DNA of 50,311 nucleotides from Deltaproteobacteria bacterium. GTDB taxonomy: Bacteria > Myxococcota_A > UBA9042 > DTJE01. The notes beneath the pieces were generated by a model. That model made no database searches, was not told the DNA's origin, and was given only the letters and a program-made list of their open reading frames with translations. Of this stretch, positions 1 to 50,311 are shown one piece after another (position 1 is the stretch's first letter; every line of letters begins with the position of its first letter). The stretch is taken from positions 1 to 50,311 of the forward strand of contig JBBIPO010000006.1 in NCBI GenBank assembly GCA_037442805.1, read 5' to 3'. The translations under genes were made by a program, and so were the position numbers.

Positions 1-2
1 AG

Positions 3-3000
3 GCGTGCAACGGGCGGGACGACGACTGCGACGGGAAGGTGGACGAGGAGAACGCCCAAGGGTGCGCGACGTTCTACAAGGACGAGGACCAGGACGGGTG
101 GGGGATCCCGACCCTGTCGAAGTGCCTGTGTCAGGCGGAAGCCCCTTACTCCGCGAAGCAGGTCGAGGATTGCGACGACGGGGACCCGGAGGCGAAGCCC
201 GGGGCCGCGGAGCGTTGCAACGGCAAAGACGACGATTGCGACGGGTTCACGGACGAGGACGCCTCGTCCGGGTGCACGGTCTTCTTCCTGGACCAGGACC
301 GGGACGGGTACGGCAATGCCCTCGACTTCAGGTGCCTGTGCGACCCGAAGGCCCCCTACGACACCGTGGTGGCCGGCGACTGCGACGACTTCTACGCCGC
401 GATCCACCCGGACGCGACGGAATCGTGCAACGGCAAGGACGACGACTGCGATGGCGCCACGGACGAGTCCCCGGCGACTGGGTGCAAGACCTACTACTTC
501 GATGGGGACGGGGACGGCTTCGGCCTGGCCACCCTGTCGGCCTGCCTGTGTCAGAAGGAGGCCCCCTACACGGCGATCCTCGGGGGGGACTGCAACGACT
601 ACCTCGCGGCGGTGAACCCGGCGGCGGACGAGGTCTGCAACGGTCGCGACGACGACTGCGACGGGACGGTGGACGAGGAGGACGCCCAGGGGTGCGCGAC
701 CTTCTACCTGGACACGGACCGGGACGGCTATGGGGTGTCGTCGGACTCGAAATGCCTGTGCAAGGCGGCGGGGAACTACTCGGCCAAGGCGGCGGGGGAC
801 TGCGCGGACGACGACCCGGCGAGGAACCCGGGGGCGCGCGAGCGGTGCAATGGCCAGGACGAGAACTGCAACGGGCTCGTGGACGAGGAGGGGGCGACCG
901 ACTGCTCCGTCTTCTTCCTGGATTACGACTGGGACGGCTACGGGGCGGCGGATTTCAAATGCCTGTGCGGCCCGTACCTGCTCTACCGGGCCACGCAGTC
1001 CGGGGACTGCAACGATTCGAGCGCGAAGATCAACCCGGGCGCGGGCGAACGTTGCAACGGGTCGGACGACAACTGCGACGGGATCGTGGACCCCGAGGGG
1101 TCGGACCTGTGCGGGCCGTACTACAAGGACGCGGACGGGGACGGATACGGGAAGGCCGGGGACTCGAAGTGCCTGTGCGGGCCGGTCGGGATGTACCGGT
1201 CTCCGTTGGGGACCGACTGCGACGACCAGGACCCGACGATGAACCCCGGCGTGCAGGAGTTGTGCGCGAACGGCAAGGACGACAACTGCAACGGCCTGAC
1301 GGACGACGCAGAGGTCGGCGGGTGCCAGGGGTGCATCAACTACTTCGAGGACGTGGACGGGGACGGGTACGGGAAGACGCAGGTGTACGAGTGCCTGTCC
1401 GGGCCGAGCGGGAACCTGCGGGCCACCCTGCCGGGGGACTGCGACGATTCCGACGCCGCGGTGAACCCGGGGGTGCCCGAAAATTGCAACGGCGTGGACG
1501 ACGACTGCAACGCCCTGACCGACGAGGAAGGGGCCGCGGACTGCGTGCCGTACTTCTACGACAACGACGACGACGGGTACGGGACGGACGACGTCCGCTG
1601 CCTGTGCTCCCCGAGTGGGAAATACCGCGGGACCGCGAGCGGGGACTGCAACGACGGCGCGAAGTACGTGAACCCCGGGGCCTCGGAGGTCTGCAACCTG
1701 CTGGACGATGACTGCGACGGGCTTGTGGACGAGGCCGGGGCCGCGGGGTGCCAGACCTATTACCAGGACAGCGACCAGGACGGGTGGGGGCAGGCGGCCT
1801 CGAAGTGCCTGTGCGCCCCCGCATTCCCATACACGGCGAACGCGGCGGGGGATTGCGACGACGCGCGGGGCGCCTCCAACCCCGCGGCCGTCGAGGAGTG
1901 CAACGGCCGCGACGACGACTGCGACGGCCAGACGGACGAGGAGAACGCGCTCGGGTGCGCCGCGATGTACCGGGACGGGGACCGCGACGGCCACGGCGTG
2001 TCGGGCGACTTCCGATGCCTGTGCGCGGCGAGCGGCAAGTATTCCGCGGTCCAGGGTGGTGACTGCGACGACGCGGACGCCACCGTCTTTCCGGGCGCGG
2101 CGGAGCCGTGCAACGGCCGGGACGACGACTGCGACGCGGCGGTGGACGAGGCGGGCGCCCTCGGTTGCCGGGACTACTACTACGACAGCGACGCGGACGG
2201 CTTCGGGACCGACGCCAAGCCGGCCCGGTGTCTGTGCGCCCCGCAGGCCCCCTACACGGCCCTTTCGGGTGGGGATTGTCTCGATACGAACAAGAACATC
2301 GCCCCGGGCGCCGCGGAACGTTGCAACTACGTGGACGACGACTGCGACGGCCAGACGGACGAGGTGGGGGCGACCGGGTGCACCACCTTCTACCAGGACG
2401 CGGACTCGGACGGCTTTGGCGTGACCGAGGATTCACGCTGTCTGTGCGCGCCCTCGGACGGGTACAAGGCCGCGGCGGGCGGGGACTGCAACGACGCCGA
2501 CGCGGCCGTGAACCCCGCCGCGGCCGAGCGGTGCAATGGGCGCGACGACGACTGCGACGGCCAGATTGACGAGGCCGGGGCCGCCGACTGCGTGGTCCAC
2601 TACCGCGACGGGGACGGTGACGGCTTCGGCAAGCCCAATGATTACCAGTGCCTGTGCGGCCCGGCCGCTCCGTATTCCGTCACGGTGGGGGGCGACTGCG
2701 ACGACGCGGACCCCGCGGTCTCGCCGGGCCGGGCCGAGGCGTGCAACGGCCTGGACGACGACTGCGACGGCCTGACGGACGAGCGGGACGCGGTCGGATG
2801 CACCCTCTACTACCAGGACGTGGACCAGGACGGCCACGGGGGCCGCGAGTCGCGCTGCCTGTGCGGTCCGGCCTCCCCGTGGGTCTCGACCGTGGGCGAC
2901 GACTGCAACGATTCCCTGGCCGGGGTGCATCCCGGCGCGGGCGAGGTCTGCGACTACCTGGACAACGACTGCGACGGGGTGACGGACGAGGAAGGCACGC

Positions 3001-6000
3001 AGGGGTGCCAGACCTACTACTATGACGGGGACGGCGACAACTACGGCGTCGCGGGGAACGCGAAATGTTTGTGTCGCGCCTCGGGCAAGTACACGACCCT
3101 CCAGGCCGGCGACTGCGACGACGCGAACAAGAGCGTGAATCCGGGCCGCGTCGAGGCCTGCAACGGCCAGGACGACGACTGCGACGGCCTGACGGACGAG
3201 GCCTCGGCGCAAGGGTGCAAGACGTACTATGCCGACCGCGACTCGGACGGGTTCGGGGCGGCCGCGGACTCGAAGTGCCTGTGCGAGCCGGCGTTTCCCT
3301 ACACGACCCAGCAGGGCGGGGACTGCGACGACGAGGCGGCCTCGGCGCGGCCCGGGGCCCCGGAGATCTGCGCGAACGGGCGCGACGACGACTGCGACGG
3401 GGTCACGGACGAGGCCGGCTGCCAGGGGTGCGTGACGTACTACCGGGACGACGACGGGGACACCTACGGGGTCGCGGGCGACTCGCAGTGCCTGGCCGCG
3501 CCGGCCGGGGCGTATCGGGCCGTGCGCGGGGGGGATTGCAACGACCTGGACGCCGGGGCGTACCCGGGTGCCATCGAGACCTGCAACGCCAAGGACGACG
3601 ACTGCGACTCCCAGACCGACGAGGACGGGGCCTCCGGGTGCGTGCGGGTGTACTACGACGCGGATGGGGACGGATTCGGATTGACCACGGATTCGCGCTG
3701 CGCCTGCGCCCCGGTCGCGCCCTACACGGCCCTGCAAGGGGGGGACTGCGACGATGGGCACGCGGCGGTTCACCCGGGCGCGGCCGAGGCGTGCAACGGC
3801 CTGGACGACGACTGCACCGGGACCGCGGACCCGGCGGGCGCGGAGGGGTGCGCGGGCTACCTGCGCGACTCGGACCAGGACGGGTTCGGGGCGAGCGGGG
3901 ACTCGAAGTGCCTGTGCGCGGCGGTTGCCCCCTACACGGCGAGCGTGGGCGGGGACTGCGACGACCAGATGGCCGGGACGCATCCGGGGGCGACCGAGGG
4001 CTGCGGCAACGGCCGCGACGACGACTGCGACGGGGCGACCGACGAGGCCGGGTGCCAGGGCTGTACGGTCTTCTATCGGGACCGCGACCGCGACGGCTTC
4101 GGAGTGAGCACGGACCAGGCCTGTCTGTCGGGGCCGGTCGGGGACTACACGGCCCAGGTCGGGGGCGACTGCGACGACGACCGCCCCGAGGTCCACCCGG
4201 GCCTCGGGGAGGCGTGCGACGGGCTCGACAACGATTGCGATGGGACCACGGACCCGGCGGGCTCGGCGGGGTGCACGACCTACTTCAAGGACGCGGACGG
4301 GGACGGCTACGGGCTCGCGTCGGACGCCCGGTGCCTGTGTCGGGCGGAGCCGCCCTACGCGGCCACGCTGGCGGGCGATTGCGACGACGCGAAGTCGCAC
4401 GTCAAGCCGGGTGCGACCGAGGTCTGCAACGGCCAGGACGACGACTGCGACGGCCTCGTGGACGAGGAGGGGGCGACCGGGTGCGAGGTGTGGTACCTCG
4501 ACGGGGACGGGGACGGATACGGGAAACCGGGGTCGGGTCGCTGCCTGTGCAGCAAGGCCGCGCCCTACACGGCCTCGAACACGGCGGACTGCGATGACGC
4601 GAACCCCGACGTAAAGCCAGGCGGGACCGAGGTGTGCAACGGCCTCGACGATGACTGCAACGGCACGGCCGACGGTGAAGGGACGAATGGTTGCACCTGG
4701 TATTATCTGGACCAGGACCAGGACGGGTACGGGAGCGCGACCTCCTCGCGATGTCTGTGCGCGCCGGTCGCCCCCTACACCGCCACGAACCCGGACGACT
4801 GCCGCGACGGACTGGCCCCGGTCCATCCGGACGCCGACGAGGTCTGCGACGGCCTCGACAACGACTGCGACGGCCAGACGGACGGGGAGGGCATCGCGGG
4901 GTGCATCGTGTTCTTCGAGGACCTGGACCGCGACGGGTACGGGGTGGCGCTGCGGAACCGGTGCCTGTGCGCGGGTGTCGCCCCCTACGACGCGACGCAG
5001 GCCGGGGACTGCGATGACTCGAACGCGCTGATCAAACCGGGCGCGGCGGAGGCGTGCAACGGCCTCGACGACGACTGCGATGCGGTCACGGACGAGGAAG
5101 GGGCGGGCGGGTGCGCCGCTTACCACCGGGACTGGGACGGGGATGGCTACGGGACGGACCTGACGAAGTGCCTGTGCGCGCCGGCGGGGAAGTACACGGC
5201 CTCGGGCGGCGGGGACTGCAACGACGTGGTCGCGGCGGTCCATCCGGGCGCGACCGAGGCCTGCAACGGCCGCGACGACGACTGCGACGGCCAGACGGAC
5301 GAAGAAGACGCGCTCGGGTGCGCGACCTTCTACCGGGACCAGGACCGCGACGGGTACGGGTCCGCGTCGGACGGGAAGTGCCTGTGCAAGGCGACCCAGG
5401 ACTATCCGGTCCAGGTGTCGGGGGATTGTCAGGACCAGGACGCGGCCGTGCACCCGGGCGCCCCGGAGGCGTGCAACGGCCAGGACGACGACTGCGACTT
5501 CTCGGTGGACGAGGACGTGACGGTCGGATGCACGGTCTATTTCTACGACTACGATGCGGACGGCTACGGGTCCCAGGACTTCCGCTGTCTGTGCGCCCCG
5601 TCCGGCCTGTACCGGGTCACGGTGGGCGGCGACTGCAACGACCTGTCCGCCGCGGTGAACCCCGAGGCGACCGAGGTCTGCAACGGGCAGGACGACAACT
5701 GCGACGCCATCGTGGACCCGGAGGGCTCTCAACTGTGCTCGTCCTATTACCAGGACGCGGACGGCGACGGTTACGGAAAGCCAGGCACGGCGAGTTGCCT
5801 GTGCGCGGCGACCGGGATGTACCGGACGCCCCGGGCCGGGGACTGCGATGACGACGCGGCCGGGGTGAACCCGGACGCCCTGGAATTGTGCGGCAATGGC
5901 CGGGACGACGACTGCGACGGGTTCACAGACGAGTCCGGGTGCGAGGGCTGCGTGAACTACTACGAGGACAAGGACGGCGACACCTACGGACTCGACCTGT

Positions 6001-9000
6001 CGTACCAGTGCCTGGCGGCGCCGAGCGGGGACTTCCGGGCCACTCGGGGAGGCGACTGCGACGATGCGGTGCTCGCGGTGAATCCGGGGGCCCCGGAGGC
6101 GTGCAATGGCCGTGACGACGACTGCGACGCCCTGACGGACGAGGAGGGGGCCACGGACTGCCGGCCCTACTTCTTCGATGACGACGGGGACGGGTACGGG
6201 ACATCGGACGTACGCTGCCTGTGCGCCCCGCAGGGGAAGCACCGGGGCGAGGATTCCGGGGACTGCAACGACTCGGCCGTCACGGTGAACCCGGGGGCCC
6301 AGGAGGCGTGCAACGACGTGGACGACGACTGCGACGGCCTCACGGACGAGGCCGGGGCCACGGGGTGCCACACGTACTTCGAGGACCAGGACCAGGATGG
6401 CTTCGGTCAGGCAACCACGCGATGCCTGTGCCAGGCCGCGCCTCCCTTCACCGCGAACGTCCCAGGGGATTGCGACGACTACCGGCCCGGCGTGAACCCG
6501 AACGGCGTCGAGACGTGCAACGGACGCGACGATGACTGCGACGGGGCCACCGACGAGGAGGGGGCCTTGGGGTGCCAGACGTTCTACCGGGACGGGGATG
6601 GGGACAAGTACGGCGTGACCAGCGATTTCCGTTGTTTGTGCGCCGCGAGCAGCCCCTATGTCGCGGTGGACGCGGGCGACTGCGACGACGGCCGGGCGGA
6701 CGTGTTCCCGGGCGCGACCGAAACCTGCAACGGCCGCGACGACGACTGCGAGGGGCTCGTGGACGAGCCGGACGCCCTGGGCTGCGTGCTCTACTACTTC
6801 GATGGGGACCGGGACGGCTTCGGGGACGACGCGATCCAGCCGCGGTGCCTGTGCGCGCCCGCCGCGCCTTTCAGCGCGGTCCAGGGCGGGGACTGCCTGG
6901 ACACGATGGCCGAGGTCCGGCCGGGGGTGGCCGAGGCGTGCAACGCCATGGACGACAACTGCGACGGCATCGTGGACAACGAGGGGGCCAGCGGGTGCAC
7001 GGTGTTCTACCTGGACAACGACCAGGACGGGGTGGGCGTGGCGTCGAGCCAGAAGTGCCTGTGCCAGCCCCAGGGGAAGCACACGGCCACGAGCGCCGGG
7101 GACTGCAACGACGGGGACGCGGCGGTGTGGCCTGGCGGCGCCGAGACGTGCGACGGCCGGGACGAGGACTGCGACGGCCAGACGGACGAGGTCGGGGCCA
7201 TCGGCTGCACCTACTTCTTCCGGGACGACGACGCGGACGGCTTCGGCCAGTTCGAGTCGCGCTGCCTGTGCGCGGCCGCGGCCCCCTACACGGCGCTCGC
7301 CGCGGGGGACTGCGACGACACGAAGGCGACGGTGAAGCCGGGGGCGGCCGAGGCGTGCAACGGCCGCGACGATGACTGCGACGGGAGCACGGACGAGGAG
7401 GGGGCCACGGGGTGCCTGACCTTCTACCGGGACCAGGACGCGGACGGCTTCGGCGGGGGCGAATCGCGCTGCCTGTGCGAGCCGGGCGGGGGGTGGACGG
7501 CGTCGAACTCGCAGGACTGCAACGACGTCCTGGCGAGCGTGAACCCGCAGGCGGCGGAGGTCTGCGACGGCCTGGACAACGACTGCGACGGCCAGACGGA
7601 CGAGGCGGGGGCCCAGGGGTGCCTGGTGTACTACCTGGACCGGGATGCGGACGGCTACGGCGACGGGGCGAACAGCCGCTGTCTGTGCGCGCCCTCCGGC
7701 GGCTACACGGCCCAGGCCGCGGGGGATTGCGACGACACGGTGGCGGCGGTGAAGCCAGGGGCGGCCGAGGCGTGCAACGCCCGCGACGACGACTGCAACG
7801 GCCAGACGGACGAAGAAGGCTCGACCGGGTGCTCGTACTATTACAAGGACGCGGACGGGGATACGTTCGGCCTGACGACGGACCGGAAGTGCCTGTGCGG
7901 CGCGACCGGGCTGTATGCCGCGACCCGGGGCGACGACTGCGACGACGGGAACGCCCTCGTCAACCCGGCGAAGGCGGAGCGGTGCAACGGGGTGGACGAC
8001 AACTGCGACGGCCAGACGGACGGCGCGGATTCCGTCGGGTGCTCGAACTACTACAAGGACGGGGACGGCGACCTGTTCGGGGTCGCGTCGGACTTCCGCT
8101 GCCTGTGCGCCCCCGCCGCACCCTACGCGACCACGGCGCTCGGGGATTGCAACGACGGCAACGCCCAGGCCTTCCCGGGCGCGCCGGAGTCCTGCAACGG
8201 CGCGGACGACGACTGCAACGGCCAGACGGACGAGGCCGGGGCGAGTGGGTGCCAGACGTATTACTTCGATCAGGACCAGGACGGGTACGGGCTCGCGTCG
8301 GATTCGCGCTGTCTGTGCGCCCCGCTGGGCGGCTACACGACCAAGGTGCCGGGGGACTGCAATGACCTGGACGGCCGCGTCTCGCCGGGCGCGCAGGAGG
8401 CGTGCAACGGCCGGGACGACGACTGCGACGGGCAGGTGGACGAGGAGGGCGCCGCCTCGTGCGTCTGGTACTTCAAGGACTCGGACGGCGACGGCTACGG
8501 GGTCGCCGGGGACAAGCGCTGCCTGTGCGCGGCCTCGGGGAACTACGCGGCCACGCAGGGCGGTGACTGTGACGACACGCGGGCGTCCGTGTATCCGGGG
8601 GCCACGGAGGTCTGCGGGAACGCCCGTGACGACGACTGCGACGGGCAGACGGACGAGGCGGGGTGCTCTGGGTGCACGACCTACTACAAGGACACGGATG
8701 GGGATACCTGGGGCGTGGAGGGCGATTCGCAGTGCCTGTCGGCCCCGTCCGGGGTCTATCGGGCCACGCGGGCCGGGGACTGCAACGACGGAAACGCCGC
8801 AGTGTCGCCGGGGGCGACGGAGACGTGCAACGCCGTGGACGACGATTGCGACGGCCAGACGGACGAGATGGGGGCGAGCGGCTGCCGGACGTACTACCAG
8901 AACAACGATGGGGACGGCTACGGGGTCATCGGGGGCGAGCGCTGTCTGTGCGCCCCTCAGGCGCCCTTCACCGCGACGCAGGCCGGAGACTGCAACGACG

Positions 9001-10345
9001 CGGATTCCGCCGTCTTCCCGGGGGCCCCCGAGTGGTGCAACGCGAAGGACGACGACTGCGACGCCCTGACGGACGAGGAGGGGGCCGCCGACTGCTCGTG
9101 GTATTACAAGGACGCGGACGGCGACCAGTACGGGGTTGCCACGGACAAGAAGTGTTTGTGCTCGGGTTCCGGGGTGTATGTCGCGACCCAGACCGGGGAC
9201 TGCGACGACAACGACCCGCAGGCGAGGCCGGGCGGGACCGAGGTCTGCGGCAACAGCCAGGACGACGACTGCGACGGCTGGACCGACGAGGCCGGATGCC
9301 AGGGCTGCACGACCTTCTACCTGGACGAAGACGGGGACGCCTACGGCCAGACGGGCCAGACGCAGTGCCTGTCCGGGCCGTCCGGGAACTACCGCGCGAC
9401 CCGCGGTGGGGACTGTCGCGACAACGACGAGGCCGTCAACCCCGGGGCGACCGAGGTCTGCCAGAACAACCAGGACGACAACTGCGACGGGCAGACCGAC
9501 GAGGCCGGGTGCCAGGGATGCGTCACCTATTACAAGGACCAGGACGGGGACACTTACGGGGTGGCGGGGGACACGAGGTGCCTGTCCGGGCCGACCTCGC
9601 CGTACACGGCGACCCGCGCCGGAGACTGCGACGATTCGAACGCGAGCGTCAAGCCGGGGGCGGCCGAGGTGTGCAACCTCGTGGACGACAACTGCGACGG
9701 GACGACGGACGAGGCCGGCGCGAGCGGCTGCACGAACTACGATCGCGACAACGACGGCGATGCCTACGGGATTGCGTCGGACAGCCGGTGTCTGTGCCGG
9801 TCGAGCACCCCGTACACGGCGACCCAGACCGGGGATTGCGACGACAACGATGCGGCCGTCAAGCCCGGGGCGACCGAGGCCTGCAACGGCCGTGACGACA
9901 ACTGCGACGGGCAGACCGACCCCGTGGACTCGCAGGGGTGCGTCCCCTGGTACTATGACTACGACGAGGACGGCTTCGGGACGTCCACCTCGCGCTGCCA
10001 GTGCGGGGCCCTGGGCCTGTACCGGACCCTCGCGACCGGGGACTGCAACGACACGAACGCCCAGGTCTATCCGGGTGCAACCGAGGCGTGCAACGGCGCG
10101 GACGACGACTGTGACGGCAACGTGGACGAGCCGGGGGCCCAGGGGTGCACGACCCACTACCACGACGGGGACAGCGACGGGTACGGGGTCGCGGGCGACT
10201 CGCGCTGCCAGTGCGGGCCGTCCTACCAGTGGGTCGCCGTGTCCGGGGATTGCAACGACAACAACGCCGCGATCCGCCCCGGGGCCGTGGAGCACTGCGA
10301 CGGGGTGGACGAGGACTGCGACGGCCAGACCGACGACGGGGACCC
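3..10345 (+). repeat. In-frame tandem coding repeat, period about 210-213 bp, roughly 50 copies, with a superimposed ~4.6-kb (22-unit) segmental duplication
   Basis: I counted 50 occurrences of the C-x-x-x-D-[DEN]-[DN]-C-[DNTE]-x motif in the translated frame, spaced about 70 aa apart. The last unit (EHCDGVDEDCDGQTDDGD) ends near 10345. Confidence 0.9.
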
Positions 10346-11111
10346 GGTCGCGATGTGCGGGCCGGTGCCGAATGGACAGCCGGTGTGCGCCGGAGGGCAG
10401 TGCGCGGCCCAGTGCAACTCCGGCTACTTCAATGTCAACCAGACGCTTCAGGATGGCTGCGAGTGCGCCCAGGACGGCTACGGGACCACGACCTGCGCCA
10501 CGGCGAGCAACCTCGGGACCCTGTCCGACGCGGGGTCGGGCTCGACCGTGAGCGTGAGCGGACGCATCCTGCCGGACAGCGAGGCCGACTGGTACCGGTT
10601 CACGGCGACGGACTCGACGGACACGGGGACCCTGGACAGCCCCGGCCACGACCGCTTCAACGTGCGCGTGCGCGTCACGAGCCCCACGGACGGGAGCATC
10701 AAGGTCAATGTCTATCGGGGCAACTGTAACACGCAGATGACCTGCGTGTCGGGGTCGTTCGATGCGACCGAGGCCCGCTGGTACGAGAACTTCGCGAGCG
10801 GGAGCGGCTCGGGCGCCTCGGGGCAGGACCCCTGTGTGACGCCGCCCCCGCCGCCCGGAGGCACCCCACGGTTGTGGGACTGCTGCCGCCCTGGTGAATG
10901 CGACGCGGGCGCGACCACGTCCGATGCGTGCTGTGGGGGGGCCGACGCGGACAACCAGAACCCCACCCAGTGCACGGACGCCCTCAAGAACAAGCGCCAC
11001 TGCGGGAACAGCGGGACGGTGTTTTACGTCAAGGTCTATCGGGCGAGCGGCACCCCGTCAGACTGCGGCCAGACCGGTTACACGCTCCAGGTCAGCAACG
11101 GCGTGCCGTAG
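3..11111 (+). CDS. Giant secreted Cys/Asp-rich tandem-repeat protein, 5'-partial (runs off the window start). About 50 copies of a ~70-aa unit are followed by a ~260-aa non-repeat C-terminal domain.
   Basis: Frame 3 is open from base 3 to TAG at 11109-11111. Bases 3-38 already encode ACNGRDDDCDGK, a repeat motif upstream of the GTG at 39, so the true start lies outside the window. Unit consensus: CNGxDDDCDGxxDExGxxGCxx[FY][FY]xDxDxDG[YF]G...CLC...PY...GDC[DN]D...PGxxE. It resembles the CxxxDDDCDG putative metal-binding (MopE-like) repeats abundant in Myxococcota, and DxDxDG Ca-binding loops. The C-terminal part contains a PPC-like segment (..GTLSDAGS..VSGRILPDSEADWYRFTA..). Confidence 0.9.
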   Translation, partial: ACNGRDDDCDGKVDEENAQGCATFYKDEDQDGWGIPTLSKCLCQAEAPYSAKQVEDCDDGDPEAKPGAAERCNGKDDDCDGFTDEDASSGCTVFFLDQDRDGYGNALDFRCLCDPKAPYDTVVAGDCDDFYAAIHPDATESCNGKDDDCDGATDESPATGCKTYYFDGDGDGFGLATLSACLCQKEAPYTAILGGDCNDYLAAVNPAADEVCNGRDDDCDGTVDEEDAQGCATFYLDTDRDGYGVSSDSKCLCKAAGNYSAKAAGDCADDDPARNPGARERCNGQDENCNGLVDEEGATDCSVFFLDYDWDGYGAADFKCLCGPYLLYRATQSGDCNDSSAKINPGAGERCNGSDDNCDGIVDPEGSDLCGPYYKDADGDGYGKAGDSKCLCGPVGMYRSPLGTDCDDQDPTMNPGVQELCANGKDDNCNGLTDDAEVGGCQGCINYFEDVDGDGYGKTQVYECLSGPSGNLRATLPGDCDDSDAAVNPGVPENCNGVDDDCNALTDEEGAADCVPYFYDNDDDGYGTDDVRCLCSPSGKYRGTASGDCNDGAKYVNPGASEVCNLLDDDCDGLVDEAGAAGCQTYYQDSDQDGWGQAASKCLCAPAFPYTANAAGDCDDARGASNPAAVEECNGRDDDCDGQTDEENALGCAAMYRDGDRDGHGVSGDFRCLCAASGKYSAVQGGDCDDADATVFPGAAEPCNGRDDDCDAAVDEAGALGCRDYYYDSDADGFGTDAKPARCLCAPQAPYTALSGGDCLDTNKNIAPGAAERCNYVDDDCDGQTDEVGATGCTTFYQDADSDGFGVTEDSRCLCAPSDGYKAAAGGDCNDADAAVNPAAAERCNGRDDDCDGQIDEAGAADCVVHYRDGDGDGFGKPNDYQCLCGPAAPYSVTVGGDCDDADPAVSPGRAEACNGLDDDCDGLTDERDAVGCTLYYQDVDQDGHGGRESRCLCGPASPWVSTVGDDCNDSLAGVHPGAGEVCDYLDNDCDGVTDEEGTQGCQTYYYDGDGDNYGVAGNAKCLCRASGKYTTLQAGDCDDANKSVNPGRVEACNGQDDDCDGLTDEASAQGCKTYYADRDSDGFGAAADSKCLCEPAFPYTTQQGGDCDDEAASARPGAPEICANGRDDDCDGVTDEAGCQGCVTYYRDDDGDTYGVAGDSQCLAAPAGAYRAVRGGDCNDLDAGAYPGAIETCNAKDDDCDSQTDEDGASGCVRVYYDADGDGFGLTTDSRCACAPVAPYTALQGGDCDDGHAAVHPGAAEACNGLDDDCTGTADPAGAEGCAGYLRDSDQDGFGASGDSKCLCAAVAPYTASVGGDCDDQMAGTHPGATEGCGNGRDDDCDGATDEAGCQGCTVFYRDRDRDGFGVSTDQACLSGPVGDYTAQVGGDCDDDRPEVHPGLGEACDGLDNDCDGTTDPAGSAGCTTYFKDADGDGYGLASDARCLCRAEPPYAATLAGDCDDAKSHVKPGATEVCNGQDDDCDGLVDEEGATGCEVWYLDGDGDGYGKPGSGRCLCSKAAPYTASNTADCDDANPDVKPGGTEVCNGLDDDCNGTADGEGTNGCTWYYLDQDQDGYGSATSSRCLCAPVAPYTATNPDDCRDGLAPVHPDADEVCDGLDNDCDGQTDGEGIAGCIVFFEDLDRDGYGVALRNRCLCAGVAPYDATQAGDCDDSNALIKPGAAEACNGLDDDCDAVTDEEGAGGCAAYHRDWDGDGYGTDLTKCLCAPAGKYTASGGGDCNDVVAAVHPGATEACNGRDDDCDGQTDEEDALGCATFYRDQDRDGYGSASDGKCLCKATQDYPVQVSGDCQDQDAAVHPGAPEACNGQDDDCDFSVDEDVTVGCTVYFYDYDADGYGSQDFRCLCAPSGLYRVTVGGDCNDLSAAVNPEATEVCNGQDDNCDAIVDPEGSQLCSSYYQDADGDGYGKPGTASCLCAATGMYRTPRAGDCDDDAAGVNPDALELCGNGRDDDCDGFTDESGCEGCVNYYEDKDGDTYGLDLSYQCLAAPSGDFRATRGGDCDDAVLAVNPGAPEACNGRDDDCDALTDEEGATDCRPYFFDDDGDGYGTSDVRCLCAPQGKHRGEDSGDCNDSAVTVNPGAQEACNDVDDDCDGLTDEAGATGCHTYFEDQDQDGFGQATTRCLCQAAPPFTANVPGDCDDYRPGVNPNGVETCNGRDDDCDGATDEEGALGCQTFYRDGDGDKYGVTSDFRCLCAASSPYVAVDAGDCDDGRADVFPGATETCNGRDDDCEGLVDEPDALGCVLYYFDGDRDGFGDDAIQPRCLCAPAAPFSAVQGGDCLDTMAEVRPGVAEACNAMDDNCDGIVDNEGASGCTVFYLDNDQDGVGVASSQKCLCQPQGKHTATSAGDCNDGDAAVWPGGAETCDGRDEDCDGQTDEVGAIGCTYFFRDDDADGFGQFESRCLCAAAAPYTALAAGDCDDTKATVKPGAAEACNGRDDDCDGSTDEEGATGCLTFYRDQDADGFGGGESRCLCEPGGGWTASNSQDCNDVLASVNPQAAEVCDGLDNDCDGQTDEAGAQGCLVYYLDRDADGYGDGANSRCLCAPSGGYTAQAAGDCDDTVAAVKPGAAEACNARDDDCNGQTDEEGSTGCSYYYKDADGDTFGLTTDRKCLCGATGLYAATRGDDCDDGNALVNPAKAERCNGVDDNCDGQTDGADSVGCSNYYKDGDGDLFGVASDFRCLCAPAAPYATTALGDCNDGNAQAFPGAPESCNGADDDCNGQTDEAGASGCQTYYFDQDQDGYGLASDSRCLCAPLGGYTTKVPGDCNDLDGRVSPGAQEACNGRDDDCDGQVDEEGAASCVWYFKDSDGDGYGVAGDKRCLCAASGNYAATQGGDCDDTRASVYPGATEVCGNARDDDCDGQTDEAGCSGCTTYYKDTDGDTWGVEGDSQCLSAPSGVYRATRAGDCNDGNAAVSPGATETCNAVDDDCDGQTDEMGASGCRTYYQNNDGDGYGVIGGERCLCAPQAPFTATQAGDCNDADSAVFPGAPEWCNAKDDDCDALTDEEGAADCSWYYKDADGDQYGVATDKKCLCSGSGVYVATQTGDCDDNDPQARPGGTEVCGNSQDDDCDGWTDEAGCQGCTTFYLDEDGDAYGQTGQTQCLSGPSGNYRATRGGDCRDNDEAVNPGATEVCQNNQDDNCDGQTDEAGCQGCVTYYKDQDGDTYGVAGDTRCLSGPTSPYTATRAGDCDDSNASVKPGAAEVCNLVDDNCDGTTDEAGASGCTNYDRDNDGDAYGIASDSRCLCRSSTPYTATQTGDCDDNDAAVKPGATEACNGRDDNCDGQTDPVDSQGCVPWYYDYDEDGFGTSTSRCQCGALGLYRTLATGDCNDTNAQVYPGATEACNGADDDCDGNVDEPGAQGCTTHYHDGDSDGYGVAGDSRCQCGPSYQWVAVSGDCNDNNAAIRPGAVEHCDGVDEDCDGQTDDGDPVAMCGPVPNGQPVCAGGQCAAQCNSGYFNVNQTLQDGCECAQDGYGTTTCATASNLGTLSDAGSGSTVSVSGRILPDSEADWYRFTATDSTDTGTLDSPGHDRFNVRVRVTSPTDGSIKVNVYRGNCNTQMTCVSGSFDATEARWYENFASGSGSGASGQDPCVTPPPPPGGTPRLWDCCRPGECDAGATTSDACCGGADADNQNPTQCTDALKNKRHCGNSGTVFYVKVYRASGTPSDCGQTGYTLQVSNGVP

Positions 11112-11165
11112 GACGCGGGGGACCGGCAGCGGCCTGCGGATCATCCGTTGCAGGAACAGACCGCT

Positions 11166-11684
11166 TCAGAACCGGTACCGGAATCCGAAACACATCTCGA
11201 AGTCGTAGAAGACCTCGGAGTGCGTGGTCGCGACCAGCCCGAACGGCGAAAAATCGAAGACGATCTCGAACGGCTCGCCACGCCAGGCCAGGCGCAGGCC
11301 GAACAGGGCGTGCAGCCCGAATCCGAACCGGTCCGGCTCCCCGACCTTCTTGTGGCCGTACACGAAATATTTCTGGGCGAACCAGTGGAAACTGAAGCCC
11401 GGTCCCACGTTGAACCACAGCGCCAGGTCCGGGTTCCGGCGCAGGAAGTCATGCAGATCGAAGCGAACGTCCACGGTCGCGGTCGGGCCTCCCCCGGGGA
11501 AGAACCCGTAGCCGAGCACGGACTGGATGTGGGCGCGTTGCGAGACCTGCCCCCTCAGGCTGATCCCGGTCGGGTCCCCGAACACGGCCCCGAGCGCGAA
11601 CTCCTTGGCGTGGACGTCGGGCGCGGACAGGGCCGCCAGGGTCCCGGCCAGAGCGACCACGGGGGCGAGCGAGCGGCGCGGCAC
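11166..11684 (-). CDS. Small outer-membrane beta-barrel protein (OmpX/OmpW-size, 172 aa) with a signal peptide
   Basis: GTG start at 11684 is preceded by GGAGGAGG 7 nt upstream. N-terminus MPRRSLAPVVALAGTLAALSAPDVHA is a signal peptide. The body has alternating amphipathic beta-strand pattern, is rich in G/F/Y, and ends in ..FGFRYRF with a terminal Phe typical of OMPs. Confidence 0.7.
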   Translation of the reverse strand: MPRRSLAPVVALAGTLAALSAPDVHAKEFALGAVFGDPTGISLRGQVSQRAHIQSVLGYGFFPGGGPTATVDVRFDLHDFLRRNPDLALWFNVGPGFSFHWFAQKYFVYGHKKVGEPDRFGFGLHALFGLRLAWRGEPFEIVFDFSPFGLVATTHSEVFYDFEMCFGFRYRF

Positions 11685-12164
11685 GAGCGCACCTCCTCCA
11701 CGGCTTCGGGGGCCGCCAGCCGTCGCGGAATCTTGATCGAGAAGGCCCTGGCAGTCAAGCCACCCGTCTGCCGAGCCATCCGCGCTCTACGCGCAGATTG
11801 CGACGCCCCCGCAGCAGGGGCCCGAGCGCCGGCCTGAACGAGCGAAGGGAGTGAAGGTCGGGAGCGATCGTCCGGTGGACGATGGCGTCGCGGGGAGGAC
11901 GGTCCAGTGGACCGTCCGATAGACGGGGGGCGTGCGACGCCCCCCTGCCATGGTGTCCGGACTCTTTGAAACCGCATCCGACACCCAGAATTCGTGGGGT
12001 AAACCCATTCTGAGACCCCGAGGGACCCGCATGAATCTTGGCCCAGTCTACTTCTCGGACCTGGCCATCCATCGTGACGCTGATTCACGAGTACTTTGTC
12101 ATCGCCTCCGCGGAGAAGAAGTGGCTTCTGTCTTGGGTCTAGACCGGCGAGAAGACATCGCCGA

Positions 12165-13343
12165 TCAACACCCCCCGCCCTTGCGCGGGGCTCGCTGCTG
12201 GGGCGCGGAGGGTGGGGGAGGCGGGGGGGGAGAGGTGGCCGCGCCGGTCAGCCAGGAGTGGACCGCACTGCGCAGGCGATAGGCCCTCGGGTCCGTCCGG
12301 GCGAGGGCGTCGTCGGGCGGCCCGGAGAAGCGCGAGGCAAAGGCCGCGTACCCCCCGGCGAGGACGGCGACCGGCCCCGAGAAGGTCTTGACCGCGTCCG
12401 GAACCTGCGCGAGTTCTCCCTCCCCGTACAGGACCAGGGTGCGCGTGGGCGGCAGACCGCGGACTGTGGCGTCGAGGTCCGCGGGACGGCAGAGCGCGCC
12501 CGGGATGCGGGCCTTCTCGCAGGCGGACGGTTCGCGAAGGTCCAGGAGCCACACCGACCAGGGCCGCTCGATCAGGATGACCGCGAGGGATTCCGGGCTC
12601 ATCGGGCGCGGGGCAGGGGAGGGGGCCAAAGGACCGGTGGCGCCGGAGGAACGTGGCGCACCCACGGCGAGACCGAGCGCCAGGACCGCGGCGACCCCGA
12701 GCGAGGCCAGGACCCCGTTGCGGGACCGGGGGCCCGGGACCGGGGGCTCGATCCCGCGTCGGCGCGAGAAGAACCGTTCCGCGCGCTCCGCCAGCAGGAA
12801 CGCGCCCGCGGCCATGGCCAGGACCGCGAGCGCCAGCACCGCGTCCGGCAGCCCCAGGAGGTCCGTGAGCCGATACACCCCGAGGTCCCCGCTGTTCGCG
12901 AATGGCGCGAGGGCAGGGGACAGGAAACCATACGCCAGGGATCCGAGACCGACCCCCGCGATGGTCGCGAGGCCGTCCCACTTGCCCGAGGTCATGGCCA
13001 CGACGGACGTGCCGGGACAGTAGCCGGACACGATGAAGCCCACACCCAGGAGCAGCCCACCCGCGAGTTGCGGCCACAGGTACGTGTGGGGGACCTGGAC
13101 CGCCGCGAGGTTCACGACCCCCGCGGCCGACAGCAGGACGATCCCCACGCAGGCCGTGACGATGGCCGTGAACATCACCTTCAGCACCCGCGTGTCCGTG
13201 CCGTAGAACTGGGCCGCCAGATTCGGGGCGTAGCCGAAGCCCGCCCGCTCCAGGGCGAAACCGAAACCGACGCCCACGAGGCTATACAGAACCAGGGCCG
13301 CCTCGTAGCCAAGGGCCTCCTGCGTGTAGAGAGGTAGCGTCAT
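12165..13343 (-). CDS. YeeE/YedE-family (sulfur/thiosulfate transport) membrane protein fused to a C-terminal rhodanese-homology domain, with a Pro-rich tail
   Basis: The real start ATG at 13343 overlaps the upstream gene's stop as ATGA; the 902-aa ORF on the track is a chimeric extension. The sequence has multiple TM helices and the G-Y-C-P-G-T motif typical of YeeE/YedE. The C-terminal part (..WLLDLREPSACEKARIPGAL..TLVLYGEGELAQV..VAVLAGGYAAF) fits the rhodanese fold. Confidence 0.8.
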   Translation of the reverse strand: MTLPLYTQEALGYEAALVLYSLVGVGFGFALERAGFGYAPNLAAQFYGTDTRVLKVMFTAIVTACVGIVLLSAAGVVNLAAVQVPHTYLWPQLAGGLLLGVGFIVSGYCPGTSVVAMTSGKWDGLATIAGVGLGSLAYGFLSPALAPFANSGDLGVYRLTDLLGLPDAVLALAVLAMAAGAFLLAERAERFFSRRRGIEPPVPGPRSRNGVLASLGVAAVLALGLAVGAPRSSGATGPLAPSPAPRPMSPESLAVILIERPWSVWLLDLREPSACEKARIPGALCRPADLDATVRGLPPTRTLVLYGEGELAQVPDAVKTFSGPVAVLAGGYAAFASRFSGPPDDALARTDPRAYRLRSAVHSWLTGAATSPPPPPPPSAPQQRAPRKGGGC

Positions 13344-13858
13344 TTCCACACCCTCCGGACGAGCGGGGCCGCCAGGTACCCGCCCGCGAACACGGCCATC
13401 ATGAAGACCCAGGACCCGACGGACAGCAGGGACCCCCCGGTCAAGGCCTGACCGGACGTGCAACCCCGGGCCAGGCGCGCCGCGACGCCCATGAGGACCC
13501 CGCCCAGGACGGCCAGGGCCAGGCGGGTCCCCGGAGCCACGCCTCGGGAGAATCCCATCGTGACCTCGGGCCGCATCCGCCCGGCGGAATACGCCCCGAT
13601 CAGGCCCCCCAGGACCACCCCCAGCACCTCGAAGACCAGGAAGTCGTCGAGGACGTTGCGGCCCGGACCCACGAGGTCCGCAAACTGCGGGAGGTCCTCG
13701 AGCGCCCCCAGGGACGCGACGTCCGCGCCCCAGATGGCCACGCGGTTGACCGCGCCGGACGCCCCGAGGCCGAAGCCGAGCAGCACGAACGATGACAGGA
13801 GCACGAGCCCCAGGAAGAACCCGGCGACATAAGGATTCCAGTACGATTTCGGTGTCAT
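13340..13858 (-). CDS. YeeE/YedE-family sulfur-transport membrane protein (half-size, 172 aa)
   Basis: ATG at 13858 sits 12 nt after the psrC-like stop, with GGGAGG upstream. The protein has 4 predicted TM segments and the conserved ..LARGCTSGQALTG.. motif of the Sulf_transp/YeeE family. Confidence 0.8.
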   Translation of the reverse strand: MTPKSYWNPYVAGFFLGLVLLSSFVLLGFGLGASGAVNRVAIWGADVASLGALEDLPQFADLVGPGRNVLDDFLVFEVLGVVLGGLIGAYSAGRMRPEVTMGFSRGVAPGTRLALAVLGGVLMGVAARLARGCTSGQALTGGSLLSVGSWVFMMAVFAGGYLAAPLVRRVWK

Positions 13859-13870
13859 CGAAGCCTCCCG

Positions 13871-14854
13871 TCAGAAGATGGTCGCAAGGCTGGACGCCTG
13901 TCCGGCCGCGACCAGGATCCATCGAAGGGCGAATCCGCCAGCCAGGACGAGCACCGGCGTGACCTTGAGAAACGCGAGTCCCCGCCGGCGCTCCAGGACT
14001 TCGAGCGCAAAGGGCGCCGCGAGTCCGGCCAGGACCACGAGCGTCCAGAAGGCGCTCGCCTGGGGACCGGTGACGAGGTGGTCCAGAGCCGCCTGGTCCG
14101 GGCCAGACCCGCTCGCGAACCCGATCAGCAGCGCCGCGAGAAGTCCGGCCTCCACCGCGATGGCCACGAGGTCCGAGCCCGCCACGAGGTGGCGCTCGTC
14201 CCTCGACAGGGGCAGGAGCAACAAGAAGGCCGCGCCCGTCGAGACCCCGGACGCCAGGAACAACGGCCCGAGGACCGGCGAGTTCCACAGGGGCTCCGCG
14301 GCCAGGGTCCCGAGCAGGACGCCCGTGTACACGCCGAGTCCCGCGCCCGCGACCATGGCGACCCACGCCACGCTCCGGGCCATCGCGTCGGCCCGGCCAG
14401 ACAGGCAGCGCAACGGTCCGGCCAGGCGCAACCAGCGCACGGGGCGGCTCGCAAGCAGCGCGGACCGGATTCCTGCGTCCAGCGACCCCAGGCCGAGCAA
14501 GACCCCCACTGGATAGACCAGGATCAGGATCCAGGAGCCCCAGGACATCGGTGAGGCCGGCTTGAAGGCCAGGTAGAAGCGAAAGACGTGGCTCTGGTGC
14601 TCGAGGTCCAGGAACAGGGCCAGCATCCCGAGCGACAAGAGCCCCAGGGCCACGAACGGCGCGGCCTGGACAGCCCGGGAAGGCGCGCTCCCCGGCGGGC
14701 GGCGCAACGCGAGGAGGGCCGAGACCACCAGGATCCCCGCGGTCAGGCCGCCCAGGAACAGATAGACCGGGATTTCCCAGCCCCAGATGCGCAGGGAGGG
14801 GTCCACCAGCGCGTTGTGCCGTCCCACCACCACCTCGCGAAACGCCTCGTTCAT
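13871..14854 (-). CDS. NrfD/PsrC-type polysulfide-reductase integral membrane (quinol-interacting) subunit
   Basis: Start ATG at 14854 (MNEAFREVVVGRH..) overlaps the 4Fe-4S gene stop as ATGA. The protein has about 8 hydrophobic helices, the typical ..WGWEIPVYLFLGGLTAG.. NrfD N-terminal motif, and the expected position after the A and B subunits. Confidence 0.85.
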   Translation of the reverse strand: MNEAFREVVVGRHNALVDPSLRIWGWEIPVYLFLGGLTAGILVVSALLALRRPPGSAPSRAVQAAPFVALGLLSLGMLALFLDLEHQSHVFRFYLAFKPASPMSWGSWILILVYPVGVLLGLGSLDAGIRSALLASRPVRWLRLAGPLRCLSGRADAMARSVAWVAMVAGAGLGVYTGVLLGTLAAEPLWNSPVLGPLFLASGVSTGAAFLLLLPLSRDERHLVAGSDLVAIAVEAGLLAALLIGFASGSGPDQAALDHLVTGPQASAFWTLVVLAGLAAPFALEVLERRRGLAFLKVTPVLVLAGGFALRWILVAAGQASSLATIF

Positions 14855-15459
14855 CGCGCCACCCCCACGACACCCGTCCCCGCCGAATCGCTTGCGACCG
14901 CGGGGGCCGGCCGCCCCGTCAAGAAATAGACGTTGGGCTCGCACCCGCTTTCCGGGTGCAACACCTTGTACGCCCGGGTTCGCAGCAGGCGCGACACCTC
15001 CGAGCCAGGGTCGTTCAGGTCGCCGAAGGTCAGGGTCCCGGTGGGGCACACCTCCACGCAGGCCGGGTCGCGGCCGGCCTGGACCCGGTGGAGGCAGAAC
15101 GTGCACTTGTCCACGTGCCCGTCCGGGTGGACGTAGCGGGCACCATACGGGCACGCCGCGATGCACGCCTTGCAGCCCGTGCACTTGCCGTGCGTCACGA
15201 GGACCACCCCGCCCTCCGCGACGTGACTCGCCCCGGTCGGGCAGGCGTGCACGCACGGCGGGTCGGAGCAGTGGTTGCAGCGCTCGGACCGGTTTTCCTG
15301 TCGCAGGTCGGGAAAGGTCCCTTCCGTGACCTCGACCAGCCAGTCGCGGCAGAACCCGTCCGGCACGGCGTTCTCGGCCTTGCAGGCGAGCACGCACGCC
15401 TTGCAGGCCACGCACGACCAGGTGTCCACGACCATCGCGTACCGCTTCGTGCGTCTCAT
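14851..15459 (-). CDS. 4Fe-4S ferredoxin-type electron-transfer subunit (PsrB/PhsB/NrfC-like)
   Basis: Start ATG at 15459 (MRRTKRYAMVVD..) overlaps the catalytic-subunit stop as ATGA. Four Cys clusters are present: CVACKACVLAC, CNHCSDPPCVHACP, CTGCKACIAACP and CTFCLHRV..CVEVCP. Confidence 0.9.
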   Translation of the reverse strand: MRRTKRYAMVVDTWSCVACKACVLACKAENAVPDGFCRDWLVEVTEGTFPDLRQENRSERCNHCSDPPCVHACPTGASHVAEGGVVLVTHGKCTGCKACIAACPYGARYVHPDGHVDKCTFCLHRVQAGRDPACVEVCPTGTLTFGDLNDPGSEVSRLLRTRAYKVLHPESGCEPNVYFLTGRPAPAVASDSAGTGVVGVAR

Positions 15460-17660
15460 GTCGCCCTCTCGACGTGGACGAAGTTCACGTTCATCCCGGT
15501 GCCGCCCATGATCGGGTCCGTCTCGTAGCGCGTCATCAGGCGGGCATCGCTCGCCCCCCGGCCTCGCGCGAACGTGAGCCCAGGTGCGTCGTGCCCGTAT
15601 CCGTGGACCAGATAGACGCAGTCCGGTCGAATGCGCTGGGTCGCCTTCAGCGGCACGGGCTCGGATCGAACGCCGTCCTGGTTGACCAGCACAACGAGCT
15701 CTCCGTTCTTCAGCCCCTGCTCGGCGGCCGCGCCCGCGTTCATCCAGACCTCGTTGCCGGCCACCACCTCGGACAGGAAGCGGTTGTTCGTGGTCCGGCC
15801 GAAGGTGTGCACCGGGGTGCGGCCGATCAACAGGCGGTAGTGCCCGGGCGGGGGTTCCCTGGGCGGCCGGTACACCGGGATCGGGTCGAACCCGGCTTCC
15901 TTCAGGCGTTCCGAGTAGAGTTCGATCTTCCCGCTCGGCGTGTCGAACAGGGGTTCCAGGCCGTCCTCGATGAAGGCGGGCGTGGGCTTCCCGAGCGCGA
16001 CGCCGGTCTTTCGCAGCTCGTCGCAATCGAGGCCCGCGGCCTTGACCCGGTGCATCGCGTACTCGACGCTGTCCTTCCACGGGAAGTAGTCGTCCAGCCC
16101 GATCCGATGCGCGATCTCGCGCGCGATCCACCAGCCGGGCTTCGAGTCGTACATCGGCTCGACCACGGGCTGGCGCACCGCCACGAACGGCTGCTGGTAG
16201 GCCGGGGTGTCCAGTTCGTCGCAGCGTTCCAGATAGGTGGCCTCGGGGAGCACCACGTCCGCCCATCCAACGATCTCGCTCGGAAGGACATCGATCACCG
16301 CAATAAAGTCCAGGGCCTGGATGGCCCTCTTGACCATCTCCTGGTCCGGCAGGGCCTGCAAGAGGTTCGTCCCATACACGATCCAGCCCTTCAGGTCGTA
16401 GGCCGCGTTCCCCGGGATGCTCGCGAGGCACAGGCCCTGGGCCAGCACCTCGTCCGCCAGGGGATAGACCGTCCCCTTCGGCATGTCGGGCGGCGGTTTG
16501 GGCTTGTACTTGTATTTCGTGTAAGGATATTTCGGAAGTTCCATCGCCGAGGGCAACGCGAATCCGCCCTTCCTCCCCCACGACCCGAGCAGGGCGTTCA
16601 GGATGGCGATGGCCCGCGACCGCTGGGTGTCGTCCCCGTACCAGGTCACGCGGCGACCCGGGTGGACCAGGGCACGGGGCCTCCCACCGGCCAACAGCCG
16701 AGCCGTTTCCACGATCCGGTCCGGTGGGATGGTCGTGTGGGTCCAGGCCCATTCCGGGGTCTTCTCCGCCACGTGCTCCTTCAGGCGGTCAAAGCCGACC
16801 GCGTATTTCTCGATGTACTCGCGGTCGTACAGGCCCTCCGCGATGATCACGTGCATCCACGCGAGCAGGAGCGCGATATCCGTTCCCGGCTTGATGGGAA
16901 GCCAGTGGCGCGCCTTGCCCGCCGCGACGGAAAACCGCGGGTCCACCACGATCAGGTCCGCGCCCCGGTGGAGGGCCCGCGCCAGGTCCTGGACCTGGGT
17001 GTTGTGCATGTTCTCACCCAGGTGCGACCCGATCAGGGCGATGACCCGCGAGTTCTCCATGTCCGTAGCTTCCGGCGAGCCCACCCCGCGGCCGAAGGTC
17101 AGGTAGAAACCGACCTCCCGCGGTCCCCGACACTGCGCGTACGACGGGGCGGCAATCGCATCGGACCCGTAGGCGTGCAGCAGGTGCTTGAACCAGGAAC
17201 CACCCCACCCGTGGCTATAGAGCGCCAGCGCCTCGGGGCCGTAGCGTTCCCGGATGCGCAACATCTGCTCGGCCACGTAGTCCAAAGCCGCGTCCCACGA
17301 GACCTCCTCGAACTCCTGACCCCCGCGCCGCGAGCGCCGGATCATCGGGCGTTTCAGCCGGTCCGGGTCGTACAGGAGGCCGATCCCCCCGGTCCCGCGC
17401 GGGCACAGGTGGCCCCGAGACAGCGGATGGGCCGGGTTGCCCGTGATCTTCGTGACCCGGCCGTCGCGCACGTGGGCCAGGACCCCGCACTTCCAGAAGC
17501 ACAACTCGCAAAACGTCGGGACGACCCGTTCCCCGTCCGTGCCCGGGTCCGAAACCGGGTCGTCGTCCAGCCCGTACCATCGCGTCAGGAGTCCGCCTCC
17601 CACGGCGGCGGCGCCGACGGCGGCCCCGCCGACCTTGATGAACTCGCGTCGTGTCCACAT
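15456..17660 (-). CDS. Tat-exported molybdopterin (bis-MGD) oxidoreductase catalytic subunit, polysulfide/thiosulfate/tetrathionate-reductase-like (PsrA/PhsA family)
   Basis: N-terminal twin-arginine signal MWTRREFIKVGGAAVGAAAV. FS0 4Fe-4S motif CELCFWKCGV..HLCPRG. The 734-aa length and overall MopB-superfamily pattern fit, and 4Fe-4S and NrfD subunit genes follow. Substrate cannot be assigned from sequence alone. Confidence 0.85.
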   Translation of the reverse strand: MWTRREFIKVGGAAVGAAAVGGGLLTRWYGLDDDPVSDPGTDGERVVPTFCELCFWKCGVLAHVRDGRVTKITGNPAHPLSRGHLCPRGTGGIGLLYDPDRLKRPMIRRSRRGGQEFEEVSWDAALDYVAEQMLRIRERYGPEALALYSHGWGGSWFKHLLHAYGSDAIAAPSYAQCRGPREVGFYLTFGRGVGSPEATDMENSRVIALIGSHLGENMHNTQVQDLARALHRGADLIVVDPRFSVAAGKARHWLPIKPGTDIALLLAWMHVIIAEGLYDREYIEKYAVGFDRLKEHVAEKTPEWAWTHTTIPPDRIVETARLLAGGRPRALVHPGRRVTWYGDDTQRSRAIAILNALLGSWGRKGGFALPSAMELPKYPYTKYKYKPKPPPDMPKGTVYPLADEVLAQGLCLASIPGNAAYDLKGWIVYGTNLLQALPDQEMVKRAIQALDFIAVIDVLPSEIVGWADVVLPEATYLERCDELDTPAYQQPFVAVRQPVVEPMYDSKPGWWIAREIAHRIGLDDYFPWKDSVEYAMHRVKAAGLDCDELRKTGVALGKPTPAFIEDGLEPLFDTPSGKIELYSERLKEAGFDPIPVYRPPREPPPGHYRLLIGRTPVHTFGRTTNNRFLSEVVAGNEVWMNAGAAAEQGLKNGELVVLVNQDGVRSEPVPLKATQRIRPDCVYLVHGYGHDAPGLTFARGRGASDARLMTRYETDPIMGGTGMNVNFVHVERAT

Positions 17661-17661
17661 G

Positions 17662-18036
17662 TCACGTCACCTCGTGGGGTGGGGAAGGATCGGAGGCATG
17701 TTGCGTGCCGGCCATCGCCCTCGAGGTCGCCTCGCAACACCGCGTCAGGCAGTCCAGGAGCGCGATGGTTTCGGGGACGACCAGGGAGTAGTAGCGGTAC
17801 CCGTGGCTCGGCCGGACGCGGATCTGTCCCCCGAGCCGCAGCCTCGCGAGTTGCTGCGAGACCACGGCCTGCGGGAGCCCGAGTTCGCGGGCCAGGTCGC
17901 AGACGGTCACCTCGCCCCGAATGGCGAGGCAGGCCATGATTCGCAGACGGATCGGATGTCCGAGCGCCTTCAGGGCCTCCGCCATCCGCGCGACCTTGTG
18001 CGGGTCCTTGAGCACTTCGTTCATCGTCGGCGCCAC
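17662..18036 (-). CDS. ArsR/SmtB-family winged-helix transcriptional regulator
   Basis: GTG at 18036 has GGAGGA 6 nt upstream. Sequence ..ALGHPIRLRIMACLAIRGEVTVCDLARELGLPQAVVSQQLARLRLGG.. is the canonical ArsR HTH. The stop lies 1 nt before the oxidoreductase start. Confidence 0.85.
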   Translation of the reverse strand: MAPTMNEVLKDPHKVARMAEALKALGHPIRLRIMACLAIRGEVTVCDLARELGLPQAVVSQQLARLRLGGQIRVRPSHGYRYYSLVVPETIALLDCLTRCCEATSRAMAGTQHASDPSPPHEVT

Positions 18037-18065
18037 GCCCGTCCTCCACCGCAGCGGCCAGAGAT

Positions 18066-18094
18066 ATAGTAAAATCTAGATATCCTGATGTAAA
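18066..18094 (-). promoter_or_regulatory. Putative sigma-70 promoter of the arsR-psr operon: TTTACA-N17-TACTAT on the minus strand
   Basis: On the plus strand, tgtaaa at 18089-18094 is the -35 and atagta at 18066-18071 is the -10, with an exact 17-nt spacer. It lies in the only AT-rich stretch of the 18037-18248 divergent intergenic region, about 30 nt upstream of the GTG. The 8-bp palindrome ATCTAGAT lies in the spacer. Confidence 0.5.
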
Positions 18095-18251
18095 GGGAAA
18101 ACATTGACGAACATCAGGAAACACGGGCATCCGCATCGGGGCTCGAAATCGGGGATCTGAACCCCGCTGAAACGTTACTGGAATGAAACGCCCGCCCGTG
18201 CGTCGGTGGTATCATGACGGGTGCCCGTGACAACCAGAGCAGGAGCAAGTG

Positions 18252-19361
18252 ATGAAACGAACGGCGCGATGGTTCCTGGTGGGAACGCTGGCGACACTCT
18301 TCTCGGGGCCGGCATCCGCGGACCCGTTGACCCCCTTCCAGGGCCCGTTCGAGCCGGTCCGCGTCGAGGACGTGCAACCGCACTTCGAGCGCGCGGAATG
18401 CCGCTCGAACGAGTTCTACTCCGAATGGTGGTCCTTTGTCTTCGTCCTCGAAGACGGATACGGGGCTTACGCGCAGTTCGTCGTGACCAATCTCGGGCCT
18501 GGGGACGGCAAAGGGGCGGTGCGGGCGGACCTCGACCTTCCAGAGGGCATCGAGTTCCGCGAGAGCGACGACTTCGGGCCCGACCAGTGGTCGGCCGCGA
18601 AGGACCGCTTCGAGCTGCGCTTCGGCGAGAACTCGGTGTCGGGTCCCCTGGACGGGCTCGTGTTGCGCCTGAAGAACCAATCATTTGAAGCGGAATATCG
18701 TCTGAAGAATGTATTTCCGCCCTGGAAACCGGGTCGGGGTCGCGTGCAGTACGGGGAGTCGGCGACCAGATACTACGAGATACAACTGCTCGCCCCCGTC
18801 GCCCGGGTGGAGGGGACGGTTCGCGTCGTCGGCGAGGAGGAGCCCCGCCACGTCAAGGGCCTGATGTACGTGGACCATTCCGTCTCGACCATCGGGATGC
18901 ACGAGCAGGCGAAGCGTTGGGTCCGCTTCCGGGCGGTCCACCCGGACACCGCCTTCTTCCTGACCCACATCCAGCCACCGGACCAGTACGGGAACCAGGC
19001 CGCCCGGTACGTGGTCCTCTTCCACGACGGCCGGGCGGTGTTTCAGTCGCTCGACTTCGACTTGAGGTTCGGGGATGTCCGGCCGGACTCCGAGAAGGCG
19101 GGCTACGCCTCACCGTGGGTGGTCGAGGCGAGTGGGACCGGGTCGGGACGCTTCCGGGCTGCCATCAAGGCCACCAAGATGACGAGTCGCGAGGACTATC
19201 TCGAGACGATGGGGGCCGCCAAGCGGTTCATCCTGTCGAAGTTCGCCAAGCCGATCATGTACTACTTTGACGCCACGTTCGCGGCCGAGGTCACGGGGGA
19301 GGCGGGAACGGGCAAGTACGGAGGCAAGGGACGCTACTACTACACCATCGTCAATCCGTAG
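18252..19361 (+). CDS. Secreted protein of unknown function (about 369 aa) with a signal peptide
   Basis: ATG at 18252 (an in-frame GTG at 18249 is also possible) has AGGAG 6 nt upstream. Signal peptide is MKRTARWFLVGTLATLFSGPASA. Composition is non-repetitive and looks like a real protein. I recognise no family with confidence; an AttH/Svf1-like lipocalin fold is only a guess. Confidence 0.6.
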   Translation: MKRTARWFLVGTLATLFSGPASADPLTPFQGPFEPVRVEDVQPHFERAECRSNEFYSEWWSFVFVLEDGYGAYAQFVVTNLGPGDGKGAVRADLDLPEGIEFRESDDFGPDQWSAAKDRFELRFGENSVSGPLDGLVLRLKNQSFEAEYRLKNVFPPWKPGRGRVQYGESATRYYEIQLLAPVARVEGTVRVVGEEEPRHVKGLMYVDHSVSTIGMHEQAKRWVRFRAVHPDTAFFLTHIQPPDQYGNQAARYVVLFHDGRAVFQSLDFDLRFGDVRPDSEKAGYASPWVVEASGTGSGRFRAAIKATKMTSREDYLETMGAAKRFILSKFAKPIMYYFDATFAAEVTGEAGTGKYGGKGRYYYTIVNP

Positions 19362-19373
19362 GAGGACGAGGCG

Positions 19374-21026
19374 ATGCAGCCAGTCGAGTTGATCACGGGT
19401 CCCGCGCGGCGATGCAAGGGCTGGGGACAGGAGGCCGCGCTGCGGATGCTCCACCACAACGTCCAGCCGGACGTGGCCGAAAAGCCCGAGGAACTGGTCG
19501 TCTATGGGGGTTCGGGAAAGGCGGCCCGGAATTGGGACTGCTTCCACCGGATCGAACGCGCCCTGCTGGACCTGGACAACGACGAGACGCTCCTGGTCCA
19601 GTCCGGCAAGGCCGTGGGGGTCCTGCGCAGCCACGAGGACGCCCCGCGCGTCCTGATCGCGAACTCCAACATGGTTCCGGCCTACGCCACGTGGGAGAAG
19701 TTCCGGGAACTCGAGCGCCTGGGCCTGATCATGTTCGGGCAGATGACCGCGGGGTCGTGGATCTACATCGGGACCCAGGGCATCCTGCAAGGCACCTACG
19801 AGACGTTCGTGGCCGCGGGTCGCAAGCACTTCGGGACCGGGAGCCTGGCGGGGCGGTTCGTGCTGAGCGCGGGCCTGGGCGGGATGGGTGGGGCGCAGCC
19901 GCTCGCCGTGACCATGGCGGGCGGGGCCTTCCTCGGCATCGAGGTGGACCGCCGGCGGATCGAACGGCGTCTCGCGACGCGCTACCTCGACGAGTGGACG
20001 GACGACCTCGACGACGCCCTGGACCGGGTCCAGCGGGCTGCGCGGGAGCATCATCCCCTCTCCGTGGGGCTCCTGGGGAACGCCGCGACCCTCTATCCCG
20101 AGATCCTCCGGCGGGGCGTGGTGCCCGACCTGGTCACGGACCAGACCTCGGCCCACGACCTCCTCAACGGCTACGTCCCGGACCAGGTCCCATACGACGA
20201 GGCGCTGCGCCTGCGCCGGGAAGACCCGGGACGCTACGAGGCCCTGGCGACCGACGCGGTCGTGCGCCACGTCGAGGCCATGCTCGGCTTCCAGCGAGCG
20301 GGTGCGCACGTCTTCGATTACGGGAACAACATCCGCACCCAGGCCCTGCGCGCGGGGTTGCGGGACGCGATGGCCTTCCCCGGATTCGTCCCCGCCTACA
20401 TCCGCCCCCTGTTCTGCGAGGGCCGCGGCCCGTTCCGGTGGGTCGCGCTGTCCGGGGACCCGGCGGACATCGCCGCCACGGACGATGCGGTGCTGAGGCT
20501 CTTTCCCGACGACGAGGGGTTGGTCCGCTGGATCCGTATGGCGCGCAAGCGCGTCGCGTTCCAGGGGCTCCCCTCGCGCATCTGCTGGCTCGGTTACGGC
20601 GAGCGCGACCGCGCCGGGCTTGCCTTCAACGACCTGGTGCGGTCCGGCCGAGTCCGCGCCCCGATCGTCATCGGCCGGGACCACCTGGACGCGGGGTCCG
20701 TGGCCTCCCCGCACCGTGAGACCGAGGCGATGAAGGACGGCTCGGACGTGATCGCGGACTGGCCGCTCCTGAACGCCCTGATCAACGCCGTCAATGGGGC
20801 GACGTGGGTCTCCATCCACCACGGCGGCGGCGTCGGGATCGGGTACGCCGTCCATGCGGGGGTGGTCATCATCGCGGACGGGACGGACGCGCAGGCCCGG
20901 AGGTTGGAGCGCGTGCTCCGCAGCGACCCGGCCACCGGGGTCCTGCGACACGCGGACGCGGGATACGACGAGGCGATCGCGGCGGCCCGCCGCCACGGCC
21001 TGAAGATCCCGCATCTCGACGGGTGA
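19374..21026 (+). CDS. hutU: Urocanate hydratase
   Basis: 550 aa, with GGAGGA upstream of the ATG. Strongly conserved urocanase blocks are present: ..[14 protein letters not shown].., ..[13 protein letters not shown].., ..[24 protein letters not shown].., ..[12 protein letters not shown].., ..[12 protein letters not shown]... Confidence 0.95.
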
Positions 21027-21032
21027 GCGGCC

Positions 21033-21923
21033 CTATCGGAGCCTTGGTCCCGGGTGATCGTCCCCGGCGAAGGAATCCGCGAGCGCCGGGGGTCTCGCGC
21101 GGGTCAGGAGCACACCTGCGTATCCGACCACGCTGGACTCGTCGCCGTTCACGTCCGCGCTCGTCGCGTACCCGACGACCTCGCCGCGACATGCCCCGAG
21201 CCGGCGTGCCGCGACGACCGCCACGACCGCGGGCACGAAGCCGCACATCGAGATGTGGTGCGTGACGACCGCCTGGTACAGCCCCTTCGCGTCGAGGTCC
21301 TGAAGGCGGTCCAGGACCATCCGGTCCTTGCGCGCGGCCACGGCCTGGGGCTCGTGGTGATTCAGGTCGGAGCTCGCCACGATCAGGACCGGATCCCCCA
21401 CCTCGCCCAGGGCGGTCGCGAGCGACTCGCCAAGGTTCTGGCACGCGGAGTACGCCATCGTGCGCAGGCAGATCGGGACGATCCGCGCGGCAGGGTTTCT
21501 GACCCGCAGGAAGGGCAAGTGGACTTCGACCGCGTGTTCTTCCACGTGCGCGAGGTCGTCCGCTGCCAGGTCGGGACAGGCACGCATCAGGGTGCGCGCC
21601 AGGTCCTGGTCCACCGGGACCAGGCCGAGGGGCGTCTCCCACGGGGAGTCCAGTCCCACCGCGGCGGGGGCCCCGAGCCCCGTGTGGTTCGGAGCGAGGA
21701 TCACGACCCGTTCCGGTACGGAAACGCGGGCATACGTGCGGCCGGCGATCCCGCCCGAATAGGCGTACCCGGCATGCGGCACCACGATGGCCACGACGTC
21801 CCCGCCCGGGGCGGTGTCTGCCGGTTCCACGCCGGACTCTCCGAGCAGCGAACGCACCCGGGCCTCGAGCGCCTCCGGCTCGTCCTCGTAGAACACACCG
21901 GCCACGACTGGCGTCCGGGGCAT
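21033..21923 (-). CDS. amrB: MEMO1-family protein (AmmeMemoRadiSam system protein B-like)
   Basis: N-terminal ..PVVAGVFYEDEPEAL.. and ..VVPHAGYAYSGGIAGRTYA.., ..VVILAPNHTG.., ..ASSDLNHHE.. are Memo-family signatures. Length is 296 aa. Confidence 0.85.
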   Translation of the reverse strand: MPRTPVVAGVFYEDEPEALEARVRSLLGESGVEPADTAPGGDVVAIVVPHAGYAYSGGIAGRTYARVSVPERVVILAPNHTGLGAPAAVGLDSPWETPLGLVPVDQDLARTLMRACPDLAADDLAHVEEHAVEVHLPFLRVRNPAARIVPICLRTMAYSACQNLGESLATALGEVGDPVLIVASSDLNHHEPQAVAARKDRMVLDRLQDLDAKGLYQAVVTHHISMCGFVPAVVAVVAARRLGACRGEVVGYATSADVNGDESSVVGYAGVLLTRARPPALADSFAGDDHPGPRLR

Positions 21924-21945
21924 CGTCCAGTTTCAAGAAACATCC

Positions 21946-22036
<91 letters not shown>

Positions 22037-22081
22037 AAGGCGCAAAGATTCACGCCGGGTCCGAGACCGCCCCGGCCTCCG

Positions 22082-22169
<88 letters not shown>

Positions 22170-22194
22170 GGCGCAAGAACGTGCAAAGAACCGG

Positions 22195-22707
22195 TCACGC
22201 CCGCCGCAACCGCGCGAAGAAATCCCGCAGCAGGCGCGCGGCCTCCTCGGCCAGGACCCCGCGCGTCACGCGGCATCGGTGGTTCAGGCGGGGGTCGCCG
22301 AGCGCGCTGTACAGGCTCGTGACGGCCCCGGCCTTGGGGTCGTCGCACCCGTAGACGACCCTCGCGATCCGGGCGAGCACGATGGCCCCTGCGCATTGCA
22401 GGCACGGCTCCAGCGTGACGTAGAGCGTCGCGTCCTCGAGCCGCGTCCGGCCCACGGCCCGGGTCGCGGCCCGGATGGCGACCATCTCCGCGTGGAGCGT
22501 CGGGTCGCCCTCGGCCTCCACCCGGTTCCGCCCTCGGCCCACGACCTGACCGCCGATCACCACGACGGCCCCGACCGGGACGTCGGGCGGGTCTCCGGCG
22601 GCCGCCGCCTCCGCCTCCTCGAGGGCCACGGCCATCGCCGCCTCGTCCGTCCGATCTCCGCTGGTCCGTTCCACCCGCGTTCCCCCCCCGACTTGCCAAC
22701 GAGCCAC
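22195..22707 (-). CDS. tadA: tRNA adenosine(34) deaminase
   Basis: CDA-fold zinc motifs H-A-E-M-V-A-I and P-C-L-Q-C-A-G-A are present, together with ..VPVGAVVV..GRGRN.. and ..VVYGCDDPKAGA... The start is uncertain: GTG at 22707 is taken, but a later in-frame Met exists. Confidence 0.88.
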   Translation of the reverse strand: MARWQVGGGTRVERTSGDRTDEAAMAVALEEAEAAAAGDPPDVPVGAVVVIGGQVVGRGRNRVEAEGDPTLHAEMVAIRAATRAVGRTRLEDATLYVTLEPCLQCAGAIVLARIARVVYGCDDPKAGAVTSLYSALGDPRLNHRCRVTRGVLAEEAARLLRDFFARLRRA

Positions 22708-22727
22708 ACCCGTCAGGCGCAGGAATC

Positions 22728-23177
22728 CTAGTCGAGAGGACCTCGTGCGTCAAGGTCCCTCGCCGCTGCGCGGCGGAGGCCTGAATCCGGTGACCGACCT
22801 TTCCGGGCATCGCCCAGGGCGATCAAGAACTTCAAGGTAACGAGGCGCGGGATCGCGTGGCGCTCGAGCAGCCGGTCCGCGATCTCACCGGCGCGGACCT
22901 TGCGGCCCACCATGGCGATGATGTCGGGCATCGCGGCCTCGAGGCGGTCCGCGTACTCGACGATCTCGGCGGGCGTCAGGCGCAACTGGGCCTGCACGGC
23001 CCGATGCAGGTGCAGGTTCAGCCCGGCGAGGACCAGGACGAGCCAGCCGAGCGACACGGGGACCCCGGCCACGCGGACCGAAAACCATTCCAGCCCCACC
23101 ACATGGTCAACCACCAGGACGGCAAGACCCACGACCGCCCACAGGATGCCGAACTGGAGGTACTTGTTCCGGCCCAC
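22728..23177 (-). CDS. Small membrane protein of unknown function (2 N-terminal TM helices plus a soluble C-terminal domain)
   Basis: GTG start at 23177. Hydrophobic segments are FGILWAVVGLAVLVV and VSLGWLVLVLAGLNL. Composition is plausible for a real protein and no family was recognised. Confidence 0.5.
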   Translation of the reverse strand: MGRNKYLQFGILWAVVGLAVLVVDHVVGLEWFSVRVAGVPVSLGWLVLVLAGLNLHLHRAVQAQLRLTPAEIVEYADRLEAAMPDIIAMVGRKVRAGEIADRLLERHAIPRLVTLKFLIALGDARKGRSPDSGLRRAAARDLDARGPLD

Positions 23178-23305
23178 GCATAGAATTGTCGCAAACAGAC
23201 GGGGCTTGTCGCAAGGCGGAAGTCGCCACGAGGCGAAGCCGGGTGGCGCGCTACCCCAACGGGGGCGGGTGTGCTAATCTCGCGGCGTCCTCGTGAGGAC
23301 CGGCC

Positions 23306-24196
23306 GTGAGGGGCACCGGCGGAACGGGTCGGATCGCGCGGGTGGCGCGGGTCATTCTCGTGGGGCTCGCGGCGGTGCCGCCCGGCGCGTACGCGTGGGC
23401 GCAGACCCCCGAGCCCTCCCGGACCCCGGAACAGCGCCTGCGCGAGGCCGAAAACGTTTTCCGCTTCCAGGACTACGCCGCGGCCGAGGCGGCGCTGTAT
23501 CGCCTCTTGCACCCCGAGGTCTTGCTCACGAGCCCGGATGACGTGCTCAAGGCCCGCGAGTACCTCGGGGCGTGCTACTACTGGCTCGGCAACGAGAAGC
23601 GAATGGAGGAGGAGTTCACCGCCCTCCTCATCCTGGCCCCCCATCACCGGCTCGACCCGTTCTACTACCCGGCGGACCTCATCGAGCGCCTGGACCGCCT
23701 GAGGGCGAGGCTCGCGGAACTCCACGTGATCGACCTAGAGGAAGAGGAGAAGCGCGACGACCGGAAGTCGGAATGCCTAGTTCCGAAAGAGACCGTGGTT
23801 TGGCGGTCGCGGTGGGTGTCCTTCATCCCCTTCGGGGTGGGGCAGTTCCAGAACGGGGACACGGTCAAAGGCGCCCTCTTTCTGACGGGAGAGGTGCTGG
23901 CGCTGGGGACCAACGTCGGGTCCTACGTGGCGGCGGAGCGCCTCCGGGGGGCGGACGGGTACTATTCTGCGGGGAGCGCGCGGACGGCGCGGACCCTGCG
24001 GGTGGTGCAGTACGCCTCCCTCGGGGTCCTGGCGGGTCTCGCCATCTGGGGGGTGCTCGATGCGGCCCTTCACCTGGAGCCCGAGACGCGGTCCGTCGAG
24101 ATGGTGCCGTGCCCGGCCGCGCCCGCAGGGGGAGAAGGCGCAAGGGGACCTGGACCGTGGGCGGGGGCTTCCGTGTGCATCCGGGTGGGGAGGTAG
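23306..24196 (+). CDS. Hypothetical exported/membrane protein with an N-terminal TPR-like helical region and C-terminal TM helices
   Basis: GTG at 23306. Signal-like N-terminus ..RVARVILVGLAAVPPGAYAWA. A helical region ..FRFQDYAAAEAALYRLL..AREYLGACYYWLGN.. is TPR-like. TM segments are ALFLTGEVLALGTNVGSYV and YASLGVLAGLAIWGVL. Confidence 0.55.
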   Translation: MRGTGGTGRIARVARVILVGLAAVPPGAYAWAQTPEPSRTPEQRLREAENVFRFQDYAAAEAALYRLLHPEVLLTSPDDVLKAREYLGACYYWLGNEKRMEEEFTALLILAPHHRLDPFYYPADLIERLDRLRARLAELHVIDLEEEEKRDDRKSECLVPKETVVWRSRWVSFIPFGVGQFQNGDTVKGALFLTGEVLALGTNVGSYVAAERLRGADGYYSAGSARTARTLRVVQYASLGVLAGLAIWGVLDAALHLEPETRSVEMVPCPAAPAGGEGARGPGPWAGASVCIRVGR

Positions 24197-24234
24197 GAAG
24201 AGGGGACCATGGGGAACGAGAGCCAAAGGCCCGC

Positions 24235-24330
24235 GGTGGGGATCCGGGGTCGGGGTTCCAGGGTCCGGGGTCCGGCACGGCGCCTGGGCGGACCTGGACC
24301 TGCTCGCGGAACCCGGTCACGGACACCGCC
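24235..24330 (+). repeat. Copy A of a bipartite intergenic repeat: a G-rich heptamer array (GGGGATCC/GGGGTCC-like) followed by a GGTCAC/GGACAC hexamer motif
   Basis: The sequence ggtGGGGatccGGGGtcGGGGttccaGGGtccGGGGtccggca ... ggtcacggacac shares CCGGGGTCCGGCA and GGTCACGGACAC with the elements at 48885-48990 and 50216-50311. Confidence 0.7.
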
Positions 24331-24376
24331 CCCGCCACTGCGACGGACCTGGCCCGCGATTCTTGAGAGGTGACAA

Positions 24377-26176
24377 GTGGCCCAGATCGTAGTGCTTTCC
24401 GGGGACCGACCTCCCAGACGCCATCCGCTGTTCCGGCAGACGACCACGGTGGGGAGCGACGAGGCGTGCGACATCCCGCTCAAGGGAGCGGGGATTCGCC
24501 CCCTGCACGCCGAGATCCGCCTCGAGGGCAGCGTCCACGTCGTCATGCCCCTGGACCGGGATGCAGAAGTCCTGGTGAATGGCCGCAAGGTCAAGCAGGC
24601 GCGGCTCCAGGTGTGGGACGTCCTGCGCGTGGGTGCGGTGACGCTCCTGTACGCCTCCGACGACCTTCCGCTCGAGGCCCGCGACGTGTCCGAACGGCTA
24701 GCGTTCTCGCAACTCGAGTCCCTGTGCGACTTCAGTCGGCGCCTGATGGAGACCCGGGACCTTGACCGGGTGCTCGAGGTCCTGCTCGACGAGACGCTCG
24801 CCCTCACGAAGGCGTCGAAGGGTCTCCTGATCTTCGTGGAGCAGGGCGAGCCGCGCGTGAAGGTCGCCCGCAATGTGGACCGCAAGGACCTTCCCGAAGA
24901 CGAGGCGCTCTTCTCCGAGAGCATCGTGCAGAAGGCGCTCAAGGACGGGCAGCCGCAACTCGTTTCCGACGCGCTTCACAACAAGGAGTTCTCGGGGTGC
25001 ACCTCGGTGATCAACCTGCGCCTGGCCTCGGTCATGTGCGTGCCCCTCAAGGTCGGCGGCGAGACCCTGGGCGTCCTCTACCTCGGGACGGACCGCTTCC
25101 TGGACCTCTTCGACCACGTGATGCTGAAGACGCTGATGGTCTATGCGGCCCAGGCGGCCGTGATCGTCCAGCACGTCCAGTTCCTTGAGTCCCTCGAGCG
25201 GGACAACGCCCGACTCAAAGAGGATCTGAAGGCATCGCGCTTCGGCTCGCTGATCGGGTCGTGCCCGGGGATGCAGGAGGTCTTCAACCGCATCCGGCGC
25301 GTGGCCCCGACCGACGTCCCGGTCCTGATCCTGGGCGAGACCGGGACCGGCAAGGAACTGGTCGCCCGCGAGATCCACGCCCGTAGCCCGCGCTCGGACG
25401 GTCCGTTCGTGGCGATCAACTGCGGCGCGATCCCCGACAACCTCCTCGAGAGCGAGTTGTTCGGCCACGTGCGCGGGGCCTTTACCGGGGCCGTGTCCAC
25501 GACCATCGGCAAGTTTCAGGCGGCCACGGGAGGGACCCTGTTCCTGGACGAGATTGGCGAGCTCCCAATGCCCCTCCAGGTGAAACTGCTGCGCGTCCTC
25601 CAGGACGGGCAGGTCTGCCGCGTGGGGAGCAATCGCCCGGAGCGCGTGGACGTGCGCATCGTCGCGGCGACCAACAAGGACCTGCAGGCCGAGGTACGAG
25701 CCGCCCGGTTCCGGGAAGACCTGTACTACCGCGTCTGCGTCGTGTCCGTCACGCTCCCCCCTCTGCGCGAGCGCGGCGACGACATCGAGATTCTCGCCCA
25801 GTACTTCCTGAACCGCTTCGCCAGGGAACTCGAATCGCCGGCCCGTGGCTTCACGCCCGAGGCGATGCAGGCCATGAAGAAGTACCGCTGGCCGGGCAAC
25901 ATCCGGGAACTCGAGAACCGCCTGCGCAAGGCGGTCCTCTTCGCGGACCGCCCGCAGATCCGGCTGGCGAACCTGGAACTGCCCGAGCGGGACGGTGCCG
26001 AGGAGGAGGTCCTCCCCCTGGTCGTGGCCCGCGAGCGCTTCGAGCGGGAGTACGTGCTGTCGGCGCTGCGGCGCAACCACGGCAATCGCACGAAGACGGC
26101 CCGGGACCTCGGGGTGGACCCCAGGACGATCTTCCGCTACCTGGAACGCGAGCGAGAGGCAGGGCGGGACCTCTGA
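24377..26176 (+). CDS. Sigma-54-dependent transcriptional activator (bacterial enhancer-binding protein) with FHA and GAF sensor domains and a Fis-type HTH
   Basis: GTG at 24377 has GAGAGG upstream. The N-terminal FHA pattern is ..[31 protein letters not shown]... The central AAA+ core has [30 protein letters not shown] (GAFTGA loop), LFLDEIGE and [12 protein letters not shown]. The C-terminal part ..[20 protein letters not shown].. is the HTH. Confidence 0.93.
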
Positions 26177-26184
26177 CGGAATCC

Positions 26185-26856
26185 ATGACACGGAAGTCCG
26201 GGTCTCGACAAGGGTGCGGGGCGGGCTGGCGGGGCGGTTGCCCAGGATCTCCATCATTTCCGGTAGTTATCGGCTTCCCTGCTCTGGTACGGCCCTTGCA
26301 GACGATCCGCCGCGGAGTCCGGCCGCGCGCGGGGACGCGGGCGGCCGGGGCGCGGGCGGACCGGCTCGGAGGATGGTCCTGGCTGGCCGTACTCGCGGCA
26401 TGGGCAGGCGCGGGGTGCCTATGGTCGCCCGACATCCGCGAGAAACCGGAGAGCCGATTTCCTCCCACCATCGAGAGGGCCCTGGTCAGTCCGTCCCCGG
26501 ACCAGGCCGTCGTCCTGACCAACCAGCCGCAGGCCTTCTCGGTCGAGGGGGCGGTGACGGACCCGGACGACGACGTGGAGACGCTCCAGTACGTCTGGTT
26601 TCTGGATTGGCCCCAGAACTGCGAGCCGGGCCAGTGCTACGGGCCGTTTTATTTCCCCGGCCGCGGGGCGAACCAGAAACTGACGGTGAACCCATGCGGT
26701 TTGTTCAAGAAATATCTCGAAACGGATACCTATCACCTGCTGGAGTTGATCGTGACCGACGGGGAGGTCCGGATCGATGTCGAGAAGGGGCGGACCGTGA
26801 CCGGAGGGCACGCGTACGTGGCCTGGTGGCTGGAGAATCGGCTGGCATGTCCGTGA
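26185..26856 (+). CDS. Putative lipoprotein of unknown function; start codon unresolved
   Basis: The frame has real-protein composition from about 26365 onward. A lipobox-like ..WLAVLAAWAGAGC is followed by ..SPDIREKPESRFPPTIERALVSPSPDQ..YVWFLDWPQNCEPGQCYGPFYF... The only canonical in-frame starts are ATG at 26185 and TTG at 26296, which leave 78 and 41 residues before the Cys. Confidence 0.55.
   Translation: MTRKSGSRQGCGAGWRGGCPGSPSFPVVIGFPALVRPLQTIRRGVRPRAGTRAAGARADRLGGWSWLAVLAAWAGAGCLWSPDIREKPESRFPPTIERALVSPSPDQAVVLTNQPQAFSVEGAVTDPDDDVETLQYVWFLDWPQNCEPGQCYGPFYFPGRGANQKLTVNPCGLFKKYLETDTYHLLELIVTDGEVRIDVEKGRTVTGGHAYVAWWLENRLACP
26285..26300 (+). promoter_or_regulatory. Candidate sigma-54 (-24/-12) promoter element TGGTAC-GGCCC-TTGCA
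   Basis: It matches TGGYAC-N5-TTGCW with correct GG-N10-GC spacing, lies about 110 nt downstream of the sigma-54 activator gene, and is in the same orientation as the two lipoprotein genes. It conflicts with the canonical in-frame start codons of the first lipoprotein ORF (see findings). Confidence 0.4.
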
Positions 26857-28694
26857 CAAGGGCGACAGGGGTCCTGGCCTGGTTCCTGGCGACGGTTGCC
26901 GCCTGCTCGGGCGGGGGTGGACCCGGTGGGACCGGGGCCTTGCCGGCGGACCAGGACGCGGCCGCGCCCGGGGCGAGCGCGGGCGCACCGAAGGCCGTGG
27001 GGTGCACGGCCGACGCCGACTGTGGACCCGGGAAAGGCTGCGCCGATGGGATGTGCTGGCCACTCGCGCACGAGGGCCTGACGTACTCCGTGATCGTGAC
27101 CCCCCCCGCGGGGAGCGACCTGATCGCGGACCAGTTCGCGGGCGTGAGCGTGGCGGCCGGGGGGACCCTGGACCTGACCGTGACGGAGCCGGTCGTGGTC
27201 CGGGGCATCGTGGCGTTCATGCCGGAACTGGACGGCGTGGCCGGGGAGGCGGCATCCGGGACCCTCGAACCTGTCGGGGGGCTCCTGGTCGCCACGGCGG
27301 ATGGCCTCGTTCCAGGGGTCCCCTTCCGGTCCGAGGCCTCCGTTCAGGCCCGACAGAAGGTGGGCGAAGACTGGACGTTTTCCCTGCGCCTGATCCCTGG
27401 ACTGTCGTACGCGGTGACCTTCATCCCCTCCGACGACCCGGCGAGAGGCGCGCTCGCGCAACTCCCGACCTACACGTTTTCCGCGCAATTCTCGCAGTCC
27501 GAGTCCGGGTTCCAGGTCCTGATTCCCTCGAAACACGAGTACCTCGCGGCCTCGGTGGTGGGCGTGGTGACCCTCGACGAGGCCGGGACGGAACCGGTGC
27601 GGGGGGCGAGGGTCTCGACGGTGGGCGTGGGGATGAAGGGGACCACGGCGGTCACGGACGACAAGGGCGTGTTCCGGGTCGTCGCGCCGCCCGGCGCGGG
27701 GCCCCTGACCTTGAGGGTCGAGCCCGGCAAGGGGCTGCCGCCGTTTCCCGTGCGGGAGTTCGTATACGCGAGCGGGGTCCAGGAACTGATGTCCGAGGCG
27801 ACGCCGAGGTTCGTCGTCGGTCCCGTTCCGCCCCTGCGCGAGGTCCTGGTCCAGGTCTTCGCCGTGGAGGGCCAGGCCCTGCTCCCTGTCCCTCAGGCGC
27901 GGGTCGAGGCCGACGGTCAGGCTGGCGGCGGAACGGCCTCCGGGTATTCGGTGACCGGCGGGGACGGGGTCGCGAGGCTGTCGTTGCTCGAGGGCGTGTA
28001 CGCCCTCGCGGTGCTCCCACCGGAGGGGTCCCCTTACGCGGCCCGCATGAGCACGCTCGACCTGTCGGCGAACCAGGACACGACCGTGTTCCATGTCCCT
28101 TTGTCCCGGCGCGCGAGGGTCGTAGGTCGAGTCGTGCGGGACGACGATGGTGCGCCCGTCTCGGGCGCGGTCGTGACCCTCCAGAGCCATCGGATCACAG
28201 CCTTCGAGGGGACCGCGCTCGCGTCGTACGAGGTCACGGCGAGCGCGGTGACCGCGGACGACGGGGTGTTCGAGATGGTCCTGGACCCCGGCGTGTACGC
28301 GATGACTGTGATCCCGCCGGCCTCCACCGGGCTTGCGCGGTTCGGACAGCCGGAGGTGGACCTGAGCGGCGGCGACGCCCAGGTCACGGTGCGACTGGTG
28401 GGCGGGGCCCTGGTGCGGGGGAGCGTTTTCGCCGGGGGCACGGGGGCTCTCGTGGTGGGGGCCGAGGTCCAGCTCGTCTTCGAAGTGGAACAGGCGGACG
28501 GGGCGCCGACCTTCGTGGGCACGGTGTTCGGATCGGCCGTCCAGACCGCGGGCACCGCGATCACCGGGCCCGGAGGTCGCTTCGCCGTGATCGTCCCGGA
28601 CACGCGGACCCGCGCGGACTTCGAGGACGGTTCCGACCAGGGCGGGGCGGGATTCGGGCTCCCCGCCGTGGAGGTCCTGCCGACCTCACCCTGA
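26847..28694 (+). CDS. Lipoprotein with repeated carboxypeptidase-regulatory-like (CarboxypepD_reg / Ig-like beta-sandwich) domains
   Basis: ATG at 26847 overlaps the upstream stop by 10 nt. Signal and lipobox are MSVTRATGVLAWFLATVAAC. Repeated segments of the type ..V.G.V.D..G.PV.GA.V.......T.DDG.F......G.Y.L.V.P.. occur (e.g. RVVGRVVRDDDGAPVSGAVVTLQS..TADDGVFEMVLDPGVYAMTVIPP). The 899-aa ORF on the track has a spurious N-terminal extension. Confidence 0.7.
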   Translation: MSVTRATGVLAWFLATVAACSGGGGPGGTGALPADQDAAAPGASAGAPKAVGCTADADCGPGKGCADGMCWPLAHEGLTYSVIVTPPAGSDLIADQFAGVSVAAGGTLDLTVTEPVVVRGIVAFMPELDGVAGEAASGTLEPVGGLLVATADGLVPGVPFRSEASVQARQKVGEDWTFSLRLIPGLSYAVTFIPSDDPARGALAQLPTYTFSAQFSQSESGFQVLIPSKHEYLAASVVGVVTLDEAGTEPVRGARVSTVGVGMKGTTAVTDDKGVFRVVAPPGAGPLTLRVEPGKGLPPFPVREFVYASGVQELMSEATPRFVVGPVPPLREVLVQVFAVEGQALLPVPQARVEADGQAGGGTASGYSVTGGDGVARLSLLEGVYALAVLPPEGSPYAARMSTLDLSANQDTTVFHVPLSRRARVVGRVVRDDDGAPVSGAVVTLQSHRITAFEGTALASYEVTASAVTADDGVFEMVLDPGVYAMTVIPPASTGLARFGQPEVDLSGGDAQVTVRLVGGALVRGSVFAGGTGALVVGAEVQLVFEVEQADGAPTFVGTVFGSAVQTAGTAITGPGGRFAVIVPDTRTRADFEDGSDQGGAGFGLPAVEVLPTSP

Positions 28695-28767
28695 AGGTTT
28701 CGTCGCGGGCGGTCATCGGCTACAATCGGCGCGTTTTCGCGGCGGGAGTCCGCGGTCGGAGGTCGGC

Positions 28768-29781
28768 ATGGGGTCCAGGGAGCTCGTCGTGGCCGTGGTC
28801 GGGGCCACGGGCGTCGTCGGTCGCGAGTTCCTTCTGATCCTCGAGGAGCGGCAGTTTCCCGTCTCGGAAGTGCGGCTGTACGCGTCGGGCCGTTCCGCGG
28901 GCGAGGCGCTGTTGTTTCGGGGACGGGAGGTGGTCGTCCAGAACCTGGCCCAGGCGGACTTCAAGGGGGTGGATCTCGTCCTGTCGTCGCCCGGGGCCGC
29001 GGTCAGCCGGGAGTTCGCGCCGCGCGCCGTGGCCGCCGGGGCCGTGGTCGTGGACAACTCGAGCGCCTTCCGGATGGAACCCGACGTCCCCCTGGTCGTC
29101 CCCGAGGTGAACCCGGAGGCGGCACGCCGGCATCGCGGAATCATCGCGAACCCGAACTGCTCGACCATCCAGCTGGTCGTGGTTCTGTGGCCGATTCACC
29201 GGGCCTTCGGGCTGCGGCGGGTCGTGGTCTCGACCTACCAGGCCGTGAGCGGCGCGGGCCACAAGGCGATGGAAGAACTGATGTCCCAGTGCGTGGCCCT
29301 CCTGAACCAGAGGCCGGTGCGGATCGAGAAGTTCCCCCACCAGATTGCCTTCAACGTACTGCCCCACATTGACGTCTTCGAAGAGGACGGCTCGACGCGC
29401 GAGGAGGCCAAGGTCGTCCGGGAATCGCGCAAGATCATGGGGTTGCCAGACCTGCGCATCGTGGTGACGGCGGTCCGCGTGCCGGTGATGAACGGGCATT
29501 CCGAGGCCGTGTACGTTGAGACCGAGCGTCCGTGTTCGCCCCAGGCCGTGCGCGAGGTCCTGGCCGCGGCCCCGGGCCTCGTAGTGTACGACGACCCGGC
29601 CGAGGCCGCGTATCCCATGCCGCTGCTCGCGTCCGGGCGCGACGAGGTGTTCGTCGGGCGCATCCGGCGGGACGCCAGCGTCGAGAACGGGGTGGCCCTG
29701 TGGGTCTGCGCGGACAACCTGCGGAAGGGCGCGGCCCTGAACGCGGTCCAGATCGCGGAGGTGCTCGAACGGGGAGGATGA
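28768..29781 (+). CDS. asd: Aspartate-semialdehyde dehydrogenase
   Basis: 337 aa. Conserved blocks: ..VAVVGATGVVGREFL.. (NADP fold), ..IANPNCSTIQLV.. (active-site Cys), ..STYQAVSGAG.., ..RVPVMNGHSEAV... Confidence 0.95.
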   Translation: MGSRELVVAVVGATGVVGREFLLILEERQFPVSEVRLYASGRSAGEALLFRGREVVVQNLAQADFKGVDLVLSSPGAAVSREFAPRAVAAGAVVVDNSSAFRMEPDVPLVVPEVNPEAARRHRGIIANPNCSTIQLVVVLWPIHRAFGLRRVVVSTYQAVSGAGHKAMEELMSQCVALLNQRPVRIEKFPHQIAFNVLPHIDVFEEDGSTREEAKVVRESRKIMGLPDLRIVVTAVRVPVMNGHSEAVYVETERPCSPQAVREVLAAAPGLVVYDDPAEAAYPMPLLASGRDEVFVGRIRRDASVENGVALWVCADNLRKGAALNAVQIAEVLERGG

Positions 29782-29897
29782 CCGTTTGGCCGGACGCACG
29801 AGGGATGCGTGGACAAAATGACACGCGGGGGGCGGTCCATCGGGCGGTCGCATCGGCGAGCGGCCCACGCCTGGCGCGCGCGAGAGGGTTCGCGCCG

Positions 29898-29913
29898 TGG
29901 CACGATCATTGCT
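29898..29913 (+). promoter_or_regulatory. Sigma-54 promoter: TGGCAC-GATCA-TTGCT, a consensus -24/-12 element
   Basis: This is an exact match to TGGCACG-N4-TTGCW. It lies 52 nt upstream of the GTG at 29965, and the GGAGG RBS at 29951-29955 lies between the predicted transcription start (about 29924) and that start codon. A sigma-54 activator gene sits 3.7 kb upstream. Confidence 0.75.
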
Positions 29914-29964
29914 TGGCCAGACCGCCGGAGCCGCGCCTGGACCTTGAATCGGAGGTCGTCATTC

Positions 29965-31104
29965 GTGAGCGATAGCAGAAAGACCCGATGGGGCCTGTGG
30001 GTCCGAGGGATGTTCGCGGTCGGACTGGTCGTGGTCACGCGTCCCCTCCTCGCCGACATCAGCGGGTTCCAGTTCAATGGAATCGACCCGGTCGGCGGCG
30101 TGGACTTGAACGACCGCATCGGAAAGACGTCAGCATCGAGCGACCACCGGATCAACATCGAGGACTGCAAGGCGTACACAGGCAGTTCCATCGAGATCAT
30201 GTGGTCGCTGACCCGCGTCCCCACGTCCGGGACGAAGTACGCGGTGAAGATGAGCAAGCCGGGGGGCTCGTGCTCCACGTCGAGCCTGAGCGACCTCGGT
30301 GGATCATGCTACGAAGAATTTCTGGTGTCCGAAAAAACGCTCGAGACTTATACCAACGTGAAGTTTTCCGTGCCTCTGGACCCGTTGATGGGCGGGGATT
30401 GCAACGCGGGCACGGACAAGGTCACGAACATCTATATCATGCTGGACGAAGCGGGGATCGTCAGTTCGCAGACCATCGCGTTTCGCGTGGACCTCCAGCC
30501 CCCGAAGGCCCCGACCATGGACGAGCCGAAGGAGGGGGACCAGAACGTCCTCGTCACGTGGACGGACTCAGCCAACGCGGACGAGACGGGCCTCCGGTAC
30601 CGGGTCTACTGGAGCGCGAGCCCCTTCGATGACTCGAACCGCTCCGAGGCCAGCCGGTCGGACGCGGTCACCGGAAAATCCTACCGGGTGTCAGGGCTCG
30701 ACAACGGCGTCGAGTACTGGTTCGGCGTCGTCGCCGTGGACGAGAACGACAACGAGAGCCCACTGTCCGCGGTGACGAGCGCGATGCCGGTGCCGTCGTA
30801 CGACTTGTTCGAATATTACAAGGAGGCAGGAGGCCGCGAATCCGGGGGGTTCTGCTTCATCGCCACCGCGGCGTACGGGAGCCCGATGGCCCGGGACGTC
30901 GTGACCCTTCGCCAGTTCCGGGACCGGGTCCTGATGCGTTCCTGGGTCGGCCGGTCGTTCGTGACGCTTTACTACGCGCTGAGTCCGGCGCTGGCGCGAG
31001 CGATCGAGGGGCGCGACGACCTAAAGGCCGCGACCCGGGGCCTCCTGTGGCCCCTGGTGCAGGCGGCGCGCCTGTTTGTTCCAGAGGGCGGGGACGCGCG
31101 ATGA
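29965..31104 (+). CDS. Secreted surface protein: N-terminal unknown domain, a fibronectin type III domain, and a C-terminal CFIATAAYGS-type (CFI-box-like) module
   Basis: GTG at 29965 has GGAGG 9 nt upstream and is in frame with the longer track ORF starting at 29809. Signal-like segment is WGLWVRGMFAVGLVVVTRPLLA. The FN3 pattern is ..PPKAPTMDEPKEGDQNVLVTWTDS..YRVYWSA..YRVSGLDNGVEYWFGVVAVDENDNESP... The C-terminus is GGFCFIATAAYGSPMARDVVTLRQFRDRVL..FVTLYYALSPALA... Confidence 0.75.
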   Translation: MSDSRKTRWGLWVRGMFAVGLVVVTRPLLADISGFQFNGIDPVGGVDLNDRIGKTSASSDHRINIEDCKAYTGSSIEIMWSLTRVPTSGTKYAVKMSKPGGSCSTSSLSDLGGSCYEEFLVSEKTLETYTNVKFSVPLDPLMGGDCNAGTDKVTNIYIMLDEAGIVSSQTIAFRVDLQPPKAPTMDEPKEGDQNVLVTWTDSANADETGLRYRVYWSASPFDDSNRSEASRSDAVTGKSYRVSGLDNGVEYWFGVVAVDENDNESPLSAVTSAMPVPSYDLFEYYKEAGGRESGGFCFIATAAYGSPMARDVVTLRQFRDRVLMRSWVGRSFVTLYYALSPALARAIEGRDDLKAATRGLLWPLVQAARLFVPEGGDAR

Positions 31105-31823
31105 CGGAGGCGGCTGTGAAACCATCTCTCGCGTTTTCCGGGTTCGTGGTCGCCCTGCTCGTCGCCGGTCGGACGTGGGCCGAATCGCCGCGGGACATGG
31201 TCCTCGAAATCAAGTTCGGTCCGTTCCGTCCCTCCATTGATTCGGAGTTTAGGGGCCAGGCCAGCCCGTACAAGGACGTCATGGGGGGCGGGAGCGTCCT
31301 GATGACGCAGGTCGAGTACGAGTACGAGTTCTACAATCGCGTCGGGGTGGTCGCGGTCGGGGCATCGCTCGGGTACGCGCGGGACAAGGGAAAGGCGCGA
31401 CTCGCGGACGGGCAGGCGTCCAACGATTCGACGACGTTCCACCTGGTCCCGCTGTCCTTGTCGGCGGTCTATCGCTTCGATTATCTGGCGCAGGCTTTCC
31501 GCATTCCGTTCGTGCCTCACGTCAAGGCCGGGTTCGATTACTACCTCTGGTGGATCACCAACGCGGTGGGGAGCGTGGCCCGGGCCAGGGACGGGTCCGT
31601 GGGGCAGGGCGGGACCTTCGGGGGACACGTCACGTTCGGCCTCGCGTTCCACATGGACTTCCTGTCCCCGGACATGGCCCAGACCTTCGACGCCGACGTC
31701 GGCGTCAACAACACCTATCTGTTCGCGGAATACGTCCTGTCCTGGGTCAACGACTTCGGGTCTTCCCACAGTCTTGACCTGTCCTCGCGCACCTTCCTGT
31801 TCGGGATCGCCTTCGAGTTTTGA
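31101..31823 (+). CDS. Outer-membrane beta-barrel protein, translationally coupled to the FN3/CFI-box protein. From memory it resembles the MXAN_2562-type OMP family of Myxococcota.
   Basis: ATG at 31101 overlaps the upstream stop as ATGA. Signal peptide is MTEAAVKPSLAFSGFVVALLVAGRTWA. Alternating beta-strand pattern, and a C-terminal ..FLFGIAFEF with terminal Phe. Confidence 0.7.
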   Translation: MTEAAVKPSLAFSGFVVALLVAGRTWAESPRDMVLEIKFGPFRPSIDSEFRGQASPYKDVMGGGSVLMTQVEYEYEFYNRVGVVAVGASLGYARDKGKARLADGQASNDSTTFHLVPLSLSAVYRFDYLAQAFRIPFVPHVKAGFDYYLWWITNAVGSVARARDGSVGQGGTFGGHVTFGLAFHMDFLSPDMAQTFDADVGVNNTYLFAEYVLSWVNDFGSSHSLDLSSRTFLFGIAFEF

Positions 31824-32585
31824 ATGGGCGCGCGGAGGCCAGGGGACAGCGGAGTCGCCGTGGTCATCCCGGCCTACGAGGCCGACGGCAGGCTCTCGCG
31901 CACCCTGTCCCGCGTCCCGGAGTGGGTCACGGTCCGCATCGTGGTGGACGACGGGTCCGCGACCCCGGTCCGCCTGCCGCCCGCTTTGCCCCCCGTAGTC
32001 GTGGTCCGCCACGACCGGAACCTCGGGGTCGGGGCCGCGATCCTGACCGGCTATCGGGAGGCGCGGCGGCTCGGGGCCCGGGTCGCGGCGGTCATGGCGG
32101 CGGACGGGCAGATGGACCCGGACGACCTCGCCAACGTGGTCGCCCCGGTCCTGGAGGGCCGCGCCGACTACGTGACCGGGGACCGTCTGTCCCATCCCGA
32201 CTGCCCGCGGGTCATGCCGCTCGTTCGCCGGCTCGGCAACCTCGGGTTGACCTTTCTGACCCGGCTCGTGACCGGGCGCTGGGACCTGATGGACTCCCAG
32301 TGCGGGTATTCGGCCCTCGACCTCGGCCTTCTGGAGCGCCTTCCTCTCGACTGGGTCTATCCTCGGTACGGGTTTCCGAACGACCTGCTCGCCGCGGTCG
32401 TCGGGGCCGGGGGACGGGTCGCGCAGGTCACGGTCCGCCCGATCTATGCCGGCGAACCGTCGCGCATCCGGCCGGTCGTGGCCCTCTGGGTCTATCCGTT
32501 GGTGATCGCGAGGGGCCTCGCGGTGCGGGCCGTCGCGTGGGCGCGGGCGAGGAGGTCGGGGCCAGGGGAGCCATGCGCGTCCTGA
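31824..32585 (+). CDS. Family 2 glycosyltransferase (dolichyl/polyprenyl-phosphate sugar synthase-like)
   Basis: ATG follows immediately after the OMP stop (TGAATG). GT2 motifs: ..VAVVIPAYEA.., ..VVDDGSAT.., ..AADGQMDPDD... Confidence 0.8.
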   Translation: MGARRPGDSGVAVVIPAYEADGRLSRTLSRVPEWVTVRIVVDDGSATPVRLPPALPPVVVVRHDRNLGVGAAILTGYREARRLGARVAAVMAADGQMDPDDLANVVAPVLEGRADYVTGDRLSHPDCPRVMPLVRRLGNLGLTFLTRLVTGRWDLMDSQCGYSALDLGLLERLPLDWVYPRYGFPNDLLAAVVGAGGRVAQVTVRPIYAGEPSRIRPVVALWVYPLVIARGLAVRAVAWARARRSGPGEPCAS

Positions 32586-33730
32586 TGCTCACGAGTTCGT
32601 ATCCGTGTCGCGAGGGGGACTGGCGCGGGGGGTTCGTGCGCGACCTGGGCCGGGCCCTGGCACGCGAGGGACTGCGCGTGACGGTCGCGGCCCCGAGGCC
32701 CCCGGGTCTGTTCCGCCCGCCCGTCGTCCGGGAGGGGGACCCCGTGACCCTGTGGCTGCCGTCGTGGTTGCCCACGCGCGCCCGGGGGTTCCACGGCGTG
32801 GGGCTCGCGGCGAACCTCCGGCGCGACCCGGTCGCATGGGTGAATCTCGCGCCGTTCCTGGGGGCCTATGCCCTGGAGGCCCGCGTTCACGCGGCCCTCG
32901 CGGACGTGGTGGTGGCGCACTGGCTCCTGCCGATGGGGCTGGTCGGGGCCGTGGTTTCGCGATGGGCCGGGCGTCCGTTCGGGGTCGTGGCGCACTCCGG
33001 GCCACCGTGGCCAGTCCCCTCGTGGCTCGTGCGGTCCGTGGTGACCCGCGCCGCGTCGGTCGCGTGCGTGTCGGAGTCGGTGCGCGGCGAGGTCGAGGCG
33101 CGGGGGGGAGTGGGGGGGCGCGTCGAGGTCCTGCCCCTGGGCATTGATCTGCGGGCGAGCGCGGAACCGCGCCCACTGGATGGTCGTCCCTTGCGGCTCC
33201 TGTTCGTGGGCCGGCTGGTGCCCGGGAAGGGCGCGGACCTGCTGGTGCGCGCAGCCGCTCGGATGGCCGGGGGCCCGCCCATTCGTTGGACCGTGGTCGG
33301 GGACGGCCCGGAACGGGCGCGCTTGGAGGGCGCTGCTGGCCCGGGCGTGCGGTTCCTGGGCGAGTGCGACTCCGAGCGGGCGAGAGCCGAGATGGCGCTG
33401 CACGACGCGCTCGTGATCCCTTCCAGGACGGGGTGGTCCGGGCGGGCGGAGGGCCTGCCGAGGGTCCTGTTCGAGGCGTGGGCGTGCGGTCTGCCGGTCC
33501 TGGCCGCGGACACGGGGGGGCTCGGGGAGTCGGTCCGGCGGCACGGCGGTGGTGTCCTGTTTCCGCCAGAGGACGTGGAGGGTCTGGTGCGCGCGGTCGA
33601 GGCGTTCCGTGGCGACGCGGCGTTGCGGTCCAGATTGCGTCGCGGGGCCCTGGATGCCGCCTCGCGTCATGCCTGGGAGCGCCTGGGTCCGCGCTGGGCC
33701 CGGTGGGTCCGCGGGCTCGCGGCCGCATGA
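32573..33730 (+). CDS. Family 4 (GT-B, RfaG-like) glycosyltransferase
   Basis: ATG at 32573 overlaps the GT2 stop by 13 nt. N-terminus MRVLMLTSSYP...GGF. C-terminal motifs are ..LLFVGRLVPGKGADLL.. and ..PSR...EGLPRVLFEAWACGLPVLAADTGGLGE.. (E-x7-E-type). Confidence 0.85.
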   Translation: MRVLMLTSSYPCREGDWRGGFVRDLGRALAREGLRVTVAAPRPPGLFRPPVVREGDPVTLWLPSWLPTRARGFHGVGLAANLRRDPVAWVNLAPFLGAYALEARVHAALADVVVAHWLLPMGLVGAVVSRWAGRPFGVVAHSGPPWPVPSWLVRSVVTRAASVACVSESVRGEVEARGGVGGRVEVLPLGIDLRASAEPRPLDGRPLRLLFVGRLVPGKGADLLVRAAARMAGGPPIRWTVVGDGPERARLEGAAGPGVRFLGECDSERARAEMALHDALVIPSRTGWSGRAEGLPRVLFEAWACGLPVLAADTGGLGESVRRHGGGVLFPPEDVEGLVRAVEAFRGDAALRSRLRRGALDAASRHAWERLGPRWARWVRGLAAA

Positions 33731-33781
33731 GACCGTGCTGCCTCGTGCCCTCGTTGCCGGAAAGACGCGGCGCACCCTGGC

Positions 33782-35554
33782 CTACGGGCAGTCCATCTGG
33801 TCCGTGTCCCGGAAGCGCACAACGACCCCGAACGAGGGGTCCCACGAGGGGCTCGGGTCCTGGCCGACGATCAGGCCCTCGTCGCACCGGACGCCAGGTC
33901 GGAAGGCGGCGGCCAGGAGGTGGGTGCTCGAGTTCGCGAAGAACGGCGCGGTCCCCCAGTTCGCGATGTGCTGCGCCACGAAGTCGCTCGCGGAGAAGGC
34001 CGCTCCCTTCGGACGATGCTCCACGAGGTGATAGGTCACCGGGAACCCGTAGGGCTGGCCGAGGACCAGGGCCCGCCGTCCATCGGGCCGGAAGGCCACG
34101 TCGAGGATGCCGCTCCCGGTCTCGGTCAGGTACGCCTTGCTCCACGTCCCGTCGAACACGTACAGGACATTGGACGACGTCCCGGACACGAGGCCGTACC
34201 CGCCACCCGGTCGCCAAGCCGCGCGCCCCATGTTTCCGAACCCGCCGAGGCTCCCCGGCGTGGGCACGACCTCGTGGCTGACGAGGTACCACAACTTCGC
34301 GTCCACGCCGTTCCACCCGTGCACGAGGAGGGCCGCGGGACCGGCCGGCAGGAGCCCCGCCGGGACCCAGACCACGTCCGACACGCCGGCGGAGGCGTTG
34401 TAGCCCTTGAAGTTCGTGGTGGTCCCGGTGATCGGGTCGAACAGGCAAAGATAGTTTACATTGTAACTACCTGACTGGCCCACAATGATTGCGTTTTGGG
34501 CGGACTCGTCGAACCGGATGGACACGAAGCGGGCCGGCTGGCGGGCGTCCTCGAGTTCCACGAGGGACTGGCTTCCGTCGGCCACCCGGAACACGTGCCC
34601 CACCCCTGCCGGGTCGTGGCCCACGACGAAGGCGTCGCCCGTGGGATGGAAGGCCACGCGGGTCGGGGTGACCGCCCCCGTGGACCCGATGGAGGCGAGG
34701 GCCTGCATGGGCTCGGCGTCCGGGTCGAAGCGGACCACGGCCCCCAGACGGTTCAGCAGCACGGCGTAGCGACCCTCGGGGTGCCAGGCGACGTCCACGA
34801 AGTCGTCCCGAAACCAGGCGTTGGGGACCGCGTCGTAGGTCAGGCGGTGGGAATCGGGACCGCACAGGAGGGTGTCCAGGGTGCAGTCCGACCGGCAGGA
34901 CAGGGTGCCGGGGCCGTAACCGAGCGACTCGCAGGTCGTTTCGCCCAGGTGCGGGCCGTCGCATTCCTCTCCAGGGTCCAGGAGGCCGTTGTTGCACCCG
35001 ACCCACGAGACCTCCCGGACCTCGCCAGAGTCGTCTCCCGCGAGGTCCTGCGTCGCCTCAGTGACATCGGGTCGTGGGTCCGCGTCCAGGTCCGGGGGGC
35101 TGCCCTTGTCCCACCATGCGTCAGGCGGCCCGTCCTCGCCGGGCGAGTCCTTCGGCGCGGACGCCGGGTCCTCGGGGCCGCTCGCGTCGTCCGCGGGCAA
35201 GTCCGGCATGGGCTCGTTCCCGGTCGTCGGTTCGTGCGCCGGGTCCGCCGTCCCCGGGTCCTGAGGGTCCACCGGAGTGTCGCGGCTCCCGACGTCCGAA
35301 GGGAACTCCCCCAGGTCCGCGGTGATCTGGAACGGCACGCACCGGCCGTCCTGGCAGGACGCCTCCGGGGCGCAATCCACGATCACCCGGGACGATACGC
35401 CGTCGGAAAGGCATTCGCGCAGGAGGTCTCCATCGCAGAACCGGGCCCCGGCGGGGCATGTCCCGCGGCCCGCGCCGCCACGGCACATCAGCGTCCCCGC
35501 GAGGAGGACCGCCACGACCGGCATCACGCACCCGAGTCTGAACGGGCTCGCCAT
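33782..35554 (-). CDS. Secreted protein: Cys-rich head, acidic Pro/Asp-rich linker, a CxxG..GEECD Myxococcus-type cysteine-rich repeat, and a C-terminal beta-propeller-like domain
   Basis: ATG at 35554 (MASPFRLGCVMPVVAVLLAGTLMC..) gives a signal peptide; the 672-aa track ORF has a spurious extension. ..GCNNGLLDPGEECDGPHLGETTCESLGYGPGTLSCRSDCTLD.. matches the CGNG..GEECD repeat. The C-terminal 330 aa shows repeated ..V.[FW].P.G....V.. blades. Confidence 0.65.
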   Translation of the reverse strand: MASPFRLGCVMPVVAVLLAGTLMCRGGAGRGTCPAGARFCDGDLLRECLSDGVSSRVIVDCAPEASCQDGRCVPFQITADLGEFPSDVGSRDTPVDPQDPGTADPAHEPTTGNEPMPDLPADDASGPEDPASAPKDSPGEDGPPDAWWDKGSPPDLDADPRPDVTEATQDLAGDDSGEVREVSWVGCNNGLLDPGEECDGPHLGETTCESLGYGPGTLSCRSDCTLDTLLCGPDSHRLTYDAVPNAWFRDDFVDVAWHPEGRYAVLLNRLGAVVRFDPDAEPMQALASIGSTGAVTPTRVAFHPTGDAFVVGHDPAGVGHVFRVADGSQSLVELEDARQPARFVSIRFDESAQNAIIVGQSGSYNVNYLCLFDPITGTTTNFKGYNASAGVSDVVWVPAGLLPAGPAALLVHGWNGVDAKLWYLVSHEVVPTPGSLGGFGNMGRAAWRPGGGYGLVSGTSSNVLYVFDGTWSKAYLTETGSGILDVAFRPDGRRALVLGQPYGFPVTYHLVEHRPKGAAFSASDFVAQHIANWGTAPFFANSSTHLLAAAFRPGVRCDEGLIVGQDPSPSWDPSFGVVVRFRDTDQMDCP

Positions 35555-35658
35555 GGGCGGATCATGCCAGAAGTGGCCGACCGGGGGTAAACAACGAGAG
35601 GGCGCCGGCCGATGGACCATCGGAAAGGCCGACCGGAGCCGGCCTGAAACGGGGGACA

Positions 35659-36768
35659 ATGAACCGAAACATCTCGAACCGACTCCTGGACCGCGCCGGA
35701 CAGAAGGATTCCCTGTGGACCGACCGTGATGAGCAACGGTTCCGGGAGGCCCTCGCCCTCGCCCAGGAAGCGCGGCAGCGCGTCGAGGCCCACGACCCAC
35801 AGACCCACGAGCACGGCGTGCGCGTTGCCCAGTGGGCGTTGCTCCTGGCCATGCGACTCCCCGGTTTCGACCACAGGCGGCTGCGGCGGCTGGAGATCTC
35901 GGCGTTGCTGCACGACTACGGGAAACTGATGGTCCCCGCGTCCATCCTCAATAAGCCGGGGAAACTCGACGAACACGAGTGGGAGTTGATCCGGCGTCAC
36001 CCGGAGATCGGGGCGATGAGCGCGCCGGTAAGCCCGGAGTTCGTGAATCGGGACGTGATCCTGTGGCACCACAAGCGATTCGATGGGGGCGGGTATCCCG
36101 CCGGGGACCTGTCCGGGCTCGGCATCCCCATCGAGGCCCGCATCACGTCGGTGGCGGACGTATTCGATGCCGTCGCGTCGAACCGGGCGTACCACCAGGA
36201 TGGCAAGGGCCTTCCGCCCGGCCGGGCCCTCGACGTGCTGAACCGGGTCGCGGGGACGGCCCTGGACCCGACCCTGGTCGCGTTGTTCGGGACGATCGTC
36301 GGGGAGGCCGCAGACGCGGTCGGCGGCGACGTGGGGTTCCAGACCCTCGCCGTGGCGTCCGTGATCCAGGTCGAGGCCGCCCGCGTTCGCAAGTACCTGC
36401 GACACGAGTTCGGAGTCTTCGACCCGAACGACCCGCTGGGCGGCGTGGATCCCCCTCCGGGGCTCGAGGAGCGGCTCGTCAGAACCGTGGTCCGGGCCAG
36501 TCTGGACGAGACGTCGGCGCGCAACCTGGTCCGGCACGTGCTCCGGTTGCCCTTGTCCGAGACCTTCCGCCGCGAGGACCTGGCGATGGACGACGCGGCA
36601 CTGCACGCGGCCGTCCAGAGGGCCGGGAACCACGAGGAAGCCGTCCTCTACCTTCGACCCGACCGGTCCCGCCTGTCGTACCACAGCATCGTGGTGTTCC
36701 AGGGGGAGTTGTGGCTCTGCGTCGGAGAGCAGGTCGCGGACCGTACCCGGGTCCTGCTGATCCGGTGA
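35659..36768 (+). CDS. HD-GYP domain protein (probable cyclic-di-GMP phosphodiesterase or related signalling protein)
   Basis: ..HEHGVRVAQWA..ALLHDYGKLMVP..IRRHPEIG..WHHKRFDGGGYP..ADVFDAVAS.R.Y.. are the HD and HHExxDGxGYP-type signatures (K-R replaces E-x here). Confidence 0.85.
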   Translation: MNRNISNRLLDRAGQKDSLWTDRDEQRFREALALAQEARQRVEAHDPQTHEHGVRVAQWALLLAMRLPGFDHRRLRRLEISALLHDYGKLMVPASILNKPGKLDEHEWELIRRHPEIGAMSAPVSPEFVNRDVILWHHKRFDGGGYPAGDLSGLGIPIEARITSVADVFDAVASNRAYHQDGKGLPPGRALDVLNRVAGTALDPTLVALFGTIVGEAADAVGGDVGFQTLAVASVIQVEAARVRKYLRHEFGVFDPNDPLGGVDPPPGLEERLVRTVVRASLDETSARNLVRHVLRLPLSETFRREDLAMDDAALHAAVQRAGNHEEAVLYLRPDRSRLSYHSIVVFQGELWLCVGEQVADRTRVLLIR

Positions 36769-36857
36769 CCCCGGTGCCCTTCGCCGTCCAGTCGCTTGAT
36801 GCCCCCGTTGCGGCGTGAAGGCCCGAACTGGTAAGGTCTCTGCTCGGAGGTGGACCC

Positions 36858-39254
36858 ATGGGTTGGTCGGTCCGCGTCGTGATTTTCCTCGGGGGGCTGC
36901 TGGGGTGTCCGTCCGTTCCCAAGGGGCCAGGAGATGTCGTCTTCCCCGAGGGCGGCGTGGTGGACGCCCCGGGGGACGCCGCGGCGGATGCGGGGGACTG
37001 GGACGGGCGCGACGCACGGGATGTGCGGGACCGCGAAAGTGGCTCCGCCTCCGGCGAGGGGACCTGGGACCCTGGCTGCGTTCCGCAGTGCTGGAGCCGG
37101 GTGTGCGGGCCGGACGGGTGTGGAGGGGTCTGCGGGGTCTGCCCGGAGGGGACCGCGTGTTCGTACGACCGCTCGATGTGCGTGTCGCAATCCGTGCAGA
37201 AGGCGCTCGGGGCCCCATGTGGCCCGACGGAGGACTGTCTGCCGACGGCGGCGTATCCGGGGGGGTCCTACCCCAACCCCCGCTGGCCGGGATGTCTGCA
37301 CGACCAGTGCCTGCAAGGCCCGTGCGTGGCGGGCTTCTGCTCGCGCCCGTGCCGCATGATGCAGGACGTGGTCGTCAACGGGACCGACCTCATGGCCCCG
37401 GACGGGATCGAGGACCCGGACACGCCGGTGACCGACTGCGCGGGGGGGCAGACCGACCTCTTCGGGAGGGGATTCGCGTGCGTCCTGGTGGATCCAGGCG
37501 CGACCGAGGGCCTGTGTTACCCGGTCGCGTCCTTTGAGCCCTGCGAGGGCCAGGGGTGTCCGGAGGGAGAGACGTGCGGCTTCCTTCCGGTGCTCGGCAA
37601 CCTCGAGCGCCGGTGCCTGGCCGCGCCCGCCGGCGCCGCGGGGATCGCGGAGCCGTGCGGATACGACGGGCTGACGGGCCGGGCGACGAGGTGCGAGGCA
37701 TGGGCGTGCACGGCGGACGGGTGCACCCGGGCGTGCACGTCGGACGGGGATTGCGCGACTCCGGGGGCGTCGTGCGAAGCAAGGAGCGGCCTGTGTTCCG
37801 GCGCGGGTGGGCGGTGCGAAGACGCTGGGGATTGCAGCGCGTGGGTCTGCCGGCCGGACGTGGTCCTGGGGGACCTGGGGTGGCCGTCCGGGACCGGAGC
37901 CGGAGGCGCCACGATGATCGTGCAGGCGTGCGGCCCGCGCGAGTGCCTCCGGGACGCGGACTGCGGGGACCCGGGGTTCTACTGCCTGCACGAGGCCCGG
38001 GCGGATGGCCCTGGCATGGCGAGCGTCGTGGGCCGGTGCGCGCGACGGGAGAGCGGGGGACAGCCGCTCGGGGCCCCCTGCGACGACGACCCGGGCGATG
38101 GGAGGCCGGACCTCGTTTGCCAGGACCGTGCGTACTGCCTCGACGGACGATGCGGGGCGATGTGCGCCGGGGAGGACGACTGCAAGGGGGTCGAGGGTGG
38201 TCGTGGGTCGCCCGCGGCGTGTGGGCTGCGCGAGTTCGACGCGGGCGAGGGGTTCCCCTGGGACGTCCCGGTCCCTGTTCCCGTCTGCGTGTGGGGCGGC
38301 GAGTCGTGGGCGCCGTGCGAGGTGCGGGAAGACTGCGAGGCCGGAGTCTGCACGCCGTGGATTCCGGCCGCGACGGGGGCGGTCGAGTTGCGGTGCCTGG
38401 AGCCGCCGGCTGGCAGCGTCGCTCCGGGAAGTGCCTGCGGCGTGGCGGCGTGGGGCCAGGTCTGCGACACGCGCGTCTGTCTGGGCGACACGGGCGTCTT
38501 CGCCGGTCTGTGTTCCACGGTGTGTCGCGACGCGGGGGATTGTCCGGCGGCGTTGCCGGTGGAGGGGGCGAAGTTCCTGTGCGAGGCCGTGCGATTTTCG
38601 CAGGCAGGGACCGTGTACCTCGCAGACGACGCCTACGTATCGTGGTGCATCCCCGTGTCCGAGGGTAGCACGCTTCAGCCGTGCGAGCCGGTCGGGTCGT
38701 GCGCAGTGGCCGGCGAGACGTGCCGCGCCGTGGTGCGAAGCGGGGTTCCGGGGGGCGAGGACCGGGTCGAGTACCGATGCGTGCGGGTCGAGGCGGGAGG
38801 CCAGACCGGCGCGGCATGCGACCCGGACAGGGGAGGGCAGGGGTGTCGTTCCGGGGTCTGCGCGCCCACCGCAGTGCGGGGCGTGGGGTTCTGCACGACG
38901 CCGTGCGACGCGGACGCAACGTGTCAGGGGCTCGCGGGCGGGGCGGCCCGGTGCGTGGCGCGCGTGGTCCTGCCGCGGGACCCGCCGCTTCAGCCGGTGA
39001 GCGTACGCGAGTGCCGCGTGGTGGATGACTGCGTGACCTGCCACGACGACCGGGACTGCCCGGACCCCTCGCTGAGATGCGCGAACATGGCGACGTTGCC
39101 GTACCAGGACGATTTCCGGTGCGCGCCCACCTGCGAGGCGGACGGGGATTGCGCGGCCTGGGGAGGTGGGGTCACGTGCATGGAAGTGGACGCCCCGCTC
39201 GAGACCTCTAGGACCGGCAAGGTCCGGGTGTGCGCGCCGCTCGCATGTCCATAG
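36858..39254 (+). CDS. Large, extremely cysteine-rich lipoprotein of unknown function (798 aa)
   Basis: ATG at 36858 has GGAGG upstream. Signal and lipobox are MGWSVRVVIFLGGLLGC. Recurrent modules of the type G-x-[PA]-C-x(n)-C-x(n)-G-x-C-x(2,3)-C-x(2)-D-x-D-C occur (e.g. GAPCDDDPGDGRPDLVCQDRAYCLDGRCGAMCAGEDDC, and GAACDPDRGGQGCRSGVCAP..GFCTTPCDADATC). Confidence 0.7.
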   Translation: MGWSVRVVIFLGGLLGCPSVPKGPGDVVFPEGGVVDAPGDAAADAGDWDGRDARDVRDRESGSASGEGTWDPGCVPQCWSRVCGPDGCGGVCGVCPEGTACSYDRSMCVSQSVQKALGAPCGPTEDCLPTAAYPGGSYPNPRWPGCLHDQCLQGPCVAGFCSRPCRMMQDVVVNGTDLMAPDGIEDPDTPVTDCAGGQTDLFGRGFACVLVDPGATEGLCYPVASFEPCEGQGCPEGETCGFLPVLGNLERRCLAAPAGAAGIAEPCGYDGLTGRATRCEAWACTADGCTRACTSDGDCATPGASCEARSGLCSGAGGRCEDAGDCSAWVCRPDVVLGDLGWPSGTGAGGATMIVQACGPRECLRDADCGDPGFYCLHEARADGPGMASVVGRCARRESGGQPLGAPCDDDPGDGRPDLVCQDRAYCLDGRCGAMCAGEDDCKGVEGGRGSPAACGLREFDAGEGFPWDVPVPVPVCVWGGESWAPCEVREDCEAGVCTPWIPAATGAVELRCLEPPAGSVAPGSACGVAAWGQVCDTRVCLGDTGVFAGLCSTVCRDAGDCPAALPVEGAKFLCEAVRFSQAGTVYLADDAYVSWCIPVSEGSTLQPCEPVGSCAVAGETCRAVVRSGVPGGEDRVEYRCVRVEAGGQTGAACDPDRGGQGCRSGVCAPTAVRGVGFCTTPCDADATCQGLAGGAARCVARVVLPRDPPLQPVSVRECRVVDDCVTCHDDRDCPDPSLRCANMATLPYQDDFRCAPTCEADGDCAAWGGGVTCMEVDAPLETSRTGKVRVCAPLACP

Positions 39255-39284
39255 GCGGGCACGGGGAACCCGATCGCCGCGCCT

Positions 39285-41369
39285 TCAGAAGACGTCCGGA
39301 CCGACCTCGATCAGATAATCCGGCGTGAACGATAGCGGATAGAGGAACCCGTCGGGACGATGCGTCTGCGCGGTCCCAGCGACCCCGGTCGCGTCGAGAG
39401 AAGGGCCGTTTTCGCGCCACCACGCCTCGACCGAGGCGTTCTTTTCCGCGACGTCGCGCAACAGCGCGACGTTCGCGGCGGGGTCATCGCCGACCTCCGC
39501 GGCGCGCTCGGGCCCGACCAGGTTCCGGTAGATGCGGCGCCTCGCCTCTCGCACCCAGTCGGGGTCCAACACGGACACGTTCAGTTCGCCCTCGTACAGG
39601 AGCCCACGATTGTTCTTGTTGCAGGAACCCACGGACAGGTACTCGTCGTCCACGATCAGCATCTTCGAGTGCACGTCCATGTCCACGAAGTAATACGACG
39701 CGGACTCGTCCCCGTCTTCCGGCGGCTCGAGACGAGGGACCGCGTCGAAACTCTTCAATTGAAACAGAAGATACCGGTCGCCGGCGGCCTTGCGCAGGGC
39801 GCGATCCATCTCGATGGTCCACTTCTTGGCCCCGTCCGCGAGCGACACGGGCTTGGTCACCACGATCAGGGTGACCCAGGGCCGTTCCACGAGGGTCGCG
39901 AGGAGGGTCGGGAGCAGGATGGGCATCCGCCAGTACTGGTCCTCGACATAGATGAACGAGGTCGCGTTGCGCAGGGCCTTGGTCCACGTCTCGAGGATGG
40001 ACTGCTCCTCGATGGGGGGAGGGAGTGTCGCGACCACCTGGACGAGCGGGTGGCCGACCACGGGCGAGAAGTCCCAGGACCCCACCGGGACCGGCCGGGG
40101 GAACGGGGTCGCGTGCTCGGCGTACATCGCGCCCTCGGCCAGCGCCCGGTCCCAGCGGACCCAGAGGACATCGTCCACGTCGGAGGCCGCCGGCCCCTCG
40201 ATGCGGATGCCGTAGTCCTTGCGCGGCCCCAGGTCCGGCCACTGCTTCTTGTCCCGCACGCGCAATCGCTCGGCAACGGGCGTGTCGAACTTCATCCTTC
40301 TGGAATCGAAGACCAAGTGGTCCGAGGTGTCCCAGTCCGTGCTCTTGACGTTCATGCCGCTGACGTAGGCCACGCGCCCGTCCACGACAAACGCCTTCTG
40401 GTGATACGACGCCGCGTCCAGGGCGGTCAGGACCTCGGCACCGCGCGCGACCCCGGGCCACGCCTCGCCCGCGAACTCCGGGTTGCGCGCGACCCTCTCC
40501 GCGAACGACCACGCCGGGACCGGGCCGTCGTACGTGCCGGTCAGAGGGACCTCGGTCGCGTTCCCCTGGAGGACCACCTCGAAGCCGTCGTGATCCGCGA
40601 CGCCTCTTGCGCGGATGTCCGGGTCCGTGTTGAGGTAGGCCATCCCGGTCGCGGTCTCGGGCGCGAACCGGTTCACCAGGAGGCGCTTGAACGCGGGCGA
40701 GGGGTCGAGGATGGCGAGGGCCGTGTTGGCGCGCCGCGCCTCCGCGCTCATGGTCTCGTGCCCCGGGGGACGCAGCAACTCGAAGTCCGACTGCCACCAC
40801 CAGGTGCTCATGCGGATGTCCGTGGTCGCGCGCAACAGGTCCGCGTGCACCGCGCTCCAAAACGCCTCGCCATCCATCAGGAGGTCCACCTGGTTCCCGT
40901 CGCGGAACGGGCGGCCCGACGAGGCGAACCACGCGTGGTCCAGTCCAACGAAGCATGAAAGGCGACAGGGGTCGGTCGCCGCGTGGGAGGTGGCGGTCCA
41001 TGCGGGGCCTGACACCACGCGCGGGGCCAGGTCCGCGTCGGGCCCCACCTCGACCGTGGCCGGCAGAAACCCGTCCGCCCGGGCCGTGACGAGGAGCGGT
41101 GCTTCCAGAATCGCGACTGGGTCACGGTCGCGCGCGGTTTCAAGGACCTGGTCCCCGGTCGCGAGCGTGACCTCCCAGGAGGGGAGGCGGCGGCCCCAGG
41201 CGTCGAGCACCACGACGCGGACTTGGGCCGGCCCCTGGCAGAGGCGTCCCGCGTCCCCACCGGCCACGTCGGTGCTGGCGTCCGGGGGGGGGAAAGGCCC
41301 CGAGGCGGAGCCGCAGGCCCAGCCGCCGAGCACGAGCAGCCAGGCGACCGCATGGGGATTCAAGGTCAC
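39285..41369 (-). CDS. Exported phospholipase D-superfamily protein with two HKD motifs
   Basis: GTG at 41369 overlaps the upstream stop as GTGA. N-terminus VTLNPHAVAWLLVLGGWAC is signal/lipobox-like. HKD motifs are ..SYHQKAFVVDGRVAYVSGMN.. and ..DVHSKMLIVDDEYLSVGSCNKNNRG... The 918-aa track ORF has a spurious N-terminal extension. Confidence 0.85.
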   Translation of the reverse strand: MTLNPHAVAWLLVLGGWACGSASGPFPPPDASTDVAGGDAGRLCQGPAQVRVVVLDAWGRRLPSWEVTLATGDQVLETARDRDPVAILEAPLLVTARADGFLPATVEVGPDADLAPRVVSGPAWTATSHAATDPCRLSCFVGLDHAWFASSGRPFRDGNQVDLLMDGEAFWSAVHADLLRATTDIRMSTWWWQSDFELLRPPGHETMSAEARRANTALAILDPSPAFKRLLVNRFAPETATGMAYLNTDPDIRARGVADHDGFEVVLQGNATEVPLTGTYDGPVPAWSFAERVARNPEFAGEAWPGVARGAEVLTALDAASYHQKAFVVDGRVAYVSGMNVKSTDWDTSDHLVFDSRRMKFDTPVAERLRVRDKKQWPDLGPRKDYGIRIEGPAASDVDDVLWVRWDRALAEGAMYAEHATPFPRPVPVGSWDFSPVVGHPLVQVVATLPPPIEEQSILETWTKALRNATSFIYVEDQYWRMPILLPTLLATLVERPWVTLIVVTKPVSLADGAKKWTIEMDRALRKAAGDRYLLFQLKSFDAVPRLEPPEDGDESASYYFVDMDVHSKMLIVDDEYLSVGSCNKNNRGLLYEGELNVSVLDPDWVREARRRIYRNLVGPERAAEVGDDPAANVALLRDVAEKNASVEAWWRENGPSLDATGVAGTAQTHRPDGFLYPLSFTPDYLIEVGPDVF

Positions 41370-43255
41370 GGCGCGACCTCCACCAGGTCGCCGGTGACGA
41401 ACAGGACCCCGCCATCCTCGCGGTCCGTCCCGACGTGGAGGCCTGTCACGGCGAAGCCCCCAAAGGAGGGGAGGGGGATGGAGCCGAGGAGCCCCGACAC
41501 GGTGGGACCGAGTGCCTGGAGCAGACCGGAAGTCGTTTCCTCGAGATAGGTCTCGACCACCGCCAACGACCCATCGGGGTCCTGAACGTCCAGGGCCAGA
41601 TCGAGGGCATGGAAATCCACCCTGACCGCGGACCCGGCGGTCCAGGCGCTGGAAGGGACCACCTCCCCGTCGAGACGAACGGTCGTGGTCATGACGAGCA
41701 ACGCTGGCTGGTCCAGCGCCCCATCCGGCCGGATGACCATCGTGAGGTCGCCGACCCCCAGTCGCACCCCTCCCGAGACGGGCAGGTCCAGCGACGCGAC
41801 CGGCGGGAAGGTCGCGCGTAGGTCCACCGCGATGCGGGTCTCCGGGTCCAGCGGGGGCCCGGGCAGGAGGGAAAGGACGCCGCCCAGAAAGCCCGCGACC
41901 AGGTCCACCTCGACCTTGTGGGCGTCCAGGAACGCCTGGTCCACGGTGAAGTCGAGCAGACCCGACCTCCACGCCTCGTGGAACACGACATTCAGGAGGT
42001 CGTCCTTGAGCGACAGCCGGACCCCCGGGACCTCCGGCCACTCCTCCTGGCCCGGCGTCGCGAGGATGCCGGGGGAATCGTGTGGGGGAACCGGATCCAG
42101 GCCGGCCATCCCGATGTCGAAACCCACGCGGACGCCATCCGGGGTGACCTCGGCCTCCGACGCCGAGAAGCGCAAATCGAAGGCGCGGTCGAACACGACG
42201 ATGGGAATGGGGTCCGCGAGCCGCTCGAACACCGCCCCGACGGCGCGGGTCACCTGGTCCTCCAGGAAGCGGGCCAAGAATCCTTCGAGAGTCTGAAGGA
42301 TCGTGTCGCGATAGTCCGGGAACACCGCGAGCAAGTCGTCCGCGAGCCCGTCAATCGTCACGATCGGGTCGCCGAGGTCGAGGGTCGTCTCGGCGAGCCC
42401 GACGGTCACGCCGCCCTCCGGACGGGCGCCGAGGGTGACCATCCCGTCGGCCGACAGGCGGTTGCTCGCGATCCGGACAGGCCAGGTCGTCGCCGGACGG
42501 TCTAGAAGGGACACGACCACCCTCACGTCCAAGTCCCGGACCACAAGGCCGAGCACGATCAGGCCCCAGGCCGGCTTGAGCGTCACCTCGGTCCCGGCGG
42601 ACAGGGTCACGTCCTGGGCCATCACGGTCACGAGCGACGACTGGTACAGGGGGTTCATCCCGCGCGCGATGGCCCCGAGGTCCGACGCATCCACCAGGCG
42701 CGCCGCGGCCTGGCCGACCACGGCCAGGGCCTCGCGTCCCAGGTAGAGGTCCGCGGCGTGGGCCACGACCTCGGAGGGCGGGCGGTACTCCCCGCACAGC
42801 ACGGCGCGGTGCTCGACGGATCGCGCCCCGGTCGCGGTCCGCGCGACGACCTCGATTACGTTGAGTCCGGGGAGCAGGGATGCGGCGACCTCCTGCTCGC
42901 CCTCGCGTGCCTCCCCGGCCTGGCCCGCAATGACGACCTCGGCGAGCGGTCCGCCGGGCGATTCGATGCGGACCCGAACGGAAAACGATGCCTGGCAGTC
43001 GGTGGCGTACGTGCCGGTCGCGGGGGAAAGGATCTCGATGCGCGGGGGCGGACCCGGGAGGTTCACGTCGGGGGATTCCTCTGCGCCGGACTCGTCCAGA
43101 GCGTCGGAGTCCTTTGTCGGGGCCTCAACCGGTACTTCCAGGACGTCCGTGGCCCGGCCCTCGGCGGGCACGGTCCCGGCGCAACCCGCGGCAACCGCCG
43201 CTCCGCTCAGGCAGGCGAGGAACGACACCACGGGCCGTGGAAGTGTCCGGTTCAC
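41366..43255 (-). CDS. Lipoprotein of unknown function (629 aa): an Ig-like N-terminal domain followed by a large uncharacterised domain
   Basis: GTG at 43255. Signal and lipobox are MNRTLPRPVVSFLACLSGAAVAAGC. ..PPPRIEILSPATGTYATDCQASFSVRVRIES..VIEVVARTATGA.. is Ig-like. The remainder has real-protein composition but I recognise no family. Confidence 0.65.
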   Translation of the reverse strand: MNRTLPRPVVSFLACLSGAAVAAGCAGTVPAEGRATDVLEVPVEAPTKDSDALDESGAEESPDVNLPGPPPRIEILSPATGTYATDCQASFSVRVRIESPGGPLAEVVIAGQAGEAREGEQEVAASLLPGLNVIEVVARTATGARSVEHRAVLCGEYRPPSEVVAHAADLYLGREALAVVGQAAARLVDASDLGAIARGMNPLYQSSLVTVMAQDVTLSAGTEVTLKPAWGLIVLGLVVRDLDVRVVVSLLDRPATTWPVRIASNRLSADGMVTLGARPEGGVTVGLAETTLDLGDPIVTIDGLADDLLAVFPDYRDTILQTLEGFLARFLEDQVTRAVGAVFERLADPIPIVVFDRAFDLRFSASEAEVTPDGVRVGFDIGMAGLDPVPPHDSPGILATPGQEEWPEVPGVRLSLKDDLLNVVFHEAWRSGLLDFTVDQAFLDAHKVEVDLVAGFLGGVLSLLPGPPLDPETRIAVDLRATFPPVASLDLPVSGGVRLGVGDLTMVIRPDGALDQPALLVMTTTVRLDGEVVPSSAWTAGSAVRVDFHALDLALDVQDPDGSLAVVETYLEETTSGLLQALGPTVSGLLGSIPLPSFGGFAVTGLHVGTDREDGGVLFVTGDLVEVAP

Positions 43256-43315
43256 GCTGCCTGCTCGCCCGCGCGCCTGCGGGACCGAGGAGCCCCGCGT
43301 CCGCCAAGACGCGGC

Positions 43316-45160
43316 TCACTCCTGGGGCGTGATCTTCAGGACCGCTCGCTCGATCCGCCCCGTGTCGGACGAGGCATTGTCGCAGACCTCGAGCACCCAG
43401 TCGCCCTTGGCGGACGTGCCCTTGACCTTCTTCACCGAGTACGTCTTCTCGATGTCGTCGGCGCTCCCGCCAATCCAGTAGTTCTTCAGGGTCCGGTAGG
43501 ACCCGTCCGGCAAGTAGAGGCGCACGCGCAGGTCCCCGATGTAGGTGTGGCGGATCGTCAGTTCGAGCGACGCCTTGTACACGGTCAGGTCGTGCGCAAC
43601 CGCAATGGTCGCGCGGGCGCAGGCGCTCGGCGAGTTGTCCGGGATGTCCAGGGGCAGACCGGTCGCCGTGTACGTCCCCGGCTCGGTCGCCGGCGAATCC
43701 TGTGACGCGATGGACTGCGGCAGGATGGTGGACGCAAGATACTTGTAATCAACGTATTCGTTTTCGTAAACGCGATAGTTGTTCGTATTGGACAGGGGCT
43801 GCCACATGAAGTCCGGGTGCGCGTAGATGCCCAGGTCCGCGTCCTGCCACTCCCCGTCGCCGATGATCTCGGCCTTGGGGTCGTCCATCGGCGCGGTCAG
43901 CCACAGGACGTAGGTCAGGGTCCTCAAGTCCACCTGGTCGTCGTACATCTCGCGGATCTTGTACGCGGTCGCGTAGGTCTCGTCGTCAATGTCGTCGCGG
44001 TAGTTCTGCACGGTCAGCGTCTCGTGCGGAAGCCCGTCGTGCATCCAGTGGATGGTCGCGGTCACGAGGACCGGGTACACCGACTTCTGGCCCAGGCTCT
44101 TCACCCGGCCCTCGCCGCTCGAGTAGTCCGTCCACTTGACGTCCACCTCCTGGGGCTTGGCGACCCCGTCCACCACCTGATAGAGCGGCTTCACGCTGAA
44201 CCGGTACGACTTCACCGGCTGGTTCCACACCTCCGCGCCCGTGCACTGGTCAATCACGAACGACTTGTCGCGGTTGCCGATCTGGTCCGCGAAGAAGATG
44301 TGGAAGGCCGCGGGGGTCACGTCCTGGAAGTCCACCCCTTTCTTCGCCTCCTCGTCCTTGTCCCAGTCGTTGCGCGACCCGTAGAACGACGAGGAGCACT
44401 CCATCCACGCCTCGGTCAGCAGGCCCTTCACGTCGCCGGGGGTCAGCGTCACGCCGTCCACCGTCGCGTCGCGCCGGGGTTCCGGCTCCATGACCGCGGC
44501 CGCGGCCCAGGCGTTGCAGTGCCCGTACCAGTTCTCGACCCCGAACTGCCCGAGCCCGTGTTCCAGGATCTCGAACTCCGTGGCCGTGTCCACCGTGAAC
44601 TTCTTGTCCGCCAGGGATTCCTGGGTGTCCTCGATCTTCTTCTTGTTGTCCAGATATTCCTTGCCTTCAGGGGTTTCCCGCCAGTCCCACGAGGGGTCGC
44701 TCTCGTGCTCCGCGAGCATCCGGTTGATGCGATAGACGAGTTCCTGCTGGCGCTTCATCAGGGTCGCGACCTCGGCGTCCTTCTCTTGCACCGCGGCCAG
44801 ATACGCCTTGACCTTGTCGCGCTCGACCTTGCCGATGCGCCCGAGCAGTTTGTCGAGTTTCTCGGCGGGCGAGTACAGGGCCGAATCGTCCGCATCGAAG
44901 CGATCCGTCTTCTTCTTGTACTCGTCGCCCCACCACGACAGGCCCGTCACGGCCGGGTCGTGCAACCGGTAGGCGATCCCGTCCCGCTTGTAAGCCCACC
45001 AGGACCCGACCCACACGACCTTCGACACGGTCCCGCGCAGCGGGAGTTTCGAGAAGAGGACCTCCCCGTAGCGGGTGTTGGGGTTGGACCACGAAGTCGC
45101 GGGGACGACCAGCGACCACCCCGCGACGACCAGCAGCAAGCGCCATCCCTTGGTATTCAT
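43316..45160 (-). CDS. Secreted protein with a candidate papain/transglutaminase-like thiol centre (WYGHCNAWAAAAV) and a C-terminal proprotein-convertase P-domain
   Basis: ATG at 45160 has GGGGAGG upstream. Signal peptide is MNTKGWRLLLVVAGWSLVVPATSWS. The C-terminal ..IPDNSP..ATIAV..LELTIRHTYIGDLRVRLYLPDGSYRTL..GDWVLEVCDNASSDTGRIERAVLKI fits the P_proprotein pattern (H-x-x-x-GDL-x-[VI]-x-L-x-x-P-x-G, G-x-W-x-L-x-V-x-D...D-x-G). Confidence 0.75.
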   Translation of the reverse strand: MNTKGWRLLLVVAGWSLVVPATSWSNPNTRYGEVLFSKLPLRGTVSKVVWVGSWWAYKRDGIAYRLHDPAVTGLSWWGDEYKKKTDRFDADDSALYSPAEKLDKLLGRIGKVERDKVKAYLAAVQEKDAEVATLMKRQQELVYRINRMLAEHESDPSWDWRETPEGKEYLDNKKKIEDTQESLADKKFTVDTATEFEILEHGLGQFGVENWYGHCNAWAAAAVMEPEPRRDATVDGVTLTPGDVKGLLTEAWMECSSSFYGSRNDWDKDEEAKKGVDFQDVTPAAFHIFFADQIGNRDKSFVIDQCTGAEVWNQPVKSYRFSVKPLYQVVDGVAKPQEVDVKWTDYSSGEGRVKSLGQKSVYPVLVTATIHWMHDGLPHETLTVQNYRDDIDDETYATAYKIREMYDDQVDLRTLTYVLWLTAPMDDPKAEIIGDGEWQDADLGIYAHPDFMWQPLSNTNNYRVYENEYVDYKYLASTILPQSIASQDSPATEPGTYTATGLPLDIPDNSPSACARATIAVAHDLTVYKASLELTIRHTYIGDLRVRLYLPDGSYRTLKNYWIGGSADDIEKTYSVKKVKGTSAKGDWVLEVCDNASSDTGRIERAVLKITPQE

Positions 45161-45175
45161 GTCATCGCCTCCCCG

Positions 45176-45994
45176 TCACTGCGCCAGGTCCTGGCGGATC
45201 AGGACGCCCGCCCCCTGGCTCGTCCGGATGAAGAAGGGCCACAGGTCGCCCCTCGCCCAGAACACCACGTCCCCGTTGTCGAAGTCGTAGCGCTCGTAGG
45301 TCCGGGAGGCCCAACCGGGGTCGAAGACCGCGAGGATGTCCGCGAGGTCCGCGGGGACCTCGGGGGCCGCGGACCCGCTCCCCTGCACGAGGATGCGCGG
45401 GATCGAGTGGGGATAGATGCTCGACCCGGTGTTCAGCGAGGACTTGTGGTTGACCTCGACCGTGTATCCATCGGGATATTCGGCGTTGAAAATGGTTTCC
45501 TCGATGGGGTCGAGGAGGTCGTTCAGGGTGAAGACCAGGCGCGGCTCGTGCTCGTCCACCCGGTCGGGCGCGAACAGTTCCGCGTGTTCCGTGGGCGTGG
45601 CCTGCGTGACCTCGATCTCGGCCACCTCCCGCATGACACGGTCGAAGACGTTCTTCGTGACCCCGAGCACACGGTACCGGAACAGATACACCTCGCTCGC
45701 GACCTTGCGGTCCGGGGCGATCTCTGGGGCCGCCATGGCCATGTCCGAGCGGTGGTCGAATCGAAACGCCACGTAGAACGTGTCTCCGACCCGGTAGAAC
45801 CTTGGCGCCATCCCGGTCTGCTGGAACGCGCTCCCGCCGCCCGGGTCGCAGTCGGGACAGTCCCCCTTGCCCGTGACTTTCGGTTCCCCGCCCGTGGGCG
45901 GGGGCGTGGCCGGTCCCTGGGACGAGGCGCACGCCGCGCACAGGAGCGCGACGGCGGCGACCCCCGAAGCCGTCCTTGCGATGCGATTCCTCAT
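45176..45994 (-). CDS. Lipoprotein of unknown function (272 aa), first gene of the secreted four-gene operon
   Basis: ATG at 45994 is preceded by GGAGAGGAGG. Signal and lipobox are MRNRIARTASGVAAVALLCAAC. The stop lies 15 nt before the next gene's start. Confidence 0.65.
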   Translation of the reverse strand: MRNRIARTASGVAAVALLCAACASSQGPATPPPTGGEPKVTGKGDCPDCDPGGGSAFQQTGMAPRFYRVGDTFYVAFRFDHRSDMAMAAPEIAPDRKVASEVYLFRYRVLGVTKNVFDRVMREVAEIEVTQATPTEHAELFAPDRVDEHEPRLVFTLNDLLDPIEETIFNAEYPDGYTVEVNHKSSLNTGSSIYPHSIPRILVQGSGSAAPEVPADLADILAVFDPGWASRTYERYDFDNGDVVFWARGDLWPFFIRTSQGAGVLIRQDLAQ

Positions 45995-46010
45995 CGGTGC
46001 CTCCTCTCCC

Positions 46011-46035
46011 CGGATCCAGCGCGGCGCTGGATCCG
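46011..46035. promoter_or_regulatory. Perfect palindrome CGGATCCAGCGC-G-GCGCTGGATCCG, a candidate operator or 5'-UTR hairpin
   Basis: The arms are 12 bp and perfectly complementary with a 1-nt centre. The palindrome lies 17 nt upstream of the ATG at 45994, abutting the RBS. Confidence 0.5.
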
Positions 46036-46219
46036 TCATTCGGAAAACGTCCAGACGGTCCGCCCGTCCGGGAACGGTGCCCCCGGAACGGAGGACCGTC
46101 GTCCCTCGCGATTCGGGTCAATATGTTCACCGAAAACAGGCATCCTGTCAATCCTCAAGAGCGCGAACTTGAGGAACAAGGATCGGTCGTTCGTCGCGAC
46201 GGCCTTGGACCGGCCCGCT

Positions 46220-47083
46220 TCAGCGCGCCAGGAGGTCCGACAACCGCACGGCCTCCGCTTCCGCGGCCCGCTTCTTGAAGAACTCGAAGCGCGCCGCCAG
46301 AAGACGGGCGCGGGCGGCCTCGAACAGGGAGGGTCGGGACAGGGCCGCGTCCACCGCGGTCTCACCGTAAAGACGGGTCAGGTCCAGCAGCAAGAATGCG
46401 CTCGCCTCGTCGCTCGGGTCCGCGGGTAGCCCCGCCGCGGCCAGGTCCTCGGCCAGGTCGGGTGCCCGCAGGACCTGGATCGGGGGCCTCACGTCGTGAA
46501 AGTGGAAGGCATCGCCCTCCAGCACGACCTCCCCACGACCCAGGCGCACCGCGCGTGGCAGAAAAAGCCTCGGGACCTCCGCGCGCAGCGCGACCACGAG
46601 GCGCTCGGCCAGGCCGAGGTCCGCCGGTCGCGCGCGCAGGACCACGTGCGTGGTGCCCGCGACCTCCTCCGGTTTCCAGTCATATCCGCCCGGCGTATCC
46701 ACGGAGTCGGGCAGGGGAGGCGGACCCTCGCCGTCCACCCGCGCCTCGACCGTTGCCTCGCGAAACCCGACGTTTCGCGCCGCGGCCTCGAGCGTCCGCG
46801 TCAGCTCCTCCACCCTGGGCCCGATGGGGATGCGCTCCTCCACGCGAAACATCCTGAAGACTTCCGAATACTTGCGCACCGCGTTCCAGTGCCCCAGGTG
46901 ATTCGCCGCCACGGCCCGGACCTGCTCGCGGCGGATCAGGGCAGTCTGCTGAAGTTCGCGCCAGCGCGGGTCGAGGGAGCGGTCCGCCAGCGGGGGACCC
47001 TCGCCGCAGGCGATGGCGGTCGCAGCCATCAGAACCGGGATGGCGCCTCCGGGCAACCTGGTGCAAACGCGAGGATGGTTCAT
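46220..47083 (-). CDS. Lipoprotein of unknown function (287 aa)
   Basis: ATG at 47083 (MNHPRVCTRLPGGAIPVLMAATAIAC) gives a signal peptide and lipobox. The 529-aa track ORF extension is antisense to thiD and is spurious. Confidence 0.6.
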   Translation of the reverse strand: MNHPRVCTRLPGGAIPVLMAATAIACGEGPPLADRSLDPRWRELQQTALIRREQVRAVAANHLGHWNAVRKYSEVFRMFRVEERIPIGPRVEELTRTLEAAARNVGFREATVEARVDGEGPPPLPDSVDTPGGYDWKPEEVAGTTHVVLRARPADLGLAERLVVALRAEVPRLFLPRAVRLGRGEVVLEGDAFHFHDVRPPIQVLRAPDLAEDLAAAGLPADPSDEASAFLLLDLTRLYGETAVDAALSRPSLFEAARARLLAARFEFFKKRAAEAEAVRLSDLLAR

Positions 47084-47191
47084 TCGACCCCTTGTCTCGA
47101 ACCAAAGCGTAGCAGGGATCGTCGTGAGAAGCCACGAGGGGTTGACGGGTCGGGGCCGCTCGTGGACGATGACCGGCGGAGGACGCCGCGA

Positions 47192-48025
47192 ATGAAGAAA
47201 GTCTTGACGATCGCGGGGTCGGACAGCGGGGGAGGGGCCGGGATCCAGGCGGACCTGAAGACTTTTCAGGCGCTCGGGGTGTACGGGGGGAGCGTGGTGA
47301 CGGCGGTCACGGCCCAGGACACGCGCGGGGTGCGCGCGGTCCACCTCGTGCCCGAGGACGTGATCGCCGCGCAACTGGACGCGGTCCTGGACGACATCGC
47401 GTGGGATGCGGTCAAGACCGGGATGCTCGCGACCCCCGGCGTGGTGCGCGTCGTGGCCGCGCGGCTGACGGCGCGGCCCGACCTGCCGGTCGTCGTGGAC
47501 CCGGTCATGGTCTCGAAGAGCGGGCACGACCTCCTCGACCCGAATGCGAGGGAGGTCCTGGTCCGCGAACTGTTTCCGCGAGCCCTCGTGGTGACGCCCA
47601 ACGCACACGAGGCATCCGCGCTGGTCGGATTCCCGGTGCGGACCGAGGAGGACGCGCGCCGGGCCGCGGTCGTGTTGCGCGGGATGGGCGCGCGGAATGT
47701 CGTGGTCAAGGGCGGACACGTCGGGCTGGACACAGACACATGTGTTGACATCTTGTACGATGGAGATAAGCATTACGAATACATTGGGAAAAGATACAGG
47801 ACGGATCACTTACATGGAACAGGGTGTACCTTCGCGTCCGCCGTAGCGGCGGGCCTGGCCCGGGGCCTGCCGGTGGCGGAGGCCGTCGGCCTGGCCCGGG
47901 CATTCCTGGACGCCGCGATCGCGGGGGCGGACCTCCTTCAGGTGGGACGCGGACACGGCCCGGTGGACCACGGGGCCGGAGGACGGTCGCGGCGGGTGCG
48001 GGCGGTCCTCCGCGGCCGGTCGTGA
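47192..48025 (+). CDS. thiD: Hydroxymethylpyrimidine/phosphomethylpyrimidine kinase
   Basis: ATG at 47192 has GGCGGAGGA upstream. Conserved blocks: MKKVLTIAGSDSGGGAGIQADLKTF..GVYG..V.TA.TAQ.T, ..KTGML.., ..VVDPVMV.KSG.., ..TPN..EA.., ..KGGH.., ..HGTGCTFASA... Confidence 0.93.
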   Translation: MKKVLTIAGSDSGGGAGIQADLKTFQALGVYGGSVVTAVTAQDTRGVRAVHLVPEDVIAAQLDAVLDDIAWDAVKTGMLATPGVVRVVAARLTARPDLPVVVDPVMVSKSGHDLLDPNAREVLVRELFPRALVVTPNAHEASALVGFPVRTEEDARRAAVVLRGMGARNVVVKGGHVGLDTDTCVDILYDGDKHYEYIGKRYRTDHLHGTGCTFASAVAAGLARGLPVAEAVGLARAFLDAAIAGADLLQVGRGHGPVDHGAGGRSRRVRAVLRGRS

Positions 48026-48043
48026 CGGGAAGGGCGGAAGACC

Positions 48044-48844
48044 ATGCTATATCTGGGACTGGACCTCGGCAGCCTGACCTGCGACGCGGTGCTACTCGAC
48101 GACGAGGGTCGCCTGGTGTCGTGGGCCGTGGTCCCAACCGGGGCCCGTCACGCGGAGGCCATGGCCCGAGCGCGCGCGGAAGCCGTGTCCAGGGCGGGAT
48201 GCCGCGACGAGGACCTCGCGGCTGTGGTCTCGACCGGATACGGCCGGGAGCGGGTCGAGGGCCGGCTCGCAGCGGTCACGGAGATCACCTGTCACGCGCG
48301 CGGCATCACGCATCTGATCCCGGGCACGGAGGTCCTGCTCGACATCGGGGGCCAGGACAGCAAGGCGATCCGCATCGCCGCGGACGGGAAGGTCGTGGAC
48401 TTCGCCATGAACGACCGCTGCGCGGCGGGCACCGGGCGGTTCCTGGAGGTCATGGCCCGTGCGCTCGAGGTCGAGGTCGCGGACCTCGGGGAACTCGATT
48501 CGCGGGCCGAGGGCCGCCTTGCGTTGACGAGCCTCTGCACCGTCTTCGCCGAGAGCGAGGTCGTGGGCCTCGTGGCCGCCGGGACCGAGGTCCCCGAGAT
48601 CGTGCGCGGCCTGCACCGGGCCATCGCGTCGCGGGTCCAGGCCCTGGTCCGGCGCGTGGCTCGGGACCTGCGGTCCCCCCGCATGGCGATGTCCGGCGGG
48701 GTGGCCCGCAACCGCGGCGTGGTGCGTGCGCTGTCAGAGGCCCTGGGGTGGGACATTGCGGTCCCGCCGGAACCGGACATCGTCGGGGCCCTGGGTGCGG
48801 CCCTCATCGCGAGGGAGCGCGCCGGGGACACGAAGAGCGCGTGA
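48044..48844 (+). CDS. BadF/BadG/BcrA/BcrD-family ATPase (2-hydroxyacyl-CoA dehydratase / benzoyl-CoA reductase-type activase, HgdC-like)
   Basis: MLYLGLDLGS..TGYGR..E..CHARG..DIGGQDSKAI......DF.MNDRCAAGTGRFLE..A......L......CTVFAESEV......G......G.H.A......GGVA.N.. is the canonical activase pattern, including the cluster-bridging Cys residues. Confidence 0.88.
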   Translation: MLYLGLDLGSLTCDAVLLDDEGRLVSWAVVPTGARHAEAMARARAEAVSRAGCRDEDLAAVVSTGYGRERVEGRLAAVTEITCHARGITHLIPGTEVLLDIGGQDSKAIRIAADGKVVDFAMNDRCAAGTGRFLEVMARALEVEVADLGELDSRAEGRLALTSLCTVFAESEVVGLVAAGTEVPEIVRGLHRAIASRVQALVRRVARDLRSPRMAMSGGVARNRGVVRALSEALGWDIAVPPEPDIVGALGAALIARERAGDTKSA

Positions 48845-48884
48845 ACGGCTGACGCGCGGAGGGAACCAGAGGGGACGGAGGGCA

Positions 48885-48990
48885 GGGATACGGGATCGGG
48901 GATCCGGCATCCGGGGTCCGGCAGGGACTCCGTGGCGGTCACGGACACGGTCACGGATCCCGACACGGTCACGGCCGACGGTCACGGTCC
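48885..48990 (+). repeat. Copy B of the bipartite intergenic repeat: about 6 heptamers (GGGATAC GGGATCG GGGATCC GGCATCC GGGGTCC GGCAGGG), a spacer, and about 9 hexamers (GGTCAC/GGACAC-type)
   Basis: Read directly from the sequence between the activase stop and the mnmA stop. It shares a 24/25-nt core CCGGGGTCCGGCAGRGACTCCGTG plus GGACACGGTCACGG with the inverted copy at 50216-50272. Confidence 0.8.
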
Positions 48991-49034
48991 TGCGCGCGAG
49001 CGGCGCCCGCGCCCCCACGCCTGGGCGTGAGGAT

Positions 49035-50129
49035 TCAGTCGTCTCGCTCGATGAATCCACCTCCGAGGACCTGGGGACCATCGTAGAAGACCGCGGCCTG
49101 CCCAGGCGCCACGGCGCTCTGAGGCTCCTCGAACATCACGACGACCCGTCCCGGCGACACGAGCGCGATCCGGGCGGGCGCGGCGCGGTGGCGGGAGCGG
49201 ATCTGCACCTGGACGGGGCGGCTGTGCCCCGCGTCGAACTCCCGCGCCAGGGCGATGTCCAGGAAATGCAAGTTCGAGACGTGACAGGTCGCGCGCCGGA
49301 GGTCCGCCGCGCAGCCGAGAACAACCTCGTTGCGTTCCGGGACGATGCGGACCACGTGGCGTCGCGGCCCCCCCCCGAGCCCGAGCCCCTTCCGCTGGCC
49401 CACGGTGAAGGCATGAAACCCCGAATGCGAGCCCAGGTTTCGGCCATCCAGGTCCACGAACTTCCCGCGGCCCGGGAGGCGTTCCGCGGCATGGGATTCG
49501 ATGAAGGATACGTATCCCTCCGGCGGGACGAAACAGACCTCCTGACTCTCGGGCTTGTCGCTGACCGGGAGGCCGTGCTCCCGGGCGATCCGGCGGACCT
49601 CGGGCTTCCGCAAGCCCCCGACGGGAAGGAGCAGTCGGTCGAGGACGTCGCGACCGATCGAGAACAGGAAATAGGACTGGTCCTTGGCCGCGTCCGCGGC
49701 CCGTAGGAGGCGCGCACGCCCATCTGGACCCCGTTCGACTCGGGCGTAGTGCCCGGTCGCGATCCACCTTGCGCCGAGCTCGGCGGCCTGTTGCAACAGC
49801 CAGGGGAACTTGACGCGCTGATTGCAGGCGATGCACGGGGAGGGGGTGCGGCCGGACAGATATTCGGAAATGAAGGGAGCCACCACGTCCTCGTGAAATG
49901 CCTTGGTCGCATCCAAAGTATGATGGGGAATCCCGAGGCGTTCGCACACGGCCTGGGCATCCCGGCGGTCCGCGGTGGTACAGCAGCCATGCGCCCCTTC
50001 CGAGGGACAGCGGTACAGGCGCAGCGACAGGCCGACGACTCGAAATCCGGCCTCGACGAGGAGCACGGCCGCGACCGAGGAATCCACGCCCCCGGACATG
50101 GCGACCACGACCTTGGCCCCACGATCCAT
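49035..50129 (-). CDS. mnmA: tRNA 2-thiouridine(34) synthase
   Basis: A start at ATG 50129 (MDRGAKVVVAMSGGVDSSVAA..) gives a 364-aa protein with the PP-loop SGGVDSS near the N-terminus, as in characterised MnmA. Other blocks: ..C....D..DA..V...LGIP.., ..GRTP.PC..CN..IKF.., ..ATGHYAR.., ..KDQSYFL... The longer track ORF extends into the repeat element. Confidence 0.92.
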   Translation of the reverse strand: MDRGAKVVVAMSGGVDSSVAAVLLVEAGFRVVGLSLRLYRCPSEGAHGCCTTADRRDAQAVCERLGIPHHTLDATKAFHEDVVAPFISEYLSGRTPSPCIACNQRVKFPWLLQQAAELGARWIATGHYARVERGPDGRARLLRAADAAKDQSYFLFSIGRDVLDRLLLPVGGLRKPEVRRIAREHGLPVSDKPESQEVCFVPPEGYVSFIESHAAERLPGRGKFVDLDGRNLGSHSGFHAFTVGQRKGLGLGGGPRRHVVRIVPERNEVVLGCAADLRRATCHVSNLHFLDIALAREFDAGHSRPVQVQIRSRHRAAPARIALVSPGRVVVMFEEPQSAVAPGQAAVFYDGPQVLGGGFIERDD

Positions 50130-50215
50130 GGCCACAACGGTACCTGGCGAAAACGCTGGAGGCAAGGTCGCTGGCTCGGAATGTCGGGCGGACGCCTCGC
50201 GGTCCATGCCGGAAG

Positions 50216-50311
50216 CCGTGACCGTGTCCGTATCGGTGATGGTCACGGAGTCTCTGCCGGACCCCGGACCCCGGATGCCCGACCCCGGACTCCATGACCG
50301 TGACCGTGGCC
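50216..50311 (-). repeat. Copy C of the bipartite intergenic repeat, inverted relative to copy B and truncated by the window end
   Basis: The plus strand reads CCGTGACCGTGTCCGTATCGGTGATGGTCACGGAGTCTCTGCCGGACCCCGGACCCCGGATGCCCGACCCCGGACTCCATGACCGTGACCGTGGCC. Its reverse complement aligns with copy B. A further GTGACC hexamer run starts at the window edge. Confidence 0.8.

Follow-up and report, generated by a model that had tools for sequence, protein, structure and literature searches.

The window, by which we mean the whole stretch of 50,311 nucleotides that was analysed, comes from an organism represented solely by a metagenome-assembled genome (3.6 Mb), for which genes were called with our own caller trained on GC1/GC2/GC3. 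It carries a gene for an enhancer-binding protein (bEBP) with FHA and GAF domains, two lipoprotein genes, asd and an operon that encodes an FN3 surface protein, an outer-membrane barrel and two glycosyltransferases. Two sigma-54 elements, P1 and P2, precede the lipoprotein genes and the FN3 operon, respectively, and each has a candidate UAS upstream (Table 1).

Table 1. Genes and predicted control elements of the locus, in positions of the window.
Feature	Positions	Strand	Remarks
Gene U	23342-24196	+	exported or membrane protein; TPR-like N-terminal part, C-terminal hydrophobic segments
FHA-GAF bEBP	24377-26176	+	FHA-GAF-AAA+(sigma-54)-HTH_8 by Pfam; FHA non-canonical
Candidate UAS of P1, 14-mer TGACACGGAAGTCC	26186-26199	+	class TGAYM-N4-WGTCN (TGACA-N4-TGTCA type)
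P1, sigma-54 -24/-12 element TGGTACGGCCCTTGCA	26285-26300	+	109 nt past bEBP stop
Gene A	26296-26856	+	small Cys-containing lipoprotein; putative start; lipobox Cys codon 26416-26418
Gene B	26847-28694	+	615-aa lipoprotein; signal MSVTRATGVLAWFLATVAAC; CarboxypepD_reg-type beta-sandwich domains
asd	28768-29781	+	aspartate-semialdehyde dehydrogenase
Candidate UAS of P2, 13-mer GGACAAAATGACA	29811-29823	+	class TGNCA-N3-TGNCA; 87 nt upstream of P2 -24 T
P2, sigma-54 -24/-12 promoter TGGCACGATCATTGCT	29898-29913	+	predicted start ~29923-29924
Shine-Dalgarno GGAGG	29951-29955	+	9 nt before GTG 29965
FN3 surface protein	29965-31104	+	CFI-box C-terminal domain; related to MXAN_2561 (SgmI) family
Outer-membrane beta-barrel protein	31101-31823	+	MXAN_2562 family (NF040596), 236 bits against a cut-off of 100
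GT2 glycosyltransferase	31860-32585	+	
GT4 glycosyltransferase	32573-33730	+	ATG 32573 overlaps GT2 gene end

As originally predicted, the window encodes one intact bEBP with FHA and GAF domains; the genome has about 17 bEBPs. Pfam matches cover FHA (PF00498, 6e-10), GAF_2 (2e-12), Sigma54_activat (PF00158, 6e-72), AAA_lid_14 and HTH_8 (residues 552-587), and both a Walker A motif (GETGTGKE) and the GAFTGA loop are present. The accompanying premise that the FHA domain reads phosphothreonine proved weak. The domain gave weak matches to solved FHA domains, and alignment with FhaA (3po8) showed that the canonical phosphothreonine-binding residues are missing: GR is replaced by GS, VSRRH by IRPLH and NSTNG by DRDAE, so that Ser, Arg and Ala stand where Arg, Ser and Asn would contact phosphothreonine. 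None of the 20 orthologues has the Ser or the Asn, and about half of them retain GR.

An orthologue of gene U, for which Pfam and NCBIfam gave no matches, lies directly upstream of the FHA-GAF bEBP gene in 20 of 20 relatives, and the gene set U-bEBP-A-B as a whole is likewise conserved in all 20. Gene B starts 10 nt before the end of gene A. A search with gene A found homologues in 11 close relatives, which had no Pfam match, and the structure of lipoprotein A predicted from these 11 homologues (mean pLDDT 51.5) was too poor for a fold search. P1 is conserved in 16 of 21 genomes and is missing or degenerate in one genus (five genomes) that retains the gene module. Within its -12 box is a TTG (26296) in frame with gene A. 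In several genomes lipoprotein A has no other canonical in-frame start, and hence this codon would not be part of a transcript made from P1.

The genes further downstream form a second module. In relatives asd accompanies the FN3 genes and not the bEBP genes, and the order asd-FN3-barrel is kept across the class. The FN3 protein scored 94.5 against a cut-off of 40 for CFI_box_CTERM, and its score with NF045522 (MXAN_2561) fell below the cut-off (88 against 150).

P2 bears out the claim of an exact sigma-54 consensus correctly placed ahead of the ribosome-binding site and GTG start of the FN3/outer-membrane-barrel/GT2/GT4 operon. Its GG and GC doublets are exactly 10 bp apart in a TGGCAC-N5-TTGCW context, an exact match found eight times on the two strands of the genome, and it is intergenic, co-oriented with the FN3 gene and separated from the GTG by 51 nt. 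In a genome-wide scan with our own weight matrix P2 scored 19.3 bits (maximum 19.7), which placed it among the top six sites. The threshold used here, 17 bits, was reached by 13 sites, ten of which are intergenic and precede a co-oriented gene by no more than 300 nt; just one is intragenic, despite a coding fraction of ~89%. The genome has a single rpoN gene (PF04552, 216 bits; a 529-aa open frame on contig C81). Of 21 related genomes, 19-20 also have P2 upstream of the orthologous FN3 gene, with GG and GC fixed and the spacer free. Judged by sequence match and conserved position, P2 is a genuine sigma-54 promoter. A scan of 23000-34000 for terminators and sigma-70 promoters gave nothing informative.

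Upstream elements of P1 and P2

The 14-mer begins 10 nt past the bEBP stop codon and about 99 nt upstream of the P1 -24 T, and its spacing to P1 is fixed at 98-101 nt within the family. The 13-mer has the family consensus TGACAAAATGGCA, from which the copy in the window deviates at the first base. The two elements were distributed without overlap: the 14-mer was present at P1 in 15 of 16 genomes and at P2 in none of 21, and the 13-mer at P2 in 20 of 21 and at P1 in none of 16. The background rates per 200 nt are 0.011 for the 14-mer and 0.0015 for the 13-mer.

The half-site TGACA is common to both elements. The recognition helices of the FHA-GAF bEBP and of a REC-type bEBP considered below are also alike (PRTIFRYLE vs TRTIYRKLE). 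That of the FHA-GAF protein is nearly invariant, and the left half of the 14-mer varies between TGACA and TGATC. As a genome-wide matrix the 14-mer was too degenerate to be of use, giving 402 matches, mostly in coding sequence. An intergenic match before an rpoD-like gene on contig C24 is accompanied by a weak sigma-54 site and was judged to be a chance occurrence. Comparison of 26180-26280 with 29700-29890, the two regions in which a search for shared inverted repeats had been suggested, gave only the 8-mer ATGACACG, which is one half-site and not significant (P ~0.22). Given the common half-site and the presence of this 8-mer in both regions, some cross-recognition is conceivable.

According to the original prediction the FHA-GAF bEBP drives P2. 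The bEBP gene and the FN3 operon are on one contig only in the genome of the window (G000) and in G002, and at least ten genomes are unlinked, the two being on different contigs in G003, G004, G005, G007, G011, G013, G014, G016, G018 and G020. The adjacency is thus lineage-specific, the bEBP has a promoter of its own downstream, the two motif classes are mutually exclusive and the 13-mer tracks a REC-type bEBP; together these findings argue that the pairing is probably wrong and that P2 probably answers to another activator, whose gene lies elsewhere in the genome. The FHA-GAF bEBP most likely serves P1, directly behind its own gene.

The 13-mer and the type II secretion operon

Besides P2, the 13-mer occurs in the family genomes essentially only before the sigma-54 promoter of gspC-D-E-F-G. 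The pattern TGACAWWWTGRCA had 37 matches in 18 related genomes (15 at FN3 promoters, 16 at gspC promoters, one before a REC-type bEBP gene and five unassigned), the reversed-pattern control giving 0-2 per strand per genome. In the genome of the window the top two matches to the 13-mer lie at P2 and at the gspC promoter of contig C75. Pfam identified a secretin with an N0 domain (GspD), T2SSF and T2SSG in this type II secretion operon; GspC gave weak PDZ and T2SSC matches and GspE was assigned from sequence alone.

The REC-type bEBP of this genome (C119:9477-10835) has the REC, sigma-54 AAA+ and HTH_8 domains of an NtrC-family response regulator (PF00072, 2e-29; PF00158, 2e-70; PF02954, 1e-11). 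Its best 120 homologues are from Myxococcota genomes, with no Myxococcus entry among them. In nine class-level genomes the REC-bEBP gene is directly upstream of gspC, and in eight of these one or two 13-mers plus a sigma-54 site lie between the two genes. The same arrangement was seen in 10 of 30 phylum-level loci. The class-level genomes with REC-bEBP next to gspC also bear 13-mers at their FN3 promoters, and elsewhere in Myxococcota a 13-mer often also precedes the REC-bEBP gene itself. In the family of the window the gene adjoins neither gspC nor FN3, and its assignment to P2 thus draws on the more distant genomes. Since P2, the gspC promoter and the REC-bEBP loci have the 13-mer in common, and the regulator is adjacent in relatives, linkage and motif together indicate that the REC-bEBP, and not the FHA-GAF protein, is likely to be the activator of P2. 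Through P2 an adhesin-like protein of the cell surface would then most likely be co-regulated with the type II secretion machine.

Alternative readings and the proposed arrangement

Several observations speak for the pairing of the FHA-GAF bEBP with P2. The gene and P2 are on one strand and 3.7 kb apart, the arrangement repeats in G002, and ATGACACG occurs upstream of both promoters. Moreover, the two genomes with the adjacency are slightly off consensus at P2 (GGACA in that of the window, a weak -24/-12 element of 13.2 bits in G002), which could mean altered control. We nevertheless consider it improbable that the adjacency is functional and that this protein activates P2, alone or besides P1. 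The synteny is missing in at least ten relatives in which both units are retained, each with its promoter, the N4 spacing of the 14-mer and N3 spacing of the 13-mer showed zero overlap over 37 promoter regions, the 7-mers common to the P1 and P2 upstream regions were not significant, and the 13-mer is tied to REC-bEBP and gspC across the phylum. Marginally less probable again is that the 13-mer binds a factor other than a bEBP (a repressor, a CRP/Fnr-like protein or an architectural protein) and that the P2 activator is among the other ~15 bEBPs. The lack of linkage of REC-bEBP to either promoter in the family would fit such a factor, as would the TTGACA inside the 13-mer, which resembles a sigma-70 -35 box and in genus g3 has CAGAAT 17 nt downstream. 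However, such a sigma-70-like -10 sequence is not general. The 13-mer is palindromic, as expected for the site of a dimeric HTH_8 protein, nearly all copies fall within 67-120 nt upstream of the -24 element, where a UAS is usually found, and in many genomes tandem pairs 40 bp apart directly follow the REC-bEBP gene and precede its own sigma-54 promoter.

The position of P1 raises a different question, that of whether it is a working promoter of A and B. The element could instead be a sigma-54 site within the first codons of gene A that acts as a roadblock or serves expression of B only, a reading we think unlikely but take more seriously than either of the above; to the same degree we doubt its corollary, that A is read from transcripts starting upstream. 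P1 is in frame with gene A in 12 of 12 family genomes, all indels between P1 and the lipobox Cys are multiples of three, the distance from TTG to Cys is 26 codons in 7 of 13 genomes and most genomes have no usable gene A start codon past the predicted P1 transcription start. Intragenic sigma-54 sites are described as common in E. coli (PMC4591121). On the other hand, P1 is conserved at the nucleotide level with a free spacer, which fits sigma-54 binding, the GCA/GTA and TTG within it are rare codons at 70% GC and the 14-mer keeps its fixed distance of 99 nt. Three genomes (G016, G012 and G030) have an in-frame ATG or GTG at the predicted +1 to +4, which would suit a leaderless mRNA.

With moderate confidence we favor two separate sigma-54 units that are adjacent only in this lineage, the FHA-GAF bEBP acting at P1 and the REC-bEBP at P2. 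Unit 1 comprises, in order, U, the FHA-GAF bEBP, the 14-bp site, P1 and lipoproteins A and B. The bEBP would bind the 14-mer just past its own stop codon and, so bound, activate the RNA polymerase-sigma-54 poised at P1, about 99 bp further downstream. Unit 2 comprises asd, the 13-bp site, P2 and the genes for the FN3/CFI-box protein, the MXAN_2562-type barrel, GT2 and GT4. There the REC-AAA+-HTH response regulator would act at the 13-mers of both P2 and the gspC promoter, and may thereby switch on at once the secretion machine and the surface protein that this machine is expected to export.

As first stated, the bEBP and P2 would have made an ordinary activator-promoter pair. The correction matters for annotation because assignment of the nearest activator to a sigma-54 promoter would be wrong here. 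The comparative result supplies two compact cis-elements that are directly testable, would link a secretion machine and its likely cargo operon under one enhancer and names specific candidate targets for an Nla4-like regulator. A more tentative extension, which we put forward as possible but doubtful, is that in Myxococcota the type II secretion operon and the SgmI-like/barrel operon form one ancient sigma-54 regulon governed by an Nla4-type regulator through the 13-bp TGNCA-N3-TGNCA enhancer. As gspD is reportedly essential in M. xanthus, dependence on such a regulon could be one reason that sigma-54 is indispensable and nla4 mutants grow poorly in that organism, and may explain these traits in part.

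Comparison with known systems

NtrC-glnAp2, NifA-nifH and PspF-pspA are the classical units of bEBP, UAS and sigma-54 promoter. Unit 1 resembles them in its GG-N10-GC promoter with a palindromic site ~70-120 bp upstream, in an AAA+ activator that has GAFTGA and a C-terminal Fis-type HTH and in having the activator gene beside the target. It differs in its sensor part, which is neither REC nor a lone GAF but FHA plus GAF, the FHA domain being devoid of phosphothreonine-binding residues, and in that the P1 -12 box overlaps the sole canonical start of the first downstream gene. In 2005 Jelsbak, Givskov and Kaiser reportedly described M. xanthus enhancer-binding proteins of the FHA type. Like these, the protein in the window joins an FHA domain at its N-terminus to a sigma-54 AAA+ module; unlike these, it has an added GAF domain and, as in its orthologues, neither the pThr-contacting Ser nor the Asn.

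The REC-bEBP is probably the counterpart of Myxococcus Nla4, as argued from gene order. Nla4, an NtrC-like activator, is encoded by MXAN_2516 (PMC11980068), next to gspC/gspD (MXAN_2515/2514; gspD primers are named 2514 in PMC12475490), and in agreement with this numbering orthologues of the C119 REC-bEBP lie directly upstream of gspC in many Myxococcota. In the family of the window the gene has moved away from gspC. The phenotypes by which Nla4 has been described concern ppGpp, growth and development (PMC7910581, PMC11980068), and in the literature on Nla4 consulted we found no report of a link to type II secretion or SgmI.

The FN3 operon recalls the M. xanthus SgmI (MXAN_2561) and MXAN_2562 genes, which are co-transcribed (bioRxiv 10.64898/2026.08.28.747804): in both cases an FN3 surface protein is followed by a dedicated small outer-membrane barrel. 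A sigma-54 promoter with a 13-mer was found at the operon here and not in the SgmI literature consulted. Surface proteins with MYXO-CTERM require type II secretion (PMC11980579). Unlike SgmI, the FN3 protein of the window ends in a CFI-box rather than MYXO-CTERM, and two glycosyltransferase genes follow that of the barrel.

The sigma-54 site upstream of the FN3 operon

The genome G000 is a metagenome-assembled genome of 3.6 Mb and roughly 70% GC, whose relatives carry the label Myxococcota and of which the window is contig C6. It contains one rpoN gene and about 17 full-length sigma-54 enhancer-binding proteins (bEBPs). The original prediction joined the bEBP of the window, which has FHA and GAF domains, to a sigma-54 promoter (P2) 3.7 kb downstream to give a local circuit controlling a cell-surface operon. 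The components are as described: the FHA-GAF protein is the only bEBP in the window, and an exact consensus promoter, a GGAGG and a GTG start codon precede the operon. The genes downstream of P2 encode, in order, an FN3 protein whose C-terminal domain is a CFI box, an outer-membrane barrel of the MXAN_2562 family, and GT2 and GT4 glycosyltransferases.

The motif TGGCAC-N5-TTGC occurs nine times in G000 versus three and five times for the N4 and N6 control spacings. This raw count is weak evidence, the position of the sites being decisive. Positions were judged by use of codon-trained gene calls and a simple -24/-12 matrix with a cut-off of at least 17 bits. Ten of the 13 resulting sites were intergenic, co-oriented with a gene and at most 300 nt from its start, and only one was intragenic, though coding sequence makes up about 89% of the genome. 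Of 21 related genomes, 19-20 have a P2-type element about 40-100 nt ahead of their FN3 orthologue, with TGGCACG and TTGCT retained and the spacer unconstrained. The promoter positions of the top-scoring sites and the conservation before FN3 orthologues strongly argue that P2 is a genuine sigma-54 promoter of the FN3 operon.

Features of the two sigma-54 regions and of the type II secretion operon (window coordinates unless a contig is named)
Feature	Coordinates	Details
FHA-GAF bEBP	24377-26176	FHA, residues 23-86; GAF, 126-265; sigma-54 AAA+ domain, 292-458; AAA lid; HTH_8, 552-587
Candidate upstream activator site of P1 (14-mer)	26186-26199	TGACACGGAAGTCC
P1 sigma-54 element	26285-26300	TGGTACGGCCCTTGCA; 18.2 bits; 109 nt past bEBP stop
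Candidate upstream activator site of P2 (13-mer)	29811-29823	GGACAAAATGACA
P2 sigma-54 element	29898-29913	TGGCACGATCATTGCT
GGAGG	29951-29955	
GTG start of FN3 gene	29965	
Type II secretion operon	C75:3-10710	gspC, then gspD, E, F, G and further genes; preceded by sigma-54 site TGGTACGGGCATTGCA

The FHA-GAF activator and the P1 site

The FHA-GAF bEBP has Walker A, Walker B and GAFTGA motifs, and its gene forms a set with genes U, A and B that is common to all 20 relatives examined. Gene U encodes an exported TPR-like and membrane protein, for which no family matches were found. A and B encode lipoproteins, the latter with CarboxypepD_reg-type domains. The FHA match is real. However, the phosphothreonine-reader role originally assigned to it is unsupported because the contact residues are replaced: upon alignment with the solved FhaA domain, GR becomes GS, SR.H becomes IRPLH and S.NG becomes DRDAE. 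The Ser and Asn of the phosphothreonine pocket were not found in any of 20 orthologues, and the pocket Arg, retained in about half of these, is lost from the window protein. The best structural-sequence matches of the window domain (24377-24700) were the FHA domains of afadin and kinesin. We speculate that this non-canonical FHA may serve in docking, perhaps of the product of gene U, which is always adjacent.

A second sigma-54 site, P1, lies behind the bEBP gene. Sixteen of 21 genomes, three of them in other families within the class, had a site of 14-19.5 bits about 100-290 nt downstream of their bEBP orthologue, and P1 was missing or degenerate in one genus (five genomes). This genus, g4 (G004, G010, G015, G017 and G019; loci L108, L112, L117, L119 and L121), has U-bEBP-A-B with no recognisable P1 or 14-mer upstream site, and its bEBPs still have the FHA GR that the window protein has lost.

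In 12 of 12 family genomes P1 shares the reading frame of lipoprotein A, and in several genomes, including G000 (window 26285-26418), the sole canonical start before the lipobox Cys is the TTG within the -12 box of P1. The TTG-to-Cys distance is exactly 26 codons in seven of 13 genomes, the peptide itself is not conserved, and all indels between the two are multiples of three. Relative to same-genus G001, the signal-peptide region of G000 gene A has a 45-nt G+C-rich in-frame insertion (window about 26331-26375), which makes the peptide before the Cys 41 residues long instead of 26. As a P1 transcript would start about 12 nt after the GC, it would lack the TTG codon. In G016, G012 and G030 there is an in-frame ATG or GTG at predicted +1 to +4 (in G016 an ATG exactly at +1), which would give a leaderless mRNA; no such codon was found at these positions in G000. 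P1 is conserved as a nucleotide sequence (GCA/GTA and TTG being codons that are rare in DNA of 70% GC), which fits sigma-54 binding. The TTG overlap makes it less certain that A and B are simply driven by P1.

Two classes of upstream site and the type II secretion operon

In every family genome the region from the bEBP stop codon to P1 contains a 14-mer (TGACA-N4-TGTCA or TGATC-N4-TGTCN type), which forms a perfect palindrome in two of them, G020 and G030. Its distance to the -24 T of P1 is 98-101 nt in family members, compared with 84-92 nt in more distant genomes, and the intervening sequence is not conserved. Nearly all genomes have a 13-mer upstream of P2 (TGNCA-N3-TGNCA type; consensus TGACAAAATGGCA), 67-120 nt from the -24 element. 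The two classes do not mix: the 14-mer was found at 15 of 16 P1 and none of 21 P2 sites (background 0.011 per 200 nt), and the 13-mer at none of 16 P1 and 20 of 21 P2 sites (background 0.0015), the sole exception being the window's own P2 through a single mismatch. The suggested search for repeats shared by the P1 and P2 upstream regions gave only ATGACACG, one half-site, which was not significant.

Gene order bears on the proposed pairing of activator and promoter. The asd-FN3-barrel-GT2-GT4 genes come after U-bEBP-A-B only in G000 and G002, and the two sets are on separate contigs, some hundreds of kilobases long, in G003, G004, G005, G007, G011, G013, G014, G016, G018 and G020. This restricted linkage argues that the 3.7-kb proximity is a lineage-specific juxtaposition of two independent units. 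The bEBP and P2 are both real but most likely belong to different circuits, each ordinary in kind, so the original interpretation is supported in part and the pairing itself is probably wrong. Elsewhere in G000 (C24:12791-12921), an rpoD-like sigma factor gene is preceded by a weak sigma-54-like site (TGGCCCGGACCTTGCA, 14.4 bits) and, 102-115 nt further upstream, by a sequence resembling the 14-mer (TGACAAGAAAGTCG, minus strand); this pair is probably due to chance.

The two best 13-mer matrix matches in G000 were the P2 site and a perfect TGACAAAATGGCA at C75:10694-10706, about 80 nt upstream of the sigma-54 site (18.2 bits; 10616, minus strand) that precedes the type II secretion operon. Pfam searches confirmed a secretin with an N0 domain, T2SSF and T2SSG, and gave weak PDZ and T2SSC matches for GspC. 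A gene encoding a 1358-aa IPT/TIG-like lipoprotein is divergent from this operon. The pattern TGACAWWWTGRCA gave 37 matches spread over 18 of 23 related genomes, most often two in each, and the reversed pattern used as control gave 0-2 per strand. Fifteen matches were at FN3 promoters, 16 at gspC promoters, all of which have a sigma-54 site scoring 14-18 bits, and one upstream of a bEBP gene, with five placed in none of these groups. This concentration at FN3 and gspC promoters argues that P2 and the type II secretion operon share one small, conserved regulon.

A candidate activator of P2 and comparison with Myxococcus xanthus

In G024 a 13-mer match lies upstream of a gene encoding a REC-AAA+-HTH response regulator (REC-bEBP), itself directly before gspC. 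The G000 orthologue is C119:9477-10835 (61% identity versus 40-50% for other paralogues). In nine class-level genomes the REC-bEBP gene immediately precedes gspC on the same strand, and in two more it is divergent from gspC and within 2.7 kb of it. In eight of the nine the short intergenic region has one or two 13-mers followed by a sigma-54 site, and several also have both elements upstream of the REC-bEBP gene, which suggests autoregulation. The same class-level genomes have 13-mers in their asd-FN3 intergenic regions. Across the phylum REC-bEBP was present in 51 of 61 genomes, and ten of the 30 loci in which the arrangement was read had a gspC homologue after REC-bEBP, the two being separated by tandem 13-mers at a 40-bp interval and then a sigma-54-like site. 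This linkage-plus-motif evidence points to REC-bEBP as the protein that recognises the 13-mer and would so activate gspC and P2. In the family of G000 its gene is no longer beside gspC. The REC-bEBP gene lies 1.2 kb downstream of the FHA-GAF module, past lipoprotein B, in G007 (C56:63480-70262) and 9 kb downstream in G016 (C115:49671-61881), such that the two activator genes are neighbours there though their target motifs differ.

A regulon joining type II secretion and an SgmI-like operon is modestly new and testable. In M. xanthus the gene for the FN3 surface protein SgmI (MXAN_2561) is co-transcribed with that for the barrel MXAN_2562, and SgmI has a MYXO-CTERM tag, with the type II secretion system as presumed route to the surface (bioRxiv 10.64898/2026.08.28.747804). 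MYXO-CTERM proteins depend on this system (PMC11980579). Co-regulation of such cargo with its secretion machine would make sense. In M. xanthus gspD was reported to be essential (PMC12475490) and nla4 inactivation to impair growth (PMC7910581). As nla4 has the number MXAN_2516 (PMC11980068) and primers for gspD carry the number 2514 (PMC12475490), Nla4 is encoded beside gsp genes, and thus resembles, in gene order, the REC-bEBP of many genomes examined here.

What the first reader, a model, noticed from the sequence alone, without database searches (positions are those of the whole stretch)
39285..45994. Four-gene secreted operon: lipoprotein, thiol-enzyme-like protein with a P-domain, lipoprotein, and HKD phospholipase D
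All four minus-strand genes encode exported proteins, three with lipobox-type signals. The junctions are tight: a 15-nt gap with an RBS, a 60-nt gap, and a GTGA overlap at 41366-41369. Gene 2 joins a central WYGHCNAWAAAAV motif to a C-terminal proprotein-convertase P-domain. The motif resembles the nucleophile region of papain/transglutaminase-like enzymes; from memory it resembles the GP42 transglutaminase-elicitor family, with low confidence. The P-domain is normally an obligate partner of subtilisin/kexin catalytic domains, so this is an unusual fusion. Gene 4 is a two-HKD PLD translationally coupled to a 629-aa lipoprotein with no recognisable family. Together they look like an envelope- or prey-directed lipid/protein-modifying machine whose components are not a described system.
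Basis: partly seen in the sequence, partly recalled or inferred. Interest (0 to 1): 0.7.

Follow-up and report, generated by a model that had tools for sequence, protein, structure and literature searches.

The report
Two secreted-enzyme gene pairs, side by side
The four genes are real and all encode exported proteins, but they are two separate two-gene units rather than one machine: a thiol enzyme with its own dedicated partner protein, and a BPI-like lipid-binding protein coupled to a phospholipase D.

Summary
There are four minus-strand genes for exported proteins, with a 15-nt gap, a 60-nt gap and a GTGA overlap. The domain calls are also right: gene 2 is a GP42/TGase_elicitor domain plus a P-domain, and gene 4 is a two-HKD PLD.

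The "single four-part machine" reading is not supported. Comparative data split the locus into two cassettes.

**Cassette A (g1+g2).**
- The g1 lipoprotein sits directly upstream of the GP42-like enzyme in all 26 Myxococcota loci that have upstream DNA.
- A remotely related lipoprotein holds the same position in all 21 testable Bdellovibrionota/Oligoflexia loci.
- In one protein (P0175) the two are fused into a single chain.
- g1 is therefore a dedicated partner of the enzyme, most likely a prodomain-like chaperone or inhibitor supplied in trans.
- The enzyme keeps the GP42 nucleophile Cys, but its adjacent His lies before the Cys (HCN) rather than after it (CH).

**Cassette B (g3+g4).**
- The "familyless" 629-aa lipoprotein is predicted to be a β-sandwich plus a BPI/LBP/CETP-like double TULIP lipid tube (Foldseek E=8e-21 to human BPI).
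- Its 4-nt overlap with the PLD gene is conserved in five loci.

In close relatives, g1-g2 abut the same flanking gene with no g3-g4 between them, and g3-g4 lie on another contig.

Both cassettes are new variants of known kinds. Interest is moderate.

The parts
45176..45994 (-). g1: 272-aa lipoprotein and dedicated partner of the GP42-like enzyme. It belongs to an undescribed family. It has a lipobox Cys22, a disordered linker to about residue 46, an invariant K-G-D-C-P-D-C-D-P motif (residues 43-51; window 45842-45868), and then an all-beta domain.
   Evidence: No Pfam or NCBIfam match. There are 26 homologous clusters and the invariant columns are listed. The AF2 model has pLDDT 75 and no significant PDB fold match. 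g1 lies immediately upstream of g2 in 26/26 testable Myxococcota loci. It is a remote homologue of the upstream lipoprotein in Bdellovibrionota loci (hhalign E=7.7e-5). It is fused to the enzyme in P0175 (hhalign prob 96.4%, E=1.3e-9).
45161..45175 (-). g1-g2 intergenic spacer of 15 nt, containing the GGGGAGG ribosome-binding site.
   Evidence: Sequence read.
43316..45160 (-). g2: 614-aa secreted GP42/TGase_elicitor-family papain-fold thiol enzyme. It has a signal-peptidase-I signal and a C-terminal P-domain.
   Evidence: Pfam PF16683 E=8.8e-30 and PF01483 E=8e-15. PDB 3tw5 matches at E=5.9e-19 and at E=2.2e-31 with a profile. More than 100 clusters share the architecture.
44507..44530 (-). 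Active-site motif W-Y-G-H-C-N-A-W (residues 211-218). Cys215 is the putative nucleophile, His214 and Asn216 are invariant.
   Evidence: Cys215 aligns with residue 290 of GP42, which is Ser in the crystallised chain (I recall it as a C290S mutant). H214, C215 and N216 are invariant in 25 sequences. The GP42 'CH' motif is described in PMC10318531. The HCN versus CH split across the superfamily is shown.
44192..44230 (-). VWNQPVKSYRFSV (residues 311-323), the counterpart of the GP42 Pep-13 segment VWNQPVRGFKVYE. It contains the conserved Asn313.
   Evidence: Alignment to 3tw5. The Pep-13 sequence is taken from PMC9879208. V311, W312 and N313 are invariant.
43346..43573 (-). Proprotein-convertase-type P-domain (g2 residues 530-605).
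   Evidence: Pfam PF01483. The profile matches the P-domains of Aeromonas ASP protease 3hjr (E=5e-6) and of furin.
43256..43315 (-). g2-g3 intergenic spacer of 60 nt, the boundary between the two cassettes. It holds a GC-rich hairpin that is no more stable than shuffled sequence.
   Evidence: Fold z-score -0.11. No promoter or terminator consensus was found. An EEP-family gene is inserted at this position in L001.
41366..43255 (-). g3: 629-aa lipoprotein. An N-terminal beta-sandwich (about residues 72-158; window 42782-43042) is followed by a BPI/LBP/CETP-like double TULIP lipid-binding tube (about residues 164-626; window 41378-42766).
   Evidence: AF2 pLDDT 80.3, pTM 0.76, with two helix/long-sheet/helix units. 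Foldseek hits: human BPI 1ewf E=8e-21, prob 1.0, TM 0.61 over 508 columns; LBP 4m4d; CETP 2obd; OrfX/P47. LBP is the top profile hit by sequence, at a weak E=0.017. No Pfam match.
41366..41369 (-). GTGA overlap: the g4 start codon overlaps the g3 stop codon (translational coupling).
   Evidence: The same 4-nt overlap occurs in L001, L059/L060, L061/L062 and L068.
39285..41369 (-). g4: 694-aa two-HKD phospholipase D-family lipoprotein. HKD1 is at residues 323-330 (window 40380-40403) and HKD2 at residues 567-574 (window 39648-39671).
   Evidence: Pfam PLDc (two stretches) and PLDc_2. The best solved relatives are human PLD2 and PLD1, plant PLD alpha and a 1099-aa bacterial PLD, 7v53.

Best explanation
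The region is two independent two-gene cassettes for extracytoplasmic enzymes. They happen to be neighbours, and may be co-transcribed, in this Myxococcota lineage.

**Cassette A (g1-g2).** g2 is exported by Sec. It is a papain-fold thiol enzyme of the GP42/TGase_elicitor family, which could act as a transglutaminase, protease or amidase. Cys215 is the nucleophile. The neighbouring His has moved from the +1 position (as in GP42) to the -1 position. A C-terminal P-domain beta-sandwich serves as an accessory module. g1 is the enzyme's obligate partner. It is made first from the same message and tethered to a membrane by its lipid anchor and a flexible linker. I infer that g1 binds g2 as a prodomain supplied in trans, acting as a folding helper and/or inhibitor that holds the enzyme at the envelope until release.

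**Cassette B (g3-g4).** g3 is a lipoprotein whose BPI-like double TULIP tube takes up membrane lipid (phospholipid or LPS/lipid A). The translationally coupled PLD lipoprotein g4 hydrolyses or transphosphatidylates the head group.

**Shown:** gene structure, family and fold assignments, conserved pairing, independence of the pairs, and the natural g1-g2 fusion.

**Inferred:** physical g1-g2 binding, the inhibitor/chaperone role, lipid hand-over from g3 to g4, and whether the target is prey membranes or the cell's own outer membrane.
For: **Independence of the two pairs**
- g1+g2 are adjacent in 26/26 Myxococcota loci that have upstream DNA. Only L001 among those also has g3+g4.
- L073 and L074 (g1/g2 84-88% identical) go straight from g2 to the convergent homologue of the window's Cys-rich gene (63-65% identical), with no g3/g4 between.
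- The same assembly as L074 carries g3+g4 (78% identical) on another contig, between aconitase and sucA.
- L061/L062 and L069 carry g3+g4 alone.
- L001 has an extra EEP-family lipoprotein gene between g2 and g3, coupled to g3 by an ATGA overlap.

**g1 as a partner of g2**
- A lipoprotein gene sits directly upstream of the enzyme gene in 21/21 testable Bdellovibrionota/Oligoflexia loci.
- That lipoprotein is remotely homologous to g1 (hhalign E=7.7e-5, 146 columns, shared C-terminal motifs).
- A third, distant clade (L075) also has a g1-like gene upstream.
- P0175 fuses a g1-like domain (residues 24-212), a Pro-rich linker and the enzyme domain, in the same order as the genes.

**Enzyme identity:**

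**g3 fold:**

**g3/g4 coupling:** the 4-nt overlap is conserved in five loci, down to 44% g3 identity.

**Precedents in the literature**
[quoted passage not shown] AlphaFold database relatives are fused to beta-sandwiches and to an esterase (bioRxiv 10.1101/2025.09.09.675085).
- TULIP domains fused to lipid head-group enzymes are described in PMC12419801.
Against: - There is no experimental or expression data.
- In the window the 60-nt g2-g3 gap has no recognisable terminator or promoter. All four genes may therefore be one transcript here.
- The four-gene order recurs in L001 and L068. Shared contig lengths suggest it also recurs on two short Logan contigs. Some local selection for linkage cannot be excluded.
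- The homology between g1 and the Bdellovibrionota partner rests on hhalign probability of only 62%, plus conserved position.
- Only one fusion protein was found, and its genomic origin is unknown.
- g1 has no significant structural relative, so its role is inferred from context only.
- The g3 model rests on a shallow 20-sequence alignment.
- g3 homologues at about 40% identity occur without a PLD, so the coupling is clade-limited.
- g2 lacks the GP42 His at +1, and no structural model of g2 was made. Catalytic competence is unproven.
- Loci were gathered with motif patterns, which biases the taxon sampling.
Confidence: 0.65

Rival explanations
1. All four products form one envelope- or prey-directed machine that modifies lipids and proteins, encoded by a single operon.
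For: - The four genes are on the same strand, with junctions of 15 nt, 60 nt and -4 nt and no detectable internal promoter or terminator.
- All four products are exported.
- The same gene order occurs in L068, and in L001 with one extra gene.
Against: - The two pairs are unlinked in most genomes that carry either one.
- They are unlinked even in relatives with 78-88% identical proteins. L073 and L074 lack g3g4 at the same flank, and L059 carries g3g4 elsewhere in the same assembly.
- The g2-g3 junction tolerates insertion of another gene.
- No neighbour other than g1 is conserved around g2 across clades.
Confidence: 0.1
2. Cassette A is a toxin-immunity pair. g2 is a secreted antibacterial effector that cleaves or cross-links targets in the prey envelope. 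g1 is the periplasmic or outer-membrane lipoprotein that protects the producer.
For: - The pair is found in Myxococcota (including Bradymonadia), Bacteriovoracaceae, Halobacteriovorax and Oligoflexia, lineages rich in predators.
- From my own knowledge, lipoprotein immunity proteins are typical for periplasm-acting papain-fold amidase effectors.
- g1 diverges faster than g2 but in step with it: g1 is 27-52% identical where g2 is 40-52%.
Against: - A natural covalent fusion of the two domains, P0175, is expected for a prodomain or subunit but not for an immunity protein.
- g1 is encoded upstream of the enzyme in every clade.
- g2 has a plain Sec signal and no marker of a contact-dependent delivery system.
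- In L075 the partner has no lipid anchor.
Confidence: 0.2
3. Cassette B is housekeeping rather than a weapon. The TULIP lipoprotein and the PLD would maintain or remodel the cell's own outer-membrane lipids, analogous in logic to MlaA and PldA.
For: - Both products are lipoproteins, so they stay attached to the producer's membranes.
- In L059 the pair sits among TCA-cycle genes, and in L061 among ordinary metabolic genes.
- g3-like proteins also occur alone.
- TULIP domains are proposed to act on outer-membrane-bound lipids in other bacteria (PMC12419801).
Against: - The pair is patchily distributed. It is present or absent among close relatives and inserted at different loci, which fits an accessory function better than a core one.
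- In L001 it has acquired a further secreted hydrolase of the EEP family.
- The characterised bacterial BPI-like protein TipA is predation-associated.
Confidence: 0.3
4. g1 is the substrate of g2 rather than its regulator. The transglutaminase would cross-link the lipoprotein to other envelope components through its invariant Lys43 and/or Gln59.
For: - K43 and Q59 are invariant in the Myxococcota g1 family.
- From my own knowledge, GP42 is a Ca-dependent transglutaminase associated with the cell wall.
Against: - The K-x-D-C-P-D-C-D motif and its Lys are absent from the Bdellovibrionota and L075 partners, although the pairing is kept there.
- The regions conserved across clades are in the folded C-terminal half of g1, not in the linker.
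Confidence: 0.07

Closest known systems
GP42 Ca-dependent transglutaminase of Phytophthora sojae (Pfam TGase_elicitor PF16683; PDB 3TW5)
   Same: - g2 makes a significant family match.
- The nucleophile Cys is in the same W-x-G-x-C-x-[AG]-W helix cap.
- The VWNQP segment, which is the core of Pep-13, is identical.
- FV-x-D and HPDF-x-W are conserved.
- Both proteins are secreted.
   Different: - GP42 has the catalytic His directly after the Cys (the 'CH' motif; PMC10318531). g2 and its clade have Asn there and an invariant His before the Cys.
- g2 has an insertion of about 90 residues (roughly 95-190) before the catalytic core, and a C-terminal P-domain.
- g2 comes with a separately encoded partner, g1.
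- No activity has been tested for any bacterial member that I could find.
N-terminal prodomains of papain-like proteases and of microbial transglutaminase zymogens (comparison from my own knowledge)
   Same: - A module encoded N-terminal to, or upstream of, a papain-fold thiol enzyme.
- In P0175 it is joined to the enzyme by a Pro-rich linker, in the order expected for a prodomain.
   Different: - In the window it is a separate lipoprotein of about 270 aa with its own signal sequence.
- Its predicted all-beta fold has no significant match to any solved structure.
- Inhibition or chaperoning has not been tested.
BPI / LBP / CETP (eukaryotic double TULIP lipid-binding proteins)
   Same: The predicted fold of g3 residues about 164-626 matches full-length BPI, LBP and CETP. 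Foldseek gives E from 8e-21 to 3e-17, probability 1.0, about 500 aligned columns and TM up to 0.62.
   Different: - Only 12-15% sequence identity, and no Pfam LBP_BPI_CETP match.
- g3 is a bacterial lipoprotein with an extra N-terminal beta-sandwich.
- g3 is translationally coupled to a PLD.
TipA-TipB of Bdellovibrio bacteriovorus (bd2538/bd2539), together with the AlphaFold database double TULIPs fused to beta-sandwiches or an esterase, such as Planctomyces A0A142WTQ2 (bioRxiv 10.1101/2025.09.09.675085)
   Same: - A bacterial BPI-like double TULIP encoded in a two-gene unit.
- A beta-sandwich is associated with the TULIP: fused in g3, separate as TipB.
- There is a precedent for a lipid-acting enzyme attached to a double TULIP.
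   Different: - The partner here is a two-HKD PLD encoded as a separate lipoprotein, which that paper does not describe.
- Sequence relatedness of g3 to TipA could not be tested, because I had no TipA sequence and TipA did not appear among the PDB fold matches.
- The dimerisation hairpin of TipA was not assessed.
Eukaryote-type HKD phospholipases D (human PLD1/PLD2, plant PLD alpha) and a 1099-aa bacterial PLD (PDB 7v53)
   Same: g4 has two HKD motifs. Its segmental similarity covers both catalytic halves.
   Different: - The matches are weak (E from 7e-7 to 2.5e-3).
- g4 has a lipobox and an N-terminal extension of about 130 residues with no family match.
- g4 scores far below the cardiolipin-synthase thresholds (38 bits against 281).

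Membership tests
TGase_elicitor / GP42 family (PF16683) | Sequence match to the family model above the curated threshold. | tested here: met
   104.1 bits against a cut-off of 25. 3tw5 matches at E=5.9e-19 and at E=2.2e-31 with a profile. The single-sequence Pfam match covers only profile positions 113-238 of 361. The profile search adds weak N- and C-terminal segments.
TGase_elicitor / GP42 family (PF16683) | Nucleophile Cys at the position of GP42 Cys290. | tested here: met
   Cys215 aligns with the Ser of the crystallised chain, which I recall as a C290S mutant. Cys215 is invariant in 25 homologues and conserved in both superfamily subtypes.
TGase_elicitor / GP42 family (PF16683) | A 'CH' motif: the catalytic His immediately after the Cys (PMC10318531). 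| tested here: not met
   Position +1 is Asn216 (invariant), and His214 at -1 is invariant. Among 144 superfamily sequences, 83 are H-C-x type, 48 are C-H type and 6 are H-C-H.
TGase_elicitor / GP42 family (PF16683) | Conserved Asn on the strand carrying the Pep-13 segment (VWNQP). | tested here: met
   V311, W312 and N313 are invariant. The segment is identical to GP42 over VWNQPV.
TGase_elicitor / GP42 family (PF16683) | Ca-dependent transglutaminase activity. | not testable with these tools
   Needs an enzyme assay.
Proprotein convertase P-domain (PF01483) | Sequence match above the threshold. | tested here: met
   55.2 bits against a cut-off of 21, residues 530-605. The profile matches the P-domains of ASP protease and furin.
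Proprotein convertase P-domain (PF01483) | Attached to a subtilisin/kexin (S8) catalytic domain. | tested here: not met
   There is no S8 domain in g2. The PF16683+PF01483 architecture is shared by more than 100 clusters.
BPI/LBP/CETP-type double TULIP | Two tandem helix/twisted-sheet/helix barrels matching the full-length BPI fold. | tested here: met
   AF2 secondary structure. Foldseek gives 1ewf at E=8e-21, TM 0.61 (normalised to the target) over 508 columns, plus LBP and CETP. This is a predicted structure, not a solved one.
BPI/LBP/CETP-type double TULIP | Sequence membership in the Pfam LBP_BPI_CETP families. | tested here: not met
   No Pfam hit at E<=0.1. The only sequence signal is a weak profile hit to LBP, E=0.017.
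BPI/LBP/CETP-type double TULIP | Hydrophobic lumen that binds lipid. | not testable with these tools
Needs lipid-binding assays.
TipA/TipB system of Bdellovibrio | Homology of g3 to TipA, and a TipB-like beta-sandwich that opens the N-terminal TULIP. | not tested
   No TipA or TipB sequence or structure was available in the tools. g3 has a fused N-terminal beta-sandwich, but its topology and docking could not be examined.
HKD phospholipase D superfamily | Two H-x-K-x4-D motifs in one chain. | tested here: met
   HQKAFVVD at 323-330 and HSKMLIVD at 567-574. Pfam PLDc with two stretches, plus PLDc_2.
HKD phospholipase D superfamily | Cardiolipin synthase (ClsA/ClsB) equivalog. | tested here: not met
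   37.6 bits against a cut-off of 281, and 33.5 bits against 290.
Single four-gene operon/system | The four genes are syntenic across genomes that carry any of them. | tested here: not met
   All four occur together only in the window, L001 (with an inserted gene) and L068. The pairs are separate in all other loci.

The most novel reading that the evidence does not exclude
The g1 family is a previously unrecognised prodomain or regulatory subunit, encoded in trans, that accompanies a large bacterial branch of GP42-like thiol enzymes. That branch has a relocated catalytic His (H-C-N). It spans Myxococcota and Bdellovibrionota, where the pair serves predation or envelope cross-linking. Separately, the BPI-like lipoprotein plus PLD is a bacterial "permeability-increasing" module that pulls lipid out of a target membrane and destroys it. 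That would be a bacterial counterpart of the way animal BPI attacks Gram-negative envelopes.
Probability: 0.3. Interest if true: 0.7.

Novelty: new variant of a known kind. Interest (0 to 1): 0.5.

Why it matters
**What this adds**
- It turns a vague "four-gene secreted operon" into two testable units.
- Bacterial GP42-like enzymes number about 2,000 representative clusters, and none was characterised in the literature I could search.
- These enzymes nearly always travel with a specific partner protein, and the two are sometimes fused. That gives a direct handle on how they are controlled.
- The H-C-N versus C-H dichotomy gives a clean mutational test of an unusual papain-fold active site.

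**Cassette B**
- It adds a second kind of operon partner, a phospholipase D, to the newly described bacterial BPI-like double TULIPs.
- This suggests that lipid extraction and head-group cleavage are coupled outside the cytoplasm.

**If the targets are prey membranes**
- Both cassettes would be candidate predation factors in largely uncultivated Myxococcota.
- Cultivable Bacteriovorax and Halobacteriovorax relatives are available for genetics on cassette A.

Tried and rejected
1. **Terminator between g2 and g3.** The GC-rich hairpin folds no better than shuffled sequence (z=-0.11). The consensus scan found no promoter or terminator there. This says nothing either way about transcription.
2. 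**A third conserved neighbour of g1-g2.** ORF clustering across 29 loci gave only subclade-specific neighbours: a TlyA-like methyltransferase, Dicty_CTDC Cys-rich proteins, a PilZ protein and one unknown. None is general.
3. **The Myxococcota-specific CPDC motif of g1 co-occurs with the P-domain of g2.** Rejected. In L075 the enzyme has a P-domain but the partner lacks both the motif and the lipobox.
4. **Structural relatives of g1.** Foldseek gave nothing significant. The best hit was DUF1849 at E=6.5e-3 with TM 0.22, followed by weak ependymin, LolA and MucB-like open barrels. A profile search of PDB sequences gave nothing.
5. **The single-sequence hit of g3 to a 'lipase' chain, 6k34_B (E=4e-4).** It was not reproduced by the family profile, so I treat it as compositional.
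6. **The EEP gene of L001 as a regular member of cassette B.** It was found only in L001.
7. **Aligning the g2-flank junctions of L073 and L074 with the window to find insertion boundaries.** Uninformative.
8. **The Reiss et al. 2011 GP42 structure paper.** It is not held. The active-site description comes from PMC10318531 instead.
9. **Names and accessions for the window's proteins.** The sources give none. A look-up of the window's own contig found nothing on record.
10. **Planctomycetota hits from the motif scan.** These have a different architecture, with EF-hand-like repeats before the catalytic domain and no upstream partner. I did not pursue them.

Full report

Yes. On the minus strand of this 70% GC window there are four consecutive ORFs:
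- g1, 45176-45994, 272 aa
- g2, 43316-45160, 614 aa
- g3, 41366-43255, 629 aa
- g4, 39285-41369, 694 aa

There is a 15-nt spacer with GGGGAGG, a 60-nt spacer, and a GTGA start/stop overlap at 41366-41369. Third-position GC is 0.88-0.93 in these frames. The many other ORFs that the ORF listing reports over the same DNA are the usual shadow ORFs of high-GC sequence.

g1, g3 and g4 each start with a basic and hydrophobic segment ending in a Cys preceded by Ala or Gly. That Cys is invariant in 24 g1 homologues. g2 has a signal-peptidase-I type signal.

- TGase_elicitor (E=8.8e-30) and P_proprotein (E=8e-15) in g2
- two PLDc motifs in g4
- nothing for g1 and g3

PDB 3tw5 matches at E=5.9e-19, and at 2.2e-31 with a family profile.

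**2. One operon or two cassettes?**

I collected loci encoding relatives of g2 from one genome per species (58 loci). I then asked by tblastn which of the four genes each locus carries.
- Every Myxococcota locus that has DNA upstream of g2 carries g1 directly upstream on the same strand (26 of 26). L012, L024 and L027 start inside or at g2 and cannot be scored.
- Only L001, the closest relative (87% identical g2), also has g3 and g4.

Relatives of g3 give the mirror picture.
- The g3 family is small, with 20 clusters.
- L059/L060 (78% identical), L061/L062 (44%) and L069 (45%) have g3 followed by the PLD, with no g1 or g2 nearby.
- More distant g3 relatives (about 40% and 31%) stand alone.
- One short metagenomic contig, L068, has all four genes in order.

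The decisive comparison is with L073 and L074.
- Their g1 and g2 are 84-88% identical to the window's.
- There, g2 is followed directly by the convergent homologue (63-65% identical) of the Cys-rich gene that follows g4 in the window.
- The g3-g4 pair is exactly what is missing.
- L074 belongs to assembly GCA_900175155.1. In that assembly g3-g4 sit on another contig, between aconitase and 2-oxoglutarate dehydrogenase genes.

In L001 the g2-g3 junction also holds an additional lipoprotein gene of the endonuclease/exonuclease/phosphatase family (Pfam E=2.4e-15). It is itself coupled to g3 by an ATGA overlap, and I found it nowhere else.

The evolutionary units are therefore g1+g2 and g3+g4. Their adjacency is a feature of a narrow lineage. 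Whether they are co-transcribed in the window cannot be decided. The hairpin in the 60-nt gap is no more stable than shuffled sequence, and no consensus signals were found.

**3. Cassette A: a GP42-like thiol enzyme and its partner**

*The enzyme.*
- More than 100 protein clusters share g2's architecture (PF16683 plus PF01483). Nearly all come from Myxococcota MAGs, and some carry two P-domains.
- A scan of 1.84 billion representatives with the catalytic region alone finds 2,036 relatives at E<=1e-3. Other members carry PPC modules or other additions in place of the P-domain. The P-domain is thus one of several interchangeable C-terminal beta-sandwich modules, not a singular fusion.
- The nucleophile position is conserved. 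Cys215 aligns with residue 290 of the crystallised GP42, which is Ser in that chain; I recall it as a C290S mutant.
- GP42 is unusual among papain-fold enzymes in having its catalytic His directly after the Cys, the "CH" motif (PMC10318531). In g2 and all 24 aligned relatives that position is Asn216, and an invariant His214 precedes the Cys.
- Across 144 superfamily sequences the two states are nearly exclusive: 83 are H-C-x, 48 are C-H and 6 are H-C-H.
- All other conserved columns are shared by both subtypes: W211, G213, W218, E227, P228, K245, D280, D304, V311, W312, N313 and P315.
- The VWNQPV stretch is identical to the start of the GP42 Pep-13 peptide.
- I conclude that g2 belongs to the family but to a distinct active-site subtype. 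Whether it is a transglutaminase, protease or amidase is untested.

*The partner.*
- g1 has no family or significant fold match. Its model is an all-beta domain after a disordered tether.
- Three further observations tie it to the enzyme.
  1. In the Bdellovibrionota/Oligoflexia loci from the same scan, a 290-320-aa lipoprotein gene lies immediately upstream of the enzyme gene in 21 of 21 scorable loci. Its family profile aligns with the g1 profile over 146 columns. The hhalign E-value is 7.7e-5 and the probability 62%. They share the motifs SS-x-x-FP-x-x-[IL]-P and W-x-x-G-x-x-WP-x-x-[IV].
  2. In a distant clade (L075; enzyme 25% identical) the upstream gene again encodes a g1-like protein. 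This one has an ordinary signal peptide and no lipobox.
  3. One representative, P0175, is a single 561-aa chain. A g1-like domain (residues 24-212; hhalign probability 96.4%, E=1.3e-9) is joined by a Pro-rich linker to the enzyme domain, in the same order as the genes.
- A conserved gene pair that is fused in another lineage is classic evidence for physical association.
- The N-terminal position and the linker suggest a prodomain-like role as chaperone and/or inhibitor. In the window that role would be supplied in trans and anchored to a membrane. This last step is inference.
- A toxin-immunity reading is possible but fits the fusion poorly.
- A substrate reading fits poorly because the invariant Lys/CPDC motif is confined to the Myxococcota branch.

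**4. Cassette B: a BPI-like lipoprotein and a PLD**

- The AF2 model of g3 (pLDDT 80, pTM 0.76) shows a beta-sandwich at residues 72-158, followed by two helix/long-twisted-sheet/helix units.
- Foldseek matches the whole of human BPI (E=8e-21, probability 1.0, 508 columns, TM 0.61). It also matches LBP and CETP, and more weakly the clostridial OrfX/P47 TULIP proteins.
- LBP is also the top sequence hit of the family profile, at a weak E=0.017.
- So the "familyless" lipoprotein is a bacterial double TULIP.
- A 2026 preprint describes TipA of Bdellovibrio as a BPI-like double TULIP that binds lipids and membranes and is opened by its operon partner TipB, a small beta-sandwich. It also notes AlphaFold database relatives fused to beta-sandwiches or to an esterase.
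- TULIP domains fused to lipid head-group enzymes have also been proposed to present outer-membrane lipids to those enzymes.
- g3 has the sandwich fused, and its partner is a two-HKD PLD. I found no description of that combination.
- The 4-nt overlap between g3 and g4 is kept in the window, L001, L059/L060, L061/L062 and L068, while g3 diverges to 44% identity and g4 to 60%.
- g4's best solved relatives are eukaryote-type PLDs and a large bacterial PLD. It is far below the cardiolipin-synthase thresholds.
- The simplest mechanism is that the TULIP tube takes lipid from a membrane and the coupled PLD acts on its head group.
- Both proteins are lipid-anchored, and the cassette comes and goes among close relatives. 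I cannot tell whether the target is prey membranes or the cell's own outer membrane. I rate the accessory, attack-type reading somewhat higher.

**5. Comparison with what is known, and novelty**

- The enzyme families (GP42-like, PLD) and the fold (double TULIP) are known.
- What is not described, as far as the held literature shows:
  - the g1 partner family and its near-universal pairing with, and occasional fusion to, bacterial GP42-like enzymes
  - the H-C-N active-site subtype
  - the pairing of a double TULIP with a PLD
- I therefore class the finding as new variants of known kinds, not as a new four-component system.

**6. Limits**

- All function is inferred.
- The loci were gathered with two peptide patterns, so the taxon picture (Myxococcota, Bdellovibrionota, a few Planctomycetota) is biased.
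- The g1-to-Bdellovibrionota-partner homology is weak on sequence alone.
- Only one fusion protein was seen.
- The structures are predictions from shallow alignments, and their coordinates could not be inspected.
- No model of g2 was made.

Noticed in passing
window 36858-39254 (+): A 798-aa Cys-rich secreted protein with no Pfam match, convergent with g4. Its homologue keeps the same position next to g2 in L073 and L074, and next to g4 in L001. Cys-rich proteins with Dicty_CTDC or MopE-type repeats also neighbour g1-g2 or g3 in unrelated loci (L009, L061, L065).
   Followed up: partly
window 46220-47083 (-): A 287-aa predicted lipoprotein (…ATAIAC) with no Pfam match lies about 225 nt upstream of g1. 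Among the loci examined it is conserved only in L001 (69% identical). It may be a fifth exported product of the local cluster.
   Followed up: partly
L001 6462-7460: An extra EEP-family (Exo_endo_phos) lipoprotein gene lies between g2 and g3 and is coupled to g3 by an ATGA overlap. It is absent from the window and from all other loci. This suggests cassette B can recruit further secreted hydrolases.
   Followed up: yes
superfamily sequences P0167-P0306; window 44507-44530: The TGase_elicitor superfamily splits into two nearly exclusive active-site types, G-H-C-N-[AG] and G-[IL]-C-H-[AG] (the GP42 type), with a few G-H-C-H intermediates. This looks like migration of the catalytic His around the nucleophile.
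   Followed up: partly
L052 8273-10699: A Planctomycetota relative of g2 has an N-terminal extension of about 550 residues with several EF-hand-like D-x-[DN]-G-D-G repeats before the WWGHCNAW domain, and no upstream partner gene. This may be relevant to the Ca dependence reported for GP42.
   Followed up: no
alignment A1 (for example P0061, P0067, P0071, P0080, P0091): A subgroup of Myxococcota g2 homologues (about 720-740 aa) carries a second, tandem P-domain.
   Followed up: no
window 39-11111 (+): A very large ORF (3,690 aa, GC3 0.93) occupies the first 11 kb of the window. I did not examine it.
   Followed up: no
window 35659-36768 (+): An HD_5/HD-domain gene lies next to the Cys-rich gene. 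The same HD gene neighbours the Cys-rich homologue in L073 and L074, which confirms that the flank is syntenic and that g3-g4 is the indel.
   Followed up: partly
L061 1408-8001: A 2,197-aa Dicty_CTDC-repeat protein ends exactly where the g3 homologue starts (shared coordinate 8001). The two may be coupled, so cassette B could have a different upstream partner in that lineage.
   Followed up: no

Follow-up and report, generated by a model that had tools for sequence, protein, structure and literature searches.

Why two inverted copies of a G-rich short-period repeat should enclose exactly one gene, mnmA, is the question raised by this locus, for which the original prediction had offered roles ranging from a REP/MITE-like dispersed element to a recombination substrate or a structured regulatory or insulator element. 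The window, that is, the whole stretch of DNA analysed here (50,311 nt), is the entire contig C6, one of the 315 contigs of a 3.6-Mb assembly.

The pairing around mnmA is incidental

A repeat search confirmed that the inverted copies, B and C, are real, with arms at 48891-48956 and 50222-50287 (66 nt, 83% complementary) and a gap of 1265 nt, and the third, diverged copy (A) proposed at 24235-24330 was borne out by a 35-nt stretch of the same contig that is 91% complementary to copy C (24243-24277 against 50255-50289). TRF placed period-7 arrays at 48885-48921, 50257-50290 and 24239-24275, and a period-6 array of 8.8 copies at 48936-48989; the core, CCGGGGTCCGGCAGGGACTCCGTG, is exact in copy B and carries one mismatch in copy C. 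The unit runs from (GGGGTCC)n through GGCAGGGACTCCGYGGCG to (CACGGN)n; its parts are the heptamer arm, a core of 18-19 nt and the hexamer arm, to which GC-rich hairpin modules (usual order HEP-CORE-HEX-A-B-C) and an SD-like tail are usually added.

Copy B lies on the plus strand and comprises a heptamer arm of the GGGRTCC type, degenerate at its 5' end (48866-48919, delimited by TRF and the family consensus), the unique core GGCAGGGACTCCGTGGCGG (48920-48938), which matches the family consensus exactly and is where information content peaks, a hexamer arm of (CACGGN)n, seen as a period-6 array (48939-48989), and the GC-rich hairpin module A (CTGCGCGCGAGCGGCGCCCGCGCCCCCACG...; 48990-49034), reaching the mnmA stop codon. 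It lies in the 3' flank of a BadF/BadG/BcrA/BcrD-type ATPase gene (48044-48844, plus strand; PF01869, 208 bits), is co-oriented with it and begins approximately 20-40 nt past its stop codon. The enclosed gene, mnmA (tRNA 2-thiouridylase; 49035-50129, minus strand; PF03054 at 240 bits, PF20259 and PF20258), is a bystander. Copy C, on the minus strand, has its hexamer arm at 50203-50243, ending some 75-85 nt upstream of the mnmA start, its core (GGCAGAGACTCCGTG, one mismatch in the 24-nt core) at 50244-50262 and its heptamer arm, with a G4-type motif, at 50257-50292 (TRF period 7 over 50257-50290). Beyond it, on the same strand, hexamer units ending in GGAGTCC (50290-50311) are truncated by the contig end and resemble the end of another copy arranged head-to-tail. 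Copy A (24235-24330, plus strand) is decayed: its heptamer arm is intact, but its core is degenerate and only two hexamers remain; it begins 39 nt past the stop of a co-oriented upstream gene and precedes a sigma-54 activator gene. The limits first given for the copies need correction: copy C is truncated by the contig end, and copy B extends through the hairpin module to 49034.

The inverted layout follows from the fact that each copy is co-oriented with the flanking gene of a convergent pair. The genome contains seven brackets around a single gene, five direct and two inverted. The enclosure of exactly one gene stands at mnmA but not as a property of the family. With 5/7 brackets and all 26 pairs of adjacent copies direct, neither an invertible cassette nor any special tie to mnmA is supported: two insertions, independent of each other, at convergent genes gave rise to the pairing as a by-product, and the inverted pair is neither a switch nor an insulator nor a regulator of mnmA.

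A dispersed repeat family and its distribution

The original prediction had also proposed a dispersed element family, to be sought by its core throughout the genome, and such a search returned about 180 copies, which by the prediction's own test supports a family. The 24-nt core has 178 matches at ≤4 mismatches in the 3.6-Mb, 315-contig assembly (12 exact, 47 at ≤1, 104 at ≤2 and 152 at ≤3), whereas the reversed genome gave none at the same threshold; the repeat is therefore not a product of chance. A 13-mer core with two mismatches was too permissive (588 matches, many of them genic) and was kept out of the statistics. The arms vary widely in length among copies, from 1 to 9 heptamers and from 0 to 17 hexamers, and module A has 142 matches, both strands of this palindromic module being counted. 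Within this genome the core follows the heptamer array in 59 of 82 cases by strict matching, and most of the others have a degenerate core. Because heptamer arrays are nearly always accompanied by the core, the unit is copied whole and does not originate in situ. Subfamilies are marked by linked variants, the first base of the hexamer being associated with position 23 of the core (p=1e-5), and the mean identity among copies, 74% over 60 nt, is low enough to argue against a very recent burst.

Most copies are intergenic (166/178), the remaining 12 cores lying wholly or partly within called genes. Contig ends are rich in copies: 69 of the 178, copy C included, are no more than 300 nt from one, against 5% expected, and 62 of the 630 ends bear a copy. 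The median distance is 41 nt from the stop of the co-oriented upstream gene and 173 nt to the next start codon, both approximate because the genes were called with a home-made caller. In spacers between tandem genes, 43 copies are co-oriented with transcription and 17 anti-oriented (p=0.001), or 35 and 16 when counted by region (p=0.011), and adjacent copies are head-to-tail in 26/26 pairs.

Outside this genome, the core pattern yielded between zero and two chance coding matches in each of 40 relatives, compared with 103 here, and the exact 20-mer had three matches in JGI metagenome contigs, all of them chance and coding. The organism is present in three subsurface metagenome runs at approximately 2-3x depth, as short contigs only. 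The sister species (G001) has its own analogous element, in at least 59 copies, with a core of about 55 nt and (CACTGN)n arms; none of 20 loci sampled in it held an element of the type described here, and two diagnostic motifs of the sister's element gave no match in this genome. Orthologous sites in the sister are empty at three loci, namely C31:16495-16725, where its spacer is 7 nt against 230 nt here, the efp-epmA spacer on C34, and C150, which implies that these copies were inserted after speciation. At efp-epmA, the 13 family genomes with adjacent genes have 96-174 nt from flank to flank, against 281 nt here, so that the insertion in the present genome is the derived state; in two further family genomes about 2.3-3 kb lie between the genes. 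Conversely, a tandem pair of elements in the sister occupies the site of an ATGA gene overlap here, and about ten of its copies are without counterpart in this genome. Only upstream of mnmA do both species have an element in the same spacer, each with its own type; rather than two independent insertions, this shared position could reflect persistence of the site while the sequence turned over (concerted evolution).

Altogether, copies A, B and C probably belong to a species-specific, high-copy, non-coding and modular dispersed repeat that behaves as non-autonomous selfish DNA. Whole blocks have entered intergenic spacers since the split from the sister species, preferentially just past stop codons and in the direction of transcription, and copies have multiplied locally as head-to-tail duplicates. 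We infer mobility only from presence and absence between species, no transposase or terminal inverted repeat having been found; movement presumably depends on a function acting in trans, and not on spread by recombination alone. Arm lengths may drift by replication slippage, and the orientation bias may stem from selection against a C-rich antisense transcript or from an orientation-specific step of insertion. The repeat is a variant of known dispersed intergenic repeats, found only in this uncultured bacterium. In practical terms, it fragments the assembly, marks points of rearrangement and can be mistaken for regulatory or G4 elements.

Mobility and function: competing explanations

It is possible, though doubtful, that the elements derive, as gene-less solo or miniature ends, from a small cassette in which a PF05635 gene lies between short-period arrays, the cassette or its protein acting as source or mobiliser. 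PF05635 is the 23S-rRNA intervening-sequence (IVS, S23p) protein, an Avd-like four-helix bundle. Three paralogous PF05635 genes have an element at most 30 nt from their stop (C18:8950-9312, C143:3-281 and C112:11821-12051), so that three of the four such genes in the genome abut an element, against a background of 36 element-adjoining genes in 2741 (P=9e-6, or 5e-4 with the C18 and C143 genes taken as one event). The C18 gene is bracketed by two copies, and inverted arrays of (CGTGGG)n and (CCCACG)n enclose the fourth PF05635 gene (C305). In the sister species, PF05635 genes are accompanied by arms of that species' own type, the cassettes of two further genomes (G019, at four loci, and G012) are flanked by hexamer or heptamer arrays, and a leader piece is common to G019 and the C18 cassette. 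Across the class, an array of 6-7 nt period with at least five copies lies within 350 nt of 22 of the 30 PF05635 genes found in 30 genomes and in 16 of 400 random 1-kb windows drawn from 7 of these 30 genomes (odds ratio 66, p=2e-20), or in 25/30 genes and 96/400 windows under looser criteria; these windows replaced a spacer-based control that was underpowered, having only two control spacers. An IVS with an S23p ORF and terminal inverted repeats is itself regarded as selfish, and a role of the ORF in mobility has been proposed (PMC4990558).

Several observations weigh against this derivation. The tie is an association only, with a random-window control from 7/30 genomes, and PF05635 genes may simply occupy repeat-prone spacers. 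To our knowledge, no mechanism is established for PF05635 proteins outside DGRs, nor any function in mobility. The 178 elements face only three or four PF05635 genes, the ORF is found neither in the mnmA copies nor in most others (three such genes abut copies elsewhere), and the cassette leader was not found in solo copies. Moreover, the copies flanking the C18 gene are direct, whereas inverted arrays bound the cassette at C305, in G012, G057 and G086 and in other genomes. Tentatively, the elements may represent the abundant form, devoid of genes, of a mobile cassette that lacks a transposase, whose sole gene is PF05635 and whose ends are arrays of lineage-specific sequence; such lineage specificity, if the cassette exists, would account for the complete change of element type between the sister species. 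In that case heptamer/hexamer 'microsatellite' families and the 23S-rRNA IVS would be two faces of one widespread but undescribed class, and, were the tie causal, it would provide a function and life-style for a large family of 'hypothetical proteins' and an origin for the puzzling heptamer/hexamer repeats of many bacteria. Alone, the repeat described here is one more lineage-specific intergenic family, and the wider point is the tie of PF05635 to arrays across the class. The reverse transcriptase was rejected as a candidate mobiliser: the genome's only one belongs to an ordinary DGR on contig C235, and four element copies downstream of that DGR are its sole link to the elements.

An alternative that we consider unlikely is that selection maintains the repeat as a cis-acting element of 3' UTRs or intercistronic regions, adjusting the expression of the flanking genes (mnmA among them) as a G4, a transcript stabiliser, a terminator or attenuator, or an array bound by protein. 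The biases of orientation and position could indeed reflect a selected 3'-UTR function, given the stop codons close upstream and the 2.5:1 co-orientation with transcription; copies inserted where genes are tightly packed introduce an SD-like tail (GGAGGA or AGGAG), T-runs behind the hairpin modules give these the look of terminators, and G-rich heptamers similarly placed in Xanthomonas and Nostoc form G4 in vitro (PMC4692102). The canonical G4 motif claimed for copy C (GGGG-TC-GGG-CATCC-GGGG-TCC-GGGG) was also confirmed; it occupies 50262-50286 of the minus strand and lies some 133 nt upstream of the start of mnmA. However, at least four G-tracts occur in just 23% of copies, and run lengths fall steadily from two upwards with no peak at four, which rules out a G4 as a property of the family. 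Neither does a conserved structured regulator fit: fold z-scores were +0.1 and -2.3, copy B folding no better than shuffled sequence (+0.10), Rfam gave no match at a permissive E-value, the orthologous sites of the sister are empty and the core is missing from 40 relatives. A further objection is that 17 of the copies in tandem-gene spacers run antisense and that 12 cores fall, in whole or in part, within called genes.

Still less probable is mobilisation, by a RAYT or a classical transposase, of an element of the REP/REPIN or MITE type, or an origin in situ as a plain pair of microsatellites. The copies are small, intergenic, numerous and assembly-breaking, a GTAG-bearing palindrome family of REP-like appearance (about 130 matches) is also found in the genome, and plain hexamer arrays exist in a relative (G008). 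The anatomy expected of such elements nevertheless finds no support. PF01797, the Y1 transposase family that includes RAYTs, had no match in this 94%-complete, fragmented assembly, in which absence is not absolute, although the controls were positive. The core is non-palindromic apart from a CCGTG/CACGG stem of 5-6 bp, unlike the 20-40-nt imperfect palindrome of REP, which often has a 5' GTAG, and inverted doublets do not occur among the 26 adjacent pairs, all direct. The ends, a heptamer array on one side and a hexamer array or hairpin modules on the other, are not complementary, hence terminal inverted repeats are lacking. The three filled-versus-empty comparisons (C31, C34 and C150) showed no target-site duplication; a spacer of 6-7 nt was replaced in each, and short duplications may be obscured in a comparison between species. 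As for an origin in situ, the unique 18-nt core in 178 copies and the linked variants exclude independent slippage.

Finally, that the mnmA segment inverts or recombines by way of the inverted pair is very unlikely, for although the arms of this pair reach 66 nt at 83% complementarity and gene order differs from that of the sister species exactly at element-bearing spacers (the BadF/BadG gene adjoins gmk there, and here each abuts an element, copy B and C118:5641-5713, respectively), the homology is short and imperfect, inverted brackets of a single gene are in the minority (2/7) and the rearrangement is a single anecdote.

Comparison with known repeat systems

Among the closest parallels to the selfish dispersed repeat that we favour are G-rich heptamers, GGGAATC in Xanthomonas and GGGGA(C/T)T in Nostoc, of which 83% are common to two Xanthomonas species and which were not tied to mobile elements (Rehm et al. 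2015; PMC4692102). Like them, the present arrays are dispersed, mainly intergenic tandem heptamers that vary in unit number; many begin no more than about 50 nt from a stop codon, and inverted pairs occur occasionally. Unlike them, they make up just one arm of a composite that also includes a unique core and a hexamer arm and is copied as a unit, show no preference for four units and are missing from orthologous sites of the sister species. Cyanobacterial STRR heptamer arrays reportedly contain embedded small dispersed repeats (SDR), as described by Elhai and colleagues in Genome Res in 2008. The resemblance lies in a unique unit of about 20 nt in or beside heptamer arrays, in many copies and with no recognisable transposase, but phylum and sequence differ, and here two arrays (7 nt and 6 nt) occur in fixed order with hairpin modules. 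With REP, BIME and REPIN sequences the elements share a high intergenic copy number, mosaics with other modules, a position at gene 3' ends and lineage specificity, whereas they have no palindromic unit, no inverted doublets (26/26 direct) and no PF01797 match.

The 23S rRNA IVS and PF05635 cassettes are likewise small selfish units bounded by repeats (PMC4990558; PMC10053308). In contrast, the mnmA copies are gene-less, the cassettes found here lie between protein-coding genes instead of within 23S rRNA genes, and the C18 repeats are direct. Modular small repeats include the pneumococcal BOX (A-Bn-C), the mycobacterial MIRU and the Geobacter 'Chunjie' MITE, BOX and Chunjie having inverted ends and MIRU units being of 40-100 bp and translationally coupled. 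There is no sequence relation to any of these, and none combines heptamer and hexamer arms, but the elements resemble them in their modularity, in the variable number of internal units, in insertion compatible with operons and in orientation along genes. MIRU-like intercistronic repeats take the orientation of the operon genes around them and carry small ORFs overlapping the stop and start codons of these neighbours; here the orientation is biased, 43 to 17, rather than exclusive, and an SD-like tail was found in two insertions.

Copies around mnmA and the dispersed family

The best-supported reading of our results is that the element is a species-specific, modular, non-autonomous selfish repeat, inserted after speciation, and that mnmA is a bystander gene to the two copies on either side of it. 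The original prediction, made from the sequence alone, had placed inverted copies of a heptamer/hexamer repeat around mnmA, and our repeat search bore this out: the arms at 48891-48956 (copy B) and 50222-50287 (copy C) are 66 nt long and 83% complementary, and the enclosed gene is mnmA by its matches to PF03054, PF20259 and PF20258. The predicted third copy was also recovered (24243-24277 matches 50255-50289 over 35 nt, 91%), as was the G4-type motif on the minus strand at 50262-50286, and TRF reported arrays of period 7 in three places (48885-48921, 50257-50290, 24239-24275) and one of period 6 (48936-48989). Copy B, part of which is a hairpin module (A) reaching 49034, lies behind a gene for a BadF/BadG/BcrA/BcrD-type ATPase and in the same orientation as that gene, and copy C shares the orientation of mnmA, upstream of which it is located; the inverted layout is therefore due to where the copies sit relative to co-oriented flanking genes. 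The assembly (3.6 Mb, 69.5% GC) consists of 315 contigs and, since the window is the whole of contig C6, copy C is truncated by the contig end. The putative taxonomic placement was deduced from database hits to mnmA of about 50% identity, which come from Myxococcota and Acidobacteriota.

A search of the whole assembly with the 24-nt core, the check proposed with the original prediction, revealed a dispersed family, with 12 exact matches and 47, 104, 152 and 178 at up to one, two, three and four mismatches, respectively, and zero matches in the reversed genome used as control. A contig end is no more than 300 nt away from 69 of the 178 copies, against an expectation of 5%, and 62 of the 630 contig ends bear a copy, indicating that the element interrupts the assembly. 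Column by column, the copies give a consensus of (GGGGTCC)n followed by GGCAGGGACTCCGYGGCG and (GTCACG/GACACG)n, the core being its most informative part. The median element length is 87 nt, the arms vary between copies from one to nine heptamers and from none to 17 hexamers, and mean pairwise identity among copies is 74% over 60 nt. Free-standing heptamer arrays are nearly absent from this genome, the core directly following 59 of 82 and a degenerate core most of the others. The base at core position 23 covaries with the first hexamer base (p=1e-5), pointing to subfamilies.

Position, modular build and folding

Our own gene calls came from a model of codon usage fitted to this genome; they number 2741 (88.6% coding) and leave 166 of the 178 cores in intergenic positions. 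The element starts a median of 41 nt after the stop codon of a co-oriented upstream gene, and its 3' arm ends a median of 173 nt before the start codon of a co-oriented downstream gene. Within tandem-gene spacers, orientation is biased towards that of the genes (43 copies with it, 17 against; p=0.001), also when regions are counted (35 versus 16; p=0.011). Single genes bracketed by two copies number seven, five of them with direct and two with inverted copies, mnmA being one of the latter. As to phase variation or inversion of this segment, both suggested originally, the only public sequencing runs contain the organism at about 2-3x depth and solely in the form of contigs.

Element-bearing spacers are mosaics, in which GC-rich hairpin modules often lie 3' of the element, namely A (GCGCGGGCAGCGCCCGCGC), B, and C (CGCGAGCAGGCGCTCGCGTCCCCACGGGAACC), or D, and module C or E is sometimes found 5' of it. 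Modules A, B and C occur genome-wide (about 95 matches for CGCGAGCAGGCGCTCGCGTCCCCACGGGAACC; a window example is 48990-49034), in many cases with a T-run and GGAGGA behind them, and the hairpin modules may be terminators travelling with the element. The assembly also holds 66 runs of at least 14 G or C, counted as 14-mers, possibly a sequencing or assembly artefact.

A selected role of the element in 3'-UTRs or as a G4 is less likely, because the element is not conserved and tests for G4 potential and for structure were negative. At least four G3 tracts (loops up to 7 nt) were found in only 23% of copies, with no peak at four in G-tract number; copy B, folded together with its flanks, is no more stable than shuffled sequence (z=+0.10), and copy C reaches z=-2.3 only because GGAGTCC of a neighbouring partial copy pairs with GGACTCC of the core. 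As the Rfam search also gave no match, the structured regulator that had been envisaged was not borne out. The same is true of a REP-type element, since PF01797, the Y1 transposase family that includes RAYTs, has no match in this fragmented, 94%-complete assembly and neighbouring copies are head-to-tail in 26 of 26 pairs. A separate GTAG-bearing palindrome, GCAATCCGCGCTGTAGGCGCGGATTGC, does resemble a classical REP (e.g., C305:2240-2308; about 130 matches at up to four mismatches, both strands scanned), yet no RAYT was detected in the assembly.

Sister species and orthologous sites

The 40 relatives searched lack the core, their few matches all falling inside coding genes, and JGI metagenome contigs lack it too. 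Between-species comparison relied on one sister genome, G001, itself fragmented, where whole-element BLAST gave at least 59 matches, to the heptamer arm only; in G008, from another genus of the family, only the hexamer arm matched. The sister species carries an analogous composite (20 loci), likewise in head-to-tail arrays, with identical heptamers, a different core of ~55 nt (TCGCGGTGSACGTGGC...GCGTCCAACGTGG) and then (CACTGN)n hexamers. Its two diagnostic motifs, GCGTCCAACGTGG and a run of CACTGN hexamers, were not found in our genome, nor were our core and hexamer motif in the 20 sampled sister loci. Spacers of G008 hold plain (CACGGR)n arrays (C177:2315-2359 and C343:107-158), with neither heptamers nor core.

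Element blocks at C31:16495-16725 and C34 (efp-epmA) are missing in the sister, and the C150 block partly so, with 6-7-nt spacers in their place. Hairpin modules are part of the inserted blocks, which close with an SD-like motif (AGGAG or GGAGGA). From flank to flank, efp-epmA spans 281 nt here versus 96-174 nt among 13 genomes of the family with both genes adjacent (in two further ones they are ~2.3-3 kb apart), and the shorter spacing in relatives implies that the insertion here is derived. Conversely, a tandem pair of the sister's own element type, antisense (C409:2300-3000), corresponds to an ATGA stop/start overlap at our C17:8419-8423. No target-site duplication is visible at the filled and empty sites of the two species.

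Upstream of mnmA, the sister has its own-type element in the same orientation, likewise at a contig end. There the BadF/BadG-type gene is not adjacent to mnmA and instead adjoins gmk (C167). These two genes are apart in our genome, each abutting a copy (window 48844-49034; C118:5614-5831, with the copy next to gmk at C118:5641-5713), so that rearrangement breakpoints coincide with the repeats.

PF05635 genes and short arrays

Clustering of the predicted proteins yielded one three-member paralogous family whose every member flanks an element. These are proteins of PF05635, the 23S-rRNA intervening-sequence (IVS) family (C18:8950-9312 scores 45.5 bits, cut-off 33.8), and in all three genes the stop codon is no more than 30 nt from an element, a proximity seen in only 36 of 2741 genes overall (P=9e-6; 5e-4 with two close paralogues taken as one). 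Two copies in direct orientation bracket the C18 gene, which is preceded by a palindromic leader of 214 nt. A fourth PF05635 gene (C305) is bracketed by inverted arrays, (CGTGGG)n and (CCCACG)n, at 800-830 and 1210-1245. Arrays of (CGTGGG)n with at least two exact units number 118 in this genome, and its commonest 14-mer (139 occurrences) falls inside them.

PF05635 genes of the sister have its own type of arms downstream, and hexamer or heptamer arrays flank four cassettes in the relative G019 and one in G012. The genes occur in 40 of 107 genomes of the class, often multi-copy and at contig ends; G020, G037, G072 and G054 have 10-15 copies each, many at contig ends, a pattern characteristic of cassettes that are repeated or mobile. 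Across 30 loci from 30 genomes, a 5-9-nt array lies within 350 nt of the gene at 25, versus 96 of 400 random 1-kb windows drawn from seven of these genomes; under strict settings (period 6-7, at least five copies) the counts are 22 of 30 and 16 of 400 (odds ratio 66, p=2e-20). Each genome has its own unit sequence at these loci, and several of the array pairs are in inverted orientation. We tentatively propose the PF05635 cassette as a candidate source of the element, although a doubtful one.

For heptamer repeats, Rehm et al. saw no association with mobile elements (PMC4692102). PF05635 is related to Avd of diversity-generating retroelements (DGRs) (PMC10053308). A complete DGR is present at C235:1-3128, with a bAvd gene (PF22296), an A-rich template repeat and the genome's only RT, fused to a MutS_I domain; its targets are two Lcl_C-domain genes with C-terminal variable regions, and four element copies follow it. 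IVSs that contain an S23p ORF and are bounded by terminal inverted repeats count as selfish elements in the literature (PMC4990558).
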